Positions 1 to 64,000 of a stretch of DNA of 64,000 bases are shown one piece after another. The position numbers and the translations under genes were made by a program. The notes under the pieces were generated by a model. The model was not told the DNA's origin. It saw only the letters and a list, made by a program, of their open reading frames with translations, and searched no databases. Position 1 is the first letter of the stretch, and every line of letters starts with the position of its first letter. The DNA comes from Alphaproteobacteria bacterium (GTDB lineage Bacteria > Pseudomonadota > Alphaproteobacteria > SHWA01), in contig SHWA01000002.1 of NCBI GenBank assembly GCA_009693995.1, positions 138 through 64,137 on the forward strand, given 5' to 3'.

Positions 1-91
1 AACATTTACAGGTTCTGAGCCGACCGCACCGGGACCGGGCCTGGGCCCGGTCCCGCCGCCGCTGCGAACCGGTTCGCAGTCGTCACCGCTT

Positions 92-709
92 GTGTCGGTA
101 GCGCTTGTTGTAAGGCGACGGCGCACTTCCCATACTGGGGCCATGCGCCGCCGCCGCAATGGTACGCCCCATCCTGCCCTCGACGGGCCGCGCCCGTGCG
201 AGCACCCCGGCTGCCTGGCCGAGGGGGTCCATCCAGCGCCGCGGTCGCGCAATCAGCTGCGCGACTTCTACTGGTTCTGTGTCGACCATGTGCAGGAGTA
301 CAACCGCGGCTGGGACTTCTTCGCCGGCATGAGCCCCGAGGAGATCCTCGCCTTCCGCACCGCCGACGTGGTCGGCCATCGGCCGACTTGGCGCATGGGC
401 GTGCGGGGAAGCTGGCGCGGCGAGGCTCCCGCTTACGATGCCAACGACCCGTTCGATGGGATGCAGCGTGCCTTCACGCGCGGCGGCGAGACGGCGCCGC
501 GCCCGCGTGTGCTCACCCGTGAGGAGCGCGACGCGCTCAGTTTGATGGACCTCGACGCGCCGGTCGACCGCCAGGAACTGAAGCGCCGCTACCGCGTACT
601 GGTGAAGCGCCACCACCCCGACGCCAATGGCGGCGACAAGGGCGCCGAGGCGCGGCTGCGCGCGATCATCCAAGCTTATGACTGCCTGCTGGCGCTCGCC
701 GACAAGTGA
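92..709 (+). CDS. J-domain (DnaJ-like) protein of the type found upstream of cobS/cobT
   Basis: C-terminal J-domain with HPD motif (RRYRVLVKRHHPDANGGD). N-terminal CEHPGC...FYWFCVDHVQEYN motif. ATG at 143 is a likelier start than GTG at 92. Confidence 0.8.
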   Translation: MSVALVVRRRRTSHTGAMRRRRNGTPHPALDGPRPCEHPGCLAEGVHPAPRSRNQLRDFYWFCVDHVQEYNRGWDFFAGMSPEEILAFRTADVVGHRPTWRMGVRGSWRGEAPAYDANDPFDGMQRAFTRGGETAPRPRVLTREERDALSLMDLDAPVDRQELKRRYRVLVKRHHPDANGGDKGAEARLRAIIQAYDCLLALADK

Positions 710-876
710 GCCAGGACGCCCCTTGCGGCAGCGGTTGGCGCGTGATAGGTCACGCGTGGCTGATCTGTGACAGATGGCCACAGGGGGCGTCCTCACCGCC
801 GCGAATCCCGCGGCTTCGCAGTCAGGCCGCCAGGCGGGGCAGCATCGGTGAAAGGTGGTTGCTCGCCGCGTGAAAC

Positions 877-1911
877 ATGACGCCAGTCACCGCATGCCGT
901 AGAGAGTTCAGCACCGTGACCAGCACGAGCCCCGAGCGCGCCTCCGCGCATCCCGACCGACCGGACATCAAGATCTCGGTCCGGCAAGTTTTCGGCCTCG
1001 ACGTGGACTGGGAAGTGCCGGCTTTTTCCGAGCCGACCGAACACGTCCCCGACCTGGACGAGGCCTACCGCTTCGACCACGAGACCACGCTCTCGATTCT
1101 GTCGGGTTTTGCCTTCAACCGGCGGGTCCTGATCCAGGGCTACCACGGTACCGGCAAGTCGACCCATGTCGAGCAGGTGGCGGCGCGTCTCAACTGGCCC
1201 TGCATCCGCGTCAACCTGGACAGCCACATCAGCCGCATCGACCTGATCGGCAAGGACGCGATCGTGATCCGCAATGGCCTGCAGGTGACCGAGTTCCGCG
1301 AAGGCATCCTGCCCTGGTGCCTGGGTCACGCCACCGCGCTCTGCTTCGACGAGTACGACGCCGGCCGCCCCGACGTGATGTTCGTGATCCAGCGCGTGCT
1401 CGAGGTCGAGGGCAAGCTGACCCTCCTGGACCAGAATCGCGTGATCCGCCCGCACCCGGGCTTTCGCCTCTTTGCCACTACCAACACGATCGGGCTCGGC
1501 GACACCACCGGCCTCTATCATGGCACCCAGCAGATCAACCAGGGCCAGATGGACCGCTGGAACGTGGTTGCCACCCTGAACTACCTGCCCCACGAGGACG
1601 AGGTCGAGATCGTCCTCGCCAAGGCGCCGCAATATGCCAACAAGGAAGGCCGCGAGACGGTCTCCAAGATGGTCCAGGTGGCCACCCTGTCGCGCAACGG
1701 CTTCGTCGCCGGCGACATCTCGACCGTGATGTCGCCGCGCACCGTGATCACCTGGGCGCAGAATGCCGAGATCTTTAATGAACTCGGCCTCGCCTTCCGC
1801 CTGACCTTCCTCAACAAGTGCGACGAGTTGGAGCGGCAGACGGTGGCGGAATACTACCAGCGGTGCTTCGGCACCGAGCTGCCGGAGGCGGCGGCCAGCC
1901 GGGTCGTGTGA
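877..1911 (+). CDS. cobS: Aerobic cobaltochelatase subunit CobS (MoxR-like AAA+ ATPase)
   Basis: 344-aa ORF with Walker A GYHGTGKS and the typical CobS N-terminus ([10 protein letters not shown]). Directly followed by cobT. Confidence 0.9.
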
Positions 1912-1932
1912 CCGCCCGCCGATGAAACCAGG

Positions 1933-3798
1933 ATGAGCACGCCGGAAGGCCCAGTCGAGGAGTTCCGCCGCGCGGTCGCGGCGACCATGCGCGCCATCAG
2001 CAGCGACCCCGAGATGTCGCTGACCTTCACCCCCGACCGCCGCTCGCTCTCGGGCCACGAGGCGCGCATCCCCATACCCGCCCGGCACCTGCCGGAGGAG
2101 GACGTGCGCCGGGTGCGCGGCGAGGCGGATTCCATGGCGCTCTGGCGCGCCAACCACAACGAGAAGCTGCACGCCCGGCGCATGCCCCAGGGCCGGCCGG
2201 CCCAGGACATCTACAACCAGGCGGAGCGCGCCCGCTGCGAGGCGATCGGCGCCAACGCCATGGCCGGCGTCGCCACCAATCTCGCCGCGGCGCTGACCGA
2301 GCGCTGCGCGGGGCGCGGCTTCGAGGCGATCACCAACGCGGCGGACGCGCCGATCGGCGACGCGGTCGCCCTGCTGCTGCGCGAGCACCTGACCGGCGCG
2401 CCTCCGCCCGAGAACGCCCGCACCATGGTCGATGCCTGCCGCGAATTCATCGAGGGCCGCGCCGGCCCGCACTGGGAGACCCTCGCCGCCACGCTCGGCA
2501 ACCAGGAACGCTTCGCCCGCACCATCCGCCGGCTGATCGCCGATCTGGAGATGGGCGAGGCCGAGGCCGACCAGGAGGAGACCAGCGAGGAGTTCATGGA
2601 AGCGGAGGCCGACGAGGGCGGTGCCGACCCCGACGCCGAGGGCGACGCCGCGGAAGCGCGCCAGCCTGACAGCGCCTCCTCGGGCCCCGCCGACGTCGAC
2701 GACTCCCTCGACAGTGACGTGACCGACGCCGACGCGGAAGCCGACGAGCCGATGCCGGGCGAAGGCGACGAGGACGGCCGCCGCGCCGGCCAGCCCCGGC
2801 GCCCGGACGGAGCGGGCACGCACGGCCCCAACAGCAACTACCGCCCCTTCACCGTCATGTACGACGAGGTGGTGGAGGCGGACGAGTTGTGCGAGGCGGA
2901 GGAGCTCACGCGGCTGCGCGCCCAGCTCGACCGCCAGCTCGCGAGCCTGCAGGGCGTGGTCAGCCGCCTCGCCAACCGGCTGCAGCGCCGCCTGCTGGCC
3001 AAGCAGACCCGCTCCTGGGAGTTCGACCTGGACGAGGGCCTGCTCGATAGCGGGCGCCTCAGCCGCGTGGTCACCAATCCGGTCCACGCGCTCTCCTACA
3101 AGGTCGAGAAGGAAACCAATTTCCGCGACACCGTGGTCTCGCTGCTGATCGACAACTCGGGCTCCATGCGCGGCCGCCCGATCACGGTCGCGGCGATGAG
3201 CGCCGACATCCTCGCGCGCACCCTCGAGCGCTGCGCGGTCAAGGTCGAGATCCTCGGCTTCACCACCCGCGCCTGGAAGGGCGGCCAGTCGCGCGAGAAG
3301 TGGCTGGTGGAGGGCAAGCGCGCCAACCCGGGCCGCCTGAACGATCTGCGCCACATCGTCTACAAGGACGCCGACCGCCCCTGGCGGCGCGCGCGCAAGT
3401 GCCTCGGCCTGATGCTGCGCGAGGGCCTGCTGAAGGAGAACATCGACGGCGAGGCCCTGCTCTGGGCGCACCAGCGCCTGCTCGCCCGCCGCGAGGACCG
3501 CCGCATCCTGATGGTGATCTCGGACGGCGCGCCGGTGGACGACTCCACCCTCTCCGCCAACCCGAGCAGCTATCTGGAGCAGCATCTGCGCGCCGTGATC
3601 GACTGGATCGAGGTGCGCTCGCCGGTCGAGCTGACCGCGATCGGCATCGGCCACGACGTGACCCGCTATTACCGCCGCGCCGTCACCATCGTCGATGCCG
3701 AGCAGCTCGGCGGCACCATGCTGGAGAAGCTGGCCGAACTGTTCGACGACGACACGGCGGTGCGCTCCGCCACGCCGCGCCGCCGCGCCGCGCGCTGA
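1933..3798 (+). CDS. cobT: Aerobic cobaltochelatase subunit CobT
   Basis: 621-aa ORF with a long acidic D/E linker and a C-terminal vWA domain carrying a MIDAS-like DNSGSMRG motif. Paired with cobS. Confidence 0.9.
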
Positions 3799-3928
3799 TC
3801 CGTCGGCAACCTTGGCGAGTCGCCCCCGCCTGACAGCCGCCGCGTCACGCTTTCTTAACCCTTAACCATTCCGCAACGTCTGCGCCGCCATCATCCGCGG
3901 TGGCTTCCCGAGCGGCCGCCAGCCGCGC

Positions 3929-4315
3929 ATGACGGGTGCGATGAGCGCTTCACCTTTGGTTCTGATCGCGGTGTTGGGTTTCGCCGGACTGCTTCTGGTC
4001 GCGGCCATCACAGATTTGCGTTCGCGCCTGATCCCGGACTGGGTGTCGGTGGCGATGCTCGCGCTCTATCCGCTTTACGCCTAGGCCGCGGGGGCGACGC
4101 ACTGGGCGGGCGCGCTCGGCGTCGCCGGCGTGGTGTTCGCCGCCGGATTCGGGCTGTTCGCCCTCGGGATCGCGGGCGGCGTGGTCGCCTTGTCGGCGCT
4201 GGCCGCGCTCGCGCTCTGGCGCGGGCGCAAGGCGATCGCCGGCTACGGCATCCCCTACGGCGTCGCCATCGCCGCCGGTGGCCTCACCATCGCCCACCGA
4301 CTGGTCATGAGCTGA
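3929..4315 (+). pseudogene. cpaA: Degenerate prepilin peptidase CpaA/TadV (A24 family)
   Basis: One frame from ATG 3929 gives MTGAMSASPLVLIAVLGFAGLLLVAAITDLRSRLIPD..., interrupted by an in-frame TAG at 4082-4084. The same frame continues to TGA at 4313-4315. The second catalytic motif reads AGGVVAL where GGGD(A/V)KL is expected. The segment before GIPYGVAIAAG is far too short. Confidence 0.7.
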
Positions 4316-4340
4316 GAGACGGCTGGAGGACTGACCGGAG

Positions 4341-5234
4341 ATGATCGCGCGCACCATGACGCTCGGACTGCTGGCCCTCGGGGTGGCGGCCGGCGCCGCC
4401 CACTTCGCCCGCAACTGGGTCGAGGCGCAAAAGGCGGTCGCGCCGCTGGTCACCCAGGCCCAGTCCGCGCCGGCGCCCAAGCCCGGCATGCAGATCATGG
4501 TGGCCAAGAAGGCCCTCCCCACCGGCCATTTCCTGAAGGCCGACGATCTGCGCTGGCAATCCTGGCCGGACGCCAACCTCCACCCCGGCTATCTCAAGAA
4601 GGGCCAGAGCGAGATCGAGACCCTGGTCGGCGCGGTGGTGCGCGCCGGCATCGCCGCCGGCGAGCCGGTCTCGGACGGGCGCATCGTCAAGCCCGGCGAG
4701 CGCGGCTTCATGGCGGCGGCGCTGCAGCCGGGCATGCGCGCGGTCACCGTGCCGGTGAATGCGACCACGGGCAATGCCGGCTTCGTGTTCCCCGGCGACC
4801 ATGTCGATCTGATCCTGACCCACGCCATCGGCGAGCAGACCGACGCCGCCGAGGGAACGCCAGCCAGGGCGCACCGCGCCAGCGAGACCGTGTTGACGGA
4901 CCTGCGCGTGCTGGCCATCGACCAAAGCACCAACGACCAGGACGGCAAGCCGGCGGTCGCCAAGACCGCGACCCTCGAGGTGACGCCGAAACAGACCGAG
5001 GTGATCACGGTGGTGATCGAACTCGGCAAGCTGTCGCTGTCGCTGCGGAGCCTGGCCGCGACCCAGGACCCGGCGTCGGTGCCGGAGCCGGCGCCCGGCA
5101 GCCACACCTGGGACAGCGACGCCAGCAGCCTGCTGACCCAGAAGCGCGGCGGCGACCAGCCGCCACACAAGTTGAACCTGATGCGCGGCGCCGAGACGAC
5201 GGAGCTGTTCTTCGTCAAGAAGTTCGCGCGCTGA
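4341..5234 (+). CDS. cpaB: Flp/Tad pilus assembly protein CpaB (SAF domain)
   Basis: 297-aa ORF with an N-terminal TM anchor and SAF-like region (MVAKKALPTGHFLKADDLRWQSWP). RcpC/CpaB-like core (MRAVTVPVN...GFVFPGDHVDLILTH). Confidence 0.85.
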   Translation: MIARTMTLGLLALGVAAGAAHFARNWVEAQKAVAPLVTQAQSAPAPKPGMQIMVAKKALPTGHFLKADDLRWQSWPDANLHPGYLKKGQSEIETLVGAVVRAGIAAGEPVSDGRIVKPGERGFMAAALQPGMRAVTVPVNATTGNAGFVFPGDHVDLILTHAIGEQTDAAEGTPARAHRASETVLTDLRVLAIDQSTNDQDGKPAVAKTATLEVTPKQTEVITVVIELGKLSLSLRSLAATQDPASVPEPAPGSHTWDSDASSLLTQKRGGDQPPHKLNLMRGAETTELFFVKKFAR

Positions 5235-5245
5235 GGGAGTCGCCC

Positions 5246-5956
5246 ATGTCCCGCTTCCCCGTCCTGTTGGTCGCCCTGGTCGTCGCCGCCGCGTTGGCCA
5301 CGCCCGCCGCCGGCCAGCGCCCCGCGCCGGCGCCTGAGACCGAAGCGGCCGCCGGCAGCATCGAGGTCGAGGTCAACAAGGGCACCCTCGTCCGACTCAG
5401 CCGCGCCGCCACGGCCGTGTTCATCGCCGATCCCAAGATCGCCGACGTGCAGGTGAAATCGCCGACGCTGATCTACGTCTTCGGCCGCGGCGCCGGCGAG
5501 ACCAGCCTCTACGCCGTCGACGGCGAAGACCGCACCCTGCTCAATCGCAGCATCACGGTGCGACACAATCTGAGCCGGCTGCGCGAATCGCTCAAGTCGC
5601 TGCTGCCCCATGCCGCCATCACCGTCGATTCGGTCGAGCTCGGCTTCCTGCCCGAGCGCCGCGCCGCGCTCGAGAACTTGAATCGGCGCACCAACATGCC
5701 GGAGATCCGCGGCGTCGTGAACACGCTCATGCAGACCGAACGCTACGGCACCCCGCTCGCCCAGTCCTTGCGCGTGCTCTCGGCCGAATTCCGCAACGAG
5801 CGCATGATGCGCGCCGAGGAGAAGGCGGCGCGGCTGCCCGCGATCCTGACGGTGCCGATGATCCTCTTCATCCTGCCGCCGCTCTTCATCGTGCTGATCG
5901 GTCCGGCCGCGCTCAAGACCGTCACCGCGCTGCGCCAGCTCGGCTACATGAATTGA
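5246..5956 (+). pseudogene. In-frame chimera of the CpaC secretin N-terminus and the TadC (CpaH) C-terminus; deletion scar of a tad locus
   Basis: Residues ~1-126 hold a signal peptide plus the pilus-secretin N-domain (VRLSRAATAVFIADPKIADVQVKSPTLIYVFGRGAGETSLYAV). Residues ~136-236 hold the T2SS-F/TadC C-terminus (LMQTERYGTPLAQSLRVLSAEFRNERMMRAEEKAARLPAILTVPMILFILPPLFIVLIGPAAL). The junction lies at about 5624-5654. Confidence 0.7.
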
Positions 5957-6059
5957 GGCGAGCGAAACTTTTCGTTGCCTGGCTCGGCCCCCCCGACCAG
6001 TATACGCCGCTGTTCGGCTCCCCAAGGGGCCATCAGCCACCGATACGAGGCGTCGCAGC

Positions 6060-7376
6060 ATGAGCCGGAATGTCGCCATCGTCGGATCCGGCCCGGGCGG
6101 CTTTTACACTGCCGAGGCCTTGTTGAAGGCCTGTCCCGGCTGCCGGATCGACATCATCGACCGCCTGCCCACCCCCTATGGCCTGATCCGCGCCGGGGTC
6201 GCCCCGGACCATCAGACCACCAAGAAGGTCGCGCGCAACTTCCGCGCAACCGCGCTCTCCGGCCCGGTCGCCTACCTCGGCAACGTCGAGGTCGGGCGCG
6301 ACGTGAGCGTGGCTGATTTGCAAGCGTGCTACGACGCGGTGGTCTTCGCCATCGGCATGCCGCACGACAAGGCGCTCGGGATTCCGGGCGAAGACCTGGC
6401 GGGCGTGATCGGCTCGGCGGCATTCGTCGGCTGGTACAACGCGCACCCCGACTTCCGCGACCTGAACCCGCCCCTCGACACCCAGGCCGTGGTCGTGGTC
6501 GGCACCGGCAACGTCGCCATCGACTGCGCCCGGGTGCTGGTGAAGACCCGGGCCGAGATGGCCGAATCGGACCTGCCCGAATACGCCCAGGCCGCGATCG
6601 AGGCGGCGCCGATCCGCGACGTTTACATGGTCGGCCGGCGCGGCCCCATCGAAGCCAAGTTCACCAACGTGGAGCTGCGCGAGATGGGCGAACTGGAGGC
6701 CGCCATGCCGGTGGTGGACGCGGCCGTCCTTCCCGCCTCGGCCGCCGATTACCCCGGCCTCTCCGACCGCGACCGCCGCCTGAAGGAGCGCAACCTCGCC
6801 TCCTTGCGAGAATTTGCGACCGCCGAAGCCAAGGGGCGCCCGAAGCGGGTGCACTTCCTGTTCAACCTGGCGCCGGTCGCGATCCTGGGCGAGGCCCGGG
6901 TACGGGCGGTGCGCTTCGAGCAGACCCGGGTCGAGGGCGAGCGCGCGGTCGGCACCGGCGAGTTCAGCGAAATCCCTTGCGGCCTGGTAATTCCCGCCAT
7001 CGGCTACCGCTCCTCTGGCCTCGACGGCGTGCCGTTCGATGCACGGTCCGGCACCATCGCCAATGCCGATGGGCGGGTCGGCGACGGCCTCTATGCGGTG
7101 GGCTGGATCAAGCGCGGGCCGACGGGCGTGATCGCCACCAATCGCCCCGACGGCGTGGCGGTTGCCGGCCACATCGCCAAGGACATCGCGAGCGGTACCA
7201 AACCCGGGCGCGAGGCGCTGTTCGCGCTCCTCGCCGGGCGTGGCGTGCGTGTCACCTCCTTCCCCGACTGGGAACGGATCGAGGCCGCCGAGACCGCCGC
7301 GGCCGCGCCCCCGGCGCCGCGCCGAAAGTTCGCGCGCATCAAGGACATGCTGGAACTGCTCGGACCCGGATCCTGA
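6060..7376 (+). CDS. NADPH:ferredoxin (adrenodoxin-type) reductase, FprA-like
   Basis: 438-aa ORF. N-terminal FAD motif VAIVGSGPGGFY, then PTPYGLIRAGVAPDH, and a second nucleotide motif VVVVGTGNVAIDCARVL. Confidence 0.8.
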   Translation: MSRNVAIVGSGPGGFYTAEALLKACPGCRIDIIDRLPTPYGLIRAGVAPDHQTTKKVARNFRATALSGPVAYLGNVEVGRDVSVADLQACYDAVVFAIGMPHDKALGIPGEDLAGVIGSAAFVGWYNAHPDFRDLNPPLDTQAVVVVGTGNVAIDCARVLVKTRAEMAESDLPEYAQAAIEAAPIRDVYMVGRRGPIEAKFTNVELREMGELEAAMPVVDAAVLPASAADYPGLSDRDRRLKERNLASLREFATAEAKGRPKRVHFLFNLAPVAILGEARVRAVRFEQTRVEGERAVGTGEFSEIPCGLVIPAIGYRSSGLDGVPFDARSGTIANADGRVGDGLYAVGWIKRGPTGVIATNRPDGVAVAGHIAKDIASGTKPGREALFALLAGRGVRVTSFPDWERIEAAETAAAAPPAPRRKFARIKDMLELLGPGS

Positions 7377-7553
7377 GTCCCGCCGAAACTGGTCAGGGCG
7401 GCACTGGATTTCGCGGGCGTGGGCCCTCAATTATAGTTGCAAGCCGGCGCTCAAGCTGAGACAACAACGCGTGTGTTGGCTGGCCCCCGGCGGCGGCGGC
7501 CGTGACCTGCGCCGGGATGCTGGGGTATTGATACGGTAGAGGCTCCCAGGGAC

Positions 7554-9419
7554 ATGTCCGCAGACGCAGCCCGGGTATTGCACCAGGCGCACCGTCAGGA
7601 GATCGATTCGGTGGTCGTGCGCTTCGCCGGGGATTCCGGCGACGGCGTGCAGGTGACCGGCGGCCAGTTCACCTCGGCGACCGCCCTCGCCGGCAACGAC
7701 TTCGCCACCTTCCCCGATTTTCCGGCCGAGATCCGCGCCCCCGCCGGCACCACCTTCGGCGTCTCGGCGTTCCAGATCAATTTCGGCTCTACCGCCATCG
7801 ACACCGCCGGCGACCAGCCCGACGCGCTGGTCGCGCTCAATCCGGCGGCGCTCCGGGTCAACATCCAAGATCTGCCGACCGGCGGCCTACTGATCATCGA
7901 CACGGGCGAGTTCAACGAGCGCAACCTGCGCAAGGCGGGCTACCAGGCCAATCCGCTCGAGGACGGCGCCTTGCAACAGTACCGCGTGGTGCCGATCGAC
8001 ATCTCGCGCCTCACCCTGGAGGCGGTCAAGGCGTTCGGCCTGAGCCAGAAGGACGGGCTCAGGTGCAAGAATTTCTGGACCCTCGGCCTGGTTTCCTGGA
8101 TCTACGACCGCGACCGCGCGCCCACCGTCGCCTGGCTGAAGTCGCGCTTCGCCAAGCGCCCGGAACTGGCGGAAGGCAACATCGCCGCCCTGAACGCCGG
8201 CCACGCCTTCGGCGAGACCATGGAGGCCGACGATTTCACTGGCTACACGGTGCCCAAGGCGGAGATCGCGCCCGGCCTCTACCGCAGCGTGACCGGGGCC
8301 GAGGCCCTCTCGTGGGGCCTGGTGGCCGGGGCACAGCTTGCCGGGCTGAAGGTAGTATTCAGCTCCTATCCCATCACGCCGGCCTCCTCGCTGCTCCACA
8401 TCCTCGCGGGCCTCAAGCACTTCGACGTGACCACCCTCCAGGCCGAGGACGAGATCGCCGCTTGCTGCGCCGCCATCGGCGCCTCCTACGCCGGCGCCCT
8501 CGGCATCACCTCGAGTTCGGGACCGGGGGTGGCGCTCAAGACCGAGGCCCTCGGCCTCGCCATCTCGACCGAGCTGCCGCTGGTGCTGGTCAACAGCCAG
8601 CGCGCCGGCCCCTCGACCGGCATGCCGACCAAGACCGAGCAGTCCGACCTCTACCAGGCGATCTATGGCCGCAATGCCGATTCGCCGCTCGCCGTGGTGG
8701 CGGCGCGCTCGCCGGCGGATTGCTTCGACGTGGCGATCGAGGCAGTGCGCCTTGCCACCCGCTACATGACTCCGGTGATCCTGCTGAGCGACGGCTATAT
8801 CGGCAACTCGGCCGAACCGTGGCTGATCCCCGATTTCGACAAGCTGCCGCCTATGCCGGTCGCGTTCCATACCGAGCGCGCCGGCTTCCACCCCTTCCTG
8901 CGCAATCCGGTAACGCGCGCGCGGGTCTGGGCCAAGCCGGGCACGCCCGGCCTCGAGCACCGCATCGGCGGCATCGAGAAGGACTATGACAGCGGCAACA
9001 TCTCGTACGACGCCGCCAACCACCAGCGCATGACCGATGCGCGCGCCGAGAAGATCCAGCGCATCGCCGACGACATCCCGCCGCAGACGGTCTCCAACGG
9101 CGCGCCGAGCGGCGACCTCGCCATCGTCGGCTGGGGCTCGACCTATGGCCCGATCAACCGCGCGGTGCACAACCTGCGCCACGCCGGGCTCAATGTGTCG
9201 CATATCCACATCCGCCACCTGTGGCCGCTGCCGCGGAACCTGGGACCGTTGCTCCAGGGCTACCGGCGCGTGCTGGTGCCGGAGATGAACAAGGGCCAGC
9301 TCAGGACCGTGCTGCGCGCCGAGTACCTGGTTGCCGCCGAGGGGCTGAACAAGGTCACCGGCCAGCCGTTCAAGATCCGCGAGATCGAGGCCGCCGCGCG
9401 CAAGATGCTGGGCGCCTGA
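7554..9419 (+). CDS. korA: 2-oxoglutarate/2-oxoacid:ferredoxin oxidoreductase subunit alpha
   Basis: 621-aa ORF with FAGDSGDGVQVTG and the PITPAS..L motif. Followed by the beta subunit 13 nt downstream. Confidence 0.85.
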   Translation: MSADAARVLHQAHRQEIDSVVVRFAGDSGDGVQVTGGQFTSATALAGNDFATFPDFPAEIRAPAGTTFGVSAFQINFGSTAIDTAGDQPDALVALNPAALRVNIQDLPTGGLLIIDTGEFNERNLRKAGYQANPLEDGALQQYRVVPIDISRLTLEAVKAFGLSQKDGLRCKNFWTLGLVSWIYDRDRAPTVAWLKSRFAKRPELAEGNIAALNAGHAFGETMEADDFTGYTVPKAEIAPGLYRSVTGAEALSWGLVAGAQLAGLKVVFSSYPITPASSLLHILAGLKHFDVTTLQAEDEIAACCAAIGASYAGALGITSSSGPGVALKTEALGLAISTELPLVLVNSQRAGPSTGMPTKTEQSDLYQAIYGRNADSPLAVVAARSPADCFDVAIEAVRLATRYMTPVILLSDGYIGNSAEPWLIPDFDKLPPMPVAFHTERAGFHPFLRNPVTRARVWAKPGTPGLEHRIGGIEKDYDSGNISYDAANHQRMTDARAEKIQRIADDIPPQTVSNGAPSGDLAIVGWGSTYGPINRAVHNLRHAGLNVSHIHIRHLWPLPRNLGPLLQGYRRVLVPEMNKGQLRTVLRAEYLVAAEGLNKVTGQPFKIREIEAAARKMLGA

Positions 9420-9432
9420 GAGGAACCCTGCC

Positions 9433-10458
9433 ATGAACGAGATCACCCGGCCCCAGGCCCTGCAGCCAAAGGACTTCGCCTCCGACCAGGAGGTGCGCTG
9501 GTGCCCGGGCTGCGGCGACTACGCGATCTTGAAGGGTGTACAGCGGGCGCTGGCCGACATCGGCACCCCGCCCGAGCAGGTGGTGTTCGTCTCCGGCATC
9601 GGCTGCGCCGCGCGGTTTCCCTACTACCTCTCGACCTATGGCTTCCACACCATCCACGGCCGGGCGCCGCCGGTCGCGACCGGTATCAAGCTCGCCAACC
9701 CCGAGCTCGACGTCTGGGTGGTGACCGGCGACGGCGATGCGCTCTCGATCGGCGGCAACCATCTGCTGCACGTGCTGCGGCGCAACGTGGATCTGCAGAT
9801 CTTGCTGTTCAACAACGAGATCTACGGTCTGACCAAGGGCCAGTACTCACCCACTTCGCGCACCGGCACGCGCTCACCCTCGACCCCGACGGGCTCGGTG
9901 GACAACCCGGTCAACCCGTGCGTGTTCGCCCTCGGCGCCGCGGCGCGGTTCGTGGCGCGCACCATCGACACGGCCCAGAAGCTGATGCCGGACGTGCTGC
10001 GGCGGGCGCACGCCCACAAGGGCGCATCCTTCGTCGAGATACTGCAGAACTGCATCGTCTACAACGACGGCGTGTTCGACGGCGTCACCGACAAGGCGGT
10101 CGCCGCCGACGCCCAGATCCACGTCCAGAACGGCAAGCCGCTGCGCTTCGGCAAGAAGCTGGAGAAGGGGCTCAGGCTCAAGCCCGGCACCCTGACGCTC
10201 GAGGTGGTCCAGGTCGGCGAGGGCGGCGTGGCGGAGGGCGGCATCCTGGCGCACGACGAGACCAACCGGGTGCTGGCCTCGCTTCTGGCCACCATGCAGC
10301 CCCCAGACTTCCCCGAGGCGATCGGCGTGATCTATTGCAGCCCCGCCGACTCCTACGAGACGCTGATGGTGCAGCAGGTGGAAGCGGCCAAGGCCCAGCG
10401 CCCGAACGCGAAACTCAGCGCGCTCTTGCGCGGCGGCCACGTCTGGGAAGTGCAGTAG
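9433..10458 (+). CDS. korB: 2-oxoglutarate/2-oxoacid:ferredoxin oxidoreductase subunit beta (TPP-binding)
   Basis: 341-aa ORF with WCPGCGDY, GIGCAARFPYY and the TPP motif VVTGDGDALSIGGNH...NNEIYGLTKGQ. Confidence 0.85.
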   Translation: MNEITRPQALQPKDFASDQEVRWCPGCGDYAILKGVQRALADIGTPPEQVVFVSGIGCAARFPYYLSTYGFHTIHGRAPPVATGIKLANPELDVWVVTGDGDALSIGGNHLLHVLRRNVDLQILLFNNEIYGLTKGQYSPTSRTGTRSPSTPTGSVDNPVNPCVFALGAAARFVARTIDTAQKLMPDVLRRAHAHKGASFVEILQNCIVYNDGVFDGVTDKAVAADAQIHVQNGKPLRFGKKLEKGLRLKPGTLTLEVVQVGEGGVAEGGILAHDETNRVLASLLATMQPPDFPEAIGVIYCSPADSYETLMVQQVEAAKAQRPNAKLSALLRGGHVWEVQ

Positions 10459-10461
10459 GGC

Positions 10462-11628
10462 TCACTCCCGGGCCGTGGGTGCCGGCGCGCGCAAGCAGCA
10501 GAGCGCGAGCAGCGCCGCCAGGCTGAGCCCGGCCGAGAGGATGAGGGAGTAGAGCCCGACCCGGTCGATCAGCATGCCGAAGAGCAGCGGCGCCGCCGCC
10601 TGGGTCAGGCGCGCCGGCACGCCGATCAGCCCCTGCCGCCGGCCATAGCCCACGGGACCGAAGAGGGCGAGGGGCAGCGTCCCCTTGGCGATCGTCATGA
10701 TGCCGTTGCCGGCCCCGTGGAGGAGCGCGAACGCCGCCGCCGCCGGCGCTCCCAACCCCATCACCAGCCCGGCGCCGATGACGTGGCCGAGGGTGGCGAG
10801 CCGCGCCGTGAGAAGCGGGTGAACGCGGCGCAGGACGCCGAACTCGACCAGGCGCGCCGCCACTTGGGCGGGGCCGATCAGGGCACCGGCCGCGACCGCC
10901 GCGGCCGGCGAGGCGCCGGCGCTTTCCAGCAGGCGCGGCAGATGCGCCGCCATGGCGCCGGCGATGAACCAGCCGGCGGCGAACACAAAGGCGAGGAGGG
11001 CCATGGCGTGGCGCGGCGCCGGCGGCAGCGGCTGGGCCGGCGGCTCCGAGCCCCGCGCTTCTCTCGCCGACGGTAGTCCGAAGAGGTTGAGGGGGAGGGC
11101 AACGGCGAGATGCAGCGCGGCCCAGACCAGGCACGCGCCGCGCCAGCCGAGCTTGGCCTCACACACCGCCGAGAGCGGCCAGGCGACCGTCGAGGCGAAG
11201 CCGGCGATCAGGGTGATGCCGGTGATCGGCGCGCGGGCCGCGCGGCCGTACATGCGGGCGAGGGTGGCGAAGGCGGCGTCATAGAGCCCGATCCCCATGC
11301 CGACGCCGAGCAGCAGCCAGCCGAGCAGCAGCGTCCAGCGGTCCCAGGCGCCGGCGAGGAGGAGAAGCGCGGCGGCGAACACCAGATTGGAGACCGCCAG
11401 CACCACGCGCCCGCCGAACCGGTCGATCGCCCGCCCGGCGCTCGGGCCGAGCGCGGCCGTGAGCAGCAGCGCACCCGAGAAGGCGCCGAACACCCAGGCG
11501 GGGGCGAGGCCGAGCGTCGCGGCCATCGGCGCCGCCAGGATCGCCGGCAGATAGTAGCTCGACCCCCAGGCGAGGGTCTGGGTCACGCCGAGGGTCACGA
11601 CGACCGGGGTGGTTCTGGCAATGGTCAT
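10462..11628 (-). CDS. MFS transporter
   Basis: 388-aa strongly hydrophobic ORF with about 12 predicted TM stretches and the MFS-like loop GRAIDRFGGR. Confidence 0.75.
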   Translation of the reverse strand: MTIARTTPVVVTLGVTQTLAWGSSYYLPAILAAPMAATLGLAPAWVFGAFSGALLLTAALGPSAGRAIDRFGGRVVLAVSNLVFAAALLLLAGAWDRWTLLLGWLLLGVGMGIGLYDAAFATLARMYGRAARAPITGITLIAGFASTVAWPLSAVCEAKLGWRGACLVWAALHLAVALPLNLFGLPSAREARGSEPPAQPLPPAPRHAMALLAFVFAAGWFIAGAMAAHLPRLLESAGASPAAAVAAGALIGPAQVAARLVEFGVLRRVHPLLTARLATLGHVIGAGLVMGLGAPAAAAFALLHGAGNGIMTIAKGTLPLALFGPVGYGRRQGLIGVPARLTQAAAPLLFGMLIDRVGLYSLILSAGLSLAALLALCCLRAPAPTARE

Positions 11629-11717
11629 CGTCCTCGGCGCTGGCTGGCAGTTGGGCGCGTCCTAGTGCACCTATTCAAACACTCTAAATTCCCGTCTGCC
11701 TTCACCCCCACCCCATC

Positions 11718-11757
11718 CCTCCCCCCTTGCGGGGGAGGAGCGGGCGCGAATGCGCCC
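11718..11757. repeat. GC-rich hairpin repeat (CCTCCCCC-N5-GGGGGAGG followed by GGGCGC-gaat-GCGCCC)
   Basis: Two adjacent stem-loops lie in the gap between the REC-MBL gene stop and the MFS gene start. The stem family is the same as at 27963-28109. It could act as a minus-strand terminator. Confidence 0.6.
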
Positions 11758-11804
11758 GATCGCGGGGGGTGCCGGCGAACCAACCAACAGATTGTGGCAG
11801 CGCC

Positions 11805-13034
11805 CTAAAGGCTGACTTCTTCCGCCTCCTTGGGCGCCTTGCAGACCACGGCCGAGCCGCGCTCCTGAATCAGTTGCCGGCAGACCGCGAACTTGGCGTC
11901 GATGGCGTCGTCGTTCTGGTCGGGGTCGTGATGGGAGATGTGCAGCTCCTTGACCTCGGCGCGTACCGCCAGATCGACCACCTGGCTGACGCAGGAATGG
12001 CCCCAGCCGACCTTGGATTCGTATTCGCGGTCGGTGTAGGTGGTGTCGGTGATCAGGATGTCGCACTCGCGCACGAAGTTGGCGAGGCGGTTGACGTAGT
12101 CCTCCGAGAAGAAGTCGCTGTCGGGCAGGAACATCTCGTTGTCGGTGACGTAGCAGACGGCGCGCCCGCCGTACTCGACGTGGTAGCCGAGGCAGTACCC
12201 CGGGTGCGACAGCAGCATGGTCTTCACGGTCACGCCGTCGATCTCGTAGGTCCCCTCTTTCAAGTCACGGAAGGTCACGTAGGCGCCGAACTCGCGGATG
12301 GTGATCGGGAAGTAGACTCCCTCCATCTGCGACGAGATCAGGTCACGCATGGAGAGTTTACCGTGGGAGGCGCCGAGGATCTCGAACTGGTTGCCCTGCA
12401 TGTAGAGCGGCGTGAAGAACGGGAACGCGTTGATATGATCCCAGTACGGGTGCGAGATGAAGATCTTGCCGTCGATGCGCCGCTTGCGCTTGGCCATCAG
12501 CTCGTTCGCCAGCTCCTTGATGCCGCTGCCGCAATCGAAGATGAACAGCTTGTCGTTGGGCATCGTGAGGGCGACGCAGTTGGTGTTCCCGCCGTAGTGC
12601 AGCGAGCGCTGGCCCGACACGGGCAGCGTGCCGCGCACGCCCCAGTACTTGAGCGTCATCTTGTCGGACAGGACGGACAGGATGTCGGGCAGGAAGGAGG
12701 CGGGGCGGATCGGTTTCAGGATATAGCCGTTGGCGCCCATCTCGAACGCGCGCTTGCGGTCGAACTCGTAGGCCTTGCCCGAGAGGATGATGATCTTGAG
12801 CCCCGGCACGTCGGGGGACGCGCGCAGCTGCCGGCACATCTCCAGCCCGTCGAGTTCGGGCATCATGATGTCGAGCAGCACGCAGTCGGGCTTGGCCTGC
12901 GGAATCTCGGCCAGCGCCTCCACGCTGGAGGAGTTGGTAACCACTTCGTGGCCGGCCTTCTCCAGCAGCGCCTTGGCCATGCCGAGGGCGGTCGGATCGT
13001 CGTCGAGCAGATAGAACTTCAGCCGTTCCGCCAT
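11805..13034 (-). CDS. Response-regulator receiver domain fused to an MBL-fold metallo-hydrolase
   Basis: 409-aa ORF. REC domain in the N-terminal ~120 aa (LLDDDP...DCVLLDIMMPELDG...LSGK). The remainder is beta-lactamase fold (FIFDCGSG, ISHPYWDHINAFPFF, HISHHDPD). Confidence 0.75.
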   Translation of the reverse strand: MAERLKFYLLDDDPTALGMAKALLEKAGHEVVTNSSSVEALAEIPQAKPDCVLLDIMMPELDGLEMCRQLRASPDVPGLKIIILSGKAYEFDRKRAFEMGANGYILKPIRPASFLPDILSVLSDKMTLKYWGVRGTLPVSGQRSLHYGGNTNCVALTMPNDKLFIFDCGSGIKELANELMAKRKRRIDGKIFISHPYWDHINAFPFFTPLYMQGNQFEILGASHGKLSMRDLISSQMEGVYFPITIREFGAYVTFRDLKEGTYEIDGVTVKTMLLSHPGYCLGYHVEYGGRAVCYVTDNEMFLPDSDFFSEDYVNRLANFVRECDILITDTTYTDREYESKVGWGHSCVSQVVDLAVRAEVKELHISHHDPDQNDDAIDAKFAVCRQLIQERGSAVVCKAPKEAEEVSL

Positions 13035-13153
13035 GCCGTCATCCGCAGTCTCCCGCCTGGGGACGAAGGCCCGCCCCTGGCCCCATGGCGCCGGCGCCTC
13101 GCCGCTCCAGGACTATACATGCCCCGCCGGGCGTGAGAAATCACCCCCTCGGC

Positions 13154-14221
13154 TCACAAGCCCGAATTGATACGCGCCGCCACGGCGGCGGCATAGGCCC
13201 GGGTGCCGAGCGGCCCGCCGAGGTCCTGGGTCCGCCCCGAGGCGGTCGCGAGCTGGGCATCGACGGCGCGCACCATGGCCGCCGCCGCCTCGGCCAGGGC
13301 GTTCCGCTGGTGCCGGTCCGCCAGCCATTCCAGCATCATTCCGGCCGAGAGCAGAAGCGCGGTCGGATTGGCGCGGTCCTGGCCGGCGATGTCGGGGGCC
13401 GAGCCATGGCTCGCCTGGGCCACCACCCGCTTGTCGCTGGCGTTCACCGAGGGCGCCAGGCCGAGGCCGCCGGACAGCTCCGCCGCCTCGTTGGAGATGA
13501 TGTCGCCAAACATGTTGGTCGCGACCATGACGTCGAAGGCCTCGGGCGTGCGCACCAGGAGGGCAGCGACCGCATCCACCAGCAGCTCGTCGACCGCCAC
13601 GTCGGGAAAGTCCTTCAGCCCCTCCAGAACCCCCTCGCGGAACAGGCCGTCGGAGATCTTGAGCACGTTCGCCTTGTGCACGATGGTGAGCCGCTTGCGA
13701 CGCCGGCGGGCCACCTGGCCGGCGACGCGGCCGATGCGCTGCGAACACTCCCGAGTGATGCGCCGGACCGCCAGCGCGAGGTCGGGCGTCGGCATGAACT
13801 CCCCCGACCCCAGCGCCATGTTGCGGTCGGCGTAAAAGCCCTCGGTGTTCTCGCGCACGATCACCAGGTCCATCCGCGGCACTACCGCCGGCACGCCCAG
13901 GCGGGTGCGCGAGGGGCGGATGTTGGCGTAGAGATCCAGCCGCTTGCGGATCGTCGCCGACGGATTGATGCCACCCTGCTCGGGCGGCGGGTAGGAGGCC
14001 GAGGAGACCGGACCGAGCACGACACCGGCGGCGGCCTCGGCCTTGGCCACCACGTCCGCGTGCAGCGTGGTGCCGTATGACTCCAGCCCTTTGAACCCGA
14101 TCTGCTCGGACTCCAGCGCTAGGCCGAGGCCGAAGCGGGCATCCAGCGCCCGGAGCGCGACCTCGGTCGCCGCCGTGATCTCGGGGCCGATGCCGTCGCC
14201 AGGCAGCAGCAAGATCCTCAT
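13154..14221 (-). CDS. Isocitrate/isopropylmalate dehydrogenase family oxidative decarboxylase (substrate unknown)
   Basis: 355-aa ORF with MRILLLPGDGIGPEI, LYANIRP, IVRENTEGFY, NMFGDIISNEAAELSGGLG and HGSAPDIAG. Confidence 0.8.
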   Translation of the reverse strand: MRILLLPGDGIGPEITAATEVALRALDARFGLGLALESEQIGFKGLESYGTTLHADVVAKAEAAAGVVLGPVSSASYPPPEQGGINPSATIRKRLDLYANIRPSRTRLGVPAVVPRMDLVIVRENTEGFYADRNMALGSGEFMPTPDLALAVRRITRECSQRIGRVAGQVARRRRKRLTIVHKANVLKISDGLFREGVLEGLKDFPDVAVDELLVDAVAALLVRTPEAFDVMVATNMFGDIISNEAAELSGGLGLAPSVNASDKRVVAQASHGSAPDIAGQDRANPTALLLSAGMMLEWLADRHQRNALAEAAAAMVRAVDAQLATASGRTQDLGGPLGTRAYAAAVAARINSGL

Positions 14222-14371
14222 GCCAGGTCCTCCAGTCCGCGGGCCGGCATTCTAGGGTGCCGGCACCCGCGCGATCCAGTGTGCACCGCCGCCTCTGTGC
14301 CCCGCCGCCTCTTGCAGCGGCAGGCCGATGCCCCGAGACTGCCGCCCTCGGCGGGCAAGGGAGAGACCGGA

Positions 14372-16717
14372 ATGGGCGAGTTCGGCTTCGGGCAATCGGT
14401 CCCGCGCAAGGAGGACCTCAGGCTCCTGACCGGGCGCGGCCGCTACGCCGACGATCTCGACCTGCCCGGCCAGGCGCACGCCTGGATGGTGCGCTCGCCC
14501 CACGCCCATGCCCGCATCCTGAAGATCGACGCGTCCCAGGCGCTGGCCGTCCCCGGCGTGGCTCTGGTGCTCACTGGCGCGGATGTGCGGGCCGCCCGGC
14601 TCAAGGGCATGCCCTGCACCATGATGCCGAAGGATGCTCGGGGGGCGGATGGGCTGGGCGCCGGCCCGTTCGTGCCCGAGTATCCCGTGCTGGCCGATGG
14701 CGTGGTGCGCTTCGTCGGCGAGAGCGTCGCCATGGTGGTGGCCGAGACCCGCGGCGGCGCCCGCGACGCCGCCGAGCGCCTGGTGGTCGATTACCAGCCG
14801 CTGCCGGCGGTGATCGACCTGACGGCCGCGGCCCGCGCCGATGCCCCGCGCGTCTTCGCGGGCACCGGCGGCAACATCGGCTTCGTCTTCGAGCAGGGGG
14901 ATGCCGCCCGGGTCGCCGCCGCGTTCGCCGGCGCCGAGCGCGTGGTGCGCCGCACCCTGGTCAACAACCGCGTGGTGGTCGCCGCCATGGAGCCGAGGGG
15001 CGCGCTCGGCAGCTTCGATGCCCTCTCCGGCCGCTACACGCTGCATGCGCCGACCCAGATGCCCCACGGCCTCCGCCGTGCGGTCACCACCGTGATGGGC
15101 CTGGCGGAGACCGACCTCAGGGTCGTGGTCACCGACGTCGGCGGCTCGTTCGGCATCAAGAACTCGATCTATCCGGAGCTGCCGCTTGTCCTGCTCGCCG
15201 CGCGGCGCTTGGGGCGGCCGGTGAAGTGGATGGCCGAGCGCAGCGATTCCTTCCTCGCCGACTTCCACGGGCGCGACAATTTGAGCGAGGCGGAACTGGC
15301 GCTGGACCGGGACGGCACCTTCCTCGCCTTGCGCGTCACCACCTTGGCCAATCTCGGCGCCTATCTCGCCGAGCGCGGGCCGGCGTCGCCGACCGTAAAC
15401 CTGGCGGCCCTCGTCTGCGCCTACCGCACGCCGGCGATCCACGTCACGGTGCGGGGCGTCTATACCCATACCGTGCCGACCGACGTCTACCGCGGCGCCG
15501 GGCGGCCCGAATCCATCTATGTGATCGAGCGCATGGTGGATGCGGCGGCGGCCGAACTCGGGCTGGACCCGATGGCGCTGCGCCAGAAGAACCTGATCCG
15601 CCGCGACGCGCTCCCCTACCCCACGCCCATGGGCCAGCGCTACGACGTCGGCCATTTCGAGCACAACCTGGCGGAGGCGATCCGGATCGCCGACCTGGCC
15701 AGCTTCAAGGTGCGCCGGGCTGCCGCGGCCAAGCGCGGGCGTCTTGCGGGCATCGGCTTCGGCAACATGGTGGAGCGCGCTGCCGGGCGCTGGGCGGAGA
15801 TGGCGGAGGTGCGCCTCGACGCTTCGGGCCGCGCCACCGCGCTCATGGGCAGCCAGTCGAACGGCCAGGGCCACGAAACCGCCTACGCCCAGATCGTCGC
15901 CGATCGCCTAGGCCTGAGCATGGACGAGGTGACGGTGGTGCAGGGCGACACCGACCGGGTGATCACCGGCAAGGGCACCGGCGGCTCGGCCTCCCTGGTC
16001 GCCGCCGGCTCGGCGCTGGGCGCCGCGGTCGAGGCGGTGATCGACAAGGGGAAGCGCATCGCCGCCCACCTGCTGGAGGCGGCTGCGGCCGACGTCGAGT
16101 TCGAGCGCGGGCGCTTCGCCATCGCCGGCACCGACCGCACCGTGTCGCTGAAGGCGGTGGCGAAGACCGCCTACGACGCGGCGACCCTGCCCCCCGGTAT
16201 CACCCCCGGCATCCACGAGGGCGGCACCTACAAGCCGGACAACCCCACCTTCCCCAATGGCTGCCATGTCTGCGAGGTCGAGGTCGATCCCGAGACCGGC
16301 CGCATCGCGGTCCTGTCCTATGGCATGGTGCAGGACTTCGGCCGGGTGCTGAACCCGCTGCTGCTGGCCGGGCAGATGCACGGCGGCACGGTGCAGGGCC
16401 TGGGCCAGGCGGTCTGCGAGCGCACCGTCCACGATCCCGAAAGCGGCCAGCTCCTGTCGGCGTCATTCATGGACTACTGCCTGCCCCGCGCCGACGACGT
16501 GCCGAGCTTCACCCTGGTGCTGCACGAAGTGCCGGCGCCCTCCAACCCCCTCGGCGTCAAGGGCTGCGGCGAGACTGGCGCCGCCGGCGCCCCGCCGGCC
16601 CTGGTGAACGCGGTGCTCGATGCGCTCCGCACCCTCGGCGTCAAGACGATCGACATGCCGCTCACGCCCGAGCGCGTGTGGTCGGCGATCCAGGCGGCGG
16701 GCGCCCGCGCCGGTTGA
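14372..16717 (+). CDS. Xanthine dehydrogenase/CoxL-family molybdopterin-binding large subunit (form-II-like VYRGAGR motif)
   Basis: ATG at 14372 is preceded by GGGAGAG and gives MGEFGFGQSVPRKEDLRLLTGRGRYADD, the typical large-subunit N-terminus. Active-site-loop-like VYRGAGRPE is present. No small (2Fe-2S) or medium (FAD) subunit gene is adjacent. Confidence 0.8.
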   Translation: MGEFGFGQSVPRKEDLRLLTGRGRYADDLDLPGQAHAWMVRSPHAHARILKIDASQALAVPGVALVLTGADVRAARLKGMPCTMMPKDARGADGLGAGPFVPEYPVLADGVVRFVGESVAMVVAETRGGARDAAERLVVDYQPLPAVIDLTAAARADAPRVFAGTGGNIGFVFEQGDAARVAAAFAGAERVVRRTLVNNRVVVAAMEPRGALGSFDALSGRYTLHAPTQMPHGLRRAVTTVMGLAETDLRVVVTDVGGSFGIKNSIYPELPLVLLAARRLGRPVKWMAERSDSFLADFHGRDNLSEAELALDRDGTFLALRVTTLANLGAYLAERGPASPTVNLAALVCAYRTPAIHVTVRGVYTHTVPTDVYRGAGRPESIYVIERMVDAAAAELGLDPMALRQKNLIRRDALPYPTPMGQRYDVGHFEHNLAEAIRIADLASFKVRRAAAAKRGRLAGIGFGNMVERAAGRWAEMAEVRLDASGRATALMGSQSNGQGHETAYAQIVADRLGLSMDEVTVVQGDTDRVITGKGTGGSASLVAAGSALGAAVEAVIDKGKRIAAHLLEAAAADVEFERGRFAIAGTDRTVSLKAVAKTAYDAATLPPGITPGIHEGGTYKPDNPTFPNGCHVCEVEVDPETGRIAVLSYGMVQDFGRVLNPLLLAGQMHGGTVQGLGQAVCERTVHDPESGQLLSASFMDYCLPRADDVPSFTLVLHEVPAPSNPLGVKGCGETGAAGAPPALVNAVLDALRTLGVKTIDMPLTPERVWSAIQAAGARAG

Positions 16718-16764
16718 CAGACGGGACGGAATACTTACGATCGCTCTCGCATCTTGACCATTTT

Positions 16765-16780
16765 GTCCAAAATATTGGAC
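16765..16780. promoter_or_regulatory. Inverted repeat GTCCAA-aata-TTGGAC in an A/T-rich patch upstream of iclR (candidate operator)
   Basis: Seen directly. It lies between two TTGAC hexamers (16754-16758, 16781-16785), 16 nt upstream of the likely iclR ATG at 16796. Confidence 0.35.
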
Positions 16781-16795
16781 TTGACTCGGGGACGG

Positions 16796-17599
16796 ATGGA
16801 CGCCAACCACTCGGTGCCAGCCCGCGCGGCCGGCACCACGCCCGGCCGGGCCTATGGGCGGCTGCTGGAGCTATTGCAGGCGCTCGCCGACTCGCCGGCG
16901 GGCCAGAGCGCGCCGCAACTCGCCGCGCGCCTCGGCATGCCGCGCTCGAGTCTCTTCCTGATGCTGCAGGACTGCCGCGAGCGCGGCTATGTCGAGAGCG
17001 CCGGCGGGCTGGTGCGCGCGGGCCCGCGCCTGGTGCGGCTCGGCTTCGAGATCGCCGGCGCCTTCGCCGTGCGCCGCCTGGCGCGGCCGGTGCTGGAATC
17101 GCTGGCGCGCGAGACCGGCCAGGACGTCTATCTCGGCATCCGCCGCGGGCTGGCCGCGATCTATGTCGAGGTGGTCGAGGGCGCCGAGGCGATCCACCTG
17201 AACATGGCCCGCGGCTCGGCGCGGCCGCTGCACGCCACCGCCGTCGGCAAGCTGCTGCTGGCCCACGCGCCGCGCGAGGTGGTTGCGGCGGTAGTGGGGG
17301 GCGGGCTGCCGCGGGTGACCGCGCGCACCATCGTCGACCCCGAGCGCCTGCGGCGCGAGCTGGCCTTGATCCGCGCCCAGGGCTTCGCCACCTCGGAGGG
17401 CGAGGCGATCGAGGGCATCAACGCCATCGCCGTACCGATCTTCGGCCGCGACGGCGAGATCGCCGGCATCTCCATGGCGCAGCCGGGCACGCCCCCCTTC
17501 CGCGATGCCGACCTCTTGATCGCCAAGATGCGCGCCGCCGCGGCCCGCATCGAACGCCTGGGCGGCGGCCCGACCCCGGTCGCGGACACGCAATCATGA
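16796..17599 (+). CDS. IclR-family transcriptional regulator
   Basis: N-terminal wHTH (LELLQALADSPAGQSAPQLAARLGMPRSSLFLML) and a C-terminal IclR effector domain. ATG 16796 is preferred over the ORF-track start 16754 because the latter covers the A/T-rich promoter-like patch. The stop overlaps the hyuA ATG (ATGA). Confidence 0.8.
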   Translation: MDANHSVPARAAGTTPGRAYGRLLELLQALADSPAGQSAPQLAARLGMPRSSLFLMLQDCRERGYVESAGGLVRAGPRLVRLGFEIAGAFAVRRLARPVLESLARETGQDVYLGIRRGLAAIYVEVVEGAEAIHLNMARGSARPLHATAVGKLLLAHAPREVVAAVVGGGLPRVTARTIVDPERLRRELALIRAQGFATSEGEAIEGINAIAVPIFGRDGEIAGISMAQPGTPPFRDADLLIAKMRAAAARIERLGGGPTPVADTQS

Positions 17600-19677
17600 G
17601 TCTCCGGGTCGGCATCGACGTGGGCGGCACCTTCACCGACTTCGCGCTGCACGATTCGGCCAGCGGAAGCTTGCGGATCGGCAAGGTGCTGACCACGCCG
17701 ACCGATCCCTCGGTCGGCGTGCTGGCGGGGCTGGACGCCATGGCCACCGCAGCCGGCTGCCAGGTCGCCGACCTGGCCCAGGCGGTCCACGCCACCACCA
17801 TCGCCACCAACACCGTGATCCAGCGGAACGGCCCGGAGATCGCGCTCCTCACCACCGAGGGCTTCCGCGACGTGCTGATCATCGGCCGGCAGAAGCGCTG
17901 GGAGCTCTACGACAACTCGATCGACAAGCCGACCCCCCTCGTCCCGCGCCACCGCACCTGGGAGGTGCCCGAGCGGCTGATGTTCGACGGCCGCGTACAC
18001 AAGCCCCTCGACGAGGCGGCGGTCAGGCGCGTGGCGCGCGAGATCAGGGACGCAGGAGTCGATATGGTCGCCATCTGCTTCCTGCACGCCTACGTGAACG
18101 CGGCGCACGAGCGGCGCGCGGCCGAGATCATCCAGGCCGAGGTACCGGGAATGACCGTGACGCTCTCCTCCGAGGTGTCGCCGATCTACCGCGAGTACGA
18201 GCGCGCCTCGACCACCACCATCAACGCCTACGTCATGCCGGCGGTCGCCGCCTATGTGCGCCGCATCGAGCAGGGCCTGGAGAGCCGCGGCGCCCGCCGC
18301 GCGCTCTACCTCATGCAGTCGAACGGCGGCATCGCCACGCCTGAGATCGTCACCAAGTTTCCCGTGCGCATCATCGAGTCCGGGCCGGCGGCGGGCGTGC
18401 TGACCGCCGCCCGCTACCGCGAGGCCGCTGGCACCGAAAATCTGATGTCCTTCGACATGGGCGGCACCACCGCCAAGATCTGCCTGATCGAGGGCGGGCG
18501 CCCGGCGCTCACCGGCCAGTTCGAGGTGGACATGGTCCACCTTAAGAAGAACAGCGGCCTGCCCATGACCATCCCGGCCATCGACCTGGTCGAGATCGGC
18601 GCGGGCGGCGGCTCGATCGCCGCGGTGCAGATGGGCACCATCGTGGTCGGCCCGCAGAGCGCGGGCTCGGTGCCCGGCCCGATCTGCTACGGCCGCGGCG
18701 GCGCGCGTCCGACCGTGACCGACGCCGACCTGGTGCTCGGCTATCTCAACCCCGACTATTTCCTGGGCGGCGAGATGCGCCTGAATGTGGAGGCCGCGCG
18801 CCGCGGCATCGTCGCGGGCGTAGGCGCGGCCCTCGGCATGGACGCGGTCGCCGCCGCCTGGGGCATCCACGAGGTGGTCACCAGCCAGATGGCGCAGGCC
18901 GCGCGCGTGGTCTCGGTCGGCCGCGGCAAGGACCCGCGCCACTTCGCCCTGATCCCCTTCGGCGGCGCCGGGCCGGTCCACGGCGCCCGGCTCGCGCGCA
19001 TGCTGGGCTGCCCGCGGGTGGTGTTCCCCAAGGATGCCGGCGTCGAGTCCGCGATCGGCCTGCTGATGGCGGAACCCTCCTTCGACCTCGCCCGCACCCT
19101 GATCGTGCGCCTCGAGGCTGCTGCCCTGCCGGCGGTGAACGCGCTCTACCGCGAGCTCGAGGCAGCGGGGGCGGCGCAACTGGACGCCTGCCGCGTCGAC
19201 GGCCGGCACCGCCTGGCGCGCAGCGCCGACATGCGGTTCGCCGGCCAGGGTTACGAGATCAACGTGCCGCTCCCCGGCAGCACCTATGGCGCAGATGATG
19301 TGGCGCGGTTGCGCGACGCGTTCTTCCGCGAATATGCCACGGCCTATGGCGACCGCGCCTTCGACCGCCGCGATGCGGTCGAGGTGGTGCACTGGCGGCT
19401 GACGGCGAGCGTGGCGATCCCGCCGCTCAGCCTGGCACCGCTGCCGGCGGGCGATGGCTCAGCCAAGGAGGCGGCCAAGGGCACGCGGCCGGTCTATTTC
19501 CCGGAAGCCGGCGGCTTCACCGATTGCCCGGTCTACGACCGCTACGCCCTCCGTGCCGGCGACACGCTAGCGGGGCCGGCGGTGATCGAGGAACGCGAAT
19601 CGACGGTCGTGGTGCTGCCGGGGAGCCGCGCCCGGGTGGACGCAGCCGGCAACATCGTGGTCGATCTGGACAGTTGA
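17596..19677 (+). CDS. hyuA: Hydantoinase A/oxoprolinase-family ATP-dependent hydrolase, A subunit
   Basis: This is the last 693 codons of track ORF 14257..19677, starting MSLRVGIDVGGTFTDFAL. Frame checked against the stop at 19677. Confidence 0.85.
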   Translation: MSLRVGIDVGGTFTDFALHDSASGSLRIGKVLTTPTDPSVGVLAGLDAMATAAGCQVADLAQAVHATTIATNTVIQRNGPEIALLTTEGFRDVLIIGRQKRWELYDNSIDKPTPLVPRHRTWEVPERLMFDGRVHKPLDEAAVRRVAREIRDAGVDMVAICFLHAYVNAAHERRAAEIIQAEVPGMTVTLSSEVSPIYREYERASTTTINAYVMPAVAAYVRRIEQGLESRGARRALYLMQSNGGIATPEIVTKFPVRIIESGPAAGVLTAARYREAAGTENLMSFDMGGTTAKICLIEGGRPALTGQFEVDMVHLKKNSGLPMTIPAIDLVEIGAGGGSIAAVQMGTIVVGPQSAGSVPGPICYGRGGARPTVTDADLVLGYLNPDYFLGGEMRLNVEAARRGIVAGVGAALGMDAVAAAWGIHEVVTSQMAQAARVVSVGRGKDPRHFALIPFGGAGPVHGARLARMLGCPRVVFPKDAGVESAIGLLMAEPSFDLARTLIVRLEAAALPAVNALYRELEAAGAAQLDACRVDGRHRLARSADMRFAGQGYEINVPLPGSTYGADDVARLRDAFFREYATAYGDRAFDRRDAVEVVHWRLTASVAIPPLSLAPLPAGDGSAKEAAKGTRPVYFPEAGGFTDCPVYDRYALRAGDTLAGPAVIEERESTVVVLPGSRARVDAAGNIVVDLDS

Positions 19678-19691
19678 GGAGGGACCCGGTC

Positions 19692-21437
19692 ATGGCAGCC
19701 GTCGATCCGATCACCTTCTCCGTGCTCTGGGGCGGACTGCTGTCGGCGGCGGCCGAGATGGGGGTCACGCTCTCGCGCACCGCCTATTCGGCGGCGGTGC
19801 GCGAGGGGCTCGACTACTCGACCGCGCTGTTCGACGCGGATGGCAACATGGTGGCCCAGGGCGACTATTCGCCCGGCCACCTGGGTTCCATGGCCTTCAC
19901 CGTGCGCAAGGTGCTGGAGACCTACCCGAAGGAGCACCTGCAACCAGGCGACGCCATCCTGCTGAACGACAGCGGTATCGGCTCCGGCCACCTGCCCGAC
20001 TTCTTCATGATCTCGCCGATCCACGTCGCAGACGAGCTGATCGGCTTCGCCGTCAACTGCGCCCACCACGTCGATGTCGGCGGCTCGGGGGCGGGGTCGC
20101 AGGTGATCGAGGGCATCATCGAGAACTACCAGGAGGGCATCCGCTTCCTGCCCACCCGCTGCTATGTCCAGGGCGCGCCGGTCGAGGACATCTTCCGCGT
20201 GATCGCCGCCAATGTGCGCCAGCCGGAGAAGGTGATCGGCGACCTGCGCGCCCAGGTGAACGCCAACATGACCGGCGCCCGGCGCCTGGTTTCCCTGGCC
20301 GAGACCCACGGCCTCGCCACCTTGCGGGCCGCCATGGGCGAGATAATCCGGCAGAGTGAGGAGCAGATGCGGGCCGCGATCCGCACCATCCCGGACGGGG
20401 TCTACAGCTTCACCGATCACATGGACGACGTCGGCCCCGGCACCGAGCCGGTCGTGGCCAAGGTCACGGTCACGGTCGCGGACGGCACCATCGCGGTGGA
20501 TTGGACCGGGTCCGGCCCGCAGCGCGAGGCGGGGCTCAACAGCTATCTCCACTACACCTACGCCTACACCATCGCGGCGGTGAAAAGCGTGACCTTGCCC
20601 ACCGCGCCGCAGAACGAGGGCGTGATCCGCACCATCACGATCACCGCGCCCGAGGGTACCTTCTTCAACCCGCGCTACCCGGCCCCATCGGGCGGGCGGG
20701 CGACCATCTCGCACCGCATCTACGAGACCGTGCTGGGCGCGCTCGCCCAGGCGGTACCCGACCGCGTGATGGCGGCCAACTCCCACTTCTTCAACCCCAA
20801 TCTCGGCGGCACCGATCCGGCGACGGGGCGCGCCTTCGTCTGCTACGAACTGGTCATCGGCGGCATCGGTGGGCGACCCTACAAGGATGGCGAGGAGGCC
20901 CTCGCCTCGCCCTGGAACGCAGCCAACATCCCGGTCGAGATCCAGGAGGCGGCCAACCCGATCCTGGTGGAGCGGTTCGAGCTGATGGCGGACTCGGCCG
21001 GCCCCGGCCGCTTCCGCGGCGGCATGGGGCTGCGGCGCGACATCCGCCTGCTGGCCGACGGCGTGCGCTTCTTCAACCTGGGCGACCGCTCGCTCTTCCA
21101 GCCCTACGGCCTGGCCGGCGGCCACGGGGGGCGGCTGGCCGAGACCTGGCTGAACCCGGGGACGGCTGCGGCGCGGGCGCTCCACTCCAAGGGCAGCTAC
21201 CGCCTGGCGGAGGGTGATCTGATCAGCTGGCGGACCGCCGGCGCCGGCGGCTACGGCGACCCGCTGGCGCGCGACGTGGCGCTGGTGGTGCGCGACGTGG
21301 TCAACGGCTACGTCTCGGTCGCCGCCGCCGAACGCGACTATGGCGTGGTGCTGGACCCGGCTACCCTGAAAGTGGACGTGGCGGCGACCAGGCGGCGGCG
21401 GCAGGCGGCGGTGCCGCAACCTGCAACCGCCGACTGA
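19692..21437 (+). CDS. hyuB: Hydantoinase B/oxoprolinase-family subunit (copy 1)
   Basis: Starts MAAVDPITFSVLWGGLLSAAAEMG at ATG 19692. Carries GDYSPGHLGSMAF and QEGIRFLPTR. 581 aa. Confidence 0.85.
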   Translation: MAAVDPITFSVLWGGLLSAAAEMGVTLSRTAYSAAVREGLDYSTALFDADGNMVAQGDYSPGHLGSMAFTVRKVLETYPKEHLQPGDAILLNDSGIGSGHLPDFFMISPIHVADELIGFAVNCAHHVDVGGSGAGSQVIEGIIENYQEGIRFLPTRCYVQGAPVEDIFRVIAANVRQPEKVIGDLRAQVNANMTGARRLVSLAETHGLATLRAAMGEIIRQSEEQMRAAIRTIPDGVYSFTDHMDDVGPGTEPVVAKVTVTVADGTIAVDWTGSGPQREAGLNSYLHYTYAYTIAAVKSVTLPTAPQNEGVIRTITITAPEGTFFNPRYPAPSGGRATISHRIYETVLGALAQAVPDRVMAANSHFFNPNLGGTDPATGRAFVCYELVIGGIGGRPYKDGEEALASPWNAANIPVEIQEAANPILVERFELMADSAGPGRFRGGMGLRRDIRLLADGVRFFNLGDRSLFQPYGLAGGHGGRLAETWLNPGTAAARALHSKGSYRLAEGDLISWRTAGAGGYGDPLARDVALVVRDVVNGYVSVAAAERDYGVVLDPATLKVDVAATRRRRQAAVPQPATAD

Positions 21438-21457
21438 GGGGCGAGGGACGGCAAGCC

Positions 21458-23200
21458 ATGGCGACGACGATCGATCCGGTCACATTCTCGGTCATCTGGG
21501 GCGGCCTGCTTTCGGCCGCTGCCGAGATGGGCGTGACCATGACCCGGACCGCCTATTCGGTCGCGGTGCGCGAGGGCTCCGACTTCTCGACCGGCATGTT
21601 CGACGCCGAAGGCAACATGGTCTCCCAGGGCGACTACTCGCCCGGCCACCTCGGCTCCATGGCGTTCGCCGTCAAGCGCATGCTGCAGGACTACCCGGCG
21701 AGCGACCTTGCGCCGGGGGATGCCATCATCTGCAACGACCCCGGCATCGGCTCGGGCCACCTGCCCGACGTCTACATGATGACGCCGGTATTCCAGAGCC
21801 GGCGCCTGCTCGGCTTCGCGGTCAACATCGCCCACCAGATCGACATCGGCGGCGCGGGCGCCGGCTCGCAGACCATCGCCGGCATCCAGGAGAACTTCCA
21901 GGAGGGCATCCGCTTCCTGCCCACCCGCCTGTTCCACAAGGGCGAGCCGGTGCGCGACATGGTGCGCATGATCGAGGCCAACGTGCGCGTGCCGGAGGTG
22001 CTCGGCGACATGCGCGCCCAGTACAACGCCAACATGACCGGCGCCGCCCGCATGCGGGCGCTGGCGGAGACCTATGGCGCCGACACCCTGGCGGCGGCCA
22101 TGCGCGAGTTGATCGAGCGCAGCGAAGCCGAAATGCGGGTGGCGATCGGCAAGCTGCGGCCCGGCACCTACACCTTCGAGGACCGGCTCGACGATGTCGG
22201 CCCCGGTACCGAGCCGGTCCTTGCCCGGGTCACGGTCACGGTCGCGGGCGGCCATGTGCACGTGGACTGGGCCGGCTCCGGCCCGCAGCGCGAAGCGGGC
22301 ATGAACAGCTATCTCAACTACACCGCCGCCTACTCGATCGCGGCAGTGAAGAGCGTGACCCTGCCCGACCGGCCGCAGAACGAGGGGGTGCACCGGACCG
22401 TCACGGTGGTCGCGCCCGAGGGGTCCTTCTTCAATCCGCGCCGCCCGGCGCCCTGCGGCGGCCGCGCCGTGGTCTCGCACCGCATCTACGAGGTGGTGAT
22501 GGGGGCGCTCGCCGGCGCCGCGCCGGAGCGGGTGATCGCGGCCACCGCGCACTTCTACAACCCCAACATCGGCGGCACCGACCCCAATACCGGGCGCGCC
22601 TTCATCTGCTGGGAGTCGATCATCGGCGGCATCGGCGCCCGCGCCGAGAAGGACGGCATCGAGGCCACCTCGTCGCCCTGGAACGGCACCAACGTGCCGG
22701 TCGAGATCCAGGAGAGCCGCAACCCGGTGCTGATTGAGCGCGTCGCCTTGATCCAGGATTCGGCCGGCCCCGGCCGGGCACGGGGCGGGTGCGGCCTGCG
22801 CAAGGACCTGCGCCTGCTGGCGCCCGAGGGGATGCTCGACAATCTCGGCGACCGCAACGTGTTTGCGCCCTATGGCCTGTTCGGCGGTGGCGCCGGCGCC
22901 ATGGGCGAGACGCTGCTCAACCCCGGCACGGAACGCGAGGAGCGGCTGCATTCCAAGGGCCGCTATCGCCTGCGCCAGGGCGATCTGGTGAGCTGGCGCA
23001 CCTCGGGCGCCGGCGGGCGGGGCGAGGCGCGGGAGCGTGAAGCAGAGCGCGTGCGCCGCGACGTGAGGGACGGGCTGGTCTCGGTCGTGGCGGCCAGGCG
23101 CGACTATGGCGTCGTGGTCGATCCCGTCTCCTTCACCATCGATGCCGCGGCGACGGCGGCGCTGCGTGGGCCGGCGCGGCTGCGTGCCACCGGTGATTGA
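21458..23200 (+). CDS. hyuB: Hydantoinase B/oxoprolinase-family subunit (copy 2, paralog of the preceding gene)
   Basis: 580-aa ORF colinear with copy 1 along its full length (DPVTFSVIWGGLLSAAAEMG, GDYSPGHLGSMAF, QEGIRFLPTR, GPGTEPV, VTVTVA). Confidence 0.85.
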   Translation: MATTIDPVTFSVIWGGLLSAAAEMGVTMTRTAYSVAVREGSDFSTGMFDAEGNMVSQGDYSPGHLGSMAFAVKRMLQDYPASDLAPGDAIICNDPGIGSGHLPDVYMMTPVFQSRRLLGFAVNIAHQIDIGGAGAGSQTIAGIQENFQEGIRFLPTRLFHKGEPVRDMVRMIEANVRVPEVLGDMRAQYNANMTGAARMRALAETYGADTLAAAMRELIERSEAEMRVAIGKLRPGTYTFEDRLDDVGPGTEPVLARVTVTVAGGHVHVDWAGSGPQREAGMNSYLNYTAAYSIAAVKSVTLPDRPQNEGVHRTVTVVAPEGSFFNPRRPAPCGGRAVVSHRIYEVVMGALAGAAPERVIAATAHFYNPNIGGTDPNTGRAFICWESIIGGIGARAEKDGIEATSSPWNGTNVPVEIQESRNPVLIERVALIQDSAGPGRARGGCGLRKDLRLLAPEGMLDNLGDRNVFAPYGLFGGGAGAMGETLLNPGTEREERLHSKGRYRLRQGDLVSWRTSGAGGRGEAREREAERVRRDVRDGLVSVVAARRDYGVVVDPVSFTIDAAATAALRGPARLRATGD

Positions 23201-23263
23201 GGCGCTGGCGGAGATGCGGGGGCAGGGTAAGATCCTGCCGCTCGGGGCGATGCAAGAAATCTG

Positions 23264-23285
23264 GGGTGGCGGGATCCCGCCACCC
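23264..23285. other. Perfect 22-bp palindrome GGGTGGCGGGA|TCCCGCCACCC between hyuB' and the ABC binding-protein gene
   Basis: Seen directly. It could form an 11-bp stem (no U-tract follows) or be an operator. Confidence 0.4.
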
Positions 23286-23328
23286 GCAGGGACGTGCGGA
23301 TACGGTTCAACCTAGGGAGGACTCGACA

Positions 23329-24516
23329 ATGTCGACACGACGGATTGGAGCGGGGATCGCCACTCTCGTGCTCGCCGGACTGCTGGCGACGCCGGCACTG
23401 GCCGAACCCGGGGTCAGCGCCACCACCATCAAGATCGGCATGTTCGGACCCCTGACCGGCCCGGTCAGCGTGTACGGCTATCCGATCAACAACGGCGCCA
23501 TCGCCATCTACAACGAGATCAACGCCAAGGGCGGCATCAACGGCCGCAAGCTCGAGATCGTGCACGAGGATGGCGCCTGCGATCCGGCCAAGACCCGCGC
23601 CGCGGTCAAGAAGCTGATCAGCCGCGACGAGGTGTTCTTGATCCATGGCGGTAGTTGCAGCGCCGCCGTGTTCGCCGCGCGCGAGGAGTTCGTCGAGGAG
23701 AAGGTGCCGTTCATGGTGATGGCCGCCACCATGGACAAGATCTCCGATCCTATGGACAAGTACATCTTCACCACCACATTGCCGGGCTCGGGCGACGGGC
23801 GCGTGATGCTCGATTTCATCAAGACCATCCCGGGCGTGAAGCGGCTCGCCGTGGTGCGCAACAAGAACGAATGGGCCGACGCCAAGCTCGAGAAGTTCAA
23901 CGCCAACTACAAGGCGGCCGGGCTCGAGGTGATCGCCGACGTGGAGCTCGCCCGCAATGCGACCGATGCCACCACCCAGGCGCTGGCCGTGAAGCAGGCA
24001 AACCCCGACGCGACGCTCCTGGTCACCTATCCCGGCGAATCCGCGGTGTTCCTGCGTGATGCGCTGAAATACGGCCTGAAGGGCCCCTACATCGGCACCA
24101 ACGGCATCATGGACGTGCTCGATCTCAAGGACCGCGCCGGCGGCGCCGAGGCGGTGAAGGACGTCTATGTCAGCGCCTTCCTCAAGGGGCCGATCGGCAG
24201 CCCGGAGATGAAGGAGTGGACCGACATCTACGTGAAGCAGTTCCCGAACGACAAGCTGCAGTCGCTCTCGTTCTACGGCATGTCGGGAGCTTTGACCGTG
24301 GTGGCGGCGCTGGAGAAGGCGGGCAAGGACCTGACCCGCGAGAAGTTCATCGCCGCGCTCGAATCGATCAACAAGGGCAACGCCGGCCCGGCGTTCTGCG
24401 AGGTGCAGTTTGCCAAGGACCGGCGCCAGGGCTGCCTGGACGGCACCATGTGGACGCTCTCGGCCGACGGCAACACGATCGTCAACCTCGGCCCGAGCTG
24501 GAAGAAGATCAAGTAG
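23329..24516 (+). CDS. ABC transporter periplasmic substrate-binding protein, LivK/branched-chain-amino-acid (type I PBP) family
   Basis: ATG 23329 follows a GGGAGG RBS. Signal peptide MSTRRIGAGIATLVLAGLLATPALA. Leu/Ile/Val-binding-like IKIGMFGPLTGPVSVYG. Confidence 0.85.
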   Translation: MSTRRIGAGIATLVLAGLLATPALAEPGVSATTIKIGMFGPLTGPVSVYGYPINNGAIAIYNEINAKGGINGRKLEIVHEDGACDPAKTRAAVKKLISRDEVFLIHGGSCSAAVFAAREEFVEEKVPFMVMAATMDKISDPMDKYIFTTTLPGSGDGRVMLDFIKTIPGVKRLAVVRNKNEWADAKLEKFNANYKAAGLEVIADVELARNATDATTQALAVKQANPDATLLVTYPGESAVFLRDALKYGLKGPYIGTNGIMDVLDLKDRAGGAEAVKDVYVSAFLKGPIGSPEMKEWTDIYVKQFPNDKLQSLSFYGMSGALTVVAALEKAGKDLTREKFIAALESINKGNAGPAFCEVQFAKDRRQGCLDGTMWTLSADGNTIVNLGPSWKKIK

Positions 24517-24617
24517 GGCCGATTCCTTGCGACCGGGGGCGGCAAGAACGGGCCGCCCCCGCTTCCCTTCATCCAGTCTGACCGGCCCGCCCGCGGGCCA
24601 GCCCGAGGTCGCGGTCC

Positions 24618-25490
24618 ATGGACATCGCCACCCTCCTCGTCGCGGGCCTCGCCAATGGCAGCCTCTATTCGCTGATGGCGCTCGGACTGGTGCTCGTCTA
24701 CAAGACCCAGGACGTGATCAACTTCGCCCATGGCGAGGTGCTGGCGACTGGCGCGTTCCTCGGCTACACGCTGTACAAGGTGGTCGGCCTGCCCTACCCG
24801 ATCGCCTTTGTGGTCGCGATCCTGCTCGGCGGGCTGCTGGGCGGCCTGATCGAGCGCATCGCCTTCCGCCCGATCGCGCACCACCCCCACATCACCCTCG
24901 CCATGGTCACGGTCGGCCTCTCCTTCGCGCTCAAGGGGGCACTCCGGATTCCTTACGGCCGCGACATCTACGTGTTTCCGCCCCTCATGGGGCACACGCC
25001 GATCATGGTCGGGGCGACCGCGATCTCGCCGCAGAGCATCGTCACCATCGTGGTGGCGCTCATGCTCGCCGGCGCGCTGTTCGCCTTCTTCGCCTACACC
25101 ACCATGGGCAAGCAGATGCGGGCGACGCAGCAGAACATCACCGGCGCCGCGCTCGTCGGCATCAATACCGGGCGCATCTTCTCCTTCACCTGGGCGCTCT
25201 CCTGCCTGATCGGGGCGGCGGCCGGCGTGCTCGCCGGCCCGCTCTCCCTGCTCTACCCGGACATGGGCACCAACTATCTGCTCAAGGGTTTCGCCGCCGC
25301 GGTCCTGGGTGGCCTGGAGAGCGTGCCGGGCGCCATGGTCGCGGGGCTGATCGTCGGCGTGATCGAGATGCTGTTCGGCGGCCTGATCTCGACCGCGTTC
25401 CAGGAGGTCTCCGCCTTCTTCATCATCATCATCGTGCTGATGTTCCGCCCCCATGGCCTGTTCGGGCAAAAGCCCGTGCACCGGGTCTGA
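24618..25490 (+). CDS. livH: Branched-chain amino acid-type ABC permease (LivH family)
   Basis: 290-aa multi-TM ORF starting LANGSLYSLMALGLVLVYKTQDVINFAHGE. Confidence 0.85.
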   Translation: MDIATLLVAGLANGSLYSLMALGLVLVYKTQDVINFAHGEVLATGAFLGYTLYKVVGLPYPIAFVVAILLGGLLGGLIERIAFRPIAHHPHITLAMVTVGLSFALKGALRIPYGRDIYVFPPLMGHTPIMVGATAISPQSIVTIVVALMLAGALFAFFAYTTMGKQMRATQQNITGAALVGINTGRIFSFTWALSCLIGAAAGVLAGPLSLLYPDMGTNYLLKGFAAAVLGGLESVPGAMVAGLIVGVIEMLFGGLISTAFQEVSAFFIIIIVLMFRPHGLFGQKPVHRV

Positions 25491-25493
25491 GCC

Positions 25494-26489
25494 ATGTGGG
25501 TCCGCTTCTGCGAGCGCTGGTTCGGCCTGCTCCTGATCCTCGGCCTCGCGTGCCTGCCGTTCTTCCTCGACAAGTACACCCAGTTCGTCGTCAACCTGAT
25601 CCTGGTCTATGTGACGGTCGGGATCGGGCTCAACTTCCTGCTCGGCTACACTGGCCAGTTCGCCTTCGCCCACGCCGCGCTGATGGGGATCGGCGCCTAC
25701 ACGGTCGGGCTCCTGACCACGCGCCTCGGAATCAGCTTCTGGATCGCCCTCCCGCTCGCCGGCGTGGCAGCAGCGGCGATCGGCGGCATCGGCGCGCTGC
25801 CCGCGCTGCGCATGAAGCGGGCCTACCTCGCCCTGGTGACGCTGGCCTTCGCCGAGCTCATCCAGTGGGTGCTGATCCGCTGGAAGGACGTGACACTCGG
25901 CACAGACGGGGTGAGCATCCGCCCGCCCCGCTTCTTCGATTACGCGCTGAAGGGTGATTACAAGATCTTCTGGCTGATCCTGGTGGTCACCGTGATCATG
26001 TACGTGATCGCCCGGCGGCTGACCGAGAGCCGCATCGGGCGGTCCTGGGTCGCGGTGCGCGAGAACGAGATCGTCGCCCAGTGCAACGGCATCAACGTGA
26101 CCGCGACCAAGCTGGTCGTGTTCATGGTGAGTGCGTTCTACGCCGGCATCGGCGGCGGCCTGTTCGCCGCCACCCTCGGCTACATCGTCCCCGACGGCTT
26201 CGGCCTTCTCCAGCTCGTGCTCCACTTCTCGATCGTGGTCATCGGCGGCATGGGTTCCGTCTTCGGTGGGGTGATCGGCAGCCTGCTGCTCACCACCCTG
26301 CCCGAGCTGCTGCGCGAGTATCCGCAGGCGCTCGAACTGATCTACGGCATCCTGCTCTGCATCTTCATCATCTTCATGCCGACCGGAATCGCCGGCTTCC
26401 TCAAGCAGTGGCGCGTGCTGCCGCCCGAGGTGATGTCGCGCAACTGGCAGGCGCTGCGCGACCGCCCACGACCTGAGAAGCGGTCGTGA
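25494..26489 (+). CDS. livM: Branched-chain amino acid-type ABC permease (LivM family)
   Basis: 331-aa multi-TM ORF containing NFLLGYTGQFAFAHAALMGIGAY. Confidence 0.85.
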   Translation: MWVRFCERWFGLLLILGLACLPFFLDKYTQFVVNLILVYVTVGIGLNFLLGYTGQFAFAHAALMGIGAYTVGLLTTRLGISFWIALPLAGVAAAAIGGIGALPALRMKRAYLALVTLAFAELIQWVLIRWKDVTLGTDGVSIRPPRFFDYALKGDYKIFWLILVVTVIMYVIARRLTESRIGRSWVAVRENEIVAQCNGINVTATKLVVFMVSAFYAGIGGGLFAATLGYIVPDGFGLLQLVLHFSIVVIGGMGSVFGGVIGSLLLTTLPELLREYPQALELIYGILLCIFIIFMPTGIAGFLKQWRVLPPEVMSRNWQALRDRPRPEKRS

Positions 26490-27268
26490 GCGACATTCTC
26501 GCCGTCGATGGCCTGACCGTGCGCTTCGGCGGCCTGACCGCCGTGGACAGCGTCTCGCTCAAGGTGCCGGAGCGCGAGATCCACGGCCTGATCGGCCCCA
26601 ACGGGGCCGGCAAGACCACCTTCTTCAACGCCGTCTCCGGCCTGGTGACGCCGAGCGGCGGCAGCATCGGCTTCCTTGGCCGCACCATCACCACGATGCC
26701 GCCTTACGCGCGGGCCGCCCTCGGCATCCGCCGCACCTTCCAGTCGCTGCAGCTGATCCCGCGCCTGACCGTGCTGGAGAACGTGCTCATGGGCCTGCAT
26801 ACGGAGATCCGCACCAACCCGTGGGCGAGTCTCTTCACGCTTCGCGGCCGCGACAAGGGCGAGAAGGAGGCCCAGGCGCGAGTCCTGGCGACCCTCGACT
26901 ACCTCGGCATCGGCGCCACGATCCTGAGCCAGACCGGCACCCTCACCTTCGCCCAGCAGCGTTATGTCGAGATCGCGCGCGCGATCGTCTCATCGCCGCC
27001 CTTCCTGATGCTGGACGAACCGGCGGCGGGCTTGAGTCCGAACGAGGTCAGGGATCTCGACCGCCTGCTGCGCCGCCTCAGGGACGAGCGCGGCATCACC
27101 ATTCTTCTGGTCGAGCACGTGATTTCGCTGGTGCTCGGCGTGTGCGAGCAGGTGAGCGTGCTCGACAACGGCCGCCTGATCGCGGAAGGCACGCCCGAGC
27201 AGGTGGCGAACGATCCCAAGGTGAAGGCGGCCTATCTCGGCGAGGACAGCGGTGCTGACGGTCACTGA
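26486..27268 (+). CDS. livG: ABC transporter ATP-binding protein (LivG family)
   Basis: Walker A GPNGAGKTT, signature-like region and Walker B LLMLDEPAAGL. Overlaps neighbouring genes. Confidence 0.85.
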   Translation: MSDILAVDGLTVRFGGLTAVDSVSLKVPEREIHGLIGPNGAGKTTFFNAVSGLVTPSGGSIGFLGRTITTMPPYARAALGIRRTFQSLQLIPRLTVLENVLMGLHTEIRTNPWASLFTLRGRDKGEKEAQARVLATLDYLGIGATILSQTGTLTFAQQRYVEIARAIVSSPPFLMLDEPAAGLSPNEVRDLDRLLRRLRDERGITILLVEHVISLVLGVCEQVSVLDNGRLIAEGTPEQVANDPKVKAAYLGEDSGADGH

Positions 27269-27953
27269 TCTGGAAGCCGGCTACGGCTCGATCAAGGTGC
27301 TGCGCGGCATCGGCTTCACCGTGCCCGCCGGCAAGGTGGTGGCGCTCCTCGGCGGCAACGGCGCCGGCAAGACCACCACCATGAAGACCATCGCCGGCAT
27401 CGTCGCCGCGACCGCCGGCCAGGTCGAGTTCGACGGGCGGCGCATCGAACGCGAGCCCTCGCACCGCATCTTCGCGCGCGGCCTGGCACTCGTCCCCCAG
27501 GGGCGGGAGCTGTTCCCCGAAATGACCGTGATCGAGAACCTGGAGCTGGGCGGCCTCGCCCGCCGCAGCACAACCGAGATCGCCGCCGGCATCGCGGGAG
27601 TGTTCGCCCAATTCCCGCGCCTTGCGGAGCGCGCGCACCAGCGCGCCGCGACTCTTTCGGGCGGCGAGCAGCAGATGCTGGCGACCGGGCGCGCGCTCAT
27701 GTCGCGCCCCAAGCTCCTGCTGCTCGACGAGCCCACCACCGGCCTCGGGCCGCTGATCGTCGCCGAACTGATCCGTATCGTGCGCGAATTGAACCGCGGC
27801 GGGCAGACCATCCTGCTGGTGGAGCAGAACGTGCGCATGGCGCTCGCCGTGGCCGACTACGTCTACATAATCCGCACCGGCGAGATCGTCGCCGAGTCGG
27901 AAGCCGCCAAGCTCAGCGACCGCGACGAGATGTTTAGAAGCTATTTGGGGTAA
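27252..27953 (+). CDS. livF: ABC transporter ATP-binding protein (LivF family)
   Basis: Walker A GGNGAGKTT, signature LSGGEQQML and Walker B LLLLDEPTTGL. Confidence 0.85.
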   Translation: MLTVTDLEAGYGSIKVLRGIGFTVPAGKVVALLGGNGAGKTTTMKTIAGIVAATAGQVEFDGRRIEREPSHRIFARGLALVPQGRELFPEMTVIENLELGGLARRSTTEIAAGIAGVFAQFPRLAERAHQRAATLSGGEQQMLATGRALMSRPKLLLLDEPTTGLGPLIVAELIRIVRELNRGGQTILLVEQNVRMALAVADYVYIIRTGEIVAESEAAKLSDRDEMFRSYLG

Positions 27954-27962
27954 GCGATAAAG

Positions 27963-28109
27963 CCCTCTTCCCCCAGCGGGGGAAGAGGGTTGGGAGATGG
28001 GGGAGAGCCAAGCGCCGAAAGGCGCTGTTCGCCACACCGGCGCGCGCCTCACGGCGCGTGGTCTCCTCTCCATCCCTAATCCCTTCCTCCCCTGCAAGGG
28101 GAGGAAGGG
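27963..28109. repeat. Composite ~147-bp imperfect palindromic element built from GC-rich hairpin repeats
   Basis: The left end is CCCTCTTCCCCC-agc-GGGGGAAGAGGG (27963-27989) followed by TTGGGAGATGGGGGAGAG. The right end mirrors it: CTCCTCTCCATCCCTAAT followed by CCCTTCCTCCCCT-gca-AGGGGAGGAAGGG (28081-28109). An inner hairpin AGCGCC-gaaa-GGCGCT lies at 28010-28025. The element sits between the convergent livF and hydrolase genes. Confidence 0.65.
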
Positions 28110-28113
28110 ACTA

Positions 28114-28959
28114 TTAGACCTTACCCAAAAACCCTTCGAACACGCGCGCGGTACCCTCGATGTCCTCGGCCGGCACGGTGACGTTGGCGGGGGTGCGCGC
28201 CTTCTCCGCCCCCGGAATGAGGCGCGCCACCTCATCCAGATACGGCAGCAGCATGTCGTTCGGCGCCGCCGCGCAGAGGGTCGGCACCGCGACCTTGGGC
28301 AGCCGCTCGCGCTTGGGATAGCGGAGCGCGGCGCGGTAGGAGCGGTCGTAGGTGGATAGCGCCTTCAAGACCTCGAGCGCCTCCTGGTGCAGATAGTCCG
28401 CCGAGGGCAGGCCGATGCCGCGCAGGTGTTCCTGCTCCCGCCCCCACCACGGCCAGAACACGTGGGCATCGCGCACCATGTGCCAGGCGCGCAACAGTTG
28501 CGTGCCGTCCAGATCGGGCGCCAATACCGGCGCGTGGTCGTGGTTCAGCAGGTGCGCCTGGGCGCTGGCATCGAACAGGGAACAGCCATCCAGGATCATG
28601 CGCCGCACGAGCGCGGGGCGCTGGATGGAGAGCTCTATGGCGATCGAGGCGCCGGTGTGGAAGCCGTAGAGATCGACTGGCCCTAGCCTAAGGGCCTGGA
28701 TTGCCTCGGCGTGGGCTTGCGCCAGGTCGGCGATCTCCGGCGCCGCCTTCGGATGCGGCGTGGAGTCGCCGTTCCCCGGCGTATCGGGGCCGATCACCCG
28801 CCGCGTCTCTCCCATGCGCGCGACCAGGGGATGGAGCGAAAAGGAAGAGCCGGGCGAGCCGTGGAACATGACGAGCGGCACCCCGGGGCGCCCTTCCCCC
28901 GCCGTGCGGTAGTGGATCTGGCCGAAGGAAACGTCGGCGAAGCCGCGCCGGAGCCGCAT
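28114..28959 (-). CDS. Alpha/beta-fold hydrolase
   Basis: Contains VMFHGSPGSS and the nucleophile elbow YGFHTGA. Start taken at MRLRRGF (28959), 12 codons inside the track ORF 28114..28995. Confidence 0.7.
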   Translation of the reverse strand: MRLRRGFADVSFGQIHYRTAGEGRPGVPLVMFHGSPGSSFSLHPLVARMGETRRVIGPDTPGNGDSTPHPKAAPEIADLAQAHAEAIQALRLGPVDLYGFHTGASIAIELSIQRPALVRRMILDGCSLFDASAQAHLLNHDHAPVLAPDLDGTQLLRAWHMVRDAHVFWPWWGREQEHLRGIGLPSADYLHQEALEVLKALSTYDRSYRAALRYPKRERLPKVAVPTLCAAAPNDMLLPYLDEVARLIPGAEKARTPANVTVPAEDIEGTARVFEGFLGKV

Positions 28960-28966
28960 CGTGCGC

Positions 28967-30184
28967 CTAATACGACCTGGGCATGCCGAGGACATGCTCG
29001 CCGAGGTAGGAGAGGATCAGGTTGGTCGAGATCGGCGCGATCTGGAAGATGCGGGTCTCGCGCCATTTGCGCTCGATGTCGAACTCGCGCGCGTAGCCGA
29101 AGCCGCCATGGGTCTGCATGCAGGCCTCGGCCGCGTTCCACGAGGCCTCTGAGGCCAGCAGCTTCGCCAGGTTCGCCTCCTCGCCGCAGGGCTGGCCGGC
29201 GTCAAACAAGGCGGCGGCGGTGCGGTTCATCAAGTCGGCGGCCCGCGCCTCGCCATAGGCGCGCGCGATCGGGAACTGGATGCCCTGGTTCTGGCCGATC
29301 GGGCGGTTGAAGACCACGCGCTCGGAGGCATAAATCGACGCCTTGCGGATGAAGTAGCGCGCGTCGCCCAGGCATTCCGAGGCGACCAGGATACGCTCGG
29401 CGTTCAGCCCATCCAGGATGTAGCGGAAGCCCTTGTCCGGCTCGCCGATCAGATTCGCCGCCGGCACCGGCACGTTGTCGAAGAACACCTCGGTGGTCTG
29501 GTGGTTGATCATGGTCGGCAGCTTGCGGATGGTGAGCCCGTTCTTGAGGGCCTCCGCGATGTCGAGCAGGAAGACCGAGAGGCCGTCGCTGCGCCGCTTC
29601 ACCTGGTCGGCCGGCGTGGTGCGGGCCAGCACCAGCATCACGTCGGAGGCGAGCGCCCGGCTGGTCCACACTTTCTGGCCCGAGATGCGGTAGCGGTCGT
29701 TGCCGTCCTTGACCGCCCGGGTCTTGAGCTGGGTGGTGTCCGAGCCCGTGGTCGGCTCGGTGACGGCGAAGGCCTGGAGGCGGATCTTGCCGGCGGCGAT
29801 GCCGGGCAGGTACTTCGCCTTCTGCTCGGCGCTGCCGTGTTTCAGGAGCGTGCCCATGATGTACATCTGGGCATGGCAGGCGCCGGCGTTGCAGCCGGTG
29901 GCGTGGATCTCCTCCAGAATCACCGAGGCGGCGCGCATGGGCAGGCCCGAGCCGCCGTATTGCTCGGGCACCAGGGCGGCGAGATAGCCGGCTTCGGTGA
30001 GCGCCTGGACGAATTCGACCGGGTAGGTCTCGTCCGCGTCGTGCTTGCGCCAAAAGGTGCCGGGGAAGTTCGCACAGACCGCGCGCACGCCGTCGCGAAT
30101 GTCGGGGAAGTCCTCCCCGACCGGTACCGCGGTGAGGGCCGCGCCGTCGCGGGCGCCATAGCCGCGCCCGAGGTCGATCGCCAT
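28967..30184 (-). CDS. Acyl-CoA dehydrogenase
   Basis: 405-aa ORF with ACAD N, middle and C-terminal domains (FAVTEPTTGSD, QKVWTS, GGFGYAREFDIERKWRETRIFQIAPISTN). Confidence 0.85.
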   Translation of the reverse strand: MAIDLGRGYGARDGAALTAVPVGEDFPDIRDGVRAVCANFPGTFWRKHDADETYPVEFVQALTEAGYLAALVPEQYGGSGLPMRAASVILEEIHATGCNAGACHAQMYIMGTLLKHGSAEQKAKYLPGIAAGKIRLQAFAVTEPTTGSDTTQLKTRAVKDGNDRYRISGQKVWTSRALASDVMLVLARTTPADQVKRRSDGLSVFLLDIAEALKNGLTIRKLPTMINHQTTEVFFDNVPVPAANLIGEPDKGFRYILDGLNAERILVASECLGDARYFIRKASIYASERVVFNRPIGQNQGIQFPIARAYGEARAADLMNRTAAALFDAGQPCGEEANLAKLLASEASWNAAEACMQTHGGFGYAREFDIERKWRETRIFQIAPISTNLILSYLGEHVLGMPRSY

Positions 30185-30186
30185 GG

Positions 30187-31167
30187 TCAGACAGCCTCCT
30201 GCAAGGTCGGCCCGCCGGCCGGGACGAAGTTCTTGGGCAGCCCGGCGATGGCGATCGCCGAGGGGAAATCGACACCGGGTAGCTTACCCTTGAGCCAGCC
30301 GACCACCGGCAAGAGGCGGGCGAGGTCGATGCCAGTCTCGAGCCCCATGCTCTGCAGCAGGAACACCAGGCCGTCGGTGGCGATGTTACCGGTTGCGCCG
30401 GGCGCGTAGGGGCAGCCGCCGAAGCCGCCGAGGGAGGAATCGAAGCGGTCCACCCCGGCGTCGAGCGCCGCCAGGACGTTGGCCAGGCCGAGGCCGCGCG
30501 TGTCGTGGAAATGGGCGCCCAGGGGGAGGGCGCCGAGCTCCCGCTTCACCCGCCTGAACACGCGGCGGACGGCGGCCGGGTTGCCGTAGCCGACGGTGTC
30601 CGCCACCACCACCTCATCCGCCCCGAGCTCGGCCAGGCGGAGCGCCAGTTCCACCACCCGGTCCTCCGCGACTCGGCCCTCGATCGAGCAGCCGAAGGCG
30701 GTGGCGAGGCCGCCGGCGAGGCGCGGGCGGCTCGCCTCGGGCACCTGGCGCAGGCGCTCGACAATGCGGCCGAAATCGGCGACCGAGTCGGCGACCGAGC
30801 GGCGCACGTTAGCCTGGTTGTGCCCTTCCGAGACCGACATGGCGTAGTTCATCTTGTGCACGCCGAGCGCGATCCCGCGCTCCGCCCCCTTGAGATTGGG
30901 GATCAGGGCGCTGACCGTGAGCCCCGGTTGTTGCAGCGCGAAGGCGACCACCTCGGCCGCGTCCCCGAACTGCGGCAGCAGTCTCGGCGGCACCAACGAG
31001 CAGACTTCGATCTCGGCGACGCCGGCCGCGTGCTCCGTGCGGCACCAGGCCTGCTTGTCCGCGGTCGCCATGATGGCCTGGATGCTCTGCAGACCGTCGC
31101 GCATGCCGACCTCGCGCACCTGCACGTCGATGGGTTGGGTCATGGGGGTCATTCCTCGCGGCCTCAC
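30187..31167 (-). CDS. Hydroxymethylglutaryl-CoA lyase family protein
   Basis: Contains EVGMRDGLQS, HFHDTRGLGLANVLAALDAGV and FGGCPYAPGATGN. Its ATG overlaps the enoyl-CoA hydratase stop (ATGA). Confidence 0.85.
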   Translation of the reverse strand: MRPRGMTPMTQPIDVQVREVGMRDGLQSIQAIMATADKQAWCRTEHAAGVAEIEVCSLVPPRLLPQFGDAAEVVAFALQQPGLTVSALIPNLKGAERGIALGVHKMNYAMSVSEGHNQANVRRSVADSVADFGRIVERLRQVPEASRPRLAGGLATAFGCSIEGRVAEDRVVELALRLAELGADEVVVADTVGYGNPAAVRRVFRRVKRELGALPLGAHFHDTRGLGLANVLAALDAGVDRFDSSLGGFGGCPYAPGATGNIATDGLVFLLQSMGLETGIDLARLLPVVGWLKGKLPGVDFPSAIAIAGLPKNFVPAGGPTLQEAV

Positions 31168-31958
31168 CGCCCCTCGAACCGGGGCTTGCGCTTCTCGTTG
31201 AAGGCGAGGATGCCTTCGCGGCGGTCGGCGGTCGAGATCATGCGCTCATAGGCCTGCACCTCGAAATGCAGACCGGTCATCAGGTCGGTTTGCAGGCCGT
31301 GATGAATCGCCTTCTTGGCCTGGCGTACCGAGATCGGCGCGCTGTCGCGGATGCGCCGTGCCGTGGCGAGCACTGCCGGCATCAGTTCCGCCGGCGGCAG
31401 GACGGCGTTCACCATGCCCCAGGCCAGGGCCTCGGCCGCGCTCCAGGGCCGCCCGGTGAGGATCAGTTCCTTGGCCCGCCGCTCGCCGACGGCGCGCGGC
31501 AGGTTCTGGGTGCCGCCGCCGCCCGGCATGATGCCGATGCTCACCTCGGTGAGAGCGAAGTTGGCGGTCGCGGCGGCGTAGATGAAATCGCAGGCGAGCG
31601 CCAACTCGCACCCGCCGGCGTAGGCGTGGCCCTGGACCGCGGCGATCACCGGCACCGAGCACTCCATCACCGCCCAGTAGGCTTCCTCGAAGATCGCGTG
31701 CTGCAGGCGCCAGGTGTCGTCCGCCATGCCCTTGCGCTCCTTCAGGTCGCCGCCGGCCGAGAACGCCTTGTCGCCGGCGCCGGTGATGACGATGACGCGC
31801 AGATCGCCGGGGGTGAACTTGAGGGGGACGAAGATCTCGCGCAGTTCCTCCCCCATGCGCGTGTTGAGCGCGTTCCTGACCTCGGGCCGGTTCAGGGTGA
31901 GGAGCAGGAGGCCAGGTTCCACGGTCGCGAGCGTGAGCGTGGCGAAATCGGTGCGCAT
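31164..31958 (-). CDS. Enoyl-CoA hydratase/isomerase (crotonase) family protein
   Basis: 264-aa ORF with ITGAGDKAFSAGGDLKE and AAVQGHAYAGGCELALACD. Confidence 0.85.
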   Translation of the reverse strand: MRTDFATLTLATVEPGLLLLTLNRPEVRNALNTRMGEELREIFVPLKFTPGDLRVIVITGAGDKAFSAGGDLKERKGMADDTWRLQHAIFEEAYWAVMECSVPVIAAVQGHAYAGGCELALACDFIYAAATANFALTEVSIGIMPGGGGTQNLPRAVGERRAKELILTGRPWSAAEALAWGMVNAVLPPAELMPAVLATARRIRDSAPISVRQAKKAIHHGLQTDLMTGLHFEVQAYERMISTADRREGILAFNEKRKPRFEGR

Positions 31959-33167
31959 CTAGCGTTCCTTGGCGCGTTTGGAGGGAGCCCCGAACACCCG
32001 TGCGGTGTCAGCGCCGAGCGCCGGCGGGCGGCTGCGGAAGGCGGGGCGGACACCGTCGAAGGAGAGCGGCAGGCCCATCAGGCGCATGGCGCCGTCGGGA
32101 GAGGGCTGGATCATGCCGAGGGCTTCGGTCTGCGCGTCCGCCACCACCTGATCCACCGATTGCAGCGCGGCGCACGGGATGCCGGCGGCCTCCAGCTTGG
32201 CGATCCATACGTCGCGCGGCGCGGTCTGCAACACCGCCTCCACGGCCGCGTTCACCGCCGCGCGGTTGCGCACCCGCTCGGGGTTGGTCGCGAAACGCGC
32301 GTCCCGCAGCCACTCTGGCTTCTCGAGGACGGCACACAGCTTGGCGAACAATGAATCGTTGCCGGCGGCGACCACCAGATAATGGTCCGCCGCCCGGTAG
32401 GCCTTGTAGGGCACCAGTATCGCCGCCTCGGAGCCGAGGCGTTCCTGCACGAAGCCGTCCGCCAGGTACATGGCGACCGGCACCGTCATCCAGGAGAGCG
32501 CGGTCTCGTAGAGCGAGCCGTCGACCTGACAGCCGACGCCGGTGACATGGCGCCGGCCAAGGGCGGCGAGAATGCCGATCACCGACCACATGCCGCAAGC
32601 GATGTCGATGATCGACGGGCCGACCCGGACCGGGGGGCGCCCCATCTCGCCGGTGATGCTCATGATGCCGCCATAGGCCTGCATCAGGGGATCGTAGCCG
32701 GGCCGCTCCGCCTTGGGGCCGCGGGCGCCGAAGGCGCCGAGGTTGCAGTAGATCAGGCGCGGATTGCGTTCCCTGAGCCGCGCGCACAGGCCGAGGCGCG
32801 CCACCTGGCCGGGGCGCATGTTCTGCAGCACCACGTCGGCTTCGGCGGCGATGAAATCGGCGAGGCGGGTGGTCTCCGCGGGTGCCTTGAAATCCACCAC
32901 CACCGAGAGCTTGTTGCGGTTCAGGCTCTGGAAGGTGGCGGAGGAGCCGAGCCAGAAGGGCGGCCCCCAGGCGCGGGCGTCGTCACCCTTCCCCGGGCGC
33001 TCGACCTTGATCACGGTCGCGCCCAGGTCGGCCAGCACCTGGCCGGCGAAGGGAGCCGCAACACTGTGTCCCAGCTCGACGACGGTGATGCCGCTGAGCG
33101 GCGCGTGCGGCTCCATGGAGGGTGCGAGCGATTCCCGAGGATTGCCGGGAAACTCTACGAGCCGCAC
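31959..33167 (-). CDS. Family III CoA-transferase (CaiB/BaiF)
   Basis: Contains GITVVELGHSVAAPFAGQVLADLGATVIKVERP and GYDPLMQAYGGIMSITGE. The true start may be MEPHAPL at 33116. Confidence 0.85.
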   Translation of the reverse strand: MRLVEFPGNPRESLAPSMEPHAPLSGITVVELGHSVAAPFAGQVLADLGATVIKVERPGKGDDARAWGPPFWLGSSATFQSLNRNKLSVVVDFKAPAETTRLADFIAAEADVVLQNMRPGQVARLGLCARLRERNPRLIYCNLGAFGARGPKAERPGYDPLMQAYGGIMSITGEMGRPPVRVGPSIIDIACGMWSVIGILAALGRRHVTGVGCQVDGSLYETALSWMTVPVAMYLADGFVQERLGSEAAILVPYKAYRAADHYLVVAAGNDSLFAKLCAVLEKPEWLRDARFATNPERVRNRAAVNAAVEAVLQTAPRDVWIAKLEAAGIPCAALQSVDQVVADAQTEALGMIQPSPDGAMRLMGLPLSFDGVRPAFRSRPPALGADTARVFGAPSKRAKER

Positions 33168-33201
33168 CCGGACCGGTCAACGCATGGCTGGGGCGTGCGG
33201 C

Positions 33202-33817
33202 TCAGGCGACCGCCGTCACGGCACGGGGTGTCGGCGTCGCCTCCATGCGCAGCGCCGCCACGGCCTTGGCGAAGGCGGCCGCGAGCGGAGAGAGCGCGCG
33301 CTCGCCGGGGCGGATCAGGGGCACTGCCCGGCTCAGGTAGGGAGCCGCGAGCGGGCGCCGGTCGAGGGCGGTTGAGGGAGACCAGGCCGAGCTCGTGGTC
33401 ACCGTCGGCGAGCCCTTGGAACACCTCGCCTTGGGAGCGCTCGCGCAGTTCGAACTGGGCGTCGGCATGGTCGCGGACGAAGCCGGCGAGGAGGCCGGCC
33501 AGGCCCTCGCCGCCGACCAGGGTGGAGACGCCGAGGCGGAGCACGCCACCGGCGCCGGCCTGGAAGCGCTTGGCGGCGGCGCGGGCGGCGGTGGTGTGCA
33601 CATCGACCTGGGCCAGGTGCTGGCGCACCAGGTTGCCGAGCGGGGTGAGCCGCACGCAGCCGCGGTCGCGGTCGAACAGGGAACCCCGGAACTCGTGCTC
33701 GAGACCTTGGATCGCGCGGGTGAGGGCGGGCTGGGTCACGTTGCAGCGATCCGCCGCCTTGGTGAAGTTGCGCGTCTCGCAGAGCGCGAGGAAGTAGCGG
33801 ATCTGGTGCATTTCCAT
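33202..33817 (-). pseudogene. LysR-family regulator, apparently frameshifted and internally shortened
   Basis: The frame from ATG 33817 gives a good LysR HTH and the start of the effector domain (MEMHQIRYFLALCETRNFTKAADRCNVTQPALTRAIQGLE ... DHELGLVS), then turns into P/R/G-rich nonsense. A +1 shift near 33370 gives LDRRPLAAPYLSRAVPLIRPGERALSPLAAAFAKAVAALR, which looks like a LysR C-terminus ending at 33202. Combined length is only ~205 aa against the usual ~300. Confidence 0.45.
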
Positions 33818-33938
33818 GGGAGGCTCCCTTTATTTCCGTCTGCGCCGCGCCGCGAGGGCCGGCTGCGACGGTCTGAGGATGACCCGTCCCTGGTCACGAT
33901 GTCCTCCTGGAGAGATCACGAAAGAATCACGGGCCGCA

Positions 33939-33992
33939 TTGACCGATCTCGTCGTCATCGAGGCCTACGACGTGAACGCGGGGTGGCCGTGA
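33939..33992 (+). repeat. 54-bp direct repeat, copy 1 (ends ...VNAGWP-TGA)
   Basis: ttgaccgatctcgtcgtcatcgaggcctacgacgtgaacgcggggtggccgtga matches 35362-35415 at 49 of 54 positions by direct comparison. Confidence 0.8.
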
Positions 33993-34039
33993 CCGCCCTT
34001 TTCTTCGCGTCGTCGGCAGGATTTCACCATCACCGACCC

Positions 34040-35239
34040 TTAAGGCAACCGAATGACTATCGCCCCGAGCCGCCAAAGAGATTGAAAAGTGCGCCGCGCA
34101 TAGGCGATCAACGCCTCATGGTCCGCGTTAATTCCGGCGCCAAATATGATGTCGCGGATGCGGGCCTTGCCGGTCACGGCTTTGACGAGGGCAACCTGGG
34201 CCGGGGCGAGATCGCAATTCATCTTCTCCCAAAGCAGTTTGCCGGAGCCATCCGGTTGGAGCTTCAGCGTGGTGGCGGTCTTTGCCATGGGGATGAAGTC
34301 GAGAAATTCGGGGCTGTCGAAGTCGATGAGATAGTCGGCGACGGGGCGCTCCGCGCGGGTGGCAATAAAGGTATGACAGGCGTTGAGGGTGTTGAACCTC
34401 TCCATGGCCTGCCAAATTTTCTCGGATGGCAGTTTGTTGACGGCACTGTAGAGCACACTATCTCCTGGAGCGCGTTGCTCCGGATAATAGCAAATATTCT
34501 CAAGCCATCCTTGGAAGGAAAGACCGGCGTTTCGAACAAACTCAAGAACGTCACCGACGGAATAGCTCCTCGCGCGGGCCTGCAAATAAATGTCCACGAT
34601 CCCTGCATCGGTGTTCAGATATGGGTCGCGCGGGATGTAGCTCTTGATTGGATGCTCGGGGGGAATCTGGGCGATGGTGTCGCGCACAATGTCGAACCCG
34701 ATTGGCCCGGGTTTGACTCCCATGATCTCGAACATGGACATGAGAGTTTCGACGCCGAAACGCCCGTACTTTGCATAGAGCAAGATGACCGCGACCCCCT
34801 CGGGCCGAAGGAGCTTGCCCAGGGTGGTCATTCCCGCCTGCGGGTCGGCCATATGGTGCAGAACGCCGGTGCAGACGATGAGGTCGAAGGTCTGCCCAAG
34901 CGTATCGGCTTCCTCGATCGACAATCGGCGGAGTTCGAGGTTCGAGAGGCCGTATTTCTCCTTGAGCGCGGATTCGTGACGCAGCGCCGCGCTGGTCACG
35001 TCGATGCCCAGCACCCGCGCGGTGGGATTGTGGAGCGCGATCGATGCCGCCTGGGTCGTGCCGCATCCCGCGGAGAGAATATTAAGACCCTCGGGGTACG
35101 CCGCCATGCGCGGCCAGTATTGCCGAAAGGCACTCTTTGGATCGCATAAGAGCAACGGCAAGTCATCGTTTGGCGGCGGATACGGCCATGCTTCGTATTG
35201 ACGCGAAATTGCGTCGTTCAGCGGTGAGTCGTTCATCAT
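34040..35239 (-). CDS. Class I SAM-dependent methyltransferase with an uncharacterised ~230-aa C-terminal extension
   Basis: 399-aa ORF with motif I ILSAGCGTTQ and the post-I/II region VLGIDVT...FDLIVCTGVLHHMADP...LLRPEGV. Base composition is visibly A/T-richer than the flanks. Confidence 0.75.
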   Translation of the reverse strand: MMNDSPLNDAISRQYEAWPYPPPNDDLPLLLCDPKSAFRQYWPRMAAYPEGLNILSAGCGTTQAASIALHNPTARVLGIDVTSAALRHESALKEKYGLSNLELRRLSIEEADTLGQTFDLIVCTGVLHHMADPQAGMTTLGKLLRPEGVAVILLYAKYGRFGVETLMSMFEIMGVKPGPIGFDIVRDTIAQIPPEHPIKSYIPRDPYLNTDAGIVDIYLQARARSYSVGDVLEFVRNAGLSFQGWLENICYYPEQRAPGDSVLYSAVNKLPSEKIWQAMERFNTLNACHTFIATRAERPVADYLIDFDSPEFLDFIPMAKTATTLKLQPDGSGKLLWEKMNCDLAPAQVALVKAVTGKARIRDIIFGAGINADHEALIAYARRTFQSLWRLGAIVIRLP

Positions 35240-35361
35240 CGCGATTTAATCATCCTCCCCCGGCTTGCGCCAGCAGGCAATCCGGGGCTGACGCAGGCCG
35301 CACGCGACCGGGTGATTGCGCTCCGCCTTGCCTTCCGCGCCAAGAAGGATGCCTCGCGGCG

Positions 35362-35415
35362 TTGACCGATCCCGCCGTCATCGAAGCCCACGACGTGAAC
35401 GCAGGGTGGCCGTGA
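35362..35415 (+). repeat. 54-bp direct repeat, copy 2
   Basis: ttgaccgatcccgccgtcatcgaagcccacgacgtgaacgcagggtggccgtga, which translates LTDPAVIEAHDVNAGWP-stop. Confidence 0.8.
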
Positions 35416-35667
35416 AATCCAGGCGCCCGACACCGTGGTCCGGGAGGCCCTGCAAGCTATTACGCTGCCGCCTCTGGAGTAACCGGGTCTTTATTCGACA
35501 TACAACCCTCCCATGGTCTGCAAATTGCGGCCGGCGGGGGCTCGGCGGTTGCAACCGCCGAAACCGCGAGAAGGGATCTCGCATGACCGCAACCGGCCAA
35601 GCAACGGCCACCCCGCCACCCGTGCGCACGGGCGGGGCGACTCTTGGGGTCTTGCAACTTGCAGTCT

Positions 35668-36471
35668 ATGAGAAACGTCACACCCGTTCGCCCGGTGGCG
35701 CCCTATATCGGCGGGAAACGAAACCTATCGCGCCGCCTCGTCGAGCTGATCGATTCGATCCCTCACGAGAGCTATGCCGAAGTATTCGTGGGCATGGGCG
35801 GAGTGTTCTTTCGCCGCCACAGGGTGCCCAAGGCCGAGGTGATCAACGACTATGGTCGGGACGTCGCCACGCTTTTCCGCATCCTCCAGCGACACTACGT
35901 CCAGTTCTTGGACATGATGAAGTATCAGCTCACCACGCGCGCCGAATTCGAGCGCCTGGCGGCCACCGACCCGGCGACGTTGACCGACCTGGAGCGGGCG
36001 GCCCGATTCCTCTACCTCCAGCGCACGGCCTTCGGGGGCAAGGTGGCCGGCCGCAATTTCGGCGTCAGCACAGGCCTGCCAGCCAGGTTCGACCTCACCA
36101 AGCTGGTACCCATGCTGGAGTCCGTCCATGAACGGCTTGCCGGCGTCGTCATCGAATGCCTGCCCTACGGCGACTTCATCGAGCGGTACGACCGGCCCGG
36201 CGTCCTGTTCTACGCCGACCCGCCCTACCAAGGCAGCGAGGGGCACTATGGGAAGGGGCTATTCTCGGCCGAAGACCATGCCCGCCTGGCGGAGCTGCTG
36301 CTATCGATCAAGGGCCGCTTCATCCTGTCGATCAACGACAGCCCAACCATCCGCAAGCTCTACCGCCGTGGGGCCTCGATCGAGGCCCTCGACACCACCT
36401 ACACAATCGCTGGCAGCGACCACGCCCAACGCGTCCGGGAGCTGGTCATCACCGCTCCCGGGGCACGTTAG
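35668..36471 (+). CDS. D12-class N6-adenine DNA methyltransferase (Dam-like, orphan)
   Basis: Starts MRNVTPVRPVAPYIGGKRNL (SAM-binding YxGGK). Catalytic DPPY appears in FYADPPYQG. ATG 35668 is preferred to the track start 35644. Confidence 0.8.
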   Translation: MRNVTPVRPVAPYIGGKRNLSRRLVELIDSIPHESYAEVFVGMGGVFFRRHRVPKAEVINDYGRDVATLFRILQRHYVQFLDMMKYQLTTRAEFERLAATDPATLTDLERAARFLYLQRTAFGGKVAGRNFGVSTGLPARFDLTKLVPMLESVHERLAGVVIECLPYGDFIERYDRPGVLFYADPPYQGSEGHYGKGLFSAEDHARLAELLLSIKGRFILSINDSPTIRKLYRRGASIEALDTTYTIAGSDHAQRVRELVITAPGAR

Positions 36472-36475
36472 CCAG

Positions 36476-36808
36476 CTATCCTTGAACGATCTTGGACCCG
36501 CCCGTCATGACGATGCCGGACCCTGGCCCCATCCGTATCTCAGTGTTCTGAGACCGCATGTTGGTGTTGAAGATGCTTGTTCGCCCGGTGGCGTTGTCGC
36601 CTCCGCCGGTCACGAGAACCCGCGCCGAGGTGATGCTGGAACCCGTCACGGCGATGTTGCCGTCTTGATGGTCGAAGCGGATATTTCCAAGAGCGACCAT
36701 CGTCGCGTTGGTGACACTGATCGAGCCAGTTCCAGCCAGAGCTTGCAGTGTGTCGTTATATGCTGCCTGCAGATCGCGGCTAACGCGGTTGGCGCTGCTC
36801 AAAACCAC
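36476..36808 (-). CDS. Hypothetical protein or gene fragment with G/T/S/N-rich beta-strand repeats
   Basis: 110-aa GTG-initiated ORF (ISVTNATMVALGNIRFDHQDGNIAVTGSSITSARVLVTGGGDNATG). No recognisable signal peptide or RBS. It may be the C-terminal piece of a larger adhesin- or tail-fibre-like gene. Confidence 0.3.
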   Translation of the reverse strand: MVLSSANRVSRDLQAAYNDTLQALAGTGSISVTNATMVALGNIRFDHQDGNIAVTGSSITSARVLVTGGGDNATGRTSIFNTNMRSQNTEIRMGPGSGIVMTGGSKIVQG

Positions 36809-36811
36809 CCG

Positions 36812-36940
36812 TCACTTGTGCCTAAAACCAGGCGTCGCGCTACAACGGTCTGCGACCACCTCTGCATAGTGCGCGGCCTTGAGGCCGATTCCGGCTATGG
36901 CCGGGATCGGCAGAGGGCGTGGGGTCGGAGTGGGGGCCAC
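36812..36940 (-). pseudogene. 5' stump of a DUF692/MNIO (BufB-like) gene
   Basis: GTG at 36940 (GGAG 7 nt upstream) lies 25 nt after the DUF2282 stop. It gives MAPTPTPRPLPIPAIAGIGLKAAHYAEVVADR, matching the G-(I/L)-G-L-(R/K)-x-x-H-Y N-terminal motif of DUF692 enzymes. It then diverges (CSATPGFRHK) and stops at TGA 36812-36814. Confidence 0.55.
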
Positions 36941-36965
36941 CGCCGTGCTCCGCGACCGGCTGCGC

Positions 36966-37232
36966 TCAGCTGGCCTTGAGCGAGGCGCCGACGATCTTCT
37001 CGCAGGCACCGGCCGGAACGTAGATCCAGGCGTCCTTCTGGGCGTTGGTCTTGGACGTGCCGGCGCAGGAGGAGGCCGCAGTCTGGCAGTCGTTCTTGCC
37101 GGCCTTGACGACGCCGTAGCACTTCTCGGCCTTGAACGTCGGGGCCGCCGTGGGCTGCGCCTCGACCGCGGCCGCCGCCATCGCGAGCGCCGCCGTCATG
37201 ACCGTGCCGATCAGTATCTTGCTGGCATTCAT
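36966..37232 (-). CDS. DUF2282-family secreted 4-Cys peptide (bufferin BufA1-type RiPP precursor)
   Basis: 88 aa with an AAGGAG RBS 7 nt upstream of ATG 37232. Signal peptide MNASKILIGTVMTAALAMAAAAVEA. Four Cys at positions 38, 49, 56 and 77 in EKCYG, NDCQ, SSCAG and GACEKI contexts. It is the 3' end of track ORF 36966..38612. Confidence 0.8.
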   Translation of the reverse strand: MNASKILIGTVMTAALAMAAAAVEAQPTAAPTFKAEKCYGVVKAGKNDCQTAASSCAGTSKTNAQKDAWIYVPAGACEKIVGASLKAS

Positions 37233-37441
37233 CGTGTCAGTCTCCTTCAGGTTGGTGGAAGTCGGACCCTGGTCGTCCAGAGCCGGAGTGCTGCCGCGGG
37301 TTGCAGCGCCTCGCCGCGACCGGGACAGATTAGGGAGGGTTCCGGCCGTTGCGGTCTCAATAGTCCGTGACGGCGGCGTGAGTTGGAAATGCCGTCTCGC
37401 CATCGGCTCATGCCACGCGTGCATGTCACCGACCCTGGTTC

Positions 37442-39634
37442 TCACTCGCTCGCGCCGGTGATCAGGCGTGTGCTCTGCCGGTAGGTCAGGTACGACCACC
37501 CCCACTGCATCACGACCGAGGCGCGCGCCCGCATCTCGGCCAGAAACAGCACGTGCACCGCGCCCCACAGCCACCAGGCGAGCGGCCCGGTCAGCTTGAT
37601 GCGGCCGAAGTCGGCGACCGCGGCAGCGCGGCCGATGGTGGCGAGACTCCCCTGGTGGACGTACGTGAAGGGCGCCGGTTCCGGCCGGCCGGAAAGGCGC
37701 GCGCGCAGCACCTTGGCGACGTGGACGGCGCCCTGCTTCGCCGCCGGGGCCAGTCCCGGCACCGGCTTGCCTTCCCAAGCGTCGGCCGCCGCCGTGTCGC
37801 CGATCGCGAACACGCCCTCGCGGCCGATCACATTCAGGTGCGGGCCGACCTTCACACGCCCGGCGCGGTCGGCCTCGGCCTTCAGCCACTTGGCCGCGGG
37901 CGAGGCCATGACGCCGGCCGCCCACAGCACGGTCCGAGCCGGAATGTGTTCGCCGCCGACGGTGACGCCGGTCGCGTCCACTTGCTCGACCCGGCTTGCG
38001 GTCTTCACCTCGACGCCGAGCGCTGCGAGTTGGCGCTGGGCGGCCGCCGACATGTCCTCGGCGAAGGAAGCGAGCACGCGCGGCCCCGCTTCGATCAGGA
38101 CGACGCGCGCCGCCGCCGGATCGATGCTGCGGAACTCGCCTTCCAGGCCCTTGCGCGCGAGCTCGGCGATGGCGCCGGCGAGCTCGACCCCGGTTGGGCC
38201 GCCGCCGACGATGCAGAAGGTCAGCCAGGCGCGCCGCGCCGCCTCGTCGGACGCGGTCTCCGCTGCCTCGAAGGCGGTGAGGAGCCGGCGGCGCACCTCG
38301 GTCGCGTCGGAAACCTTCTTTATGCCCGGCGCGTCGGCCTCCCACGCGTCCTTGCCGAAATAGGCGTGCCGCGCCCCCGTCGCCAGCACCAGGTAGTCGT
38401 AGGTGATGCGCTGGTCGTCGGCGATCACGGCGCGCGCCCCCACGTCGACGTCGCCGACCCGCGCCATCAGCACCTGCACGTTCGGCTGGTCGCGGAAGAG
38501 ACTGCGGATCGGGGTGGCGATGTCGGACGGCGCCAGCGTCGCGGTCGCCACCTGGTAGAGCAGCGGCTGGAACAGGTGGTAGTTGCGCCGGTCGACCAGG
38601 GTGACTCGGCACGGGGTGTGGCGGAGCGCCTTGGCCAGGGTCACGCCGCCAAACCCGGCGCCGACCACGACTATGTGGGGCAAGCGCATGCGCGCCTTCG
38701 CATCCAGCTCCGGCGCCTGCGCCGCCGCCTCGTGCAGCAGCAGCGCATCGACCGCGAGCGCGCCGTGGCTGCGGAAGGCGAACAGCAGGCCGAACAGCGC
38801 CCAGTAGCCGAGGTCGCCCCTGGCGAGCTCGGTGTATTCGCCGAGCAGGAGCGCGCCGAGCGACCAGAGCACCAGCAGCGCCCCGCCGGCCCGGGTCGCC
38901 AGGCCGAGCGCCAGCAGGGCCGGAATCACGGCCGCAGGCACGAACCCGAGCGGCCCGCCGGCGCCGGCGAAAAGCGGCAGGGCGGTGAAGTCGAGGCGCA
39001 GCAGCCCGGGCTGCCCGGTGAGCGACTCGGCGACATTGCGCGCCGCCAGGAACAGCATGCCGGCGAGGCCCAGGCGGAGCGCCAGCAGATAGAGCGGCGC
39101 GCCAACCCGTGCGGTGGCTGCCAGCGCGGCCGCGAGGGCGCCGGCGAAGGGAACCGCGCTCCGCGCCAGACCCGGCGCCAGCAGGCGGTCGAGGGAGAGG
39201 GCGCCGGCCCCGCGCACCACGAACCAGCCCAGCAGCAGCACCCAGTAGACGTGCTCATTCAGCGCCTGGTACTCGAACTGGACCACGAGCGTGAGCGCCA
39301 GCATGGCCAGGGCGGCGACCCGGGTGCCGAGACCCAAGATCAGGGCGGCGCCGCCGATCACCTCGATGGTCGCACCAACTACCGCCGCCACCTCGGGCGC
39401 CAGCCAGGAAACCGGGTATTCGTTGCTGGCGAGCAGGAGCGCCGTCTGCCAGTCCGCCACCTTGAGCAGGCCCGAGAACAGGAATACCGGCCCGATCCAG
39501 AGGCGGATCACCAGGTCGACCACGGGGCCGCCGAACCGTTCCACCAGATGGAGCATGTCCTTGGCAGCGAGCATCAGACGCCACACCGGTGGTGCCTCGA
39601 GGGTCGCGGAATCGCGGTTGCGAGCATCACTCAT
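37442..39634 (-). CDS. Fusion protein: two tandem DoxX-like membrane domains plus a type II NADH dehydrogenase (NDH-2) module
   Basis: Single uninterrupted 730-aa ORF. Residues ~38-152 are DoxX-like (RLWIGPVFLFSGLLKV...EVIGGAALILGLGTRVAAL...GAGALSLDRLL). Residues ~183-299 are a second, more divergent DoxX-like block (LALGLATRAGGALL...HGALAVDALL). Residues ~317-730 are NDH-2 (HIVVVGAGFGGV, NYHLFQPLLYQVAT, IVGGGPTGVELAG, FAIGD). Confidence 0.8.
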   Translation of the reverse strand: MSDARNRDSATLEAPPVWRLMLAAKDMLHLVERFGGPVVDLVIRLWIGPVFLFSGLLKVADWQTALLLASNEYPVSWLAPEVAAVVGATIEVIGGAALILGLGTRVAALAMLALTLVVQFEYQALNEHVYWVLLLGWFVVRGAGALSLDRLLAPGLARSAVPFAGALAAALAATARVGAPLYLLALRLGLAGMLFLAARNVAESLTGQPGLLRLDFTALPLFAGAGGPLGFVPAAVIPALLALGLATRAGGALLVLWSLGALLLGEYTELARGDLGYWALFGLLFAFRSHGALAVDALLLHEAAAQAPELDAKARMRLPHIVVVGAGFGGVTLAKALRHTPCRVTLVDRRNYHLFQPLLYQVATATLAPSDIATPIRSLFRDQPNVQVLMARVGDVDVGARAVIADDQRITYDYLVLATGARHAYFGKDAWEADAPGIKKVSDATEVRRRLLTAFEAAETASDEAARRAWLTFCIVGGGPTGVELAGAIAELARKGLEGEFRSIDPAAARVVLIEAGPRVLASFAEDMSAAAQRQLAALGVEVKTASRVEQVDATGVTVGGEHIPARTVLWAAGVMASPAAKWLKAEADRAGRVKVGPHLNVIGREGVFAIGDTAAADAWEGKPVPGLAPAAKQGAVHVAKVLRARLSGRPEPAPFTYVHQGSLATIGRAAAVADFGRIKLTGPLAWWLWGAVHVLFLAEMRARASVVMQWGWSYLTYRQSTRLITGASE

Positions 39635-39896
39635 GGCTATCTAACGCCTCCATTCGGGGCCACGCGGCGGCTTGCTTTGACCGTCGCGGCGGGCACATGA
39701 AATCCTGCGTCCGCTACGCGCCAGGATTGAAATGCCGATCAGGCATCGCCGCATGCGGGCGTGCTATGATCACCGATGCCGATAACCCGGCGGCATTGCA
39801 AGCCGCCGGAAAGTCATTTCACGCGCCGCGGGCGACGCGCGCAGGATGGAATGCAGGGGCGGCGCGACCGGCCCCCACCCGAGGGAGGAGCAGATA

Positions 39897-40424
39897 ATGG
39901 CAGCGAAATCCGCAACCAAGGGCCGCCGCATTGTCCGGCAGAAGCTAGATGCAGCCCTGCCGGCGAGCGGCGGACTGAACGGCGTCGAGATGGACGTCGA
40001 CTCCATGCTGCTGCTGGGGCGCGCCAACGTGGACACGCTGATGTCGCTCAATGCCCTCGCCATCGACTGCATCGAGCGCTGCGCCGAGCGCCAGGTCGAG
40101 GCCTGGAACCGCATGACGTCGAACATGATGAATTCATTGAAGCTCTTGGCGATCGCCCAGAACGCGACCAAGGGCGGCTCGGATTCCCGCAAGTTCGTGG
40201 GCGAAGCGGTGCAGGGCATCCTGGACGAGTTCCAGGCGCTCACCACCATCGTCGCCCGCGCCAATCACGACGCGCTCTCGCTGGTGACCGACCGCGCCAC
40301 CGCGAATCTGACCGCGGCCCAGGACGCCGCCGGGCGGGCCATGAATGCCTGCCTGGAAAACGCCCAAGAGGCGCTCGCCACCGGCAGCCTGCCGGGCGGC
40401 GCCGGCAGCGAACGGCGCGGGTAG
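39897..40424 (+). CDS. Phasin-family (PHA granule-associated) protein
   Basis: ATG 39897 follows GAGGGAGGAG. The 175-aa alpha-helical protein has a phasin-like core (VDTLMSLNALAIDCIERCAERQVEAWNRM...FQALTTIVARANHDAL). Confidence 0.55.
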   Translation: MAAKSATKGRRIVRQKLDAALPASGGLNGVEMDVDSMLLLGRANVDTLMSLNALAIDCIERCAERQVEAWNRMTSNMMNSLKLLAIAQNATKGGSDSRKFVGEAVQGILDEFQALTTIVARANHDALSLVTDRATANLTAAQDAAGRAMNACLENAQEALATGSLPGGAGSERRG

Positions 40425-40447
40425 CCAGCTACCGCTCGAGTCCAACC

Positions 40448-41254
40448 TCAGCGCCGGGGCACCACCAGCTCGGGATCGAGGCGGAGATCGAACAGGTTGA
40501 TACGCCAGTCCAGGTGCGGGCCGGTGGCTCGCCCCGTGGCGCCGACCGCCCCGACCACCTGGCCGCGCGCGACCACCTGGCCCTCGCCCACATCCAGGCG
40601 ATCGAGATGAGAGAAAGTCGAACTCACGCCGTGGCCGTGGTCGATGACGAGCGTGCCGCCGGTGAAGTAGAGATCGGGCGCGGCCAATGTCACCACGCCG
40701 CCGGCCGGCGCCGCCACCGGCGCCCCGCGCGGCGCGGCGATGTCGAGGCCGTAGTGCGGCTGACGCGGCGCGCCGTTCAGAATCCGCTGGCTGCCATAGA
40801 CGCCGCTGACCGGCCCCTCGGCCGGCCAGCGGAAGCCGGCCAGGAACTCGGTCAGGGGCCGGTCGTGGCCGCGGGCGGCGGCGACCAGCGCTGCCTCGTG
40901 GCGGATGCGCGTCAACTCGGTCGGGCTCGGGGTGACCAGGTTCGGCGCCAGGCCGTCGATGCGCTGGATCTCCCAGACGCGGGGGGCGACCGCGATCTCG
41001 TGCACCGCCCAGCCCCCATCGGCGAAGCGCACCTCGACCTGGGCCCACGGCGGCGCCTCGCGGCCGAAGCCGATCACGAACCAGCCCTCGGGCGAGACCC
41101 GGAAGTCGCGCCCGTCGAAGCGCACCACGGCGTCCGGTTCGGTACGCCCGACCACGAGCGCGCCCTGCACCGAGTCGGTCGGCAATTCCAGTATGCCCGC
41201 CGCCACCGGCAGGGCGAGAAACAGCAGCAGCGCGGCGAGCCGGGCGACCGGCAT
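40448..41254 (-). CDS. M23-family metallopeptidase
   Basis: This is the last 268 codons of track ORF 40448..42592, with signal peptide [21 protein letters not shown]23 motifs HYGLDIAAPRGAPV and LVIDHGHGVSSTFSHL are present. The start overlaps the xseA stop (TGATG). Confidence 0.85.
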   Translation of the reverse strand: MPVARLAALLLFLALPVAAGILELPTDSVQGALVVGRTEPDAVVRFDGRDFRVSPEGWFVIGFGREAPPWAQVEVRFADGGWAVHEIAVAPRVWEIQRIDGLAPNLVTPSPTELTRIRHEAALVAAARGHDRPLTEFLAGFRWPAEGPVSGVYGSQRILNGAPRQPHYGLDIAAPRGAPVAAPAGGVVTLAAPDLYFTGGTLVIDHGHGVSSTFSHLDRLDVGEGQVVARGQVVGAVGATGRATGPHLDWRINLFDLRLDPELVVPRR

Positions 41255-42795
41255 CACAATAGGGAGCCCTGGTCCGGCACATCGCGCCGCCACCGGCGGG
41301 GGGACGCCGTGCCGCCGGTGATCTCGGCAGCAACGGTGCCATCGTGGAAGCGGAGCGTGACGCCGAGCCCGGGGTGGGTGGCGGCGTGGCTGGCGATCAC
41401 CGCGCCGCCCTCGGTCTGCACCAGCACGAAGCCACGTTCCAGCACCCGCTGGTAGGAGCAGCTTTCCAGCAGCTTGGCCTCGGCCTCGAGCCGGGCCCCG
41501 AGGGTGGCGAGGCGCCGCTCGAGCGCACGCCGCAGGCGGCTTCCATGCTCGCCGAGGAGCGGGCGGGCGCGCTCGATCTCGTGGCGGAGCGGGGCGGCGC
41601 CGAGCCGCGGGCCGATGCGGGCGAGTGCCGCCCGGCGCAGGTCCAGCCCATGGCGGAGGTCGCGTTGCAGCAGGGTGACGCTGGCGGCGAGGCGGCGCGC
41701 CGCCGCTTCCAGCAGCGCCCGCGGCCGCGGCAGGTGCAGGGCCGCCAGGCGGGCATGGGTGCGCTCGATCCGCAGGCGCTGGGCCCGCGCGAGTTCCAGG
41801 TGGGCGTCGTCGAGGCGCTGCGCCGCCGCCTCGACCAGGCGCGCCGGCGCCGGCAGACCGCGCCCTAGCGCCACCAGGCGCTCCCGCTCCCGCGCCAGGC
41901 GGGCGGCGGAGGCGGTACCGAGGCGCTTCTCCGCCTCCAGGACGCGCGCCGCCAGGTCGCTCCGCACCGGCACCGCCATCTCGGCGGCGGCGGAGGGCGT
42001 GGGGGCGCGCACGTCGGCGGCGAAGTCGATCAGGGTGGTGTCGGTCTCGTGGCCGACGGCGGCGATGAGGGGGATTACCGAGGCGGCGGCGGCGCGCACC
42101 ACCACCTCCTCGTTGAAGGCCCAGAGGTCTTCGATCGAGCCGCCGCCACGCGCCACGATCAGCACGTCGGGGCGCGGCACCGGGCCGCCGGGGGAGAGCG
42201 TGTTGAAGCCCTCTATGGCGGCGGCGATCTGCGCCGCCGCGCCCTCGCCCTGGACCGCGACCGGCCACACCAGCACGCGGCGGGGGAAGCGGTCGGCGAT
42301 CCGGTGCAGGATGTCGCGGATCACCGCCCCCGTCGGCGAGGTGACCACGCCGATCACGAGCGGCAGGAAGGGGAGTGGCCGCTTGCGCTCGGGCGCGAAC
42401 AGTCCTTCCGCCTGGAGGCGCCGGCGGCGCTCCTCCAGCAGGGCCATGAGGGCGCCGATCCCGGCCGGCTCCATCCGCTCGACGATGATCTGGTAGCGCG
42501 ACCGCCCGGGATAGGTGGTGATCCGGCCGGTGCAGACCACCTCGAGCCCGTCCTCGGGGCGGAAGCGGAGCGTGCCCACGGTGCCGCGCCACATTACCGC
42601 ATCCAGCAGGGCGTCGGCGTCCTTGAGCGCGAAATAGACGTGGCCCGACGCGGCGCGCTTGAAACCAGAGATCTCGCCCCGCACGCGCACGCTGCCGAAG
42701 GCGCCCTCGACCGTGCGCTTGAGCGCCGCCGCCAGCTCAGAGACGGAAAATTCCGGGATGTTGGCGCTGGCCACCAGGATTCCGGGTTCGCTCAT
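41254..42795 (-). CDS. xseA: Exodeoxyribonuclease VII large subunit
   Basis: 513-aa ORF with an OB-fold N-terminus ([24 protein letters not shown]), the catalytic core ([24 protein letters not shown]) and a coiled-coil tail. Confidence 0.9.
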
Positions 42796-42877
42796 CCGCC
42801 GACTGTCCTCTGCCCTGCCCTATGATACAAGAACGGCCGCATGGCCGCAGGATGGCCGGCAGGGCAGGAGACCAGGC

Positions 42878-44143
42878 ATGCGCGTCCTCGTGGTCGGCTC
42901 GGGCGGGCGGGAGCACGCGCTCTGCTGGGCGCTCGCCGCCTCGCCGCTGCTGGACGCGCTCTTCTGCGCCCCTGGCAATGCCGGCATCGCCGAGCAGGCG
43001 GCCTGCGTCGGAATCGCGGCCGACGACATCCCCGGCCTGGTCGCCTTCGCCCGCGCCGAGCGCATCGGCCTGGTGGTGGTCGGCCCCGAGGGGCCGCTGG
43101 TCGCGGGCCTGGTGGACGCGCTTCAGGCCGAGGGGATCAAAGCCTTCGGGCCGACGGCGGCGGCGGCCCGCCTGGAAGGCTCCAAGGGCTTCACCAAGGA
43201 CCTCGCGGCGCGCGCCGGGATTCCCACCGCCGCTTACGGCCGCTTCGCCGACGCGGCCGCCGCCCGGGCCTATGTCGCAGCGCACGGGGCGCCGATCGTG
43301 GTCAAGGCCGACGGCTTGGCCGCGGGCAAGGGCGTGACGGTGGCGGCGACCGTCGCCGAGGCCAACGCCGCCATCGACGCCGCCCTCGGCGGCCGCTTCG
43401 GGGCGGCCGGCGCGAGCCTGGTGATCGAGGCCGTGCTCGCGGGCGAGGAGGCCAGCTTCTTCGCCCTGGTGGACGGCCGGCACGCCCTTCCCTTGGCCAC
43501 CGCCCAGGACCACAAGCGCGCCTGCGACGGCGACCAGGGCGCAAACACCGGCGGCATGGGCGCCTATTCGCCGGCGCCGAGCGTCACGCCCGCGCTCGCC
43601 GGCCAGGTGATGGACCGCATCATCGAGCCGACGGTCGCCGCCATGGCCGCGGCGGGCACGCCCTTCAAGGGCATCCTTTACGCCGGACTGATGATCGGCG
43701 CGGACGGGCCCAAGCTGCTCGAATACAACGTCCGCTTCGGCGATCCCGAATGCCAGGTGCTGATGCCGCGCCTGATGTCGGACCTGCTGCCGGCACTGAT
43801 CGCCACCTGCGACGGCGAACTCAAGCGGTTCTCGCTGCGCTGGTACGACGATCCCGCGCTCTGCGTGGTGATGGCGGCGCGGGGCTATCCCGACGCCTAC
43901 CAGAAGGGCAGCGAGATTCGCGGTCTCGCCGCCCTGGGCGGGATCCCGGGCGTGACGGTCTTCCACGCCGGCACGGCCCGCGAGGGCGAGCGGCTGATCG
44001 CCACCGGCGGGCGCGTGCTCGGCGTGACCGCGACCGCGCCGACCCTGGCCGAGGCACGGCTGCGGGCGTATCGGGCGGTCGATTGCATCGACTGGCCGGG
44101 GGGCTTCTGCCGGCGCGACATCGGCGCCCGGGCGCTCGCCTGA
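42878..44143 (+). CDS. purD: Phosphoribosylamine-glycine ligase
   Basis: Starts [22 protein letters not shown]-grasp core. 421 aa. Frame checked against the stop at 44143. Confidence 0.9.
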
Positions 44144-44151
44144 CCAGGCGC

Positions 44152-45738
44152 GTGGACGCCGTCGTGCGCGCCCTGGGAGTGCCGTTCTTCGCCCGGTTGG
44201 AAGCCCGCGTCACGGGCCTCCCCGCCTGGCCGCGGCGCGGGCTGCTGGTCGGCCTCGGCATCCTCGCTACGGGGGCGCTGCCGCCACTGCACCTGCTGCC
44301 GCTCCTGCCCGTGGCGTTCACCCCCCTGCTGTGGCTGATCGATGGTGCGCCCGGCGCGCGCCGCGCGGCGGCATTGGGGTGGTGGTTTGGCCTCGGCCAC
44401 TTCGCCAGCGGGCTCTACTGGATCGCCCATGCCCTGCTCACCGAGCCTGAGCGCTTCGGCTGGATGATCCCCATCGCCGTGTTTGGCCTGGGCGGGGTTC
44501 TCGCGGTCTATGTCGCCGCGGCGGCGGCCCTGACCCACGCGCTTGCCCGCGGCCTCACCTGCCGCCTGCTCGCGTTCGCCGGCGCCTGGACCCTGATGGA
44601 GCTGCTGCGGGCGCGGCTGCTGAGCGGGTTCCCGTGGAACCAGCTCGGCTCGGCCTGGGTCGCCTTCGAGCCGGTCTTGCAAGGCGCCGCACTGATCGGT
44701 GCCTATGGTCTCGGATTGGTGACCCTGCTGGCGGCGGGGGCGCCGGCACTGCTGGCGGGGTCCCGGCGGGGCGGGGTGGCGGCGGTCCTGGCGGCGGCCG
44801 TCCTCTTGGGCGGCAGCGCCGGGTTCGGCGCCTGGCGGCTGGGCGAAGCGCCGTCCGCCGAGGTCGCGGGCGTGCGCCTGCGCCTGGTGCAGCCCGGCGT
44901 GCTGCAATCCCACAAGTGGGATCCGGTCCTGCGCGAGGGCATTTTCCAGCGCCATCTAGCCATGTCCCTGGCCCCTGCCGCCCTGGCGCCGACGCACATC
45001 ATCTGGGCGGAAACCGCGACGCCCTTCGTGCTGGCCCGGGATCCCGAACGCCGCCACCGGATCGCCGAGATCACGCCACCGGGGGGCGTGGTGATCACCG
45101 GCGCGGTCCGCGCCGTCCCGGGCGGCAACAGCGTGTTCCAACTCTGGAACAGCCTGTACGCCATCGACCGCCAGGGCTCGATCGTCGCCACCTACGACAA
45201 GGCGCATCTGGTGCCGTTCGGCGAATATGTGCCGCTGCGTGGGCTGCTGCCGTTGCAGAAGATCACCGCCGGCAGCGTCGACTTCAGCGCGGGGCCGGGC
45301 CCGACCACCGTGACCGTGCCGGGGCTGCCGCCGTTCGGCGCATTGATCTGCTACGAGATCATCTTCCCCCACGAGGTAGTGGACCCGAGCCGGCGCCCGG
45401 GCTTCCTGCTCAACCTCACCAACGACGCCTGGTTCGGGATCAGCGCTGGTCCCTACCAGCACTTCGCCGCGGCCCAGCTACGCGCGGTCGAACAGGGCCT
45501 GCCTGTGGTGCGCGCCGCTAATTTCGGCATCTCGGGCGTGATCGACCCATGGGGGCGCGTGCCGGCCCGGCTTGGCCTCGGCGCGGTCGGAGTGGTGGAT
45601 GCCGGCCTGCCGGCGGCACTCTCCGGCCAGACGCCCTATGCGCGTTTTGGCGATGGGCTGCCTGCTGGCCTGGCCCTGGTGGCGCTCGGGGTGGCTTTTC
45701 TGCACCGACGGTTGAAGACGTCGGGCGGAATTCATTGA
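44152..45738 (+). CDS. lnt: Apolipoprotein N-acyltransferase
   Basis: GTG 44152. Multi-TM N-terminus and a CN-hydrolase domain (YDKAHLVPFGEYVP, ALICYEIIFP, LLNLTNDAWFG). The start codon is uncertain. Confidence 0.85.
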   Translation: MDAVVRALGVPFFARLEARVTGLPAWPRRGLLVGLGILATGALPPLHLLPLLPVAFTPLLWLIDGAPGARRAAALGWWFGLGHFASGLYWIAHALLTEPERFGWMIPIAVFGLGGVLAVYVAAAAALTHALARGLTCRLLAFAGAWTLMELLRARLLSGFPWNQLGSAWVAFEPVLQGAALIGAYGLGLVTLLAAGAPALLAGSRRGGVAAVLAAAVLLGGSAGFGAWRLGEAPSAEVAGVRLRLVQPGVLQSHKWDPVLREGIFQRHLAMSLAPAALAPTHIIWAETATPFVLARDPERRHRIAEITPPGGVVITGAVRAVPGGNSVFQLWNSLYAIDRQGSIVATYDKAHLVPFGEYVPLRGLLPLQKITAGSVDFSAGPGPTTVTVPGLPPFGALICYEIIFPHEVVDPSRRPGFLLNLTNDAWFGISAGPYQHFAAAQLRAVEQGLPVVRAANFGISGVIDPWGRVPARLGLGAVGVVDAGLPAALSGQTPYARFGDGLPAGLALVALGVAFLHRRLKTSGGIH

Positions 45739-45936
45739 GAGCGGCGAATGCAGACCGATTCCGCGACAATTTTGCCGCGCCGACAGCAGCGCCCACGGCG
45801 TTGATTGGGACGCCGCTTTATACCTCGCGGATGGTGTGATAGGACGCGCATCTAGGCTCTAGGTACCGGGCCAGTCAGGATCCGGACCGAAAAAAAGTCG
45901 CGGGAGACTTCACCACCAGCAGAGGACGCCAGATTC

Positions 45937-46350
45937 ATGGCCGCCAGACCCAATCCTGTCGACATCCATGTCGGCAGCCGCGTGCGTTTGCGCCGCACGC
46001 TCCTGGGCATGAGCCAGGAAAAGCTCGCCGATGCCATCGGTCTGACCTTTCAGCAGGTGCAGAAATACGAGCGCGGCGCCAACCGCATCGGCTCGAGCCG
46101 GCTGTTTCAGCTCAGCCAGGTGCTCGACGTTCCGGTGTCCTTCTTCTTCGACGACCTGAGCACCGCAGCCCAAGGCACCGACGGTACCGGCGACGGCGGG
46201 GCGGCGGGCCAGGGCTTCGAACACGAGAACCTGTCGCGGCGCGAGACCCTGGAGCTGGTGCGCGCCTACTACAAGATCACCAACGACGGCGTGCGCAAGC
46301 GCATCTTCGACCTGGTGAAGGCGATCGCCGCGGCACAAGTCGCGGCCTGA
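45937..46350 (+). CDS. XRE-family helix-turn-helix transcriptional regulator
   Basis: 137-aa ORF with HTH_3-like VGSRVRLRRTLLGMSQEKLADAIGLTFQQVQKYERGANRIG. Confidence 0.8.
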   Translation: MAARPNPVDIHVGSRVRLRRTLLGMSQEKLADAIGLTFQQVQKYERGANRIGSSRLFQLSQVLDVPVSFFFDDLSTAAQGTDGTGDGGAAGQGFEHENLSRRETLELVRAYYKITNDGVRKRIFDLVKAIAAAQVAA

Positions 46351-46513
46351 CCGGCCCAGGGCGCCGTTCGTGGGCGGTGCGGGCTTACGCCTTGACCCCT
46401 CGCGCGAACCCTGGGAAAAACCGGTGCCCGGCCGCGACCCGAGCGCTCCTGTTTAAGGTCGCGGGAGCCGGTACCATATCTTGCTCTTCCGCGACCCTGC
46501 CAAGGAGCCGGCC

Positions 46514-47683
46514 GTGCCCAAAGGTGACTATCTGTTCACCAGCGAGTCCGTGTCCGAGGGTCATCCGGACAAGATCTGCGACCGCATCTCGGACGCCGTG
46601 GTGGATACCTTTCTCGGCGCCGACCCCAACTCCCGGGTGGCGTGCGAGACGCTCTGCACCACCAATCGCATCGTCCTGGCCGGCGAGGTGCGCGGCCCCG
46701 AGGCGATCACCCGCGAGCGCCTGGAAGAGGTGGCCCGCTCGGCGGTGCGCGAGATCGGCTACGAGCAGGACGGGTTCCATTGGCAGCGCGCCAACGTCCA
46801 GATCTACCTGCACCAGCAATCGGCCGACATTGCCCAGGGCGTGGACGCGCGCGACAACAAGGATCTGGGCGCCGGCGACCAGGGGCTGATGTTCGGCTAT
46901 GCCTGCCGCGAGACCGACGTGCTGATGCCGGCGGCGATCTATTACTGCCACAGCATCCTGCGCTCCCTCGCCGAGGCCCGCCACTCGGGCGCCGCCCCCG
47001 GCCTCGGCCCGGACGCCAAGAGCCAGCTCACGCTGCGTTATGCCGGCGGCCACCCCGTCGGGTGCACCTCGGTCGTGGTCTCGACCCAGCACGACGCGAA
47101 GGTGAGCCACGAAGAGGTGCGCGAGATCGTGCGCCCGCACGTGCTCAACGTGCTGCCCGCGGGCTGGATGTGCCGGGAGCAGGACTTCTACACCAATCCG
47201 ACGGGCAAGTTCGTGATCGGCGGCCCGGACGGGGACTGCGGCCTCACCGGGCGCAAGATCATCGTCGACACCTACGGCGGCAGCGCGCCCCATGGCGGCG
47301 GCGCGTTCTCGGGCAAGGACCCGACCAAGGTCGACCGGTCGGGCGCCTACGCCGCCCGCTATCTGGCCAAGAACGTGGTCGGCGCCGGCCTGGCGGAGCG
47401 CTGCACCATTCAGGTCGCCTATGTGATCGGCGTGGCGCGGCCGCTCTCGATCATGGTCGAGACCTATGGCACCGGTGTGGTGGACGAGGACAAGCTGGCC
47501 GGCGTGCTGCAGGAGGTGATGGACCTGCGCCCGCGTGGCATCATCGAGCATCTGCACCTCGACCGGCCGATCTACGCCCGCACCGCCGCCTACGGCCACT
47601 TCGGCCGCGCGCCGGAGCCGGACGGCGGCTTCAGCTGGGAGAAGCTCGACCTCGTGGATGCGCTCAAAAGCGCCTTCAAGTAA
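46514..47683 (+). CDS. metK: S-adenosylmethionine synthase
   Basis: GTG 46514 lies 6 nt after AAGGAG and gives [20 protein letters not shown], the canonical MetK N-terminus. The track ORF starts upstream at 46481. [11 protein letters not shown] and GGGAFSGKD are present. Confidence 0.9.
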
Positions 47684-48371
47684 TCGGCGGGACGCGCCTT
47701 TCTTCCTTTATGGGCGCCGGCTCGGCCACCGCCTGAGCCCGCAGCAGCAACTATTGCTGGCCGAACGCCTGCCGACCCTCGCCGTGCCTGAGGTGGCGCC
47801 GGGCGCCGGTGCCGACCCGGGCACCTGGTTCGCCCCCCCCTGTCGCGAGGTCTGGCTCGAAGTGGGCTTCGGCGCGGGCGAGCACCTGCTGGCCCAGGCG
47901 GCGGCCAACCCGACGGTCGGCCTGGTCGGTTGCGAGCCCTATGTCAACGGCGTCGCCAGCCTGCTGGGCCTGCTGGGCGACGACCTGGCTGGGCGGGTGC
48001 GCGTGCTGATGGGGGACGCGCGCCCGCTTCTCCTCGCCCTGGCAGATGCCAGCCTGGCCCGGGTGTTCGTGCTGTTCCCCGACCCCTGGCCGAAGCGGCG
48101 GCACGCCAAGCGCCGCTTCTTCTCGGGCCCTGTGGTAGCGGCCCTGGCCCGGGTCCTCCGCCCGGGCGGGGAGCTCCGCCTGGCAACCGACGCCGGCGCC
48201 TATGCCCGCGAGGCATTGCTGGCGATCCGCCAAAGCGGCAGCTTCCGCTGGCAGGCCGGGAGTGCCGCCGACTGGCGCCTCCGCCCCGCCGACTGGCCGG
48301 CGACCCGCTACGAGGCCAAGGCCCTCGCCGCGGGCCGCAACCCGGTCTACCTTCGCTTCCGTCGCGAATGA
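47658..48371 (+). CDS. trmB: tRNA (guanine-N7)-methyltransferase
   Basis: Contains [11 protein letters not shown] and [17 protein letters not shown] 47658 is the first plausible start and overlaps the metK 3' end by 26 nt. The start is uncertain. Confidence 0.8.
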
Positions 48372-48471
48372 ACCGCGAGGCGGTTGCGGCAAGATTTCTG
48401 TTGAAGCGGCGCCCTGGCGCCGTTATATCCACTAGGTATCAGCTGTTTCGAACACGGTGAGTCGTCCGAAC

Positions 48472-48496
48472 AGTGGGCCTTGGCCCACTTTTTTAT
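48472..48496 (+). terminator. Rho-independent terminator (AGTGGGCC-ttg-GGCCCACT followed by a T-run)
   Basis: Seen directly. It is the only stem-loop in the window with a clear T-tract (TTTTTTATTATT). It lies between trmB and rimP. Confidence 0.7.
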
Positions 48497-48526
48497 TATT
48501 GGACGCAAGCGGAGCGGTCGCAGGAA

Positions 48527-49030
48527 ATGGATCCGGCTGACCGAATTTCGGAGTTGGTCGAGCCTGTGCTGGACGCGATGGGCTACAATCTGGTGCGGAT
48601 AAAACTCGGCCGTGACCGCGCGGCGACGCTGCAGATCATGGCCGAGCCGCGCGCGGAGCGCGCCATGACGGTGGAGGACTGCGCCGACATCAGCCGGGCG
48701 GTCTCGGCCCTGCTCGACGTCGAGGACCCGATCGCCGGCGCCTACCACCTGGAGGTCTCCTCCCCCGGCCTCGACCGGCCGCTGGTGCGGCTCGACGACT
48801 ACGCCCGCTTTGCCGGCCACGAGGCGCGCATCGAGACCCACGCGCCGATCGACGGGCGCCGCCGCTTCAAGGGCCGCCTGCTCGGCGTCGCGGAGGGGCA
48901 GGTACGCATCGCCCTGCCCGAGGGCGAGGTGGCGCTGCCCTACCAGGCGATCGGCGCGGCCAAGCTGGTGCTGACGGAAGAACTGATCACCGCCGCCAAG
49001 CGGGCGTCGGAACGCAACCGGGAACGCTAG
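48527..49030 (+). CDS. rimP: Ribosome maturation factor RimP
   Basis: Starts MDPADRISELVEPVLDAMGYNLVRIKL and contains LEVSSPGLDRPL. Lies upstream of nusA. Confidence 0.85.
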   Translation: MDPADRISELVEPVLDAMGYNLVRIKLGRDRAATLQIMAEPRAERAMTVEDCADISRAVSALLDVEDPIAGAYHLEVSSPGLDRPLVRLDDYARFAGHEARIETHAPIDGRRRFKGRLLGVAEGQVRIALPEGEVALPYQAIGAAKLVLTEELITAAKRASERNRER

Positions 49031-49034
49031 GATC

Positions 49035-50594
49035 ATGGAAACCGAGCTGACTTCCCCGGGTGGGCGCATGGAGATGATCCAGGTCGCCGATGCCGTCGCG
49101 CGCGAGAAGAACATCGACCGCGAAATCGTGTTGGACGCCATGGAGCAGGCGATCCAGCACGCCGCCAAGCGCAAGTACGGCCAGGAAAACGACATTCGCG
49201 CCGAGATCAGCCGCAAGAGCGGCGACATCCGCCTGCGCCGCGTGCGCACGGTGGTCGAGACGGTGGAGAACGAGGCGACCCAGATCAGCTTGGCCGCGGT
49301 CCAGCGCCGCGACCCCGACTTCAAGCCGGGCGACCTGATCGTCGAGGACCTGCCGCCGATCGAGTTCGGCCGCAGCGCCGCGCAGATGGCCAAGCAAGTG
49401 ATCGTGCAGAAGGTGCGCGACGCCGAGCGCAGCCGCCACTTCGAGGAATACAAGGAACGCGGCGGCGAGATCGTGAACGGCGTGGTCAAGCGCGAGGAAT
49501 ACGGCAACCTGACCATAGACTTGGGCCGCGGCGAGGGCTTTGTGCGCCGCGACGAGTTGTTGCCGCGCGAGCGCTTCCGCCAGGGCGACCGGGTGCGGTC
49601 CTACATCTACGATGTGCGCCGCGAGCAGAAGGGGCCGCAGATCTTCCTCTCGCGTACCCATCCCCAGTTCATGGCCAAGCTGTTCGCCCAGGAAGTGCCG
49701 GAAATCTATGACGGCATCATCGAGATCAAGGCGGTGGCGCGCGACCCCGGCAGCCGCGCCAAGATCGCCGTCATCTCGCGTGACAACTCGATCGATCCCG
49801 TGGGCGCCTGCGTCGGCATGCGCGGCAGCCGGGTGCAGGCCGTGGTTACCGAGCTGCAAGGCGAGAAGATCGACATCATCCAATGGTCGCCGGACCCGGC
49901 GACCTTCATCGTCAATGCCCTGGCCCCGGCCGAAGTGGCCAAGGTGGTGCTGGACGAGGAAGCCAACAAGATCGAGGTGGTGGTCCCCGACGACCAGCTC
50001 AGTCTCGCCATCGGCCGCCGCGGCCAGAATGTTCGGCTGGCCTCGCAGCTCACCGGCTGGGACATCTCGATCGTCACTGAGACCGAGGAGTCGGACCGCC
50101 GCACCGAGGACTTCCGCACCCGCAGCCGCATGTTCATCGATCGCCTCGACATCGACGAGGTGATCGCCCAATTGCTGGTGACCGAGGGCTTCACCTCGAT
50201 CGAAGAGGTGGCCTATGTGCCGATCGAGGAGCTGACCGGGATCGAGGGCTTCGACGAGAATCTGGCGAAGGCGCTCCGCGACCGTTCCCAGGCCTATCTC
50301 GCCCGCCGCGACGCCGAGCTGACGGAACGCCGGCGCACGCTCGGCGTCGCCGACGCCGTGGCCGAGATCGGCGGGCTGACCCCCGCCCATCTGGTGACGT
50401 TGGGCGAGAAGGGGGTCAAGACCCTGGATGACCTCGGCGACCTGGCGTCCGACGAACTGATGGAAATGCTCGGCGCGGACGCACTCGACGCCGACGCGGC
50501 CAACACCATCATCATGGCGGCGCGCGCCCACTGGTTCACCGGCAGCGCCGAGGCGGAGGCTCAAGCCCCCGCCAGCGCCCCCGAACCACGATGA
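49035..50594 (+). CDS. nusA: Transcription termination/antitermination factor NusA
   Basis: Holds S1, KH1/KH2 ([30 protein letters not shown]) and C-terminal HhH repeats. ATG 49068 ([10 protein letters not shown]) is an alternative start. Confidence 0.9.
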
Positions 50595-50600
50595 GGCCCG

Positions 50601-51257
50601 ATGGCCCAGCCTCGCGCACGCGCGATCCGGTCATGGCAGGGCGAGCATACGCCCAAGCGGCGCTGCGTCGCGAGCCGCGAGGCCGCGGATAAGGCGACCC
50701 TGGTCCGCTTCGTGATCGGACCCGACGATCGGCTGGTGCCGGACATCGCCGGCACGCTCCCGGGGCGGGGTCTCTGGCTGCAAGCCCGGCGCCAGGTGGT
50801 GGAAACGGCGATGCGGCGCAACCCGTTCGCCAAGCTGGCGCGGCGGCCGGTGCACATCGCCCCGGACATGGCCGACCAGGTGGAGCGCCTGCTGGAGCGC
50901 CGCTGTCTCGACCTGATCGGCCTGGCGCGCCGCGCCGGACAGGCGGTGCAGGGGCGCGAGCGCGTCATGGAGCGCCTGGCGCGGGGCACCGCCGGACTGG
51001 TCCTGATCGCCGCCGACGCCGGCGGCGATGCCGAGCGCGTGCGCCGCGCGGCGCGCGCGGCGCCGGTCGCCCAGGTGTTCAGCCGCGATATCTTGGGGCG
51101 TTGCTTCGGCCGCGACAACGCGGTCTTCGTCGTGATCGGCGCCGGGCCCCTGGCGACACGGCTCGCGGCCGAGGTCGGCCGATTGAGCGGATTTCGCGGG
51201 GCCGCCTCGGGCGGCCCCTTGCCCACGCCGCCGCCTGAACCGTTGGGAGAGCCTTGA
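50601..51257 (+). CDS. YlxR/DUF448-type RNA-binding protein with an L7Ae-like C-terminal domain
   Basis: Contains RRCVASRE...LVRFV...PGRGLWL. The position between nusA and infB is conserved. Confidence 0.75.
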
Positions 51258-53896
51258 GCATGGTCGACGAGCAGCCGACAAAGGACGAGCCGGGCAAGAC
51301 CGGCGAGCGGCTGCGCCTGTCGCTCTCGCGGCCGGGCCGGCTCGAACTGAAGAAGACCGTGGAAACCGGCCAGGTGCGGCAGAGCTTCTCGCACGGCCGG
51401 TCCAAGACGGTTCAGGTCGAGGTCAAGAAGAGGCGCACCTTCGCCCCCGGCGAAGACGGCGGCATGAAAGAAGTGCCGATCGCCCCGCCCAAGCCCGAGG
51501 CGCCGCGCCCGCCTGAGCCGGCGGCGGCGGTCAGGACGCTCACGCGCGACGAACGCGCGACCCGGGTGCGGGCCCTGGAAGAGGCCCGGCGCATCGCCGA
51601 GGAAGACGCGCGCCTGCGCGCTAAGGACGAGGACGCGCGCCGCGAGCAGGATCGTATCCGCCTCGCCGAGGACGCGGCCCGGCGCGCCGTCGAGGAGGCA
51701 CTCCGGCGCGAGCGCGAGGCCTCCGGCCTGCCGCCCGAGCCGGAGCCGATTCCCGAACCGACCCCGATCGCCGCCGAGGCACCACCCGCCGCGCGCGCCG
51801 GGGCGCATGCCGGCGCGCCGGCACGCGCGACCAAGGCCAAGTCGGTGCTGCCGGCCCAGCCGTCGGTCGAGCCCGGCCGCCGCGCCCGCGGCGCGGAACC
51901 GGACGAAGCCGGCGAGGAGGACAGCGATCGGCCGAAGCGCCCCGGCCGGCCAGAGCCGCGCCGGCCCACCGCGCCGGCCCGCCGCGGCGAGCCGCGGCGG
52001 CGCGCCGGCAAGATCACGGTCAGTCAGGCCCTCGACGACGAGGATCGCATGCGCAGCCTGGCCGCCCTGCAGCGCCGCCGCGAGCGCGAGCGGCGCCTGC
52101 AGTTGCAGCACCAGGAAGAAGGCAAGCCCCAGGTGGTGCGCGACGTGGTGATTCCCGAGGCGATCACGGTCCAGGAGCTCGCCAATCGCATGGCGGTGCG
52201 CGCCTCCGACGTGATCAAGGAGCTGATGAAGATGGGCTCCATGGCGACCATCAACCAGTCGCTGGACACCGATACGGCGGAGCTGCTGGTAGCCGAGTTC
52301 GGCCACAAGTCGAAGCGCATCGCCGCCGCCGACGTGGAGATCGGCCTGCGGGGGGGGCGCGACACCGATACCGAGCTCGCCCCGCGCGCGCCGGTGGTCA
52401 CCGTGATGGGTCACGTCGACCACGGCAAGACCTCGCTTCTGGACGCGCTCCGCGAGACCAAGGTGGCGGCCGGCGAGGCCGGCGGCATCACCCAGCACAT
52501 CGGCGCCTACCAGGTGCGGATGCCGGACGGCAGCTCGGTGACCTTCCTCGATACCCCCGGCCACAAGGCGTTCACCCAGATGCGCGCGCGCGGTGCCCGC
52601 GTCACCGACCTGGTGGTGCTGGTGGTCGCCGCCGACGACGGCGTGATGCCGCAAACCGTCGAAGCGATCAATCACGCCAAGGCCGCCAAGGTGCCCCTCA
52701 TCGTCGCCATCAACAAGATGGACAAGCACGACGCCAATCCGCGCCGCGTGCGCGACGAGCTCTTGAAGCACGAAGTGGTGCTCGAGGAGTTCGGCGGCGA
52801 CGTGCAGGCGGTCGAAGTCTCGGCGACCAAGCGCACCAACCTGGACAAGCTGATCGAGGCGATCCTGCTCCAGGCCGAGGTGCTCGAACTGCAGGCCAAC
52901 CCGAACCGTCCCGGCGAGGGCGTCATCATCGAGGCCAGGCTGGATCGCGGCCGCGGACCCGTGGCGACCGCGCTGGTGCAGCGCGGATCCATCAAGGTCG
53001 GCGACATCGTCGTCGCCGGCGATCATTGGGGCCGCGTGCGGGCGCTGCTGGACGACCAGGGCGCCTCTGTGCCGAACGCCGGTCCCTCGGTGCCGGTCGA
53101 GATCCTCGGCCTCGACGGGGTGCCCGCCGCCGGCGACGAGATGGTGGTGGCCGAGAACGAGCGCCGCGCGCGCGAGGTCACCGACTTCCGCCGCCAGCGT
53201 ACCCGCGAGACCCGCGTCACCATCGGCCCGCGCGGCACGCTCGAGCAGTTCATCGCCAAGATCGGCCAGGGCGGCATGCGCGAACTGCCGGTGGTGATCA
53301 AGGGCGACGTGCAGGGCTCCGTCGAGGCGATCGTGACCGGCCTGCAGCGCCTGGGCACGGACGAGGTCGCCGCGCGCATCCTGCACGCCGCGGTCGGCGG
53401 CATCGCCGAGTCGGACGTGAGCCTGGCCAAGGCGTCGAGCGCGATCATCATCGGCTTCAACGTGCGGGCGAGCGCGCCGGTGCGCGACCTGGCCGCCCGC
53501 GAAGGCGTCGACATCCGCTACTACAGCATCATCTACGACCTGCTCGACGACGTGCGCGGGCTGCTGTCCGGCATGCTCGCGCCGACGGTGAAGGAGCAGG
53601 TGCTGGGCTCGGCCCGCATCAAGGAGGTGTTCACGGTCACCAAGGTCGGCCGCGTCGCCGGGTGCGAAGTGGCGGACGGCCTGATCAGGCGCGGCGCCAA
53701 GGCCCGGCTGCTGCGCGACAGCGCGGTGGTGCATACCGGGCGGATCGGCACCTTGAAGCGCTTCAAGGACGACGTGCGCGAGGTGCGCTCCGGGCTCGAA
53801 TGTGGCATCGGCCTCGAGAACTTCAACGACTTCCAGGCGGGCGACGTGATCGAGGCGTACGAGGAGACGGAGGTCGCCCGTACCCTAGAGGCATGA
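51254..53896 (+). CDS. infB: Translation initiation factor IF-2
   Basis: G-domain motifs [17 protein letters not shown] and NKMD, plus a low-complexity charged N-terminus. The TTG 51254 and ATG 51260 starts cannot be told apart. Confidence 0.9.
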
Positions 53897-54306
53897 GCCG
53901 CGGCAGCCGGCGGAGCGGCGGCAGCGGACGCGGCAGCGGGCAGCGGCCGCTGCGCGTCGGCGAGGCGCTGCGCCATGCCCTGGCCGACGTGTTCCTGCGC
54001 GGCGACGTCTACGACCCCGAGCTCGCCCCATCGGCGGTGCTGGTGACCGAGGTGCGCATGTCTTCCGACCTGCGCCAGGCCACCGTGTTCGTGCTGCCCT
54101 TCGCCGGTGGCGACGGCACCGTAATGCTGACCGCCCTGGCGCGGCTGACCCCGTATCTGCGCGGGGTGATCGCGAAGACCGTCGCGCTGCGCCGGGTGCC
54201 CGAGCTGGAGTTCCGCCTCGATACCGCCTTCGACCACGCGGCGCGGGTGGACGCGCTGCTGAAGGCTGCACCCGCACCCGTTGCCGAGGACGAGGAACCG
54301 GCATGA
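53893..54306 (+). CDS. rbfA: Ribosome-binding factor A
   Basis: The ATG overlaps the infB stop (ATGA). Contains [15 protein letters not shown]...[17 protein letters not shown]. Confidence 0.85.
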
Positions 54307-55187
54307 GCGGCGCCGACGGGCACGGCTGGGTGATCCTCGACAAGCCGGCCGGGATCAGCTCGGCGGCGGCGGTGGCGGCGGTCAGGCGGCTGCTCGGCGG
54401 GGCCAAGGCGGGCCATGCCGGGACGCTCGACCCGATCGCCACCGGCGTCCTACCGATCGCCGTCGGCGAGGCCACCAAGACCGTCGCCTACGCCGTCGGC
54501 GGCCGCAAGGCCTACCGCTTCCAGGCGCGCTTCGGCGAGGCACGGGTCGGCGACGACCTTTCGGGGGCGGTGACCGCAACCGCGGCCCTGCTGCCAGACG
54601 GGGCGGCGATCCGGGCGGCGCTGCCGGCGTTCCAGGGGCGCATCCGCCAGCGCCCGCCGGTGGTTTCCGCGATCAAGGTGGGGGGACGGCGGGCGTATGC
54701 CCGCGCCCGCGCCGGCGAGACGTTCGCGCTGGCGGAACGCGAGGTCGAGGTGGTCTCCCTGGTGCTGGTCGCGCAGCCGGCGCCCGATTGCGCCGAATTC
54801 GACTTGGAATGCGGCCCTGGCACCTATGTCCGCAGCCTGGTGCGCGACCTGGCGGCCCGCCTCGGCACCGTCGGCCACGTGAGCGTGCTGCGCCGCACCC
54901 GGGTCGGGCCGTTCGTCGAGGCGCAAGCGATCACGCTTTCCTCTTTGCAGGCCTTGGTGCATAGTGGCGGTCCATCCGCCGCTCTCTGCGCGCTCGAGAC
55001 CGTGCTGGCCGACATCCCGGCACTGGCCCTGAATAGCGCGGACGCGGAACGGATGCGGCGCGGCCAATCGATTGCCGCGCCCGAAGAGGCCGCCGGGACG
55101 GTGCTCGCCACCGCCCTGGGGCGGCCGGTCGCGTTGGCCCGGATCGAAGGGGGCCGGGCGCGGCCGGTGCGCGTGTTCAACCTGTGA
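54303..55187 (+). CDS. truB: tRNA pseudouridine(55) synthase
   Basis: Contains GWVILDKPAGISS and KAGHAGTLDPIATGVLPIAVGEATK. Confidence 0.9.
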   Translation: MSGADGHGWVILDKPAGISSAAAVAAVRRLLGGAKAGHAGTLDPIATGVLPIAVGEATKTVAYAVGGRKAYRFQARFGEARVGDDLSGAVTATAALLPDGAAIRAALPAFQGRIRQRPPVVSAIKVGGRRAYARARAGETFALAEREVEVVSLVLVAQPAPDCAEFDLECGPGTYVRSLVRDLAARLGTVGHVSVLRRTRVGPFVEAQAITLSSLQALVHSGGPSAALCALETVLADIPALALNSADAERMRRGQSIAAPEEAAGTVLATALGRPVALARIEGGRARPVRVFNL

Positions 55188-55205
55188 CTGTTCGGGAGCA
55201 GCACG

Positions 55206-55475
55206 ATGTCGATTACGGCCGAGCGCAAGCAGCAGCTCATCATCGAGTACGCCCGCACCACGGGCGATACCGGCTCGCCCGAAGTGCAGGTGGCGATCCT
55301 GTCGGAGCGGATCGCCAATCTGACCGGGCATTTCAAGACCCACGCCAAGGACAACCATTCGCGCCGCGGCCTGTTGCTGATGATCAGCCAGCGGCGGCGA
55401 CTGCTGGACTATGTGCGGCGCGTCGACGGCGAGCGCTACGCGCAACTGATTCAGCGCTTGGGACTCCGCCGCTAG
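55206..55475 (+). CDS. rpsO: 30S ribosomal protein S15
   Basis: 89 aa with [38 protein letters not shown]. Confidence 0.95.
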
Positions 55476-55686
55476 CAGGACAGACGAAGGGCCGCCCGCC
55501 CGCCGCGGCGCCCAACGACCGAGAATTGCCGGAGCAACACCGGCACGCACCACGGCCCCGGGCGGGCGCCAGAGCGGGAGGGGGCCGCGAACAGATCCGC
55601 GCGACCGCTCCGCGCACCGGGCCGCAGGCCGCGGCCCCCGACCGGGTGCGAAGGGCACCCGGGACGGCACGGTAGAAGGGAAGAGA

Positions 55687-57819
55687 ATGTTCAAGATCAA
55701 TCGCAAGGAAGTGATGTGGGGCGGCCGCCGCCTGGTGCTCGAGTCGGGCCGGATCGCCCGCCAGGCCGACGGCGCGGTGCTGGCCACTTACGGCGAGACC
55801 ACCGTGCTCTGCACCGTGGTGGCGGCGCGCCAGCCGCGGGTGGGGCAGGATTTTTTCCCGCTCACCGTGCACTACCAGGAAAAGGCCTTCGCCGCCGGCA
55901 AGATACCGGGCGGCTTCTTCAAGCGTGAAGGCCGCCCGAGCGAGAAGGAAACGCTGGTCTCGCGCCTGATCGACCGTCCGATCCGTCCGCTGTTCGCCGC
56001 GGGCTTCCGCAACGAGACCCAGATCATCTGCACGGTCCTGTCGCACGACCTCGAGAACGACCCCGACATCGTCGCTCTCGTCGGCGCCTCGGCGGCCCTC
56101 ACGCTCTCGGGGATTCCTTTCCTCGGGCCGATCGGCGGCGCCCGGGTCGGCTACATCAACGGTCAGTACGTGCTCAACCCGACCATGGAGCAGATGCCGG
56201 AAAGCAAGCTCGACCTGGTGGTCGCCGGCACCGTCCAGGGCGTGATGATGGTCGAGTCGGAGGCGCACGAGCTGAGCGAGGACATCATGCTCGGCGCCGT
56301 CACCTTCGGCCACCGCGAGATGCAGGCGGTGATGAACACCATCATCGCTCTGGCCGAGACCTGCGCCAAGGAGCCATGGGACGTGAAGGCGCCCGAGGAT
56401 CAGGTCGTGATCCGCACCCGCGTCGCCGAGGTCGCCGAGGCGGAGCTGAAAGCCGCCTACAGCGAAGCCGTCAAGCAGCTCCGGCAGGAGAAGGTGGACG
56501 CGGTCCGCACCAAGGTAAAGGCGGCGCTGCCCGAGGACGCGTTCAATCCGAATCTGGTCAAGGATGCCTTCAAGGCGCTGGAGAGCGACATCGTGCGCGG
56601 GCGCATCCTGGACACCGCGATCCGCATCGACAGCCGCGACTTGAAGACGGTGCGCCCGATCGTGGCCGAGGTGGGCGTGCTGCCGCGCAGCCACGGCGCC
56701 GCCCTCTTCACCCGCGGCGAGACCCAGGCGCTGGTCGTGACCACGCTGGGGACCGGCGAGGACGAGCAGATCATGGACGTGCTCGAGGGCGAATACCGCG
56801 AGCGTTTCATGCTGCACTACAACTTCCCGCCCTATTCCGTGGGCGAGTCCTCGCAGATGCGCCCGCCGGGGCGGCGCGAAATCGGCCATGGCAAGCTGGC
56901 CTGGCGCGCGATCCGGCCGCTCCTGCCCAAGAAGGAGGAGTTCCCCTACACCATCCGCGTGGTCTCCGAGATCACCGAGTCGAACGGGTCGTCGTCGATG
57001 GCGACGGTGTGCGGCGCCTCGCTCGCACTGATGGACGCGGGCGTGCCGCTGAAGCGGCCGGTGGCCGGCATCGCCATGGGCCTGATCAAGGAGGACGCGC
57101 GCTTCGCCGTGCTGTCGGACATCCTCGGCGACGAGGACCATCTCGGCGACATGGACTTCAAGGTCGCCGGCACCGAGGTCGGCATCACCTCGCTGCAGAT
57201 GGACATCAAGATCCCGAGCATCACCGAGGAGATTATGCGTGTCGCCCTCGGCCAGGCGCGGGATGGGCGACTGCATATTCTGAGTGAAATGTCCAAGGCG
57301 CTCACCGGCTCGCGCACCGAGATCAACAAGTACGCGCCGCGCATCACCACCATCACCATCCCCAAGGACCAGATCCGCGAGGTGATCGGCACCGGCGGCA
57401 AGGTGATCCGCGAGATCTGCGAGGCCACCCGCACCAAGATCGACATCGAGGACGACGGCACCATCAAGGTGGCGGCGACTGACAGCGCCGACGGCGAGGC
57501 GGCGATCAATTGGATCCGCGGCATCGTCGCCGAGCCCGAGATCGGCGTGATCTATTCGGGCAAGGTGGTGAAGGTGATGGACTTCGGCGCCTTCGTGAAC
57601 TTCATCGGCAACCGCGACGGCCTGGTGCACATCAGCGAACTGGCCCAGGGCCGGGTCAAGACGGTGACCGACGTGGTCAAGGAAGGCGACGTGATCAAGG
57701 TCAAGGTGCTGGGCATCGACGAGCGGGGCAAGGTCAAGCTCAGCATGCGGGCGGTGGACCAGGCGACCGGGGCCGACATCTCGGCGCAAGCCCGGCCCCG
57801 GGAGGGCACAGCCGAATAG
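55687..57819 (+). CDS. pnp: Polyribonucleotide nucleotidyltransferase (PNPase)
   Basis: 710 aa with two RNase PH domains, a KH domain ([11 protein letters not shown]) and an S1 domain ([15 protein letters not shown]). Confidence 0.95.
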
Positions 57820-57841
57820 GCGCAGGCAGCACCCGGGCGGG

Positions 57842-57862
57842 CGGGCGCCCCCTGGGCGCCCG
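57842..57862 (+). terminator. GC-rich stem-loop after pnp (CGGGCGCCC-cct-GGGCGCCCG), no U-tract
   Basis: Seen directly, 23 nt after the pnp stop. A second hairpin, GGAAGTGG-cgatt-CCACTT, follows at about 57880-57898. Confidence 0.4.
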
Positions 57863-58003
57863 GTATCCGCAGGCGGGATGGAAGTGGCGATTCCACTTGC
57901 CGATGGTTCATAATATCATGTCGGCGGGTGATGGCCGCGGCGCCCGCCGGCGACGCGGGCGGCGGAACTGCGGCGGATCGCGCAGGAACCAAGGATTGGG
58001 CGC

Positions 58004-59401
58004 GTGAAGGCACTGAATCCGATCCTGCTCTCGGGACGCGAGGTGCTGCCGCTGGTCGAAGGCGGCAAGGGCATCGCGGTCTCCAACGGCGAGAGCTCGG
58101 GCGCCTGGGCGGCCGCCGGCGGGGTCGGCACGTTCTCGGGCGTGAACGCCGACATTCGCGACGCCGATGGGGCGCTCGTGCCCGTGGTCTACCACGGCCG
58201 CACCCGGCGCGAGCGGCACGACGAACTGATCGCCTACGCCATCCGTGGCGGCATCAGCCAGGCGCGGATCGCCCACGAGACCGCGGGCGGTGACGGGCGC
58301 ATCCACATGAACGTGCTGTGGGAGATGGCGGCCGCGGTGCCGATCCTGAATGCAGTGCTGGAGGGGGCGAAGGGCCTGATCCACGGCGTCACCTGCGGCG
58401 CCGGCATGCCCTACAAGATCGCCGAGATCGCCGCCCGCTACGGGGTCTTCTACTACCCGATCGTGTCGTCGACGCGGGCGTTCCGCGCGCTCTGGAAGCG
58501 CGCCTATTTCAAGTTCGCCGAGCTGCTGGGGGGCGTGGTCTACGAGGATCCTTGGCTGGCCGGCGGCCACAACGGCATTACCAACAACGAGGATCCCCTC
58601 AAGCCGGAAGACCCCTACCCGCGGGTGACGGAACTGCGCCGCTTCATGAACGAGATGGGATTGCGCACGACGCCGATCTTCATGGCCGGCGGCGTCTGGT
58701 ACCTGCGCGACTGGGAGCGTTGGATCGACAATCCGGAGGTCGGGCCGGTCGCGTTCCAGTTTGGCACCCGCCCCCTCCTCACCCAGGAAAGCCCGATCTC
58801 GACCGAATGGAAGCAGCGGCTGCTCGCCCTGAAGGCGGGCGACGTGCACCTGAACCGGTTCAGCCCGACCGGCTTCTGGTCGTCGGCGGTACACAACGCC
58901 TATATCCAGGACCTGGTGGAGCGCTCCGAACGCCAGGTCGCCTATACCAACGAGCCGGTCGGCCAGCACGGAACCGCGTTCCCGGTCGGCGCCCGGCGCC
59001 GCACCGTATTCCTGACGCCCGAGGACGCAGGCCGCGCGCAAGGTTGGGTAGACCAGGGATTCACCGAGGCGCTCAAGACCCCGGATTCCACTGTCGTCTT
59101 CGTCACCCCCGCCATGCGCGACGAGATCCGCCGCGACCAGATCGAGTGCATGGGGTGCCTGTCGGCTTGCAACTTCAGCAACTGGGCGGCGAACGAGAAA
59201 GGGACCACCGGGCGCAAGACCGACCCGCGCAGCTACTGCATCCAGAAGACGCTGCAGGAGATCGCCCATGGCGGCGATGTCGACACCCAGCTCATGTTCG
59301 CCGGCCACGGCGCCTACCAGTTCGCCACCGACCCCTTCTATCGCAACGGCTTCATCCCGAACGTCAGGCAGTTGATCAACCGCCTGCTAACCGGCGACTG
59401 A
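58004..59401 (+). CDS. Nitronate monooxygenase (2-nitropropane dioxygenase)-family flavoprotein
   Basis: 465-aa GTG-initiated ORF. TIM-barrel NMO-like motifs (GGKGIAVSNGE, GVTCGAGMP, FMAGGV). Specific function unknown. Confidence 0.6.
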   Translation: MKALNPILLSGREVLPLVEGGKGIAVSNGESSGAWAAAGGVGTFSGVNADIRDADGALVPVVYHGRTRRERHDELIAYAIRGGISQARIAHETAGGDGRIHMNVLWEMAAAVPILNAVLEGAKGLIHGVTCGAGMPYKIAEIAARYGVFYYPIVSSTRAFRALWKRAYFKFAELLGGVVYEDPWLAGGHNGITNNEDPLKPEDPYPRVTELRRFMNEMGLRTTPIFMAGGVWYLRDWERWIDNPEVGPVAFQFGTRPLLTQESPISTEWKQRLLALKAGDVHLNRFSPTGFWSSAVHNAYIQDLVERSERQVAYTNEPVGQHGTAFPVGARRRTVFLTPEDAGRAQGWVDQGFTEALKTPDSTVVFVTPAMRDEIRRDQIECMGCLSACNFSNWAANEKGTTGRKTDPRSYCIQKTLQEIAHGGDVDTQLMFAGHGAYQFATDPFYRNGFIPNVRQLINRLLTGD

Positions 59402-59432
59402 GGCCGGCTTCCCTTATGCCGCGCGCCGCACC

Positions 59433-59864
59433 ATGTCTCAAGCCATGACCGGACGGCCAAGCAACGCGGCGAGCGAGCGGCTGCGGCAGGCGGGGCTGCG
59501 CCCGACCCGGCAGCGGCTCGCGCTCGCCGGCCTCCTGTTCGACGGCGGCGATCGCCATGTGACGGCGGAGACGCTGCACCGCGAGGCGATCGGCACGCAC
59601 GTGCGCGTCTCGCTGGCGACCGTCTACAACGCCTTGCACCAGTTCACCAAGGCGGGCCTGCTGCGCGAAGTGGTGGTCGATGCCGGGCGCGCCTACTTCG
59701 ACACCAACACGCGCCATCACCACCACTTTTTCGTCGAACACGACGGCGCGCTCAGCGACATCGCTGCCGGCGGCGTCGAGGTCAGCCGCCTACCCGCTCC
59801 CCCCGCCGGCACCGAGGTCGAGCGGGTGGACGTGGTGGTGCGCATCCGCCGCCGGCAGGGTTGA
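59433..59864 (+). CDS. irr: Fur-family iron response regulator Irr
   Basis: Fur-family wHTH (GLRPTRQRLALAGLLF...HVTAETL) and the TNTRHHHHFF histidine cluster, matching the HHH motif known from Bradyrhizobium Irr. Confidence 0.8.
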   Translation: MSQAMTGRPSNAASERLRQAGLRPTRQRLALAGLLFDGGDRHVTAETLHREAIGTHVRVSLATVYNALHQFTKAGLLREVVVDAGRAYFDTNTRHHHHFFVEHDGALSDIAAGGVEVSRLPAPPAGTEVERVDVVVRIRRRQG

Positions 59865-59889
59865 TTCGGCGGCGCACGAAATTCCCTAA

Positions 59890-59904
59890 TTAGAATAATT
59901 CTAA
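59890..59904. promoter_or_regulatory. Iron control element (ICE)-like palindrome TTAGAA-taa-TTCTAA
   Basis: Perfect 6-3-6 inverted repeat in an A/T-rich patch, 5 nt upstream of a TTGACA hexamer (59909-59914). It lies between irr and the rubrerythrin gene and fits the published Irr-binding ICE core TTTAGAA-N3-TTCTAAA. Confidence 0.6.
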
Positions 59905-60043
59905 TCTATTGACATCCCCGCCCCGCGACCCCATTGTCTGGGATGACGCGGCGCCAGAGCGGGGAATTGCAACACCCTTTGGACACCGCGCAAACCCAAT
60001 TCGTCGCAGTCACCCAATGGCGCAAATTGCAGAGGAGGCATCC

Positions 60044-60466
60044 ATGCCAGCATTGAAGGGATCCAAGACCGAAGGCAACCTGAAGGACGCGTTCGGGGGC
60101 GAGTCCCAGGCCAACCGGCGCTATCTCTATTTCGCGCAGAAGGCGGACGTGGAGGGCTACAACGACGTGGCCGCCGTGTTCCGCTCCACCGCCGAAGGCG
60201 AGACCGGCCACGCTCACGGCCACCTCGAGTTCCTGGAGGAAGTCGGCGACCCAGCTACGGGCAAGCCGATCGGCGGCACCAAGAAGAACCTGGGCGCCGC
60301 GATCGCCGGTGAGACCCACGAGTACACCGACATGTATCCGGGCATGGCGCGGACCGCGCGCCAAGAAGGTTTCGACGAGATCGCCGACTGGTTCGAGACC
60401 CTGGCCAAGGCCGAGAAGAGCCACGCGGGCCGCTTCCAAAAGGCCCTCGACAGCCTCGACAGCTAG
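60044..60466 (+). CDS. Rubrerythrin-family diiron protein (no rubredoxin domain)
   Basis: ATG 60044 follows GAGGAGG. 140 aa starting [28 protein letters not shown], with E..H diiron ligand motifs ([20 protein letters not shown]...EKSH). Confidence 0.85.
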
Positions 60467-60502
60467 TATCTGCTACCACAGGAGCATGAGTCGGGCTTAA
60501 TC

Positions 60503-60547
60503 CTTCGACAGGCTCAGGATGAGCCCCTCATGCTGAGCTCGTCGAAG
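60503..60547. repeat. Inverted-repeat element CTTCGACAGGCTCAGGATGAG-ccc-CTCATGCTGAGCTCGTCGAAG
   Basis: Arms are 21 nt, complementary at 18 of 21 positions. It resembles the dispersed hairpin repeat family of many alphaproteobacterial genomes that reads FDRLRM / LSLSKH in translation. It lies 37 nt after the rubrerythrin stop. Confidence 0.6.
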
Positions 60548-60702
60548 CATGCGGGCCGGCGCAGTCGTGTTCAAGCTGAACGGACTCCGCTCCAGCTTGG
60601 TTCGTCAGCAGACCAAGCGCGGCCCGGCATAACCAACCGGGACGGGAGGGGCCGGCGTGGCCCCCTCCGCTCCCACCCACGATCCAAAGGCAGGAGCGAT
60701 CT

Positions 60703-62064
60703 TTGCGCGAAGGCAGCCTGGGGGCGCCGACCCGTCATGCGCTGGCATGGCGCGACGCCGACTTCTACGACCCGGCCAAACTGGAAGCCGAGATGCGGCG
60801 GGTGTTCGATATCTGCCACGGCTGCCGGCGCTGCTTCAATCTGTGCGATTCGTTCCCGCGCCTGTTCGACCTGATCGACCAGTCGTCGACCGGCGAGCTG
60901 GACGGCGTGGCAACCAAGGACTTCAAGGCGGTGGTGGACGCCTGCACGCTCTGCGACATGTGCTTCATGACCAAGTGCCCCTATGTGCCGCCGCACGAGT
61001 TCAACCTGGACTTCCCGCACTTGATGCTGCGCGCGCGCGGGGTCTCCTGGAAACAGGGCGAGGTCCCGTTCACCGACCGCGAGCTGGTGCGGACCGACCG
61101 CAACGGATCCCTGGCGACCATGGTCGCTCCCCTGGCCAATTGGGCGACCTCGACCCACAACACGCTGACCCGGTCGCTGCTGGAGCGCCTCGCCGGCGTC
61201 GACCGCCGCGCGCACCTGCCGGAATACGCCGGCAAGACGTTCCTCAGCCGCGCCAAGGCGGCCCCCCCGGCAGTCGATCCCGCCGGCCCGGCAACGGGGC
61301 GCAAGGCAGTGCTCTTCGCCACCTGCGTCGTCAACTACAACCAGCCCGACATCGGCATGGCCGCGCTCCAGGTCCTGGCCCGGTTCGGGGTCGCCGCCGA
61401 GGTGGTCTACCCCGGCTGCTGCGGCATGCCACAGCTCGAGCAGGGCAATGTCGCCGACGTCGCCGACCGCGCGCGTACCACCGCCCAGGCCCTCGCGCCC
61501 TTCATCGAGCAGGGCTATGACGTGGTCTCCCTCACCCCCTCCTGCTCGCTGATGGCCAAGTCCGAGTGGCCGCTGCTCGAGCCCGAGGATGCGGACGTGT
61601 TGCGGCTCTCCAGGGCCGTCTTCGACATCGACGAGTACATCGTGGAGTTGGCCCGCAAGCATGGACTTCCCGCGGGACTCGGCGGGCTCGACGGCGGTGT
61701 CACCGTGCACCTCGCCTGCCATGCCCGCGCCCTCAATGTCGGCCCCAAGGCGGCGGAGCTACTGCGCCTGATCCCGGGCGCCGATATCGCGGTGATCGAG
61801 CGCTGCTCGGGCCATGGCGGCTCCTGGGGCGTGAAGGTCGGCAACTTCGACGTGGCACTGAAAGTGGGCAAGCCGGTCGCCCGCCAGGCGGTTCGGGCCG
61901 CCAAGCGCTACGTCGCCTCGGAATGCCCGCTCGCCGCCCAGCACATCGCCCAAGGCATGGCGCTCCTCGCCGAAGACGGCGCCCCGCCACCCCGCACCCA
62001 CCACCCGATCGAACTCTTCGCCCGCGCGCTTCTGCCTCGCGCCGAGGGGTCGGAGACCCCATGA
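60703..62064 (+). CDS. (Fe-S)-binding CCG-domain oxidoreductase (HdrD/GlpC-like)
   Basis: TTG start 6 nt after AGGAG. Two 4Fe-4S-like motifs (CHGCRRCFNLC, CTLCDMCFMTKCP) and two CCG-type Cys-rich domains (PGCCGMP, PSCS, CSGHGG). Confidence 0.75.
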   Translation: MREGSLGAPTRHALAWRDADFYDPAKLEAEMRRVFDICHGCRRCFNLCDSFPRLFDLIDQSSTGELDGVATKDFKAVVDACTLCDMCFMTKCPYVPPHEFNLDFPHLMLRARGVSWKQGEVPFTDRELVRTDRNGSLATMVAPLANWATSTHNTLTRSLLERLAGVDRRAHLPEYAGKTFLSRAKAAPPAVDPAGPATGRKAVLFATCVVNYNQPDIGMAALQVLARFGVAAEVVYPGCCGMPQLEQGNVADVADRARTTAQALAPFIEQGYDVVSLTPSCSLMAKSEWPLLEPEDADVLRLSRAVFDIDEYIVELARKHGLPAGLGGLDGGVTVHLACHARALNVGPKAAELLRLIPGADIAVIERCSGHGGSWGVKVGNFDVALKVGKPVARQAVRAAKRYVASECPLAAQHIAQGMALLAEDGAPPPRTHHPIELFARALLPRAEGSETP

Positions 62065-62651
62065 CCCCGCGCCGCGTCATCACCCGCGCCGACCTCCTGC
62101 CGCTCGCAGAGTACGCTGCCGAGCGCAAGGCGCGCCGTGCCGCCATCGCCCGGCTCAAGCGCGACCGCCGGGTCGAGGTCGGCCCGCACGCCACCTTCCA
62201 CTTCGAGAGCTACGAGACCATGTGGATGCAGGTGCACGAGATGCTGCTGATCGAGAAGGGCGGCGAGGCGCAGATCGCGGACGAGCTCGCGGCCTACAAC
62301 CCCCTCATCCCCCAGGGCAGCGAGCTGATTGCGACCTTCATGCTCGAGATCGACGACCCCGTGCGCCGCGCCAGAGTCCTTGCCGGCCTCGGCGGCATCG
62401 AACAGACCATCACGCTCTCCATCGACGGCCAGGTGGTGCAGGCGGTGCAGGCGGACGATGCCGAGCGCACCACCGAGGAGGGCAAGGCCTCCGCCATCCA
62501 CTTCCTGCGCTTCCCGTTCACGGGCATGGCGGCGCAGGCGTTCCGCGCGCCGAAGGGCCCGGTCGTCCTCGGCATCAGTCACCCTGGCTACGGCCATCTG
62601 GCGCTGCTTCCCGAGCCCGTGCGCCAGGCCCTCGCCAAGGACCTGGACTGA
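62061..62651 (+). CDS. DUF3501-family protein
   Basis: 196 aa. The ATG overlaps the upstream stop (ATGA). VEVGPHATFHFESYETMWMQVHEMLLIEKG is typical of DUF3501, which commonly follows rubrerythrin and Fe-S oxidoreductase genes. Confidence 0.65.
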   Translation: MTPRRVITRADLLPLAEYAAERKARRAAIARLKRDRRVEVGPHATFHFESYETMWMQVHEMLLIEKGGEAQIADELAAYNPLIPQGSELIATFMLEIDDPVRRARVLAGLGGIEQTITLSIDGQVVQAVQADDAERTTEEGKASAIHFLRFPFTGMAAQAFRAPKGPVVLGISHPGYGHLALLPEPVRQALAKDLD

Positions 62652-62684
62652 GGAACGGGTGCGGGCGCAGCGCATGAGGGGACG

Positions 62685-63446
62685 GTGAACGGCGATCTGG
62701 CGGACTGGCGGCGGGATCTCGGGACGGCGGCGGCGTTTCTGACCCGCCTGCCGATCGCGGCGGAGCCACGGCCGCTCAGCCCCGCCATGCGCGCCTTCCC
62801 CCTGGTCGGCGCGGCGATCGGCCTTGGCGGCGGCGTCCTCTACGCGCTCCTGCTCGCATGGGGCCTGCCGCCCTTGGTCGCGGCTACCGTCACGCTCGGC
62901 GCGGTGGTGCTGGTGACCGGCGCCCTGCACGAGGACGGCCTGGCGGATGCCGCCGATGGCCTCGGCGGCGGCGATCCGGCGCGGCGCCTGGCCCTCATGC
63001 GCGACTCGCGGATCGGCGCCTTCGGGGTGATCGCGCTCACCCTCTCGCTCCTCGCCCGCGTCGCGGCGGTGGCGGCGCTCGGCGGCGGCGAGGCCATCGC
63101 CGCCTGGGTGGCGGCGGCGGCGCTTTCGCGCGCGGTCTTTCCCCTGATGATGATCACCACCCGACCGGCGCGGAGCGATGGCGCCGGCGCCGGCGCCGGC
63201 CGGCCGACGGAGGGCGTGCTGGCGACTGCCGGCGCGCTCGCCTATCTCCTCGCCGCCCTCGCCGTCGGGCCGTGGGACGCACTATTGCTGCTGCTGGCGG
63301 CCGCGGCGGCCGCAGGCCTGGTCGCCGTGGCTGCACACCGCCGCATCGGCGGCTACACCGGCGACGTGCTCGGCGCCGGCCAGCAGGCGGCGGAAGTGGC
63401 GGTTCTCGCCCTCGCCGCCGCGCTGGCCCAAGGGGCGGCGGCATGA
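62685..63446 (+). CDS. cobV: Adenosylcobinamide-GDP ribazoletransferase (cobalamin 5'-phosphate synthase; CobV, also called CobS in Salmonella nomenclature)
   Basis: 253-aa multi-TM ORF with FLTRLP and TGALHEDGLADAADGLGGG. Confidence 0.85.
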   Translation: MNGDLADWRRDLGTAAAFLTRLPIAAEPRPLSPAMRAFPLVGAAIGLGGGVLYALLLAWGLPPLVAATVTLGAVVLVTGALHEDGLADAADGLGGGDPARRLALMRDSRIGAFGVIALTLSLLARVAAVAALGGGEAIAAWVAAAALSRAVFPLMMITTRPARSDGAGAGAGRPTEGVLATAGALAYLLAALAVGPWDALLLLLAAAAAAGLVAVAAHRRIGGYTGDVLGAGQQAAEVAVLALAAALAQGAAA

Positions 63447-64000
63447 CGACCGTGACGCGCTGGTGGTGGGTGCGGCATGCGCCGGTGATCAATCCCTCCG
63501 GCGCCCTCTACGGTGCGAGCGAGGTGCCGGCCGATGTCAGCGACCGGGTCGCCTTCTCCCGTCTCGCCGGACTCCTGCCGCAAGGTGCGGTCTGGCTGAC
63601 CAGCCACCTGTCGCGCGCCCGGGCCACGGCGGCGGCGATCCAGGACGCTGGCTTGGCGGGCCACGACCCGCACGTCGAGGAGCGCATCGGCGAGCAGTCG
63701 TTTGGCGCTTGGCACGGGCGCCAGCACGCCGAGATCGCCCACGAGATGCAGGATGGCCACCGCTTCTGGGTGTCGCCGGCGGCCCATGTGCCGCCCGAGG
63801 GCGAGAGCTTCGCCCAGGTGATCGGGCGGGTCGAGGATGCGGTCCGGCACTGGACCGCGGCGCACGCGGGGCGCGACATCATCGCGGTCTCCCATGGCGG
63901 CCCGATCCGGGCGGCGCTCGCCCTGGCGCTCGGCATCGACCCGGACCGCGCGCTTTCGTTCGTGGTCGAGAACCTGTCGGTCACACGCATCGACCACGTC
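63443..64000 (+). CDS. cobC: Alpha-ribazole phosphatase / histidine phosphatase family (partial; 3' end beyond the window)
   Basis: The ATG overlaps the cobV stop (ATGA). The frame stays open to the window end. WWWVRHAP (the RHG-type motif) and AVSHGGPIRA are present. It is absent from the ORF track because no stop is reached. Confidence 0.7.
   Translation, partial: MTTVTRWWWVRHAPVINPSGALYGASEVPADVSDRVAFSRLAGLLPQGAVWLTSHLSRARATAAAIQDAGLAGHDPHVEERIGEQSFGAWHGRQHAEIAHEMQDGHRFWVSPAAHVPPEGESFAQVIGRVEDAVRHWTAAHAGRDIIAVSHGGPIRAALALALGIDPDRALSFVVENLSVTRIDHV

Follow-up and report, generated by a model that had tools for sequence, protein, structure and literature searches.

An intact bufferin precursor gene beside a truncated maturase gene: a Buf1-type locus very probably decayed at the border of a lower-GC segment

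A gene for a bufferin precursor, bufA, is found intact in a 64-kb window from an uncultured alphaproteobacterium (the window is the whole stretch of DNA analysed, 64,000 nt, and positions below refer to it), and it is followed by the first 32 codons of its maturase gene, with no other bufB or bufC sequence in the window. The locus thus raises the question of how the precursor gene came to lack a maturase beside it, and of what this means for the peptide. The best answer, given with high confidence, is that this is a decayed Buf1-type bufferin locus, brought about by deletion or illegitimate recombination at a foreign, lower-GC segment.

The question matters in view of what is established for C. 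vibrioides. There 5-thiooxazole formation at the two central Cys of BufA1 requires the MNIO BufB1 and the DUF2063 protein BufC1, and these two suffice for it; the bufferin is exported by the Sec route, and the heterocycles are needed for copper binding. Deletion of bufB or bufC abolishes copper protection, whereas DoxX is dispensable (PMC11626156). The features of the locus described here are as follows, in the direction of transcription of bufA.

37442 to 39634, minus strand: DoxX-NDH-2 fusion, 730 aa, BufD (DoxX)-like, 5′ of bufA (Pfam)
37233 to 37441, minus strand: intergenic region 5′ of bufA, 209 nt, with an AAGGAG ribosome-binding site (sequence reading)
36966 to 37232, minus strand: bufA, Buf1/DUF2282 bufferin precursor, 88 aa, intact (Pfam PF10048)
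36845 to 36940, minus strand: bufB′ stub, 32 codons of a DUF692/MNIO maturase from a GTG start (custom BufB HMM, position)
36790 to 36844, minus strand: junction zone of uncertain origin, holding the in-frame TGA at 36814-36812 (homology limits)

A preliminary description of this DNA reported an 88-aa gene with a ribosome-binding site and four Cys, and these observations hold. From the sequence reading, bufA starts with ATG at 37232 and ends with TGA at 36968-36966; the ribosome-binding site AAGGAG is at 37247-37242, 9 nt 5′ of the ATG. The four Cys contexts are EKCYG, NDCQ, SSCAG and GACEKI. The assignment to the DUF2282 precursors, originally made without a profile search, is borne out by Pfam PF10048 (E=1.1e-23, 83.4 bits, with a cut-off of 22.4). 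In an alignment with 20 homologues (21 sequences) BufA keeps 27 of the 27 invariant columns of the family, among which are those of C38, C49, C56 and C77. The N-terminus displays MNASK, a hydrophobic stretch, ILIGTVMTAALAMAAAAV, and then EAQ, and by inspection it aligns with the equivalent region of the homologues; this signal-like segment is a putative Sec signal peptide.

NCBI has an entry for exactly this BufA protein, annotated as DUF2282 and assigned to an Alphaproteobacteria MAG. Homologues otherwise listed among 5.8 billion proteins have 57-81% identity, and those that align over at least 90% of the query have 57-70%, the top-ranked being at 63-67%. With these as the best matches, no close relative or pre-deletion allele of the locus was recovered from the 5.8 billion proteins. 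The GTDB species-representative genomes likewise hold no close relative, the DoxX-NDH-2 homologues reaching only ~62% identity, and a degenerate pattern of the stub peptide gave zero matches in metagenome contigs. A search 5′ of bufA revealed no convincing promoter; the single sigma-70-like match, at 37240-37213, runs across the start codon. An ECF-type promoter was also guessed at, GGAACC-N18-GTC, but was dropped, as it is absent from 17 related bufA upstream regions. No Rfam elements were found near the locus.

The 730-aa protein encoded 5′ of bufA has an N-terminal DoxX domain (Pfam, residues 40-120, E=4.7e-13) and a C-terminal NDH-2-type flavoprotein part consisting of Pyr_redox_2 (E=4.7e-47) and NDH2_C. 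It also shows a weak match to the NCBIfam HvfX Cu-RiPP maturation DoxX family. For comparison, 51 loci that encode relatives of this protein were fetched. Of 27 loci with full-length fusion homologues, 17 have bufA within 10 kb; of 19 loci that match the NDH-2 part only, none does.

These loci display the gene order of a complete operon. The order bufA-bufB-bufC is contiguous in L003, L004, L014, L016-L020, L025, L042, L045, L047 and L052. In 10 of the fetched loci an ORF with a BufB (DUF692) profile begins 29-87 nt after bufA; it encodes 280-310 aa in nine of them and is split across two frames in L004. The N-terminus of these BufB proteins reads ...aGiGLRaPHYeeIVAtRPavGFLEVHAENY.... A DUF2063-type bufC lies 3′ of bufB, often with a doxX gene next to it, and in L014, L020 and L047 the DoxX-NDH-2 fusion gene is found ~40-130 nt 3′ of the matched part of bufC. 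Because the fusion gene takes the place of bufD (doxX) in these three loci, the DoxX component of the operon is considered to survive in the window, in an unusual upstream position. The earlier account, which mentioned DoxX as a usual member of the operon, is to be corrected on this point, as DoxX is not lost. A second arrangement is seen in L009, L010, L011, L012 and L026, where a stand-alone bufA lies beside the fusion gene and neither bufB nor bufC is present within 10 kb; L042 combines a complete operon with an additional stand-alone bufA of this kind beside the fusion gene. No bufB stub is detectable in the stand-alone bufA loci (L009-L012, L026, L042).

The reading frame 3′ of bufA is of most concern here. 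It starts with GTG at 36940, exactly 25 nt past the bufA stop, and is preceded by a ribosome-binding site, GGAG at 36951-36948, 7 nt before the GTG. The ORF (36940 to 36812, minus strand) comprises 42 codons, reads VAPTPTPRPLPIPAIAGIGLKAAHYAEVVADRCSATPGFRHK and ends with TGA at 36814-36812 (codon 43). The frame had been described as GTG-initiated, with family resemblance over ~32 codons and a stop at 36812, and the coordinates are confirmed. Its identification as a DUF692 N-terminus was upheld, but by other means than public models. Neither the 42-aa nor a 65-aa translation matches the DUF692/MNIO models of Pfam and NCBIfam at E<=1, and the homology of the stub rests instead on position and on a custom HMM, built from nine BufB proteins encoded 3′ of bufA in related loci.

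When the whole window is scanned in six frames with this custom HMM, the stub is the top match, with E=0.018, and the next has E=1.1. The alignment covers HMM positions 11-30, about 20 residues, in which the stub segment AIAGIGLKAAHYAEVVADR is set against the consensus kaaGiGlraphyeeivatrp. Scored alone, the stub gives 13.5 bits, and the maximum in 5000 shuffles of its own residues is 3.5. Its tblastn matches in L025, L020, L014, L052 and L045 fall at the beginning of the gene that adjoins bufA on the 3′ side. On the agreement in sequence, strand, spacing and N-terminal register, the short ORF after bufA is identified as the 5′ end of bufB.

The similarity stops at codon 32 (R, 36847-36845), short of the conserved EVHxEN motif. 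The full-length enzyme body (~280-296 aa in the relatives), which beyond the N-terminal motif starts with EVHxEN, is missing, and the stub is thus a remnant and not an enzyme. The custom BufB HMM reveals no other bufB sequence in the six-frame 64-kb window, and a custom BufC HMM reveals no bufC (DUF2063) in it, the best match having E=0.37 at an unrelated position. Of the components looked for in a complete bufferin cluster, bufC is therefore absent and DoxX is present. The view that most of bufB and all of bufC have been lost from this locus stands, given their absence from the whole 64-kb window and the contiguity of bufA-bufB-bufC in ten related loci.

Beyond the stub the character of the DNA changes. 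The GC content of the window is lowest at 34-37 kb, where it is 0.58-0.64 as against ~0.70 elsewhere. The features from the junction zone to the left edge of this low-GC segment are the following.

36476 to 36808, minus strand: 110-aa ORF, 5′-truncated member of an uncharacterised ~150-aa family (phmmer, family HMM)
35644 to 36471, plus strand: Dam-like (D12 class) N6-adenine DNA methyltransferase, phage-type (Pfam, PHROG)
35345 to 35415, plus strand: 71-nt direct repeat, copy 2, 83% identical to copy 1
34040 to 35239, minus strand: class I SAM-dependent methyltransferase, 399 aa (Pfam Methyltransf_12, _31, _11)
33922 to 33992, plus strand: 71-nt direct repeat, copy 1 (repeat search)
33155 to 33817, minus strand: LysR-family regulator, truncated, at the left edge of the segment (Pfam, NCBIfam)

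The 110-aa ORF is the nearest neighbor of the stub. A word-indexed search gave only the ORF itself, which would have made it an ORFan or a spurious frame, but this was set aside when a full HMMER scan found the ~150-aa family. In phmmer against 1.84 billion representatives, 61 proteins are matched at E<=1e-3, almost all of 145-155 aa, and the family HMM matches the ORF with E=3.5e-33. Residues 8-109 of the ORF align with residues 47-151 of the ~150-aa relatives. Thus the ~46 N-terminal residues of the family are missing and the homology is not full-length. No family assignment was obtained in Pfam, PHROG or PADLOC, and no further piece of the ~150-aa family is found elsewhere in the window. 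Genes of this family occur in a mobile-element-type setting: their neighbors include a phage-type integrase (L054), HicB and HTH_17 (L055, L056), and WYL and DnaB_C (L053).

The Dam-like gene is matched by Pfam MethyltransfD12 (E=2.8e-25) and by phrog_56 (E=1.4e-76), and no restriction enzyme is seen adjoining it. Its nearest annotated DNA match, at 73% nucleotide identity, is on a 54.9-kb linear plasmid of Azospirillum thermophilum that encodes Gam, DUF3164, RepA and an integrase (tyrosine recombinase). The SAM-dependent methyltransferase gene is the part of the segment with the lowest GC, 0.53-0.60, and is bracketed by the 71-nt direct repeats, of which two copies are present in the window where none are expected. 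Neither the window nor the viral and metagenome contigs contain further copies of the repeat, which shows no significant fold. The LysR gene matches only positions 1 to ~155 of the ~300-residue LysR models; the remainder of its ORF is without similarity and runs into a CoA-transferase gene. A LysR C-terminal remnant in another frame was considered, but it has no Pfam support. No integrase or transposase is present inside the segment. Since this DNA has the lowest GC of the window and carries a phage-type Dam gene, and since homologues of the ~150-aa family lie near integrase, HicB and WYL genes, the best explanation for the region from 33.8 to 36.85 kb is that it was horizontally acquired.

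Where the two parts meet can be stated within limits. The similarity to BufB ends at 36845, and confident similarity to the ~150-aa family starts at about residues 6-8 of the 110-aa ORF. Because there is no close relative or pre-deletion allele for comparison, the breakpoint is bracketed by homology to 36790-36845 and no closer. If readthrough of the stop codon is allowed, the family HMM gives a low-confidence alignment back to HMM position 31, which abuts the end of the BufB similarity. The possibility that the stub is itself the N-terminus of the ~150-aa family was rejected: the N-termini of the family differ, and an IGLK match to P0122 is not collinear. Across the junction the GC content falls from 0.72 (36900-37199) to 0.60 (36600-36899). 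The change to A/T-richer DNA noted in the preliminary description is therefore real, but it had been placed exactly at 36812, and by homology the boundary is at ~36845. A weak terminator-like hairpin is present at 36847-36833; it folds no better than shuffled sequences.

The boundary had also been interpreted as the edge of an adjacent insert, and here the analysis leads elsewhere. The neighboring 110-aa ORF is itself 5′-truncated, and because truncated genes flank the junction on both sides, the boundary is a scar left by deletion or illegitimate recombination, and no inserted element ends here. The loss of bufB and bufC is not necessarily a direct effect of the foreign segment. No repeat was found at the join, and the missing halves of both genes, which would be a sign of inversion or transposition, are absent elsewhere in the 64-kb window.

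The events can be pictured as follows. The ancestral order would have been doxX::ndh2 - bufA - bufB - bufC. A deletion or illegitimate recombination may then have joined codon 32 of bufB to about codon 27-47 of the ~150-aa gene, and this event would have cost the locus the catalytic body of the MNIO and BufC, the DUF2063 partner, and the foreign segment its 5′ part. Expression of bufA presumably continues; its product would leave the cytoplasm by the Sec route and, after cleavage, give a ~60-aa peptide. This peptide probably stays unmodified and would not work as a metallophore, unless BufB and BufC are supplied in trans from a second bufBC pair in the genome. In all likelihood, neither the 42-codon stub ORF nor the 110-aa remnant retains a function. 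That the stub is still recognizable, with its start codon and ribosome-binding site, points to a fairly recent event, on an uncalibrated scale; the intact bufA is compatible with a recent deletion as well as with continued selection.

The strongest of the alternatives is possible but unlikely. According to it, bufA is a maintained, functional orphan, its product being matured in trans or working with the DoxX-NDH-2 protein as a two-gene module without MNIO modification. The retention by bufA of every invariant family residue and of a good ribosome-binding site is in its favor. So is the pairing of a stand-alone bufA with a full-length DoxX-NDH-2 gene, without a stub, in L009-L012 and L026, and likewise for the additional bufA of L042; because this arrangement recurs in other genomes, loss of the cis-encoded maturase need not be equivalent to loss of function. 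The literature also offers precedent. Buf1 precursor genes unlinked to MNIO genes form a “sizeable proportion”, precursors outnumber loci in some genomes, and for unlinked precursors the modifying enzymes may be encoded at other loci, or modification may not take place (PMC12452194). However, a second bufBC is absent from the 64 kb, and in C. vibrioides the unmodified precursor gives no copper protection and DoxX is dispensable (PMC11626156). An intact bufA is moreover equally expected soon after a recent deletion.

A more specific proposal is that the DUF2282 peptide and the DoxX-NDH-2 fusion constitute a conserved redox module of two genes that is able to work without a neighboring MNIO. It is suggested by the pairing of stand-alone bufA with the fusion gene (L009-L012, L026, L042) and by the position of the fusion gene after bufC in L014, L020 and L047. 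The proposal is rated as improbable. If true, the window would represent a lineage that shed bufBC and kept the module. The word NADH is absent from the bufferin papers PMC12452194 and PMC11626156.

Decay of the locus presupposes that the join exists in the organism. An assembly or binning chimera, the real genome having an intact bufABC, has to be considered since the source is a metagenome-assembled genome and the GC content changes abruptly at the join. Two further contigs bear on this. An independently assembled Logan contig, L001 (run SRR8561391), matches 38517 to 36794 with 100% identity and spans the junction, although it stops at 36794, only 50 nt past it. A 5.5-kb ENA contig encodes an identical BufA, and its series of gene lengths and its Pfam families match those of the window on both sides. 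In addition, the join has no repeat that could have caused a mis-join, and the reading frame is kept between both gene fragments. A chimeric join is thus very unlikely.

The chance is slighter still that the BufB similarity is a coincidence and that bufA has always stood alone beside DoxX-NDH-2, as in the Rhodoplanes/Xanthobacteraceae loci, with no maturase gene ever present at this position. The lack of a DUF692 match in Pfam and NCBIfam, the shortness of the similar stretch (only ~20 residues) and the known examples of stand-alone bufA adjoining a fusion gene could be so understood. Those stand-alone loci, however, have no such stub. A chance resemblance would also have to be the best BufB HMM match of the six-frame window (E=0.018 versus 1.1) and score 13.5 bits where 5000 shuffles reach at most 3.5. 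It would further have to be on the correct strand and in the N-terminal register (HMM positions 11-30), to possess a GGAG and a GTG, and to lie 25 nt after bufA, when intact bufB genes in relatives lie 29-87 nt after it.

Lastly, the stub and the 110-aa ORF are in the same frame, split by a single TGA plus one codon, but it is hardly credible that readthrough or recoding of the stop codon yields a functional fusion protein. A common frame has a one-in-three chance, the bufB part is without any catalytic sequence, ~46 N-terminal residues are missing from the ~150-aa family part, and no Rfam element such as SECIS is nearby. The common frame is regarded either as chance, at one in three, or as the trace of an in-frame fusion that has decayed.

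Interpreted as a decayed Buf1-type locus, the region can be compared with known systems. The C. vibrioides buf1 operon (CCNA_03363-03366) consists of bufA1 (DUF2282), bufB1 (MNIO/DUF692), bufC1 (DUF2063) and bufD1 (DoxX). The locus in the window is similar to it and to the related gig operon of Cupriavidus metallidurans in having a DUF2282 precursor with a signal-like N-terminus and four Cys, the start of an MNIO gene directly 3′ of bufA, and DoxX in the locus. It differs from both in that bufB is cut to 32 codons and bufC is absent, in that DoxX is fused to NDH-2 and lies 5′ of bufA instead of forming a separate last gene, and in that no sigma/anti-sigma genes are seen beside it. Its gene set, including the DoxX-NDH-2 fusion protein (50-60% identity), is shared with a Rhodanobacteraceae MAG (L014), a Lysobacterales MAG (L020) and an Alphaproteobacteria MAG (L047). 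Those three have a complete operon with the fusion gene at its end, whereas here the fusion gene is first and bufB and bufC are lost. With the stand-alone Buf1 (DUF2282) precursors (PMC12452194) the locus shares the lack of an intact cis-encoded maturase, but unlike the stand-alone bufA genes of L009-L012, L026 and L042 it retains a recognizable bufB remnant.

An orphan Buf1 precursor is an already known and common situation (PMC12452194), and what this MAG shows is ordinary decay of an operon and its genes. As one case from an uncultured alphaproteobacterium, it alters the general picture little. The locus does carry a caution for annotation, in that the DUF2282 gene found here does not imply a working bufferin pathway, and it is an added data point on whether orphan precursors are modified in trans. 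The bufB scar shows one route by which an orphan bufferin precursor can arise, namely deletion of the maturase at a junction with foreign DNA. The recurrent association of bufA with DoxX-NDH-2 is the only part with some novelty, and it might merit a wider survey.

The gene upstream of bufA, the intact DUF2282 bufferin precursor gene, joins two domains:

37442-39634, minus strand: fused gene for a DoxX domain and an NDH-2-type flavoprotein (DoxX-NDH-2)

Among the fetched loci that encode relatives of this protein, bufA lies no more than 10 kb from a full-length DoxX-NDH-2 homologue in 17 of 27, and is near none of the 19 that match the NDH-2 part only. At three loci (L014, L020 and L047) the full-length homologue follows the matched part of bufC, the DUF2063 partner gene, by about 40-130 nt. 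A text search of the bufferin papers PMC12452194 and PMC11626156 did not find the word NADH. Six loci have a stand-alone bufA that directly adjoins the fusion gene:

L009, 10897-11124: convergent with the fusion gene
L010, 12147-12380: convergent
L011, 12775-12996: convergent
L012, 13114-13350: convergent
L042, 12809-13045: convergent
L026, 7400-7621: co-directional

No bufB (maturase gene) or bufC is present within 10 kb of these copies, and none of the six loci has a detectable counterpart of the bufB stub, the 32 codons left in the window; L042 also carries a complete operon upstream.

An independent Logan assembly contig, L001 (run SRR8561391), corresponds to window positions 38517-36794 and ends 50 nt past the junction between the bufB stub and the foreign low-GC segment. 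This end could reflect an assembly-graph branch, that is, strain heterogeneity, or simply coverage. The segment and its left flank display the following features:

33155-33817, minus strand: LysR-family gene
33922-33992, plus strand: 71-nt direct repeat, copy 1
35345-35415, plus strand: 71-nt direct repeat, copy 2
35644-36471, plus strand: Dam-like methyltransferase gene (phrog_56)
36476-36808, minus strand: 110-aa ORF, a 5′-truncated member of an uncharacterised family of about 150 aa

The 110-aa ORF is in the same reading frame as the bufB stub, with one TGA between them. A threshold of E<=1e-3 gives 61 representatives of its family, for which Pfam, PHROG and PADLOC offer no assignment; genes adjoining the ORF's relatives encode integrase, HicB, HTH_17, WYL and DnaB_C. 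The Dam-like methyltransferase gene, beside which no restriction enzyme was seen, shares 73% nucleotide identity with a gene carried by a linear plasmid of Azospirillum thermophilum, 54.9 kb in size, which also encodes Gam, DUF3164, RepA and an integrase. The two direct repeats, 83% identical to each other, flank the gene of a 399-aa SAM methyltransferase, and both terminate, in one frame, in ...VNAGWP-TGA. Their fold is not significant, and no further copies were found in the window, viral contigs or metagenome contigs.

At the left flank, the LysR-family gene matches models of about 300 residues from position 1 to about position 155 and no further. The remainder of the ORF is without similarity, and it extends over the beginning of a CoA-transferase gene, a pattern that suggests a second deletion.

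A bufB homologue from another Alphaproteobacteria MAG (L004, 3076-3880, plus strand) matches the BufB HMM, a custom profile from nine proteins, in two different frames, at HMM positions 8-58 in one and 56-277 in the other. The split match implies a frameshift, which would be either an assembly error or the mark of another decaying bufB.

Follow-up and report, generated by a model that had tools for sequence, protein, structure and literature searches.

A DoxX-DoxX-NDH-2 fusion gene beside a decayed bufferin operon, and a possible link between DoxX proteins and the quinone pool

The fusion gene and the remains of a bufferin operon

The window analysed here, i.e. the whole 64-kb stretch of DNA, contains at 37442..39634 on the minus strand a gene that by the ORF list and its Pfam architecture encodes a DoxX-DoxX-NDH-2 fusion protein of 730 amino acids (plus stop). 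A first-pass annotation of the sequence had described this gene as a single uninterrupted frame of 730 codons, and this is correct: the listed ORF begins with ATG, is free of internal stops over its entire length, and is preceded by a GGAGG motif 13 nt upstream. The protein has eight predicted transmembrane helices, which make up two DoxX modules and are followed by a full NDH-2, and it contains only two cysteines, at positions 342 and 474. The AlphaFold model has a mean pLDDT of 84.6 and a pTM of 0.72, and at all alignment positions where 115 homologues are invariant, this protein has the same residue. On its 5' side, an intergenic region (39635..39845, minus strand) separates the gene from a divergently oriented phasin gene and includes the palindrome AATCCTG-N13-CAGGATT (39701-39727). 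As sigma-54 activators are encoded close to homologues, the region upstream of the fusion gene was searched for -24/-12 promoters (GG-N10-GC), which gave zero matches; a sigma-70 and terminator scan yielded no convincing candidate, and when the full 64 kb were scanned with Rfam, no match emerged.

On the same strand and 210 nt downstream of the fusion gene lies bufA (36966..37232), which encodes an intact BufA1/DUF2282 bufferin precursor (Pfam DUF2282, E 1.1e-23) of 88 aa with a Sec signal peptide and four cysteines, and which has an AAGGAG ribosome-binding site. The position of the fusion directly upstream of a bufferin precursor, as first annotated, is confirmed. The remainder of the operon is in a different state. 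When all six reading frames of the 64 kb were searched with an MbnB profile made from 17 loci, the best match, and the sole one below E = 1, is a bufB (MNIO/DUF692) remnant of 27 residues, RPLPIPAIAGIGLKAAHYAEVVADRCS, at 36839..36919 (minus strand; E 0.047, positions 16-42 of 300). It is located exactly at the expected bufB start and matches the N terminus of the family only, with homology stopping at about 36840. Neither tblastn nor profile searches of the six frames of the window gave any match to HvfC/bufC, and as bufD is absent as well, bufA and the 27-codon bufB stump are the bufferin genes present in the window; copies of the others may exist elsewhere in the genome.

Most of bufB together with bufC and bufD is replaced by a block of about 3 kb (33818..36838, without strand) that was delimited by GC profile, Pfam matches and repeats, and whose GC content is 57-65%, as compared to 72-75% in the flanks. 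Pfam identifies in this block a SAM methyltransferase (34040..35239, minus strand) and a D12 adenine DNA methyltransferase (35644..36471, plus strand); two further features of the block are an unassigned ORF of 110 aa and a 71-nt segment that is duplicated and folds no better than shuffled sequence. The block is adjoined by a truncated LysR-type regulator gene (33377..33817, minus strand), which was found by tblastn with the LysR of locus L150 as query: residues 35-182 match with 45% identity, and the remainder is unmatched in any frame. Homology is thus limited to about the first 148 residues, after which the ORF continues as unrelated sequence to 33155. The truncated gene is the orthologue of the LysR that flanks buf/NDH-2 loci, and full-length orthologues adjoin eight other loci.

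The bufferin operon in this window is therefore a decayed relic, and the initial description of a bufferin locus holds for the intact bufA, but not for the operon, of which bufC and bufD are missing and bufB is a stump. As bufB, bufC and bufD are lost while the fusion gene and bufA are kept, the pair is either what is left of the operon or a minimal unit of bufA and DoxX-NDH-2, a kind of unit that is seen in other genomes. For the source genome alone, the outcome is more modest, i.e. a fusion gene that is well kept beside a decayed operon.

Domains of the fusion protein

The first DoxX module (residues 37-157, TM1-TM4; 39164..39526, minus strand) is intact. Its match to Pfam DoxX (PF07681) covers residues 40-120 with E 4.7e-13 and 50 bits, as compared to a cutoff of 23.6, and AlphaFold predicts helices at 38-60, 80-100, 104-121 and 126-141 with a pLDDT of about 90-97. 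It carries a BufD-type signature that consists of R44, K58, E72-Y73-P74, G101-L102-x-T104-R105, G142-x-G144 and D149. In the alignment of 115 fusion family sequences, no exchange occurs at R44, E72, P74, W77, R105, G142 or D149, and conservation of K58 and of Y73 is 90% or higher. The best NCBIfam match of this module is HvfX (NF050144), with 41 bits at a cutoff of 80 bits; as genuine BufD proteins of intact buf1 operons reach just 47-56 bits and thus also score below this cutoff, the cutoff is not usable as a test of BufD membership.

The second module (residues 164-306, TM5-TM8; 38717..39145, minus strand) was identified by hhalign and BLASTP. Here, AlphaFold predicts helices at 183-206, 228-243, 247-264 and 269-287, and a loop of low pLDDT at 207-227. 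R187, R248 and D296 are retained, but the conserved lysine and the Glu-Tyr motif are gone, and a Pfam search with residues 165-305 gave no DoxX match even at E<=10. In a profile-profile comparison across the family (hhalign), the two modules match with a probability of 100% and E 2.8e-39, BLASTP of their C-terminal halves gives E 4e-4, and module 2 of the homologue P0004 matches Pfam DoxX with E 1.8e-20. Judged from these comparisons, module 2 is a degenerate DoxX-derived duplicate whose homology is visible at the family level only. Of the two tandem four-helix DoxX modules that had been proposed, both have their four helices in the model, but HMM recognition as DoxX is limited to the first one.

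About 15 lysines and arginines are found in the proposed cytoplasmic segments versus one or two in the periplasmic loops, and according to the predicted topology, the protein starts on the cytoplasmic side, which its NDH-2 part faces as well, and the conserved Glu-Tyr-Pro loop of module 1 faces the periplasm.

How does this compare with BufD/HvfX, the fourth gene product of DUF2282-MNIO-DUF2063-DoxX operons? The Pfam family, the signature R...K...EY.VP...AA...GL.TR...G.G..S.D and the best NCBIfam match are the same, and both are encoded next to bufA. BufD, however, has about 160 aa and four helices and stands alone, whereas the fusion contains two copies, the second of them degenerate, plus NDH-2. 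In intact loci, the fusion mostly occurs in addition to BufD, and while its homologues follow bufD or precede bufA of intact operons, the fusion gene described here lies outside any bufA-bufB-bufC-bufD operon.

The C-terminal part (residues 318-730; 37445..38683, minus strand) is a complete type II NADH:quinone oxidoreductase according to Pfam, PDB and Foldseek matches, just as had been recognized from the sequence. Pfam matches are Pyr_redox_2 at 320-634 (E 4.7e-47) and Pyr_redox at 474-557 (E 3.5e-17). The FAD motif VVVGAGFGG (residues 322-330, with GAGFGG at 325-330) is encoded at 38639-38671, the NAD(P)H motif IVGGGPTGVELAG (residues 475-487, with GGGPTG at 477-482) at 38177-38215, and the C-terminal amphipathic membrane helices (NDH2_C, residues 660-719; Pfam E 6.8e-10, 39.4 bits at a cutoff of 27.7) at 37478-37657, all on the minus strand. 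Residues 320-726 match mycobacterial NDH-2 (PDB 9mqy) with E 1.3e-92, and Foldseek superimposes the model on 9mqy over 418 columns with a TM score of 0.86, an rmsd of 1.6 Å and 42% identity. A Pfam match to Pyr_redox_dim is absent from the fusion protein. This part therefore holds everything needed for a working NDH-2, its own membrane-anchor helices included. Like known NDH-2 enzymes, it has both Rossmann motifs, the C-terminal amphipathic helices and the fold, and no redox-active cysteine pair; unlike these monotopic, single-domain enzymes, it is preceded by about 310 additional N-terminal residues with eight transmembrane helices.

A further difference lies in residues that are specific for the fusion proteins, whose NDH-2 domains form one clade with Q515, W620, G496, L628 and H660 as own residues. 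By alignment to 4nwz, position 515 (codon 38090..38092, minus strand) is equivalent to E198 of the Caldalkalibacillus thermarum NDH-2, a nucleotide-specificity residue at which an exchange of Glu to Gln has been reported to shift the specificity towards NADPH (PMC5220320). Gln occupies this position in 92% of the fusion proteins, but Glu is found in the protein of this window, for which a preference for NADH is therefore predicted. The sequences suggest that the NDH-2 parts of the fusions constitute a distinct subfamily with NADPH as the probable electron donor and a role beyond simple respiration.

Conservation of the fusion and its genomic neighbourhoods

Could the fusion be an artefact of assembly or sequencing, in which a stop or frameshift near codons 300-320 was overlooked and a doxX-doxX gene and an ndh gene appear as one? 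The contig apparently belongs to a metagenome or draft assembly, two genes are abruptly truncated nearby, and unfused doxX and ndh pairs occur in other genomes, all of which would fit such an error. However, no break is seen in the junction around codons 296-320, which aligns with more than 110 full-length homologues of the same architecture (51-59% identity), and these database proteins (NCBI, JGI, ENA, Logan) include one from an isolate genome, Burkholderia sp. H160. Of 76 fetched loci that were classed as fusions, by in-frame DoxX matches and a check for the lack of stops, 74 have the junction in-frame and stop-free, and the same continuous frame with a conserved linker is hence present in 74 independently assembled loci. 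For the fusion family, an artefact is already refuted, and the probability that is left for it is practically nil. A classification by the length of the open frame alone had been dropped, as it misfiled high-GC loci, and apparent single DoxX-NDH-2 fusions in L008, L011, L031 and L082 are in fact two adjacent genes each. The fusion gene is real and joins two DoxX-type modules to a complete NADH:quinone reductase. It is also widespread: clustered at 50% identity, the sequences that match the N-terminal profile with E<=1e-30 form 167 clusters. The best matches suggest a high-GC alphaproteobacterium as the source of the window. A literature search on DoxX with NDH-2, NADH dehydrogenase or fusion found no paper that describes this architecture, in agreement with the first-pass annotation, but public databases already contain such proteins with generic names, and both COGs are given in JGI.

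Genes of the copper-binding bufferins are found at 12 of 24 fusion loci, at all four loci with unfused, adjacent doxX and ndh genes, and at one of 61 ordinary NDH-2 loci (Fisher p = 2.3e-7), where near-duplicates were removed, only fusion loci with enough flank were counted, and the samples are not strictly comparable, as metagenome loci were picked by a DoxX motif and background loci by NDH-2 motifs. The gene orders found are A-B-C-D-fusion, fusion-A-B-C-D (in L132) and A-D-ndh. L132 is an intact operon in which the gap between fusion and bufA is similar to the one described here, about 210 nt; the two spacers have in common only the short strings CATGCA and GCATTTCC, and two sequences are too few to interpret this. 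In most intact loci, the fusion is the fifth gene after a separate bufD and not a replacement of the fourth gene. In some genomes, the genes are adjacent but separate, as bufA-bufB-bufC-bufD-ndh or bufA-doxX-ndh. As DoxX and NDH-2 are fused in some genomes and separate neighbours in others, which is the classic pattern, they are likely to be functionally linked. Pyr_redox_2 domains are also listed, without comment, for 11% of MNIO neighbourhoods in a published table (PMC12452194).

A second context exists, however. Ten of the 24 non-redundant fusion loci (about 40%) belong to a carbohydrate/oxidoreductase cluster of SDR, MIP, GMC, VOC, GDE and GH63-like genes, and a quarter of the fusion loci are in neither context. 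As about 40% of the loci sit in this other cluster, the fusion protein is not bufferin-specific, and the link to bufferin loci that had been proposed stands as an enrichment, not as an exclusive association.

These neighbourhoods also bear on another functional explanation, according to which the protein is an ordinary respiratory NDH-2, DoxX serves as an extra membrane anchor only, and the adjacency to bufA is a by-product of rearrangement. It would agree with the 48-57% identity of the NDH-2 domain to stand-alone NDH-2 of Bradyrhizobium, Caulobacter and others, with the decay of module 2 in this protein and of both DoxX modules in Burkholderia sp. H160 (L007), and with the clearly rearranged locus. 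But rearrangement would not account for the enrichment at bufferin loci (p = 2e-7), nor for the same order and spacing of fusion and bufA in the intact operon L132, and the fusion clade has a residue signature of its own, including the nucleotide selector. Moreover, the enzyme still has its own NDH2_C anchor, and module 1 has polar residues that do not vary among 115 sequences and that also occur in BufD. As the NDH2_C helices are kept, the module 1 residues are invariant and the signature is shared with BufD, DoxX is probably not a passive anchor, and we regard this explanation as quite improbable.

A possible quinone-linked role of DoxX

We consider it slightly better than an even bet that the fusion protein is an integral membrane protein with NAD(P)H:quinone oxidoreductase activity, whose BufD-type DoxX pair hard-wires the quinone reductase to the DoxX of bufferin loci. 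In such a mechanism, the NDH-2 part would take electrons from NADH, or in most relatives possibly from NADPH, and pass them through FAD to membrane quinone. The DoxX bundle may bind this quinol/quinone and offer reducing power on the periplasmic side of the membrane, and the fusion would thereby tie the DoxX component of bufferin (copper-stress) loci directly to a quinone reductase. Cu(II), a bufferin-copper complex, or toxic quinones and oxidants that arise from copper stress are candidate final acceptors. For E. coli NDH-2, a quinol-dependent reduction of Cu(II) has been described (PMC7558416). A putative function of DoxX as quinone-linked partner is consistent with all the evidence.

Couplings of DoxX-family membrane subunits to redox enzymes have precedents. 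According to what is cited in PMC11626156, the thiosulfate:quinone oxidoreductase has in DoxD a member of the DoxX family, and DoxDA of Acidianus ambivalens and the DoxX-SseA-SodA complex of Mycobacterium tuberculosis are the basis for calling BufD an oxidoreductase. As far as these systems are presented there, both combine a DoxX-family membrane subunit with a redox enzyme, and DoxDA is likewise coupled to the quinone pool, but their components are separate polypeptides that oxidize sulfur compounds or detoxify radicals. In case of the fusion, the partner is a cytoplasmic NAD(P)H-oxidizing flavoenzyme on the same polypeptide, and electrons would therefore enter the quinone from NAD(P)H and not from thiosulfate.

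The second genomic context raises the question whether the protein has to do with bufferin at all. Several DoxX-like proteins, such as MhqP and CatD of Bacillus subtilis and YqjF/YphA of E. coli, are linked to quinone or hydroquinone stress, and in quinone/catechol resistance operons of B. subtilis, mhqP and catD are paired with genes for VOC-type, ring-cleaving dioxygenases. By analogy, the fusion could be a detoxification module for quinones and hydroquinones that is unrelated to bufferin, in which toxic or exogenous quinones are reduced with NAD(P)H in conjunction with a secreted two-domain VOC (glyoxalase-type) protein and the oxidoreductases of the cluster, and the proximity to bufferin genes would reflect a shared stress regulon only. 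The 10 of 24 loci in the SDR/MIP/GMC/VOC/GDE/GH63-like cluster are in line with this, as are the VOC gene that lies next to the fusion in about 40% of the fusion loci and even overlaps its start codon in L001 (Inquilinus limosus), and the Gln selector of 92% of the fusions, which would suit a non-respiratory enzyme able to use NADPH. MhqP, CatD and YqjF/YphA, however, are not known to be fused to a flavoenzyme or linked to bufferins. Such a role also leaves unexplained the unfused bufA-doxX-ndh and bufABCD-ndh operons that lack the cluster genes, as well as the fusions that directly follow bufD, and the cluster genes are absent from the 64-kb window. Detoxification independent of bufferin therefore appears unlikely, and we continue to prefer a quinone reductase that is coupled to the bufferin-locus DoxX.

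What could the DoxX pair do with a quinol? In a Foldseek search with the DoxX pair, the top 14 matches were all vitamin K-dependent gamma-carboxylase (GGCX), a quinol-using enzyme whose membrane domain works with vitamin K hydroquinone, aligned over about 290 positions, although the match is weak (E about 0.1, TM 0.38-0.45). As a PDB sequence search with the DoxX-pair profile gave nothing at E<=10, this similarity is a fold comparison only; the lumenal carboxylase domain of GGCX is absent from the fusion, and a literature search on DoxX with gamma-carboxylase or HTTM found no relevant paper. A distant relative of the NDH-2 part, in both sequence and fold, is FSP1, the reductase that supplies GGCX with reduced vitamin K. 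In the fusion, a quinone reductase would thus be combined with a membrane module that uses quinol, in the manner of the two halves of the vitamin K cycle, which is meant as an analogy of working principle and not of family membership. It is conceivable, albeit doubtful, that DoxX is a quinol-using module with fold kinship to the vitamin K-dependent carboxylase and NDH-2, whether fused or encoded alongside, its dedicated quinone reductase, and that both form a bacterial “quinone cycle” that acts on periplasmic bufferin chemistry. Such a cycle would carry the reducing power of NAD(P)H across the membrane, for example to reduce Cu(II) to Cu(I), which would be bound more tightly by the bufferin, or to act on the DUF2282 protein. 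If this were true, bufferin systems would be redox machines rather than passive chelators, and the occurrence of bufA-doxX-ndh units without an MNIO enzyme would be explained.

About 40% of MNIO/bufferin gene clusters have a DoxX gene (PMC12452194), as do many stress operons, yet DoxX lacks an established mechanism. The only genetic test within a bufferin system has been a deletion of bufD in Caulobacter, after which bufferin was matured and copper protection was maintained as before (PMC11626156), and any role of DoxX in bufferin function must therefore be dispensable or conditional. Redundancy of BufD and the fusion might account for the lack of a phenotype in this mutant. The conserved fusion to a quinone reductase, together with the unfused bufD-ndh pairs, points to the quinone pool as the probable working partner of DoxX. 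NDH-2 and the LysR regulator represent a hitherto unremarked component of extended bufferin loci, and the fusion family offers a testable clue that DoxX proteins may work with quinones.

Architecture and spread of the DoxX-NDH-2 fusion

The fusion gene (37442..39634, minus strand) is one uninterrupted frame of 730 codons with an ATG start, preceded by GGAGG 13 nt upstream, and Pfam assigns DoxX to residues 40-120 (E 4.7e-13), Pyr_redox_2 to 320-634 (E 4.7e-47), Pyr_redox to 474-557 and NDH2_C to 660-719 (E 6.8e-10). Both GxGxxG motifs are found, residues 320-726 match mycobacterial NDH-2 (PDB 9mqy; E 1.3e-92), and the fold of this part resembles the same structure with a TM score of 0.86 and an rmsd of 1.6 Å at 42% identity. 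Judged by sequence and model, the C-terminal 410 residues are a complete NDH-2 that includes its own amphipathic membrane helices, and the first-pass annotation of a single frame carrying a complete enzyme with both dinucleotide motifs is thus borne out. Every family-invariant residue is kept in comparison with 115 homologues, and the gene does not look like a pseudogene.

Two genes joined by a hidden frameshift would give the same appearance, but this explanation is refuted by the unbroken alignment of the linker region with its homologues and by 74 independently assembled loci in which DoxX and NDH-2 share one frame without a stop. The fusion is widespread: more than 119 relatives were recovered from 5.8 billion proteins, nearly all full-length (677-790 aa, 51-59% identity, same Pfam architecture), from Alpha- and Gammaproteobacteria (Azospirillum, Inquilinus, Minwuia, Competibacteraceae, Chromatiales), and a profile built from the first 310 residues matched 167 clusters at E ≤ 1e-30, counted as 50% identity representatives, with many contig-end fragments among them. 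NDH-2 and DoxX are each already known, and databases already contain the fusion, labelled generically as "FAD-dependent oxidoreductase" or "DoxX family membrane protein", or with both JGI COG names together; a literature search found no publication on the fusion or on its link to bufferin loci.

An AlphaFold model of the whole fusion, built on the 115 homologues (mean pLDDT 84.6, pTM 0.72), places eight transmembrane helices ahead of the flavoenzyme. As about 15 Lys and Arg residues lie in the assigned cytoplasmic segments and only 1-2 in the opposite loops, the N terminus and the NDH-2 part are predicted to be cytoplasmic, and the conserved loop 61-79 (NEYPVSW) periplasmic. Two tandem DoxX modules had been claimed, and this holds for the family, while in the window protein it holds for one of them: module 1 (residues 37-157) is plainly DoxX, but module 2 (residues 164-306) is degenerate and has no Pfam match even at E ≤ 10. 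Many relatives have a module 2 that scores well as DoxX (E 1.8e-20 in the homologue P0004), and a family-level comparison with hhalign (probability 100%, E 2.8e-39) identifies the two halves unmistakably as duplicates. Stand-alone BufD proteins of intact bufferin operons and both family modules align with a common signature, R...K...EY.VP...AA...GL.TR...G.G..S.D, which module 1 of the window protein retains entirely (R44, K58, E72-Y73, R105, D149) and most residues of which are invariant in module 1 among the 115 sequences, whereas in module 2 of the window protein R187, R248 and D296 remain and the Lys and the Glu-Tyr are gone. In NCBIfam, the fused modules match best to the HvfX "Cu-binding RiPP maturation" DoxX family, with 41-54 bits as compared to 47-56 bits for true BufD, all of these scores being below the curated cutoff of 80. 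The modules could in principle be a passive anchor of the enzyme, but this reading is weakened by their conserved residues and by the fact that the fusion keeps its own NDH2_C anchor. A thiol relay of the DsbB or VKOR type is excluded, as the whole protein contains two cysteines and neither is in the DoxX part.

A broken bufferin operon and its counterparts

Downstream of the fusion, after a spacer of about 210 nt, lies an intact bufA (36966..37232), the DUF2282 bufferin precursor gene, so that the described adjacency stands, but the operon itself is broken. The best match of the BufB (MNIO/DUF692) profile in the whole window is the 27-residue segment RPLPIPAIAGIGLKAAHYAEVVADRCS (E 0.047, profile positions 16-42 of 300), which sits exactly at the expected bufB start, with homology ending at about 36840; neither bufC (DUF2063) nor a separate bufD (DoxX) is detectable anywhere in the 64 kb. 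Between this stump and a truncated lysR, a block of about 3 kb (33818-36838) has a GC content of 57-65% versus 72-75%. It carries a class I SAM methyltransferase gene (34040..35239, minus strand), an orphan D12 N6-adenine DNA methyltransferase gene (35644..36471, plus strand), both assigned by Pfam, and a 110-aa repeat-like ORF without Pfam match (36476..36808, minus strand); no integrase or transposase is visible in it. The block could be a horizontal insertion accompanied by a deletion, or an assembly chimera. The SAM methyltransferase gene is flanked by a 71-nt direct repeat (33922-33992 and 35345-35415, 83% identity), of which there are only two copies in the 64 kb. Translated on the plus strand, the two copies give ..LTD(L/P)(V/A)VIEA(Y/H)DVNAGWP and then a TGA stop, which would fit a duplication of the 3' end of a gene since lost; the repeat has no Rfam match and folds no better than shuffled sequence.

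In the truncated LysR-type regulator gene (33155-33817, minus strand), homology to the LysR of buf/NDH-2 loci is confined to the first ~148 residues, the remainder being unrelated sequence that overlaps the start of a 402-aa ORF (31959..33167); the regulator gene is probably a pseudogene. Full-length orthologues (47-51% identity) occur at eight buf/NDH-2 loci (L008, L011, L082, L092, L099, L129, L130, L150). Comparison with Inquilinus and locus L132 indicates that the ancestral order was probably fusion-bufA-bufB-bufC-bufD-lysR. The upstream region of the fusion is shared divergently with a phasin gene (39846..40424, plus strand) and contains a palindrome, AATCCTG-N13-CAGGATT (39701-39727), which may be an operator.

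Is the proximity to bufferin genes a family trait? A total of 165 loci was fetched: 80 genome loci picked by NDH-2 motifs, mostly ordinary NDH-2 genes serving as background, 80 metagenome loci picked by the DoxX motif EYPV[ST]W, and five by exact look-up. The Inquilinus limosus locus supplied the reference proteins for the screen; near-identical loci were collapsed and at least 8 kb of flank was required. Bufferin genes were found at 12 of the 24 fusion loci, and an SDR/MIP/GMC/VOC/GDE/GH63-like cluster at 10 (both at 4, neither at 6). All four loci with unfused adjacent doxX and ndh had bufferin genes and none had the cluster, so that no locus of this type had both or neither; at the 61 ordinary NDH-2 loci, each occurred once, never together, and 59 had neither. 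The difference in bufferin genes between fusion and ordinary loci is significant, although the samples were picked by different motifs (Fisher p = 2.3e-7). The DoxX-NDH-2 family, fused or as separate neighbours, is thus strongly tied to bufferin loci.

As the commonest gene order is bufA-bufB-bufC-bufD-fusion, the fusion is a fifth gene behind a separate bufD, and the earlier interpretation needs correction here: the fusion is linked to these loci, but usually alongside BufD and not in its place. In locus L132 (fusion-bufA-bufB-bufC-bufD) the spacer is ~210 nt, as in the window, Inquilinus has the fusion first, then two glycosidase genes and then bufA, and in L031 and L082 a stand-alone ndh gene comes after bufA-B-C-D. 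The Reyranella loci L008 (9586-11778) and L011 (9584-11710) are arranged bufA-doxX-ndh, with no MNIO or DUF2063 gene within 10 kb, and L087 and L138 show bufA-(doxX)-fusion and lack both bufB and bufC. BufA of all these loci keeps its signal peptide and four Cys, including the canonical DUF2282 (BufA1) of the MNIO-less ones, and these four loci suggest a DUF2282-DoxX-NDH-2 unit that lacks the known modifying enzymes or has them encoded elsewhere. In the isolate Burkholderia sp. H160 (L007), a 749-aa fusion (9086-11335) is divergent from bufA-bufB-bufC and still within the fusion NDH-2 clade, and the Lys and Glu-Tyr of the signature are lost from both its DoxX modules. This locus also has a second bufA copy (2056-2193) and an NrsF-like gene (6145-6789, assigned by eye). 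Pyr_redox_2 is listed for 11% of MNIO neighbourhoods in a published survey, with HTH_1 and LysR_substrate in nearly equal counts (PMC12452194); the Pyr_redox_2 count is undiscussed there, and further conserved genes are called rare.

A second neighbourhood and the nucleotide selector

About 40% of the fusion family (10/24) has another neighbourhood, the second, conserved cluster (L001, Inquilinus limosus, 3891-15181; L002, L085, L090, L117, L145, L164, L165), which comprises a glucose-1-dehydrogenase-like SDR, a MIP channel, a GMC oxidoreductase, a secreted two-domain VOC/glyoxalase protein, an archaeal-type glycogen-debranching-like enzyme and a GH63/MGH1-like glycosidase. Several loci have this cluster between a bufferin operon and the fusion. 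The VOC gene lies directly upstream of the fusion, reminiscent of the pairs of DoxX and a dioxygenase in Bacillus, and this neighbourhood supports a bufferin-independent role of the fusion in quinone detoxification, which however leaves the bufA-doxX-ndh operons unexplained. At two unrelated loci, a gene for a GAF-PAS sigma-54 enhancer-binding protein adjoins the fusion (L002, 1-1678; L163, 10921-12786); the window has no such activator gene nearby and no -24/-12 (GG-N10-GC) match upstream of the fusion.

In a neighbour-joining tree without support values, the NDH-2 domains of the fusions group in a single clade. Position 515 (codon 38090-38092) aligns with the nucleotide selector E198 of the C. 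thermarum enzyme and is Gln in 92% of the fusions, whereas Glu is found in 64 of 71 ordinary and in the four unfused buf-linked NDH-2; further clade-specific residues beside Q515 are W620, G496, L628, H660 and Y352 (alignment A3, fusion versus ordinary NDH-2). As an exchange of Glu to Gln at the E198-equivalent position moves specificity towards NADPH (PMC5220320), the selector points to a stress-type enzyme outside respiration. With Glu at this position, the window protein is among the exceptions, and NADH use is predicted for it.

A candidate quinone-redox module

The fusion links a complete NDH-2 to DoxX modules of the BufD type, the first of which has invariant polar residues. In the mechanism that we propose, the NDH-2 part would reduce membrane quinone with NAD(P)H, and the DoxX bundle would bind or use the resulting quinol on the periplasmic side. 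With an AlphaFold model of the DoxX pair alone (pLDDT 82, pTM 0.80), the top 14 PDB matches are all vitamin K-dependent gamma-carboxylase, albeit weak (E ~0.1, TM 0.38-0.45, probability 0.94-1.0), and a PDB sequence search gave no sequence-level support for this likeness. The membrane domain of gamma-carboxylase uses a naphthoquinol. One plausible output of the fusion is Cu(II) reduction: a quinol-dependent Cu(II) reductase activity is listed for E. coli NDH-2 (PMC7558416), and Buf1 has a higher affinity for Cu(I) than for Cu(II) (PMC11626156). A bufD deletion in Caulobacter had no phenotype (PMC11626156), which is the strongest argument against an indispensable part in bufferin function.

The originally suggested quinone-linked DoxX partner is thus partly supported: the comparative data strengthen it, but module 2 is degenerate and the operon broken in the window, BufD usually accompanies the fusion elsewhere, and some 40% of the family resides in another context. 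The bufferin and detoxification readings may be reconciled if several stress loci have recruited DoxX-NDH-2 as a general quinone-redox module of the membrane.
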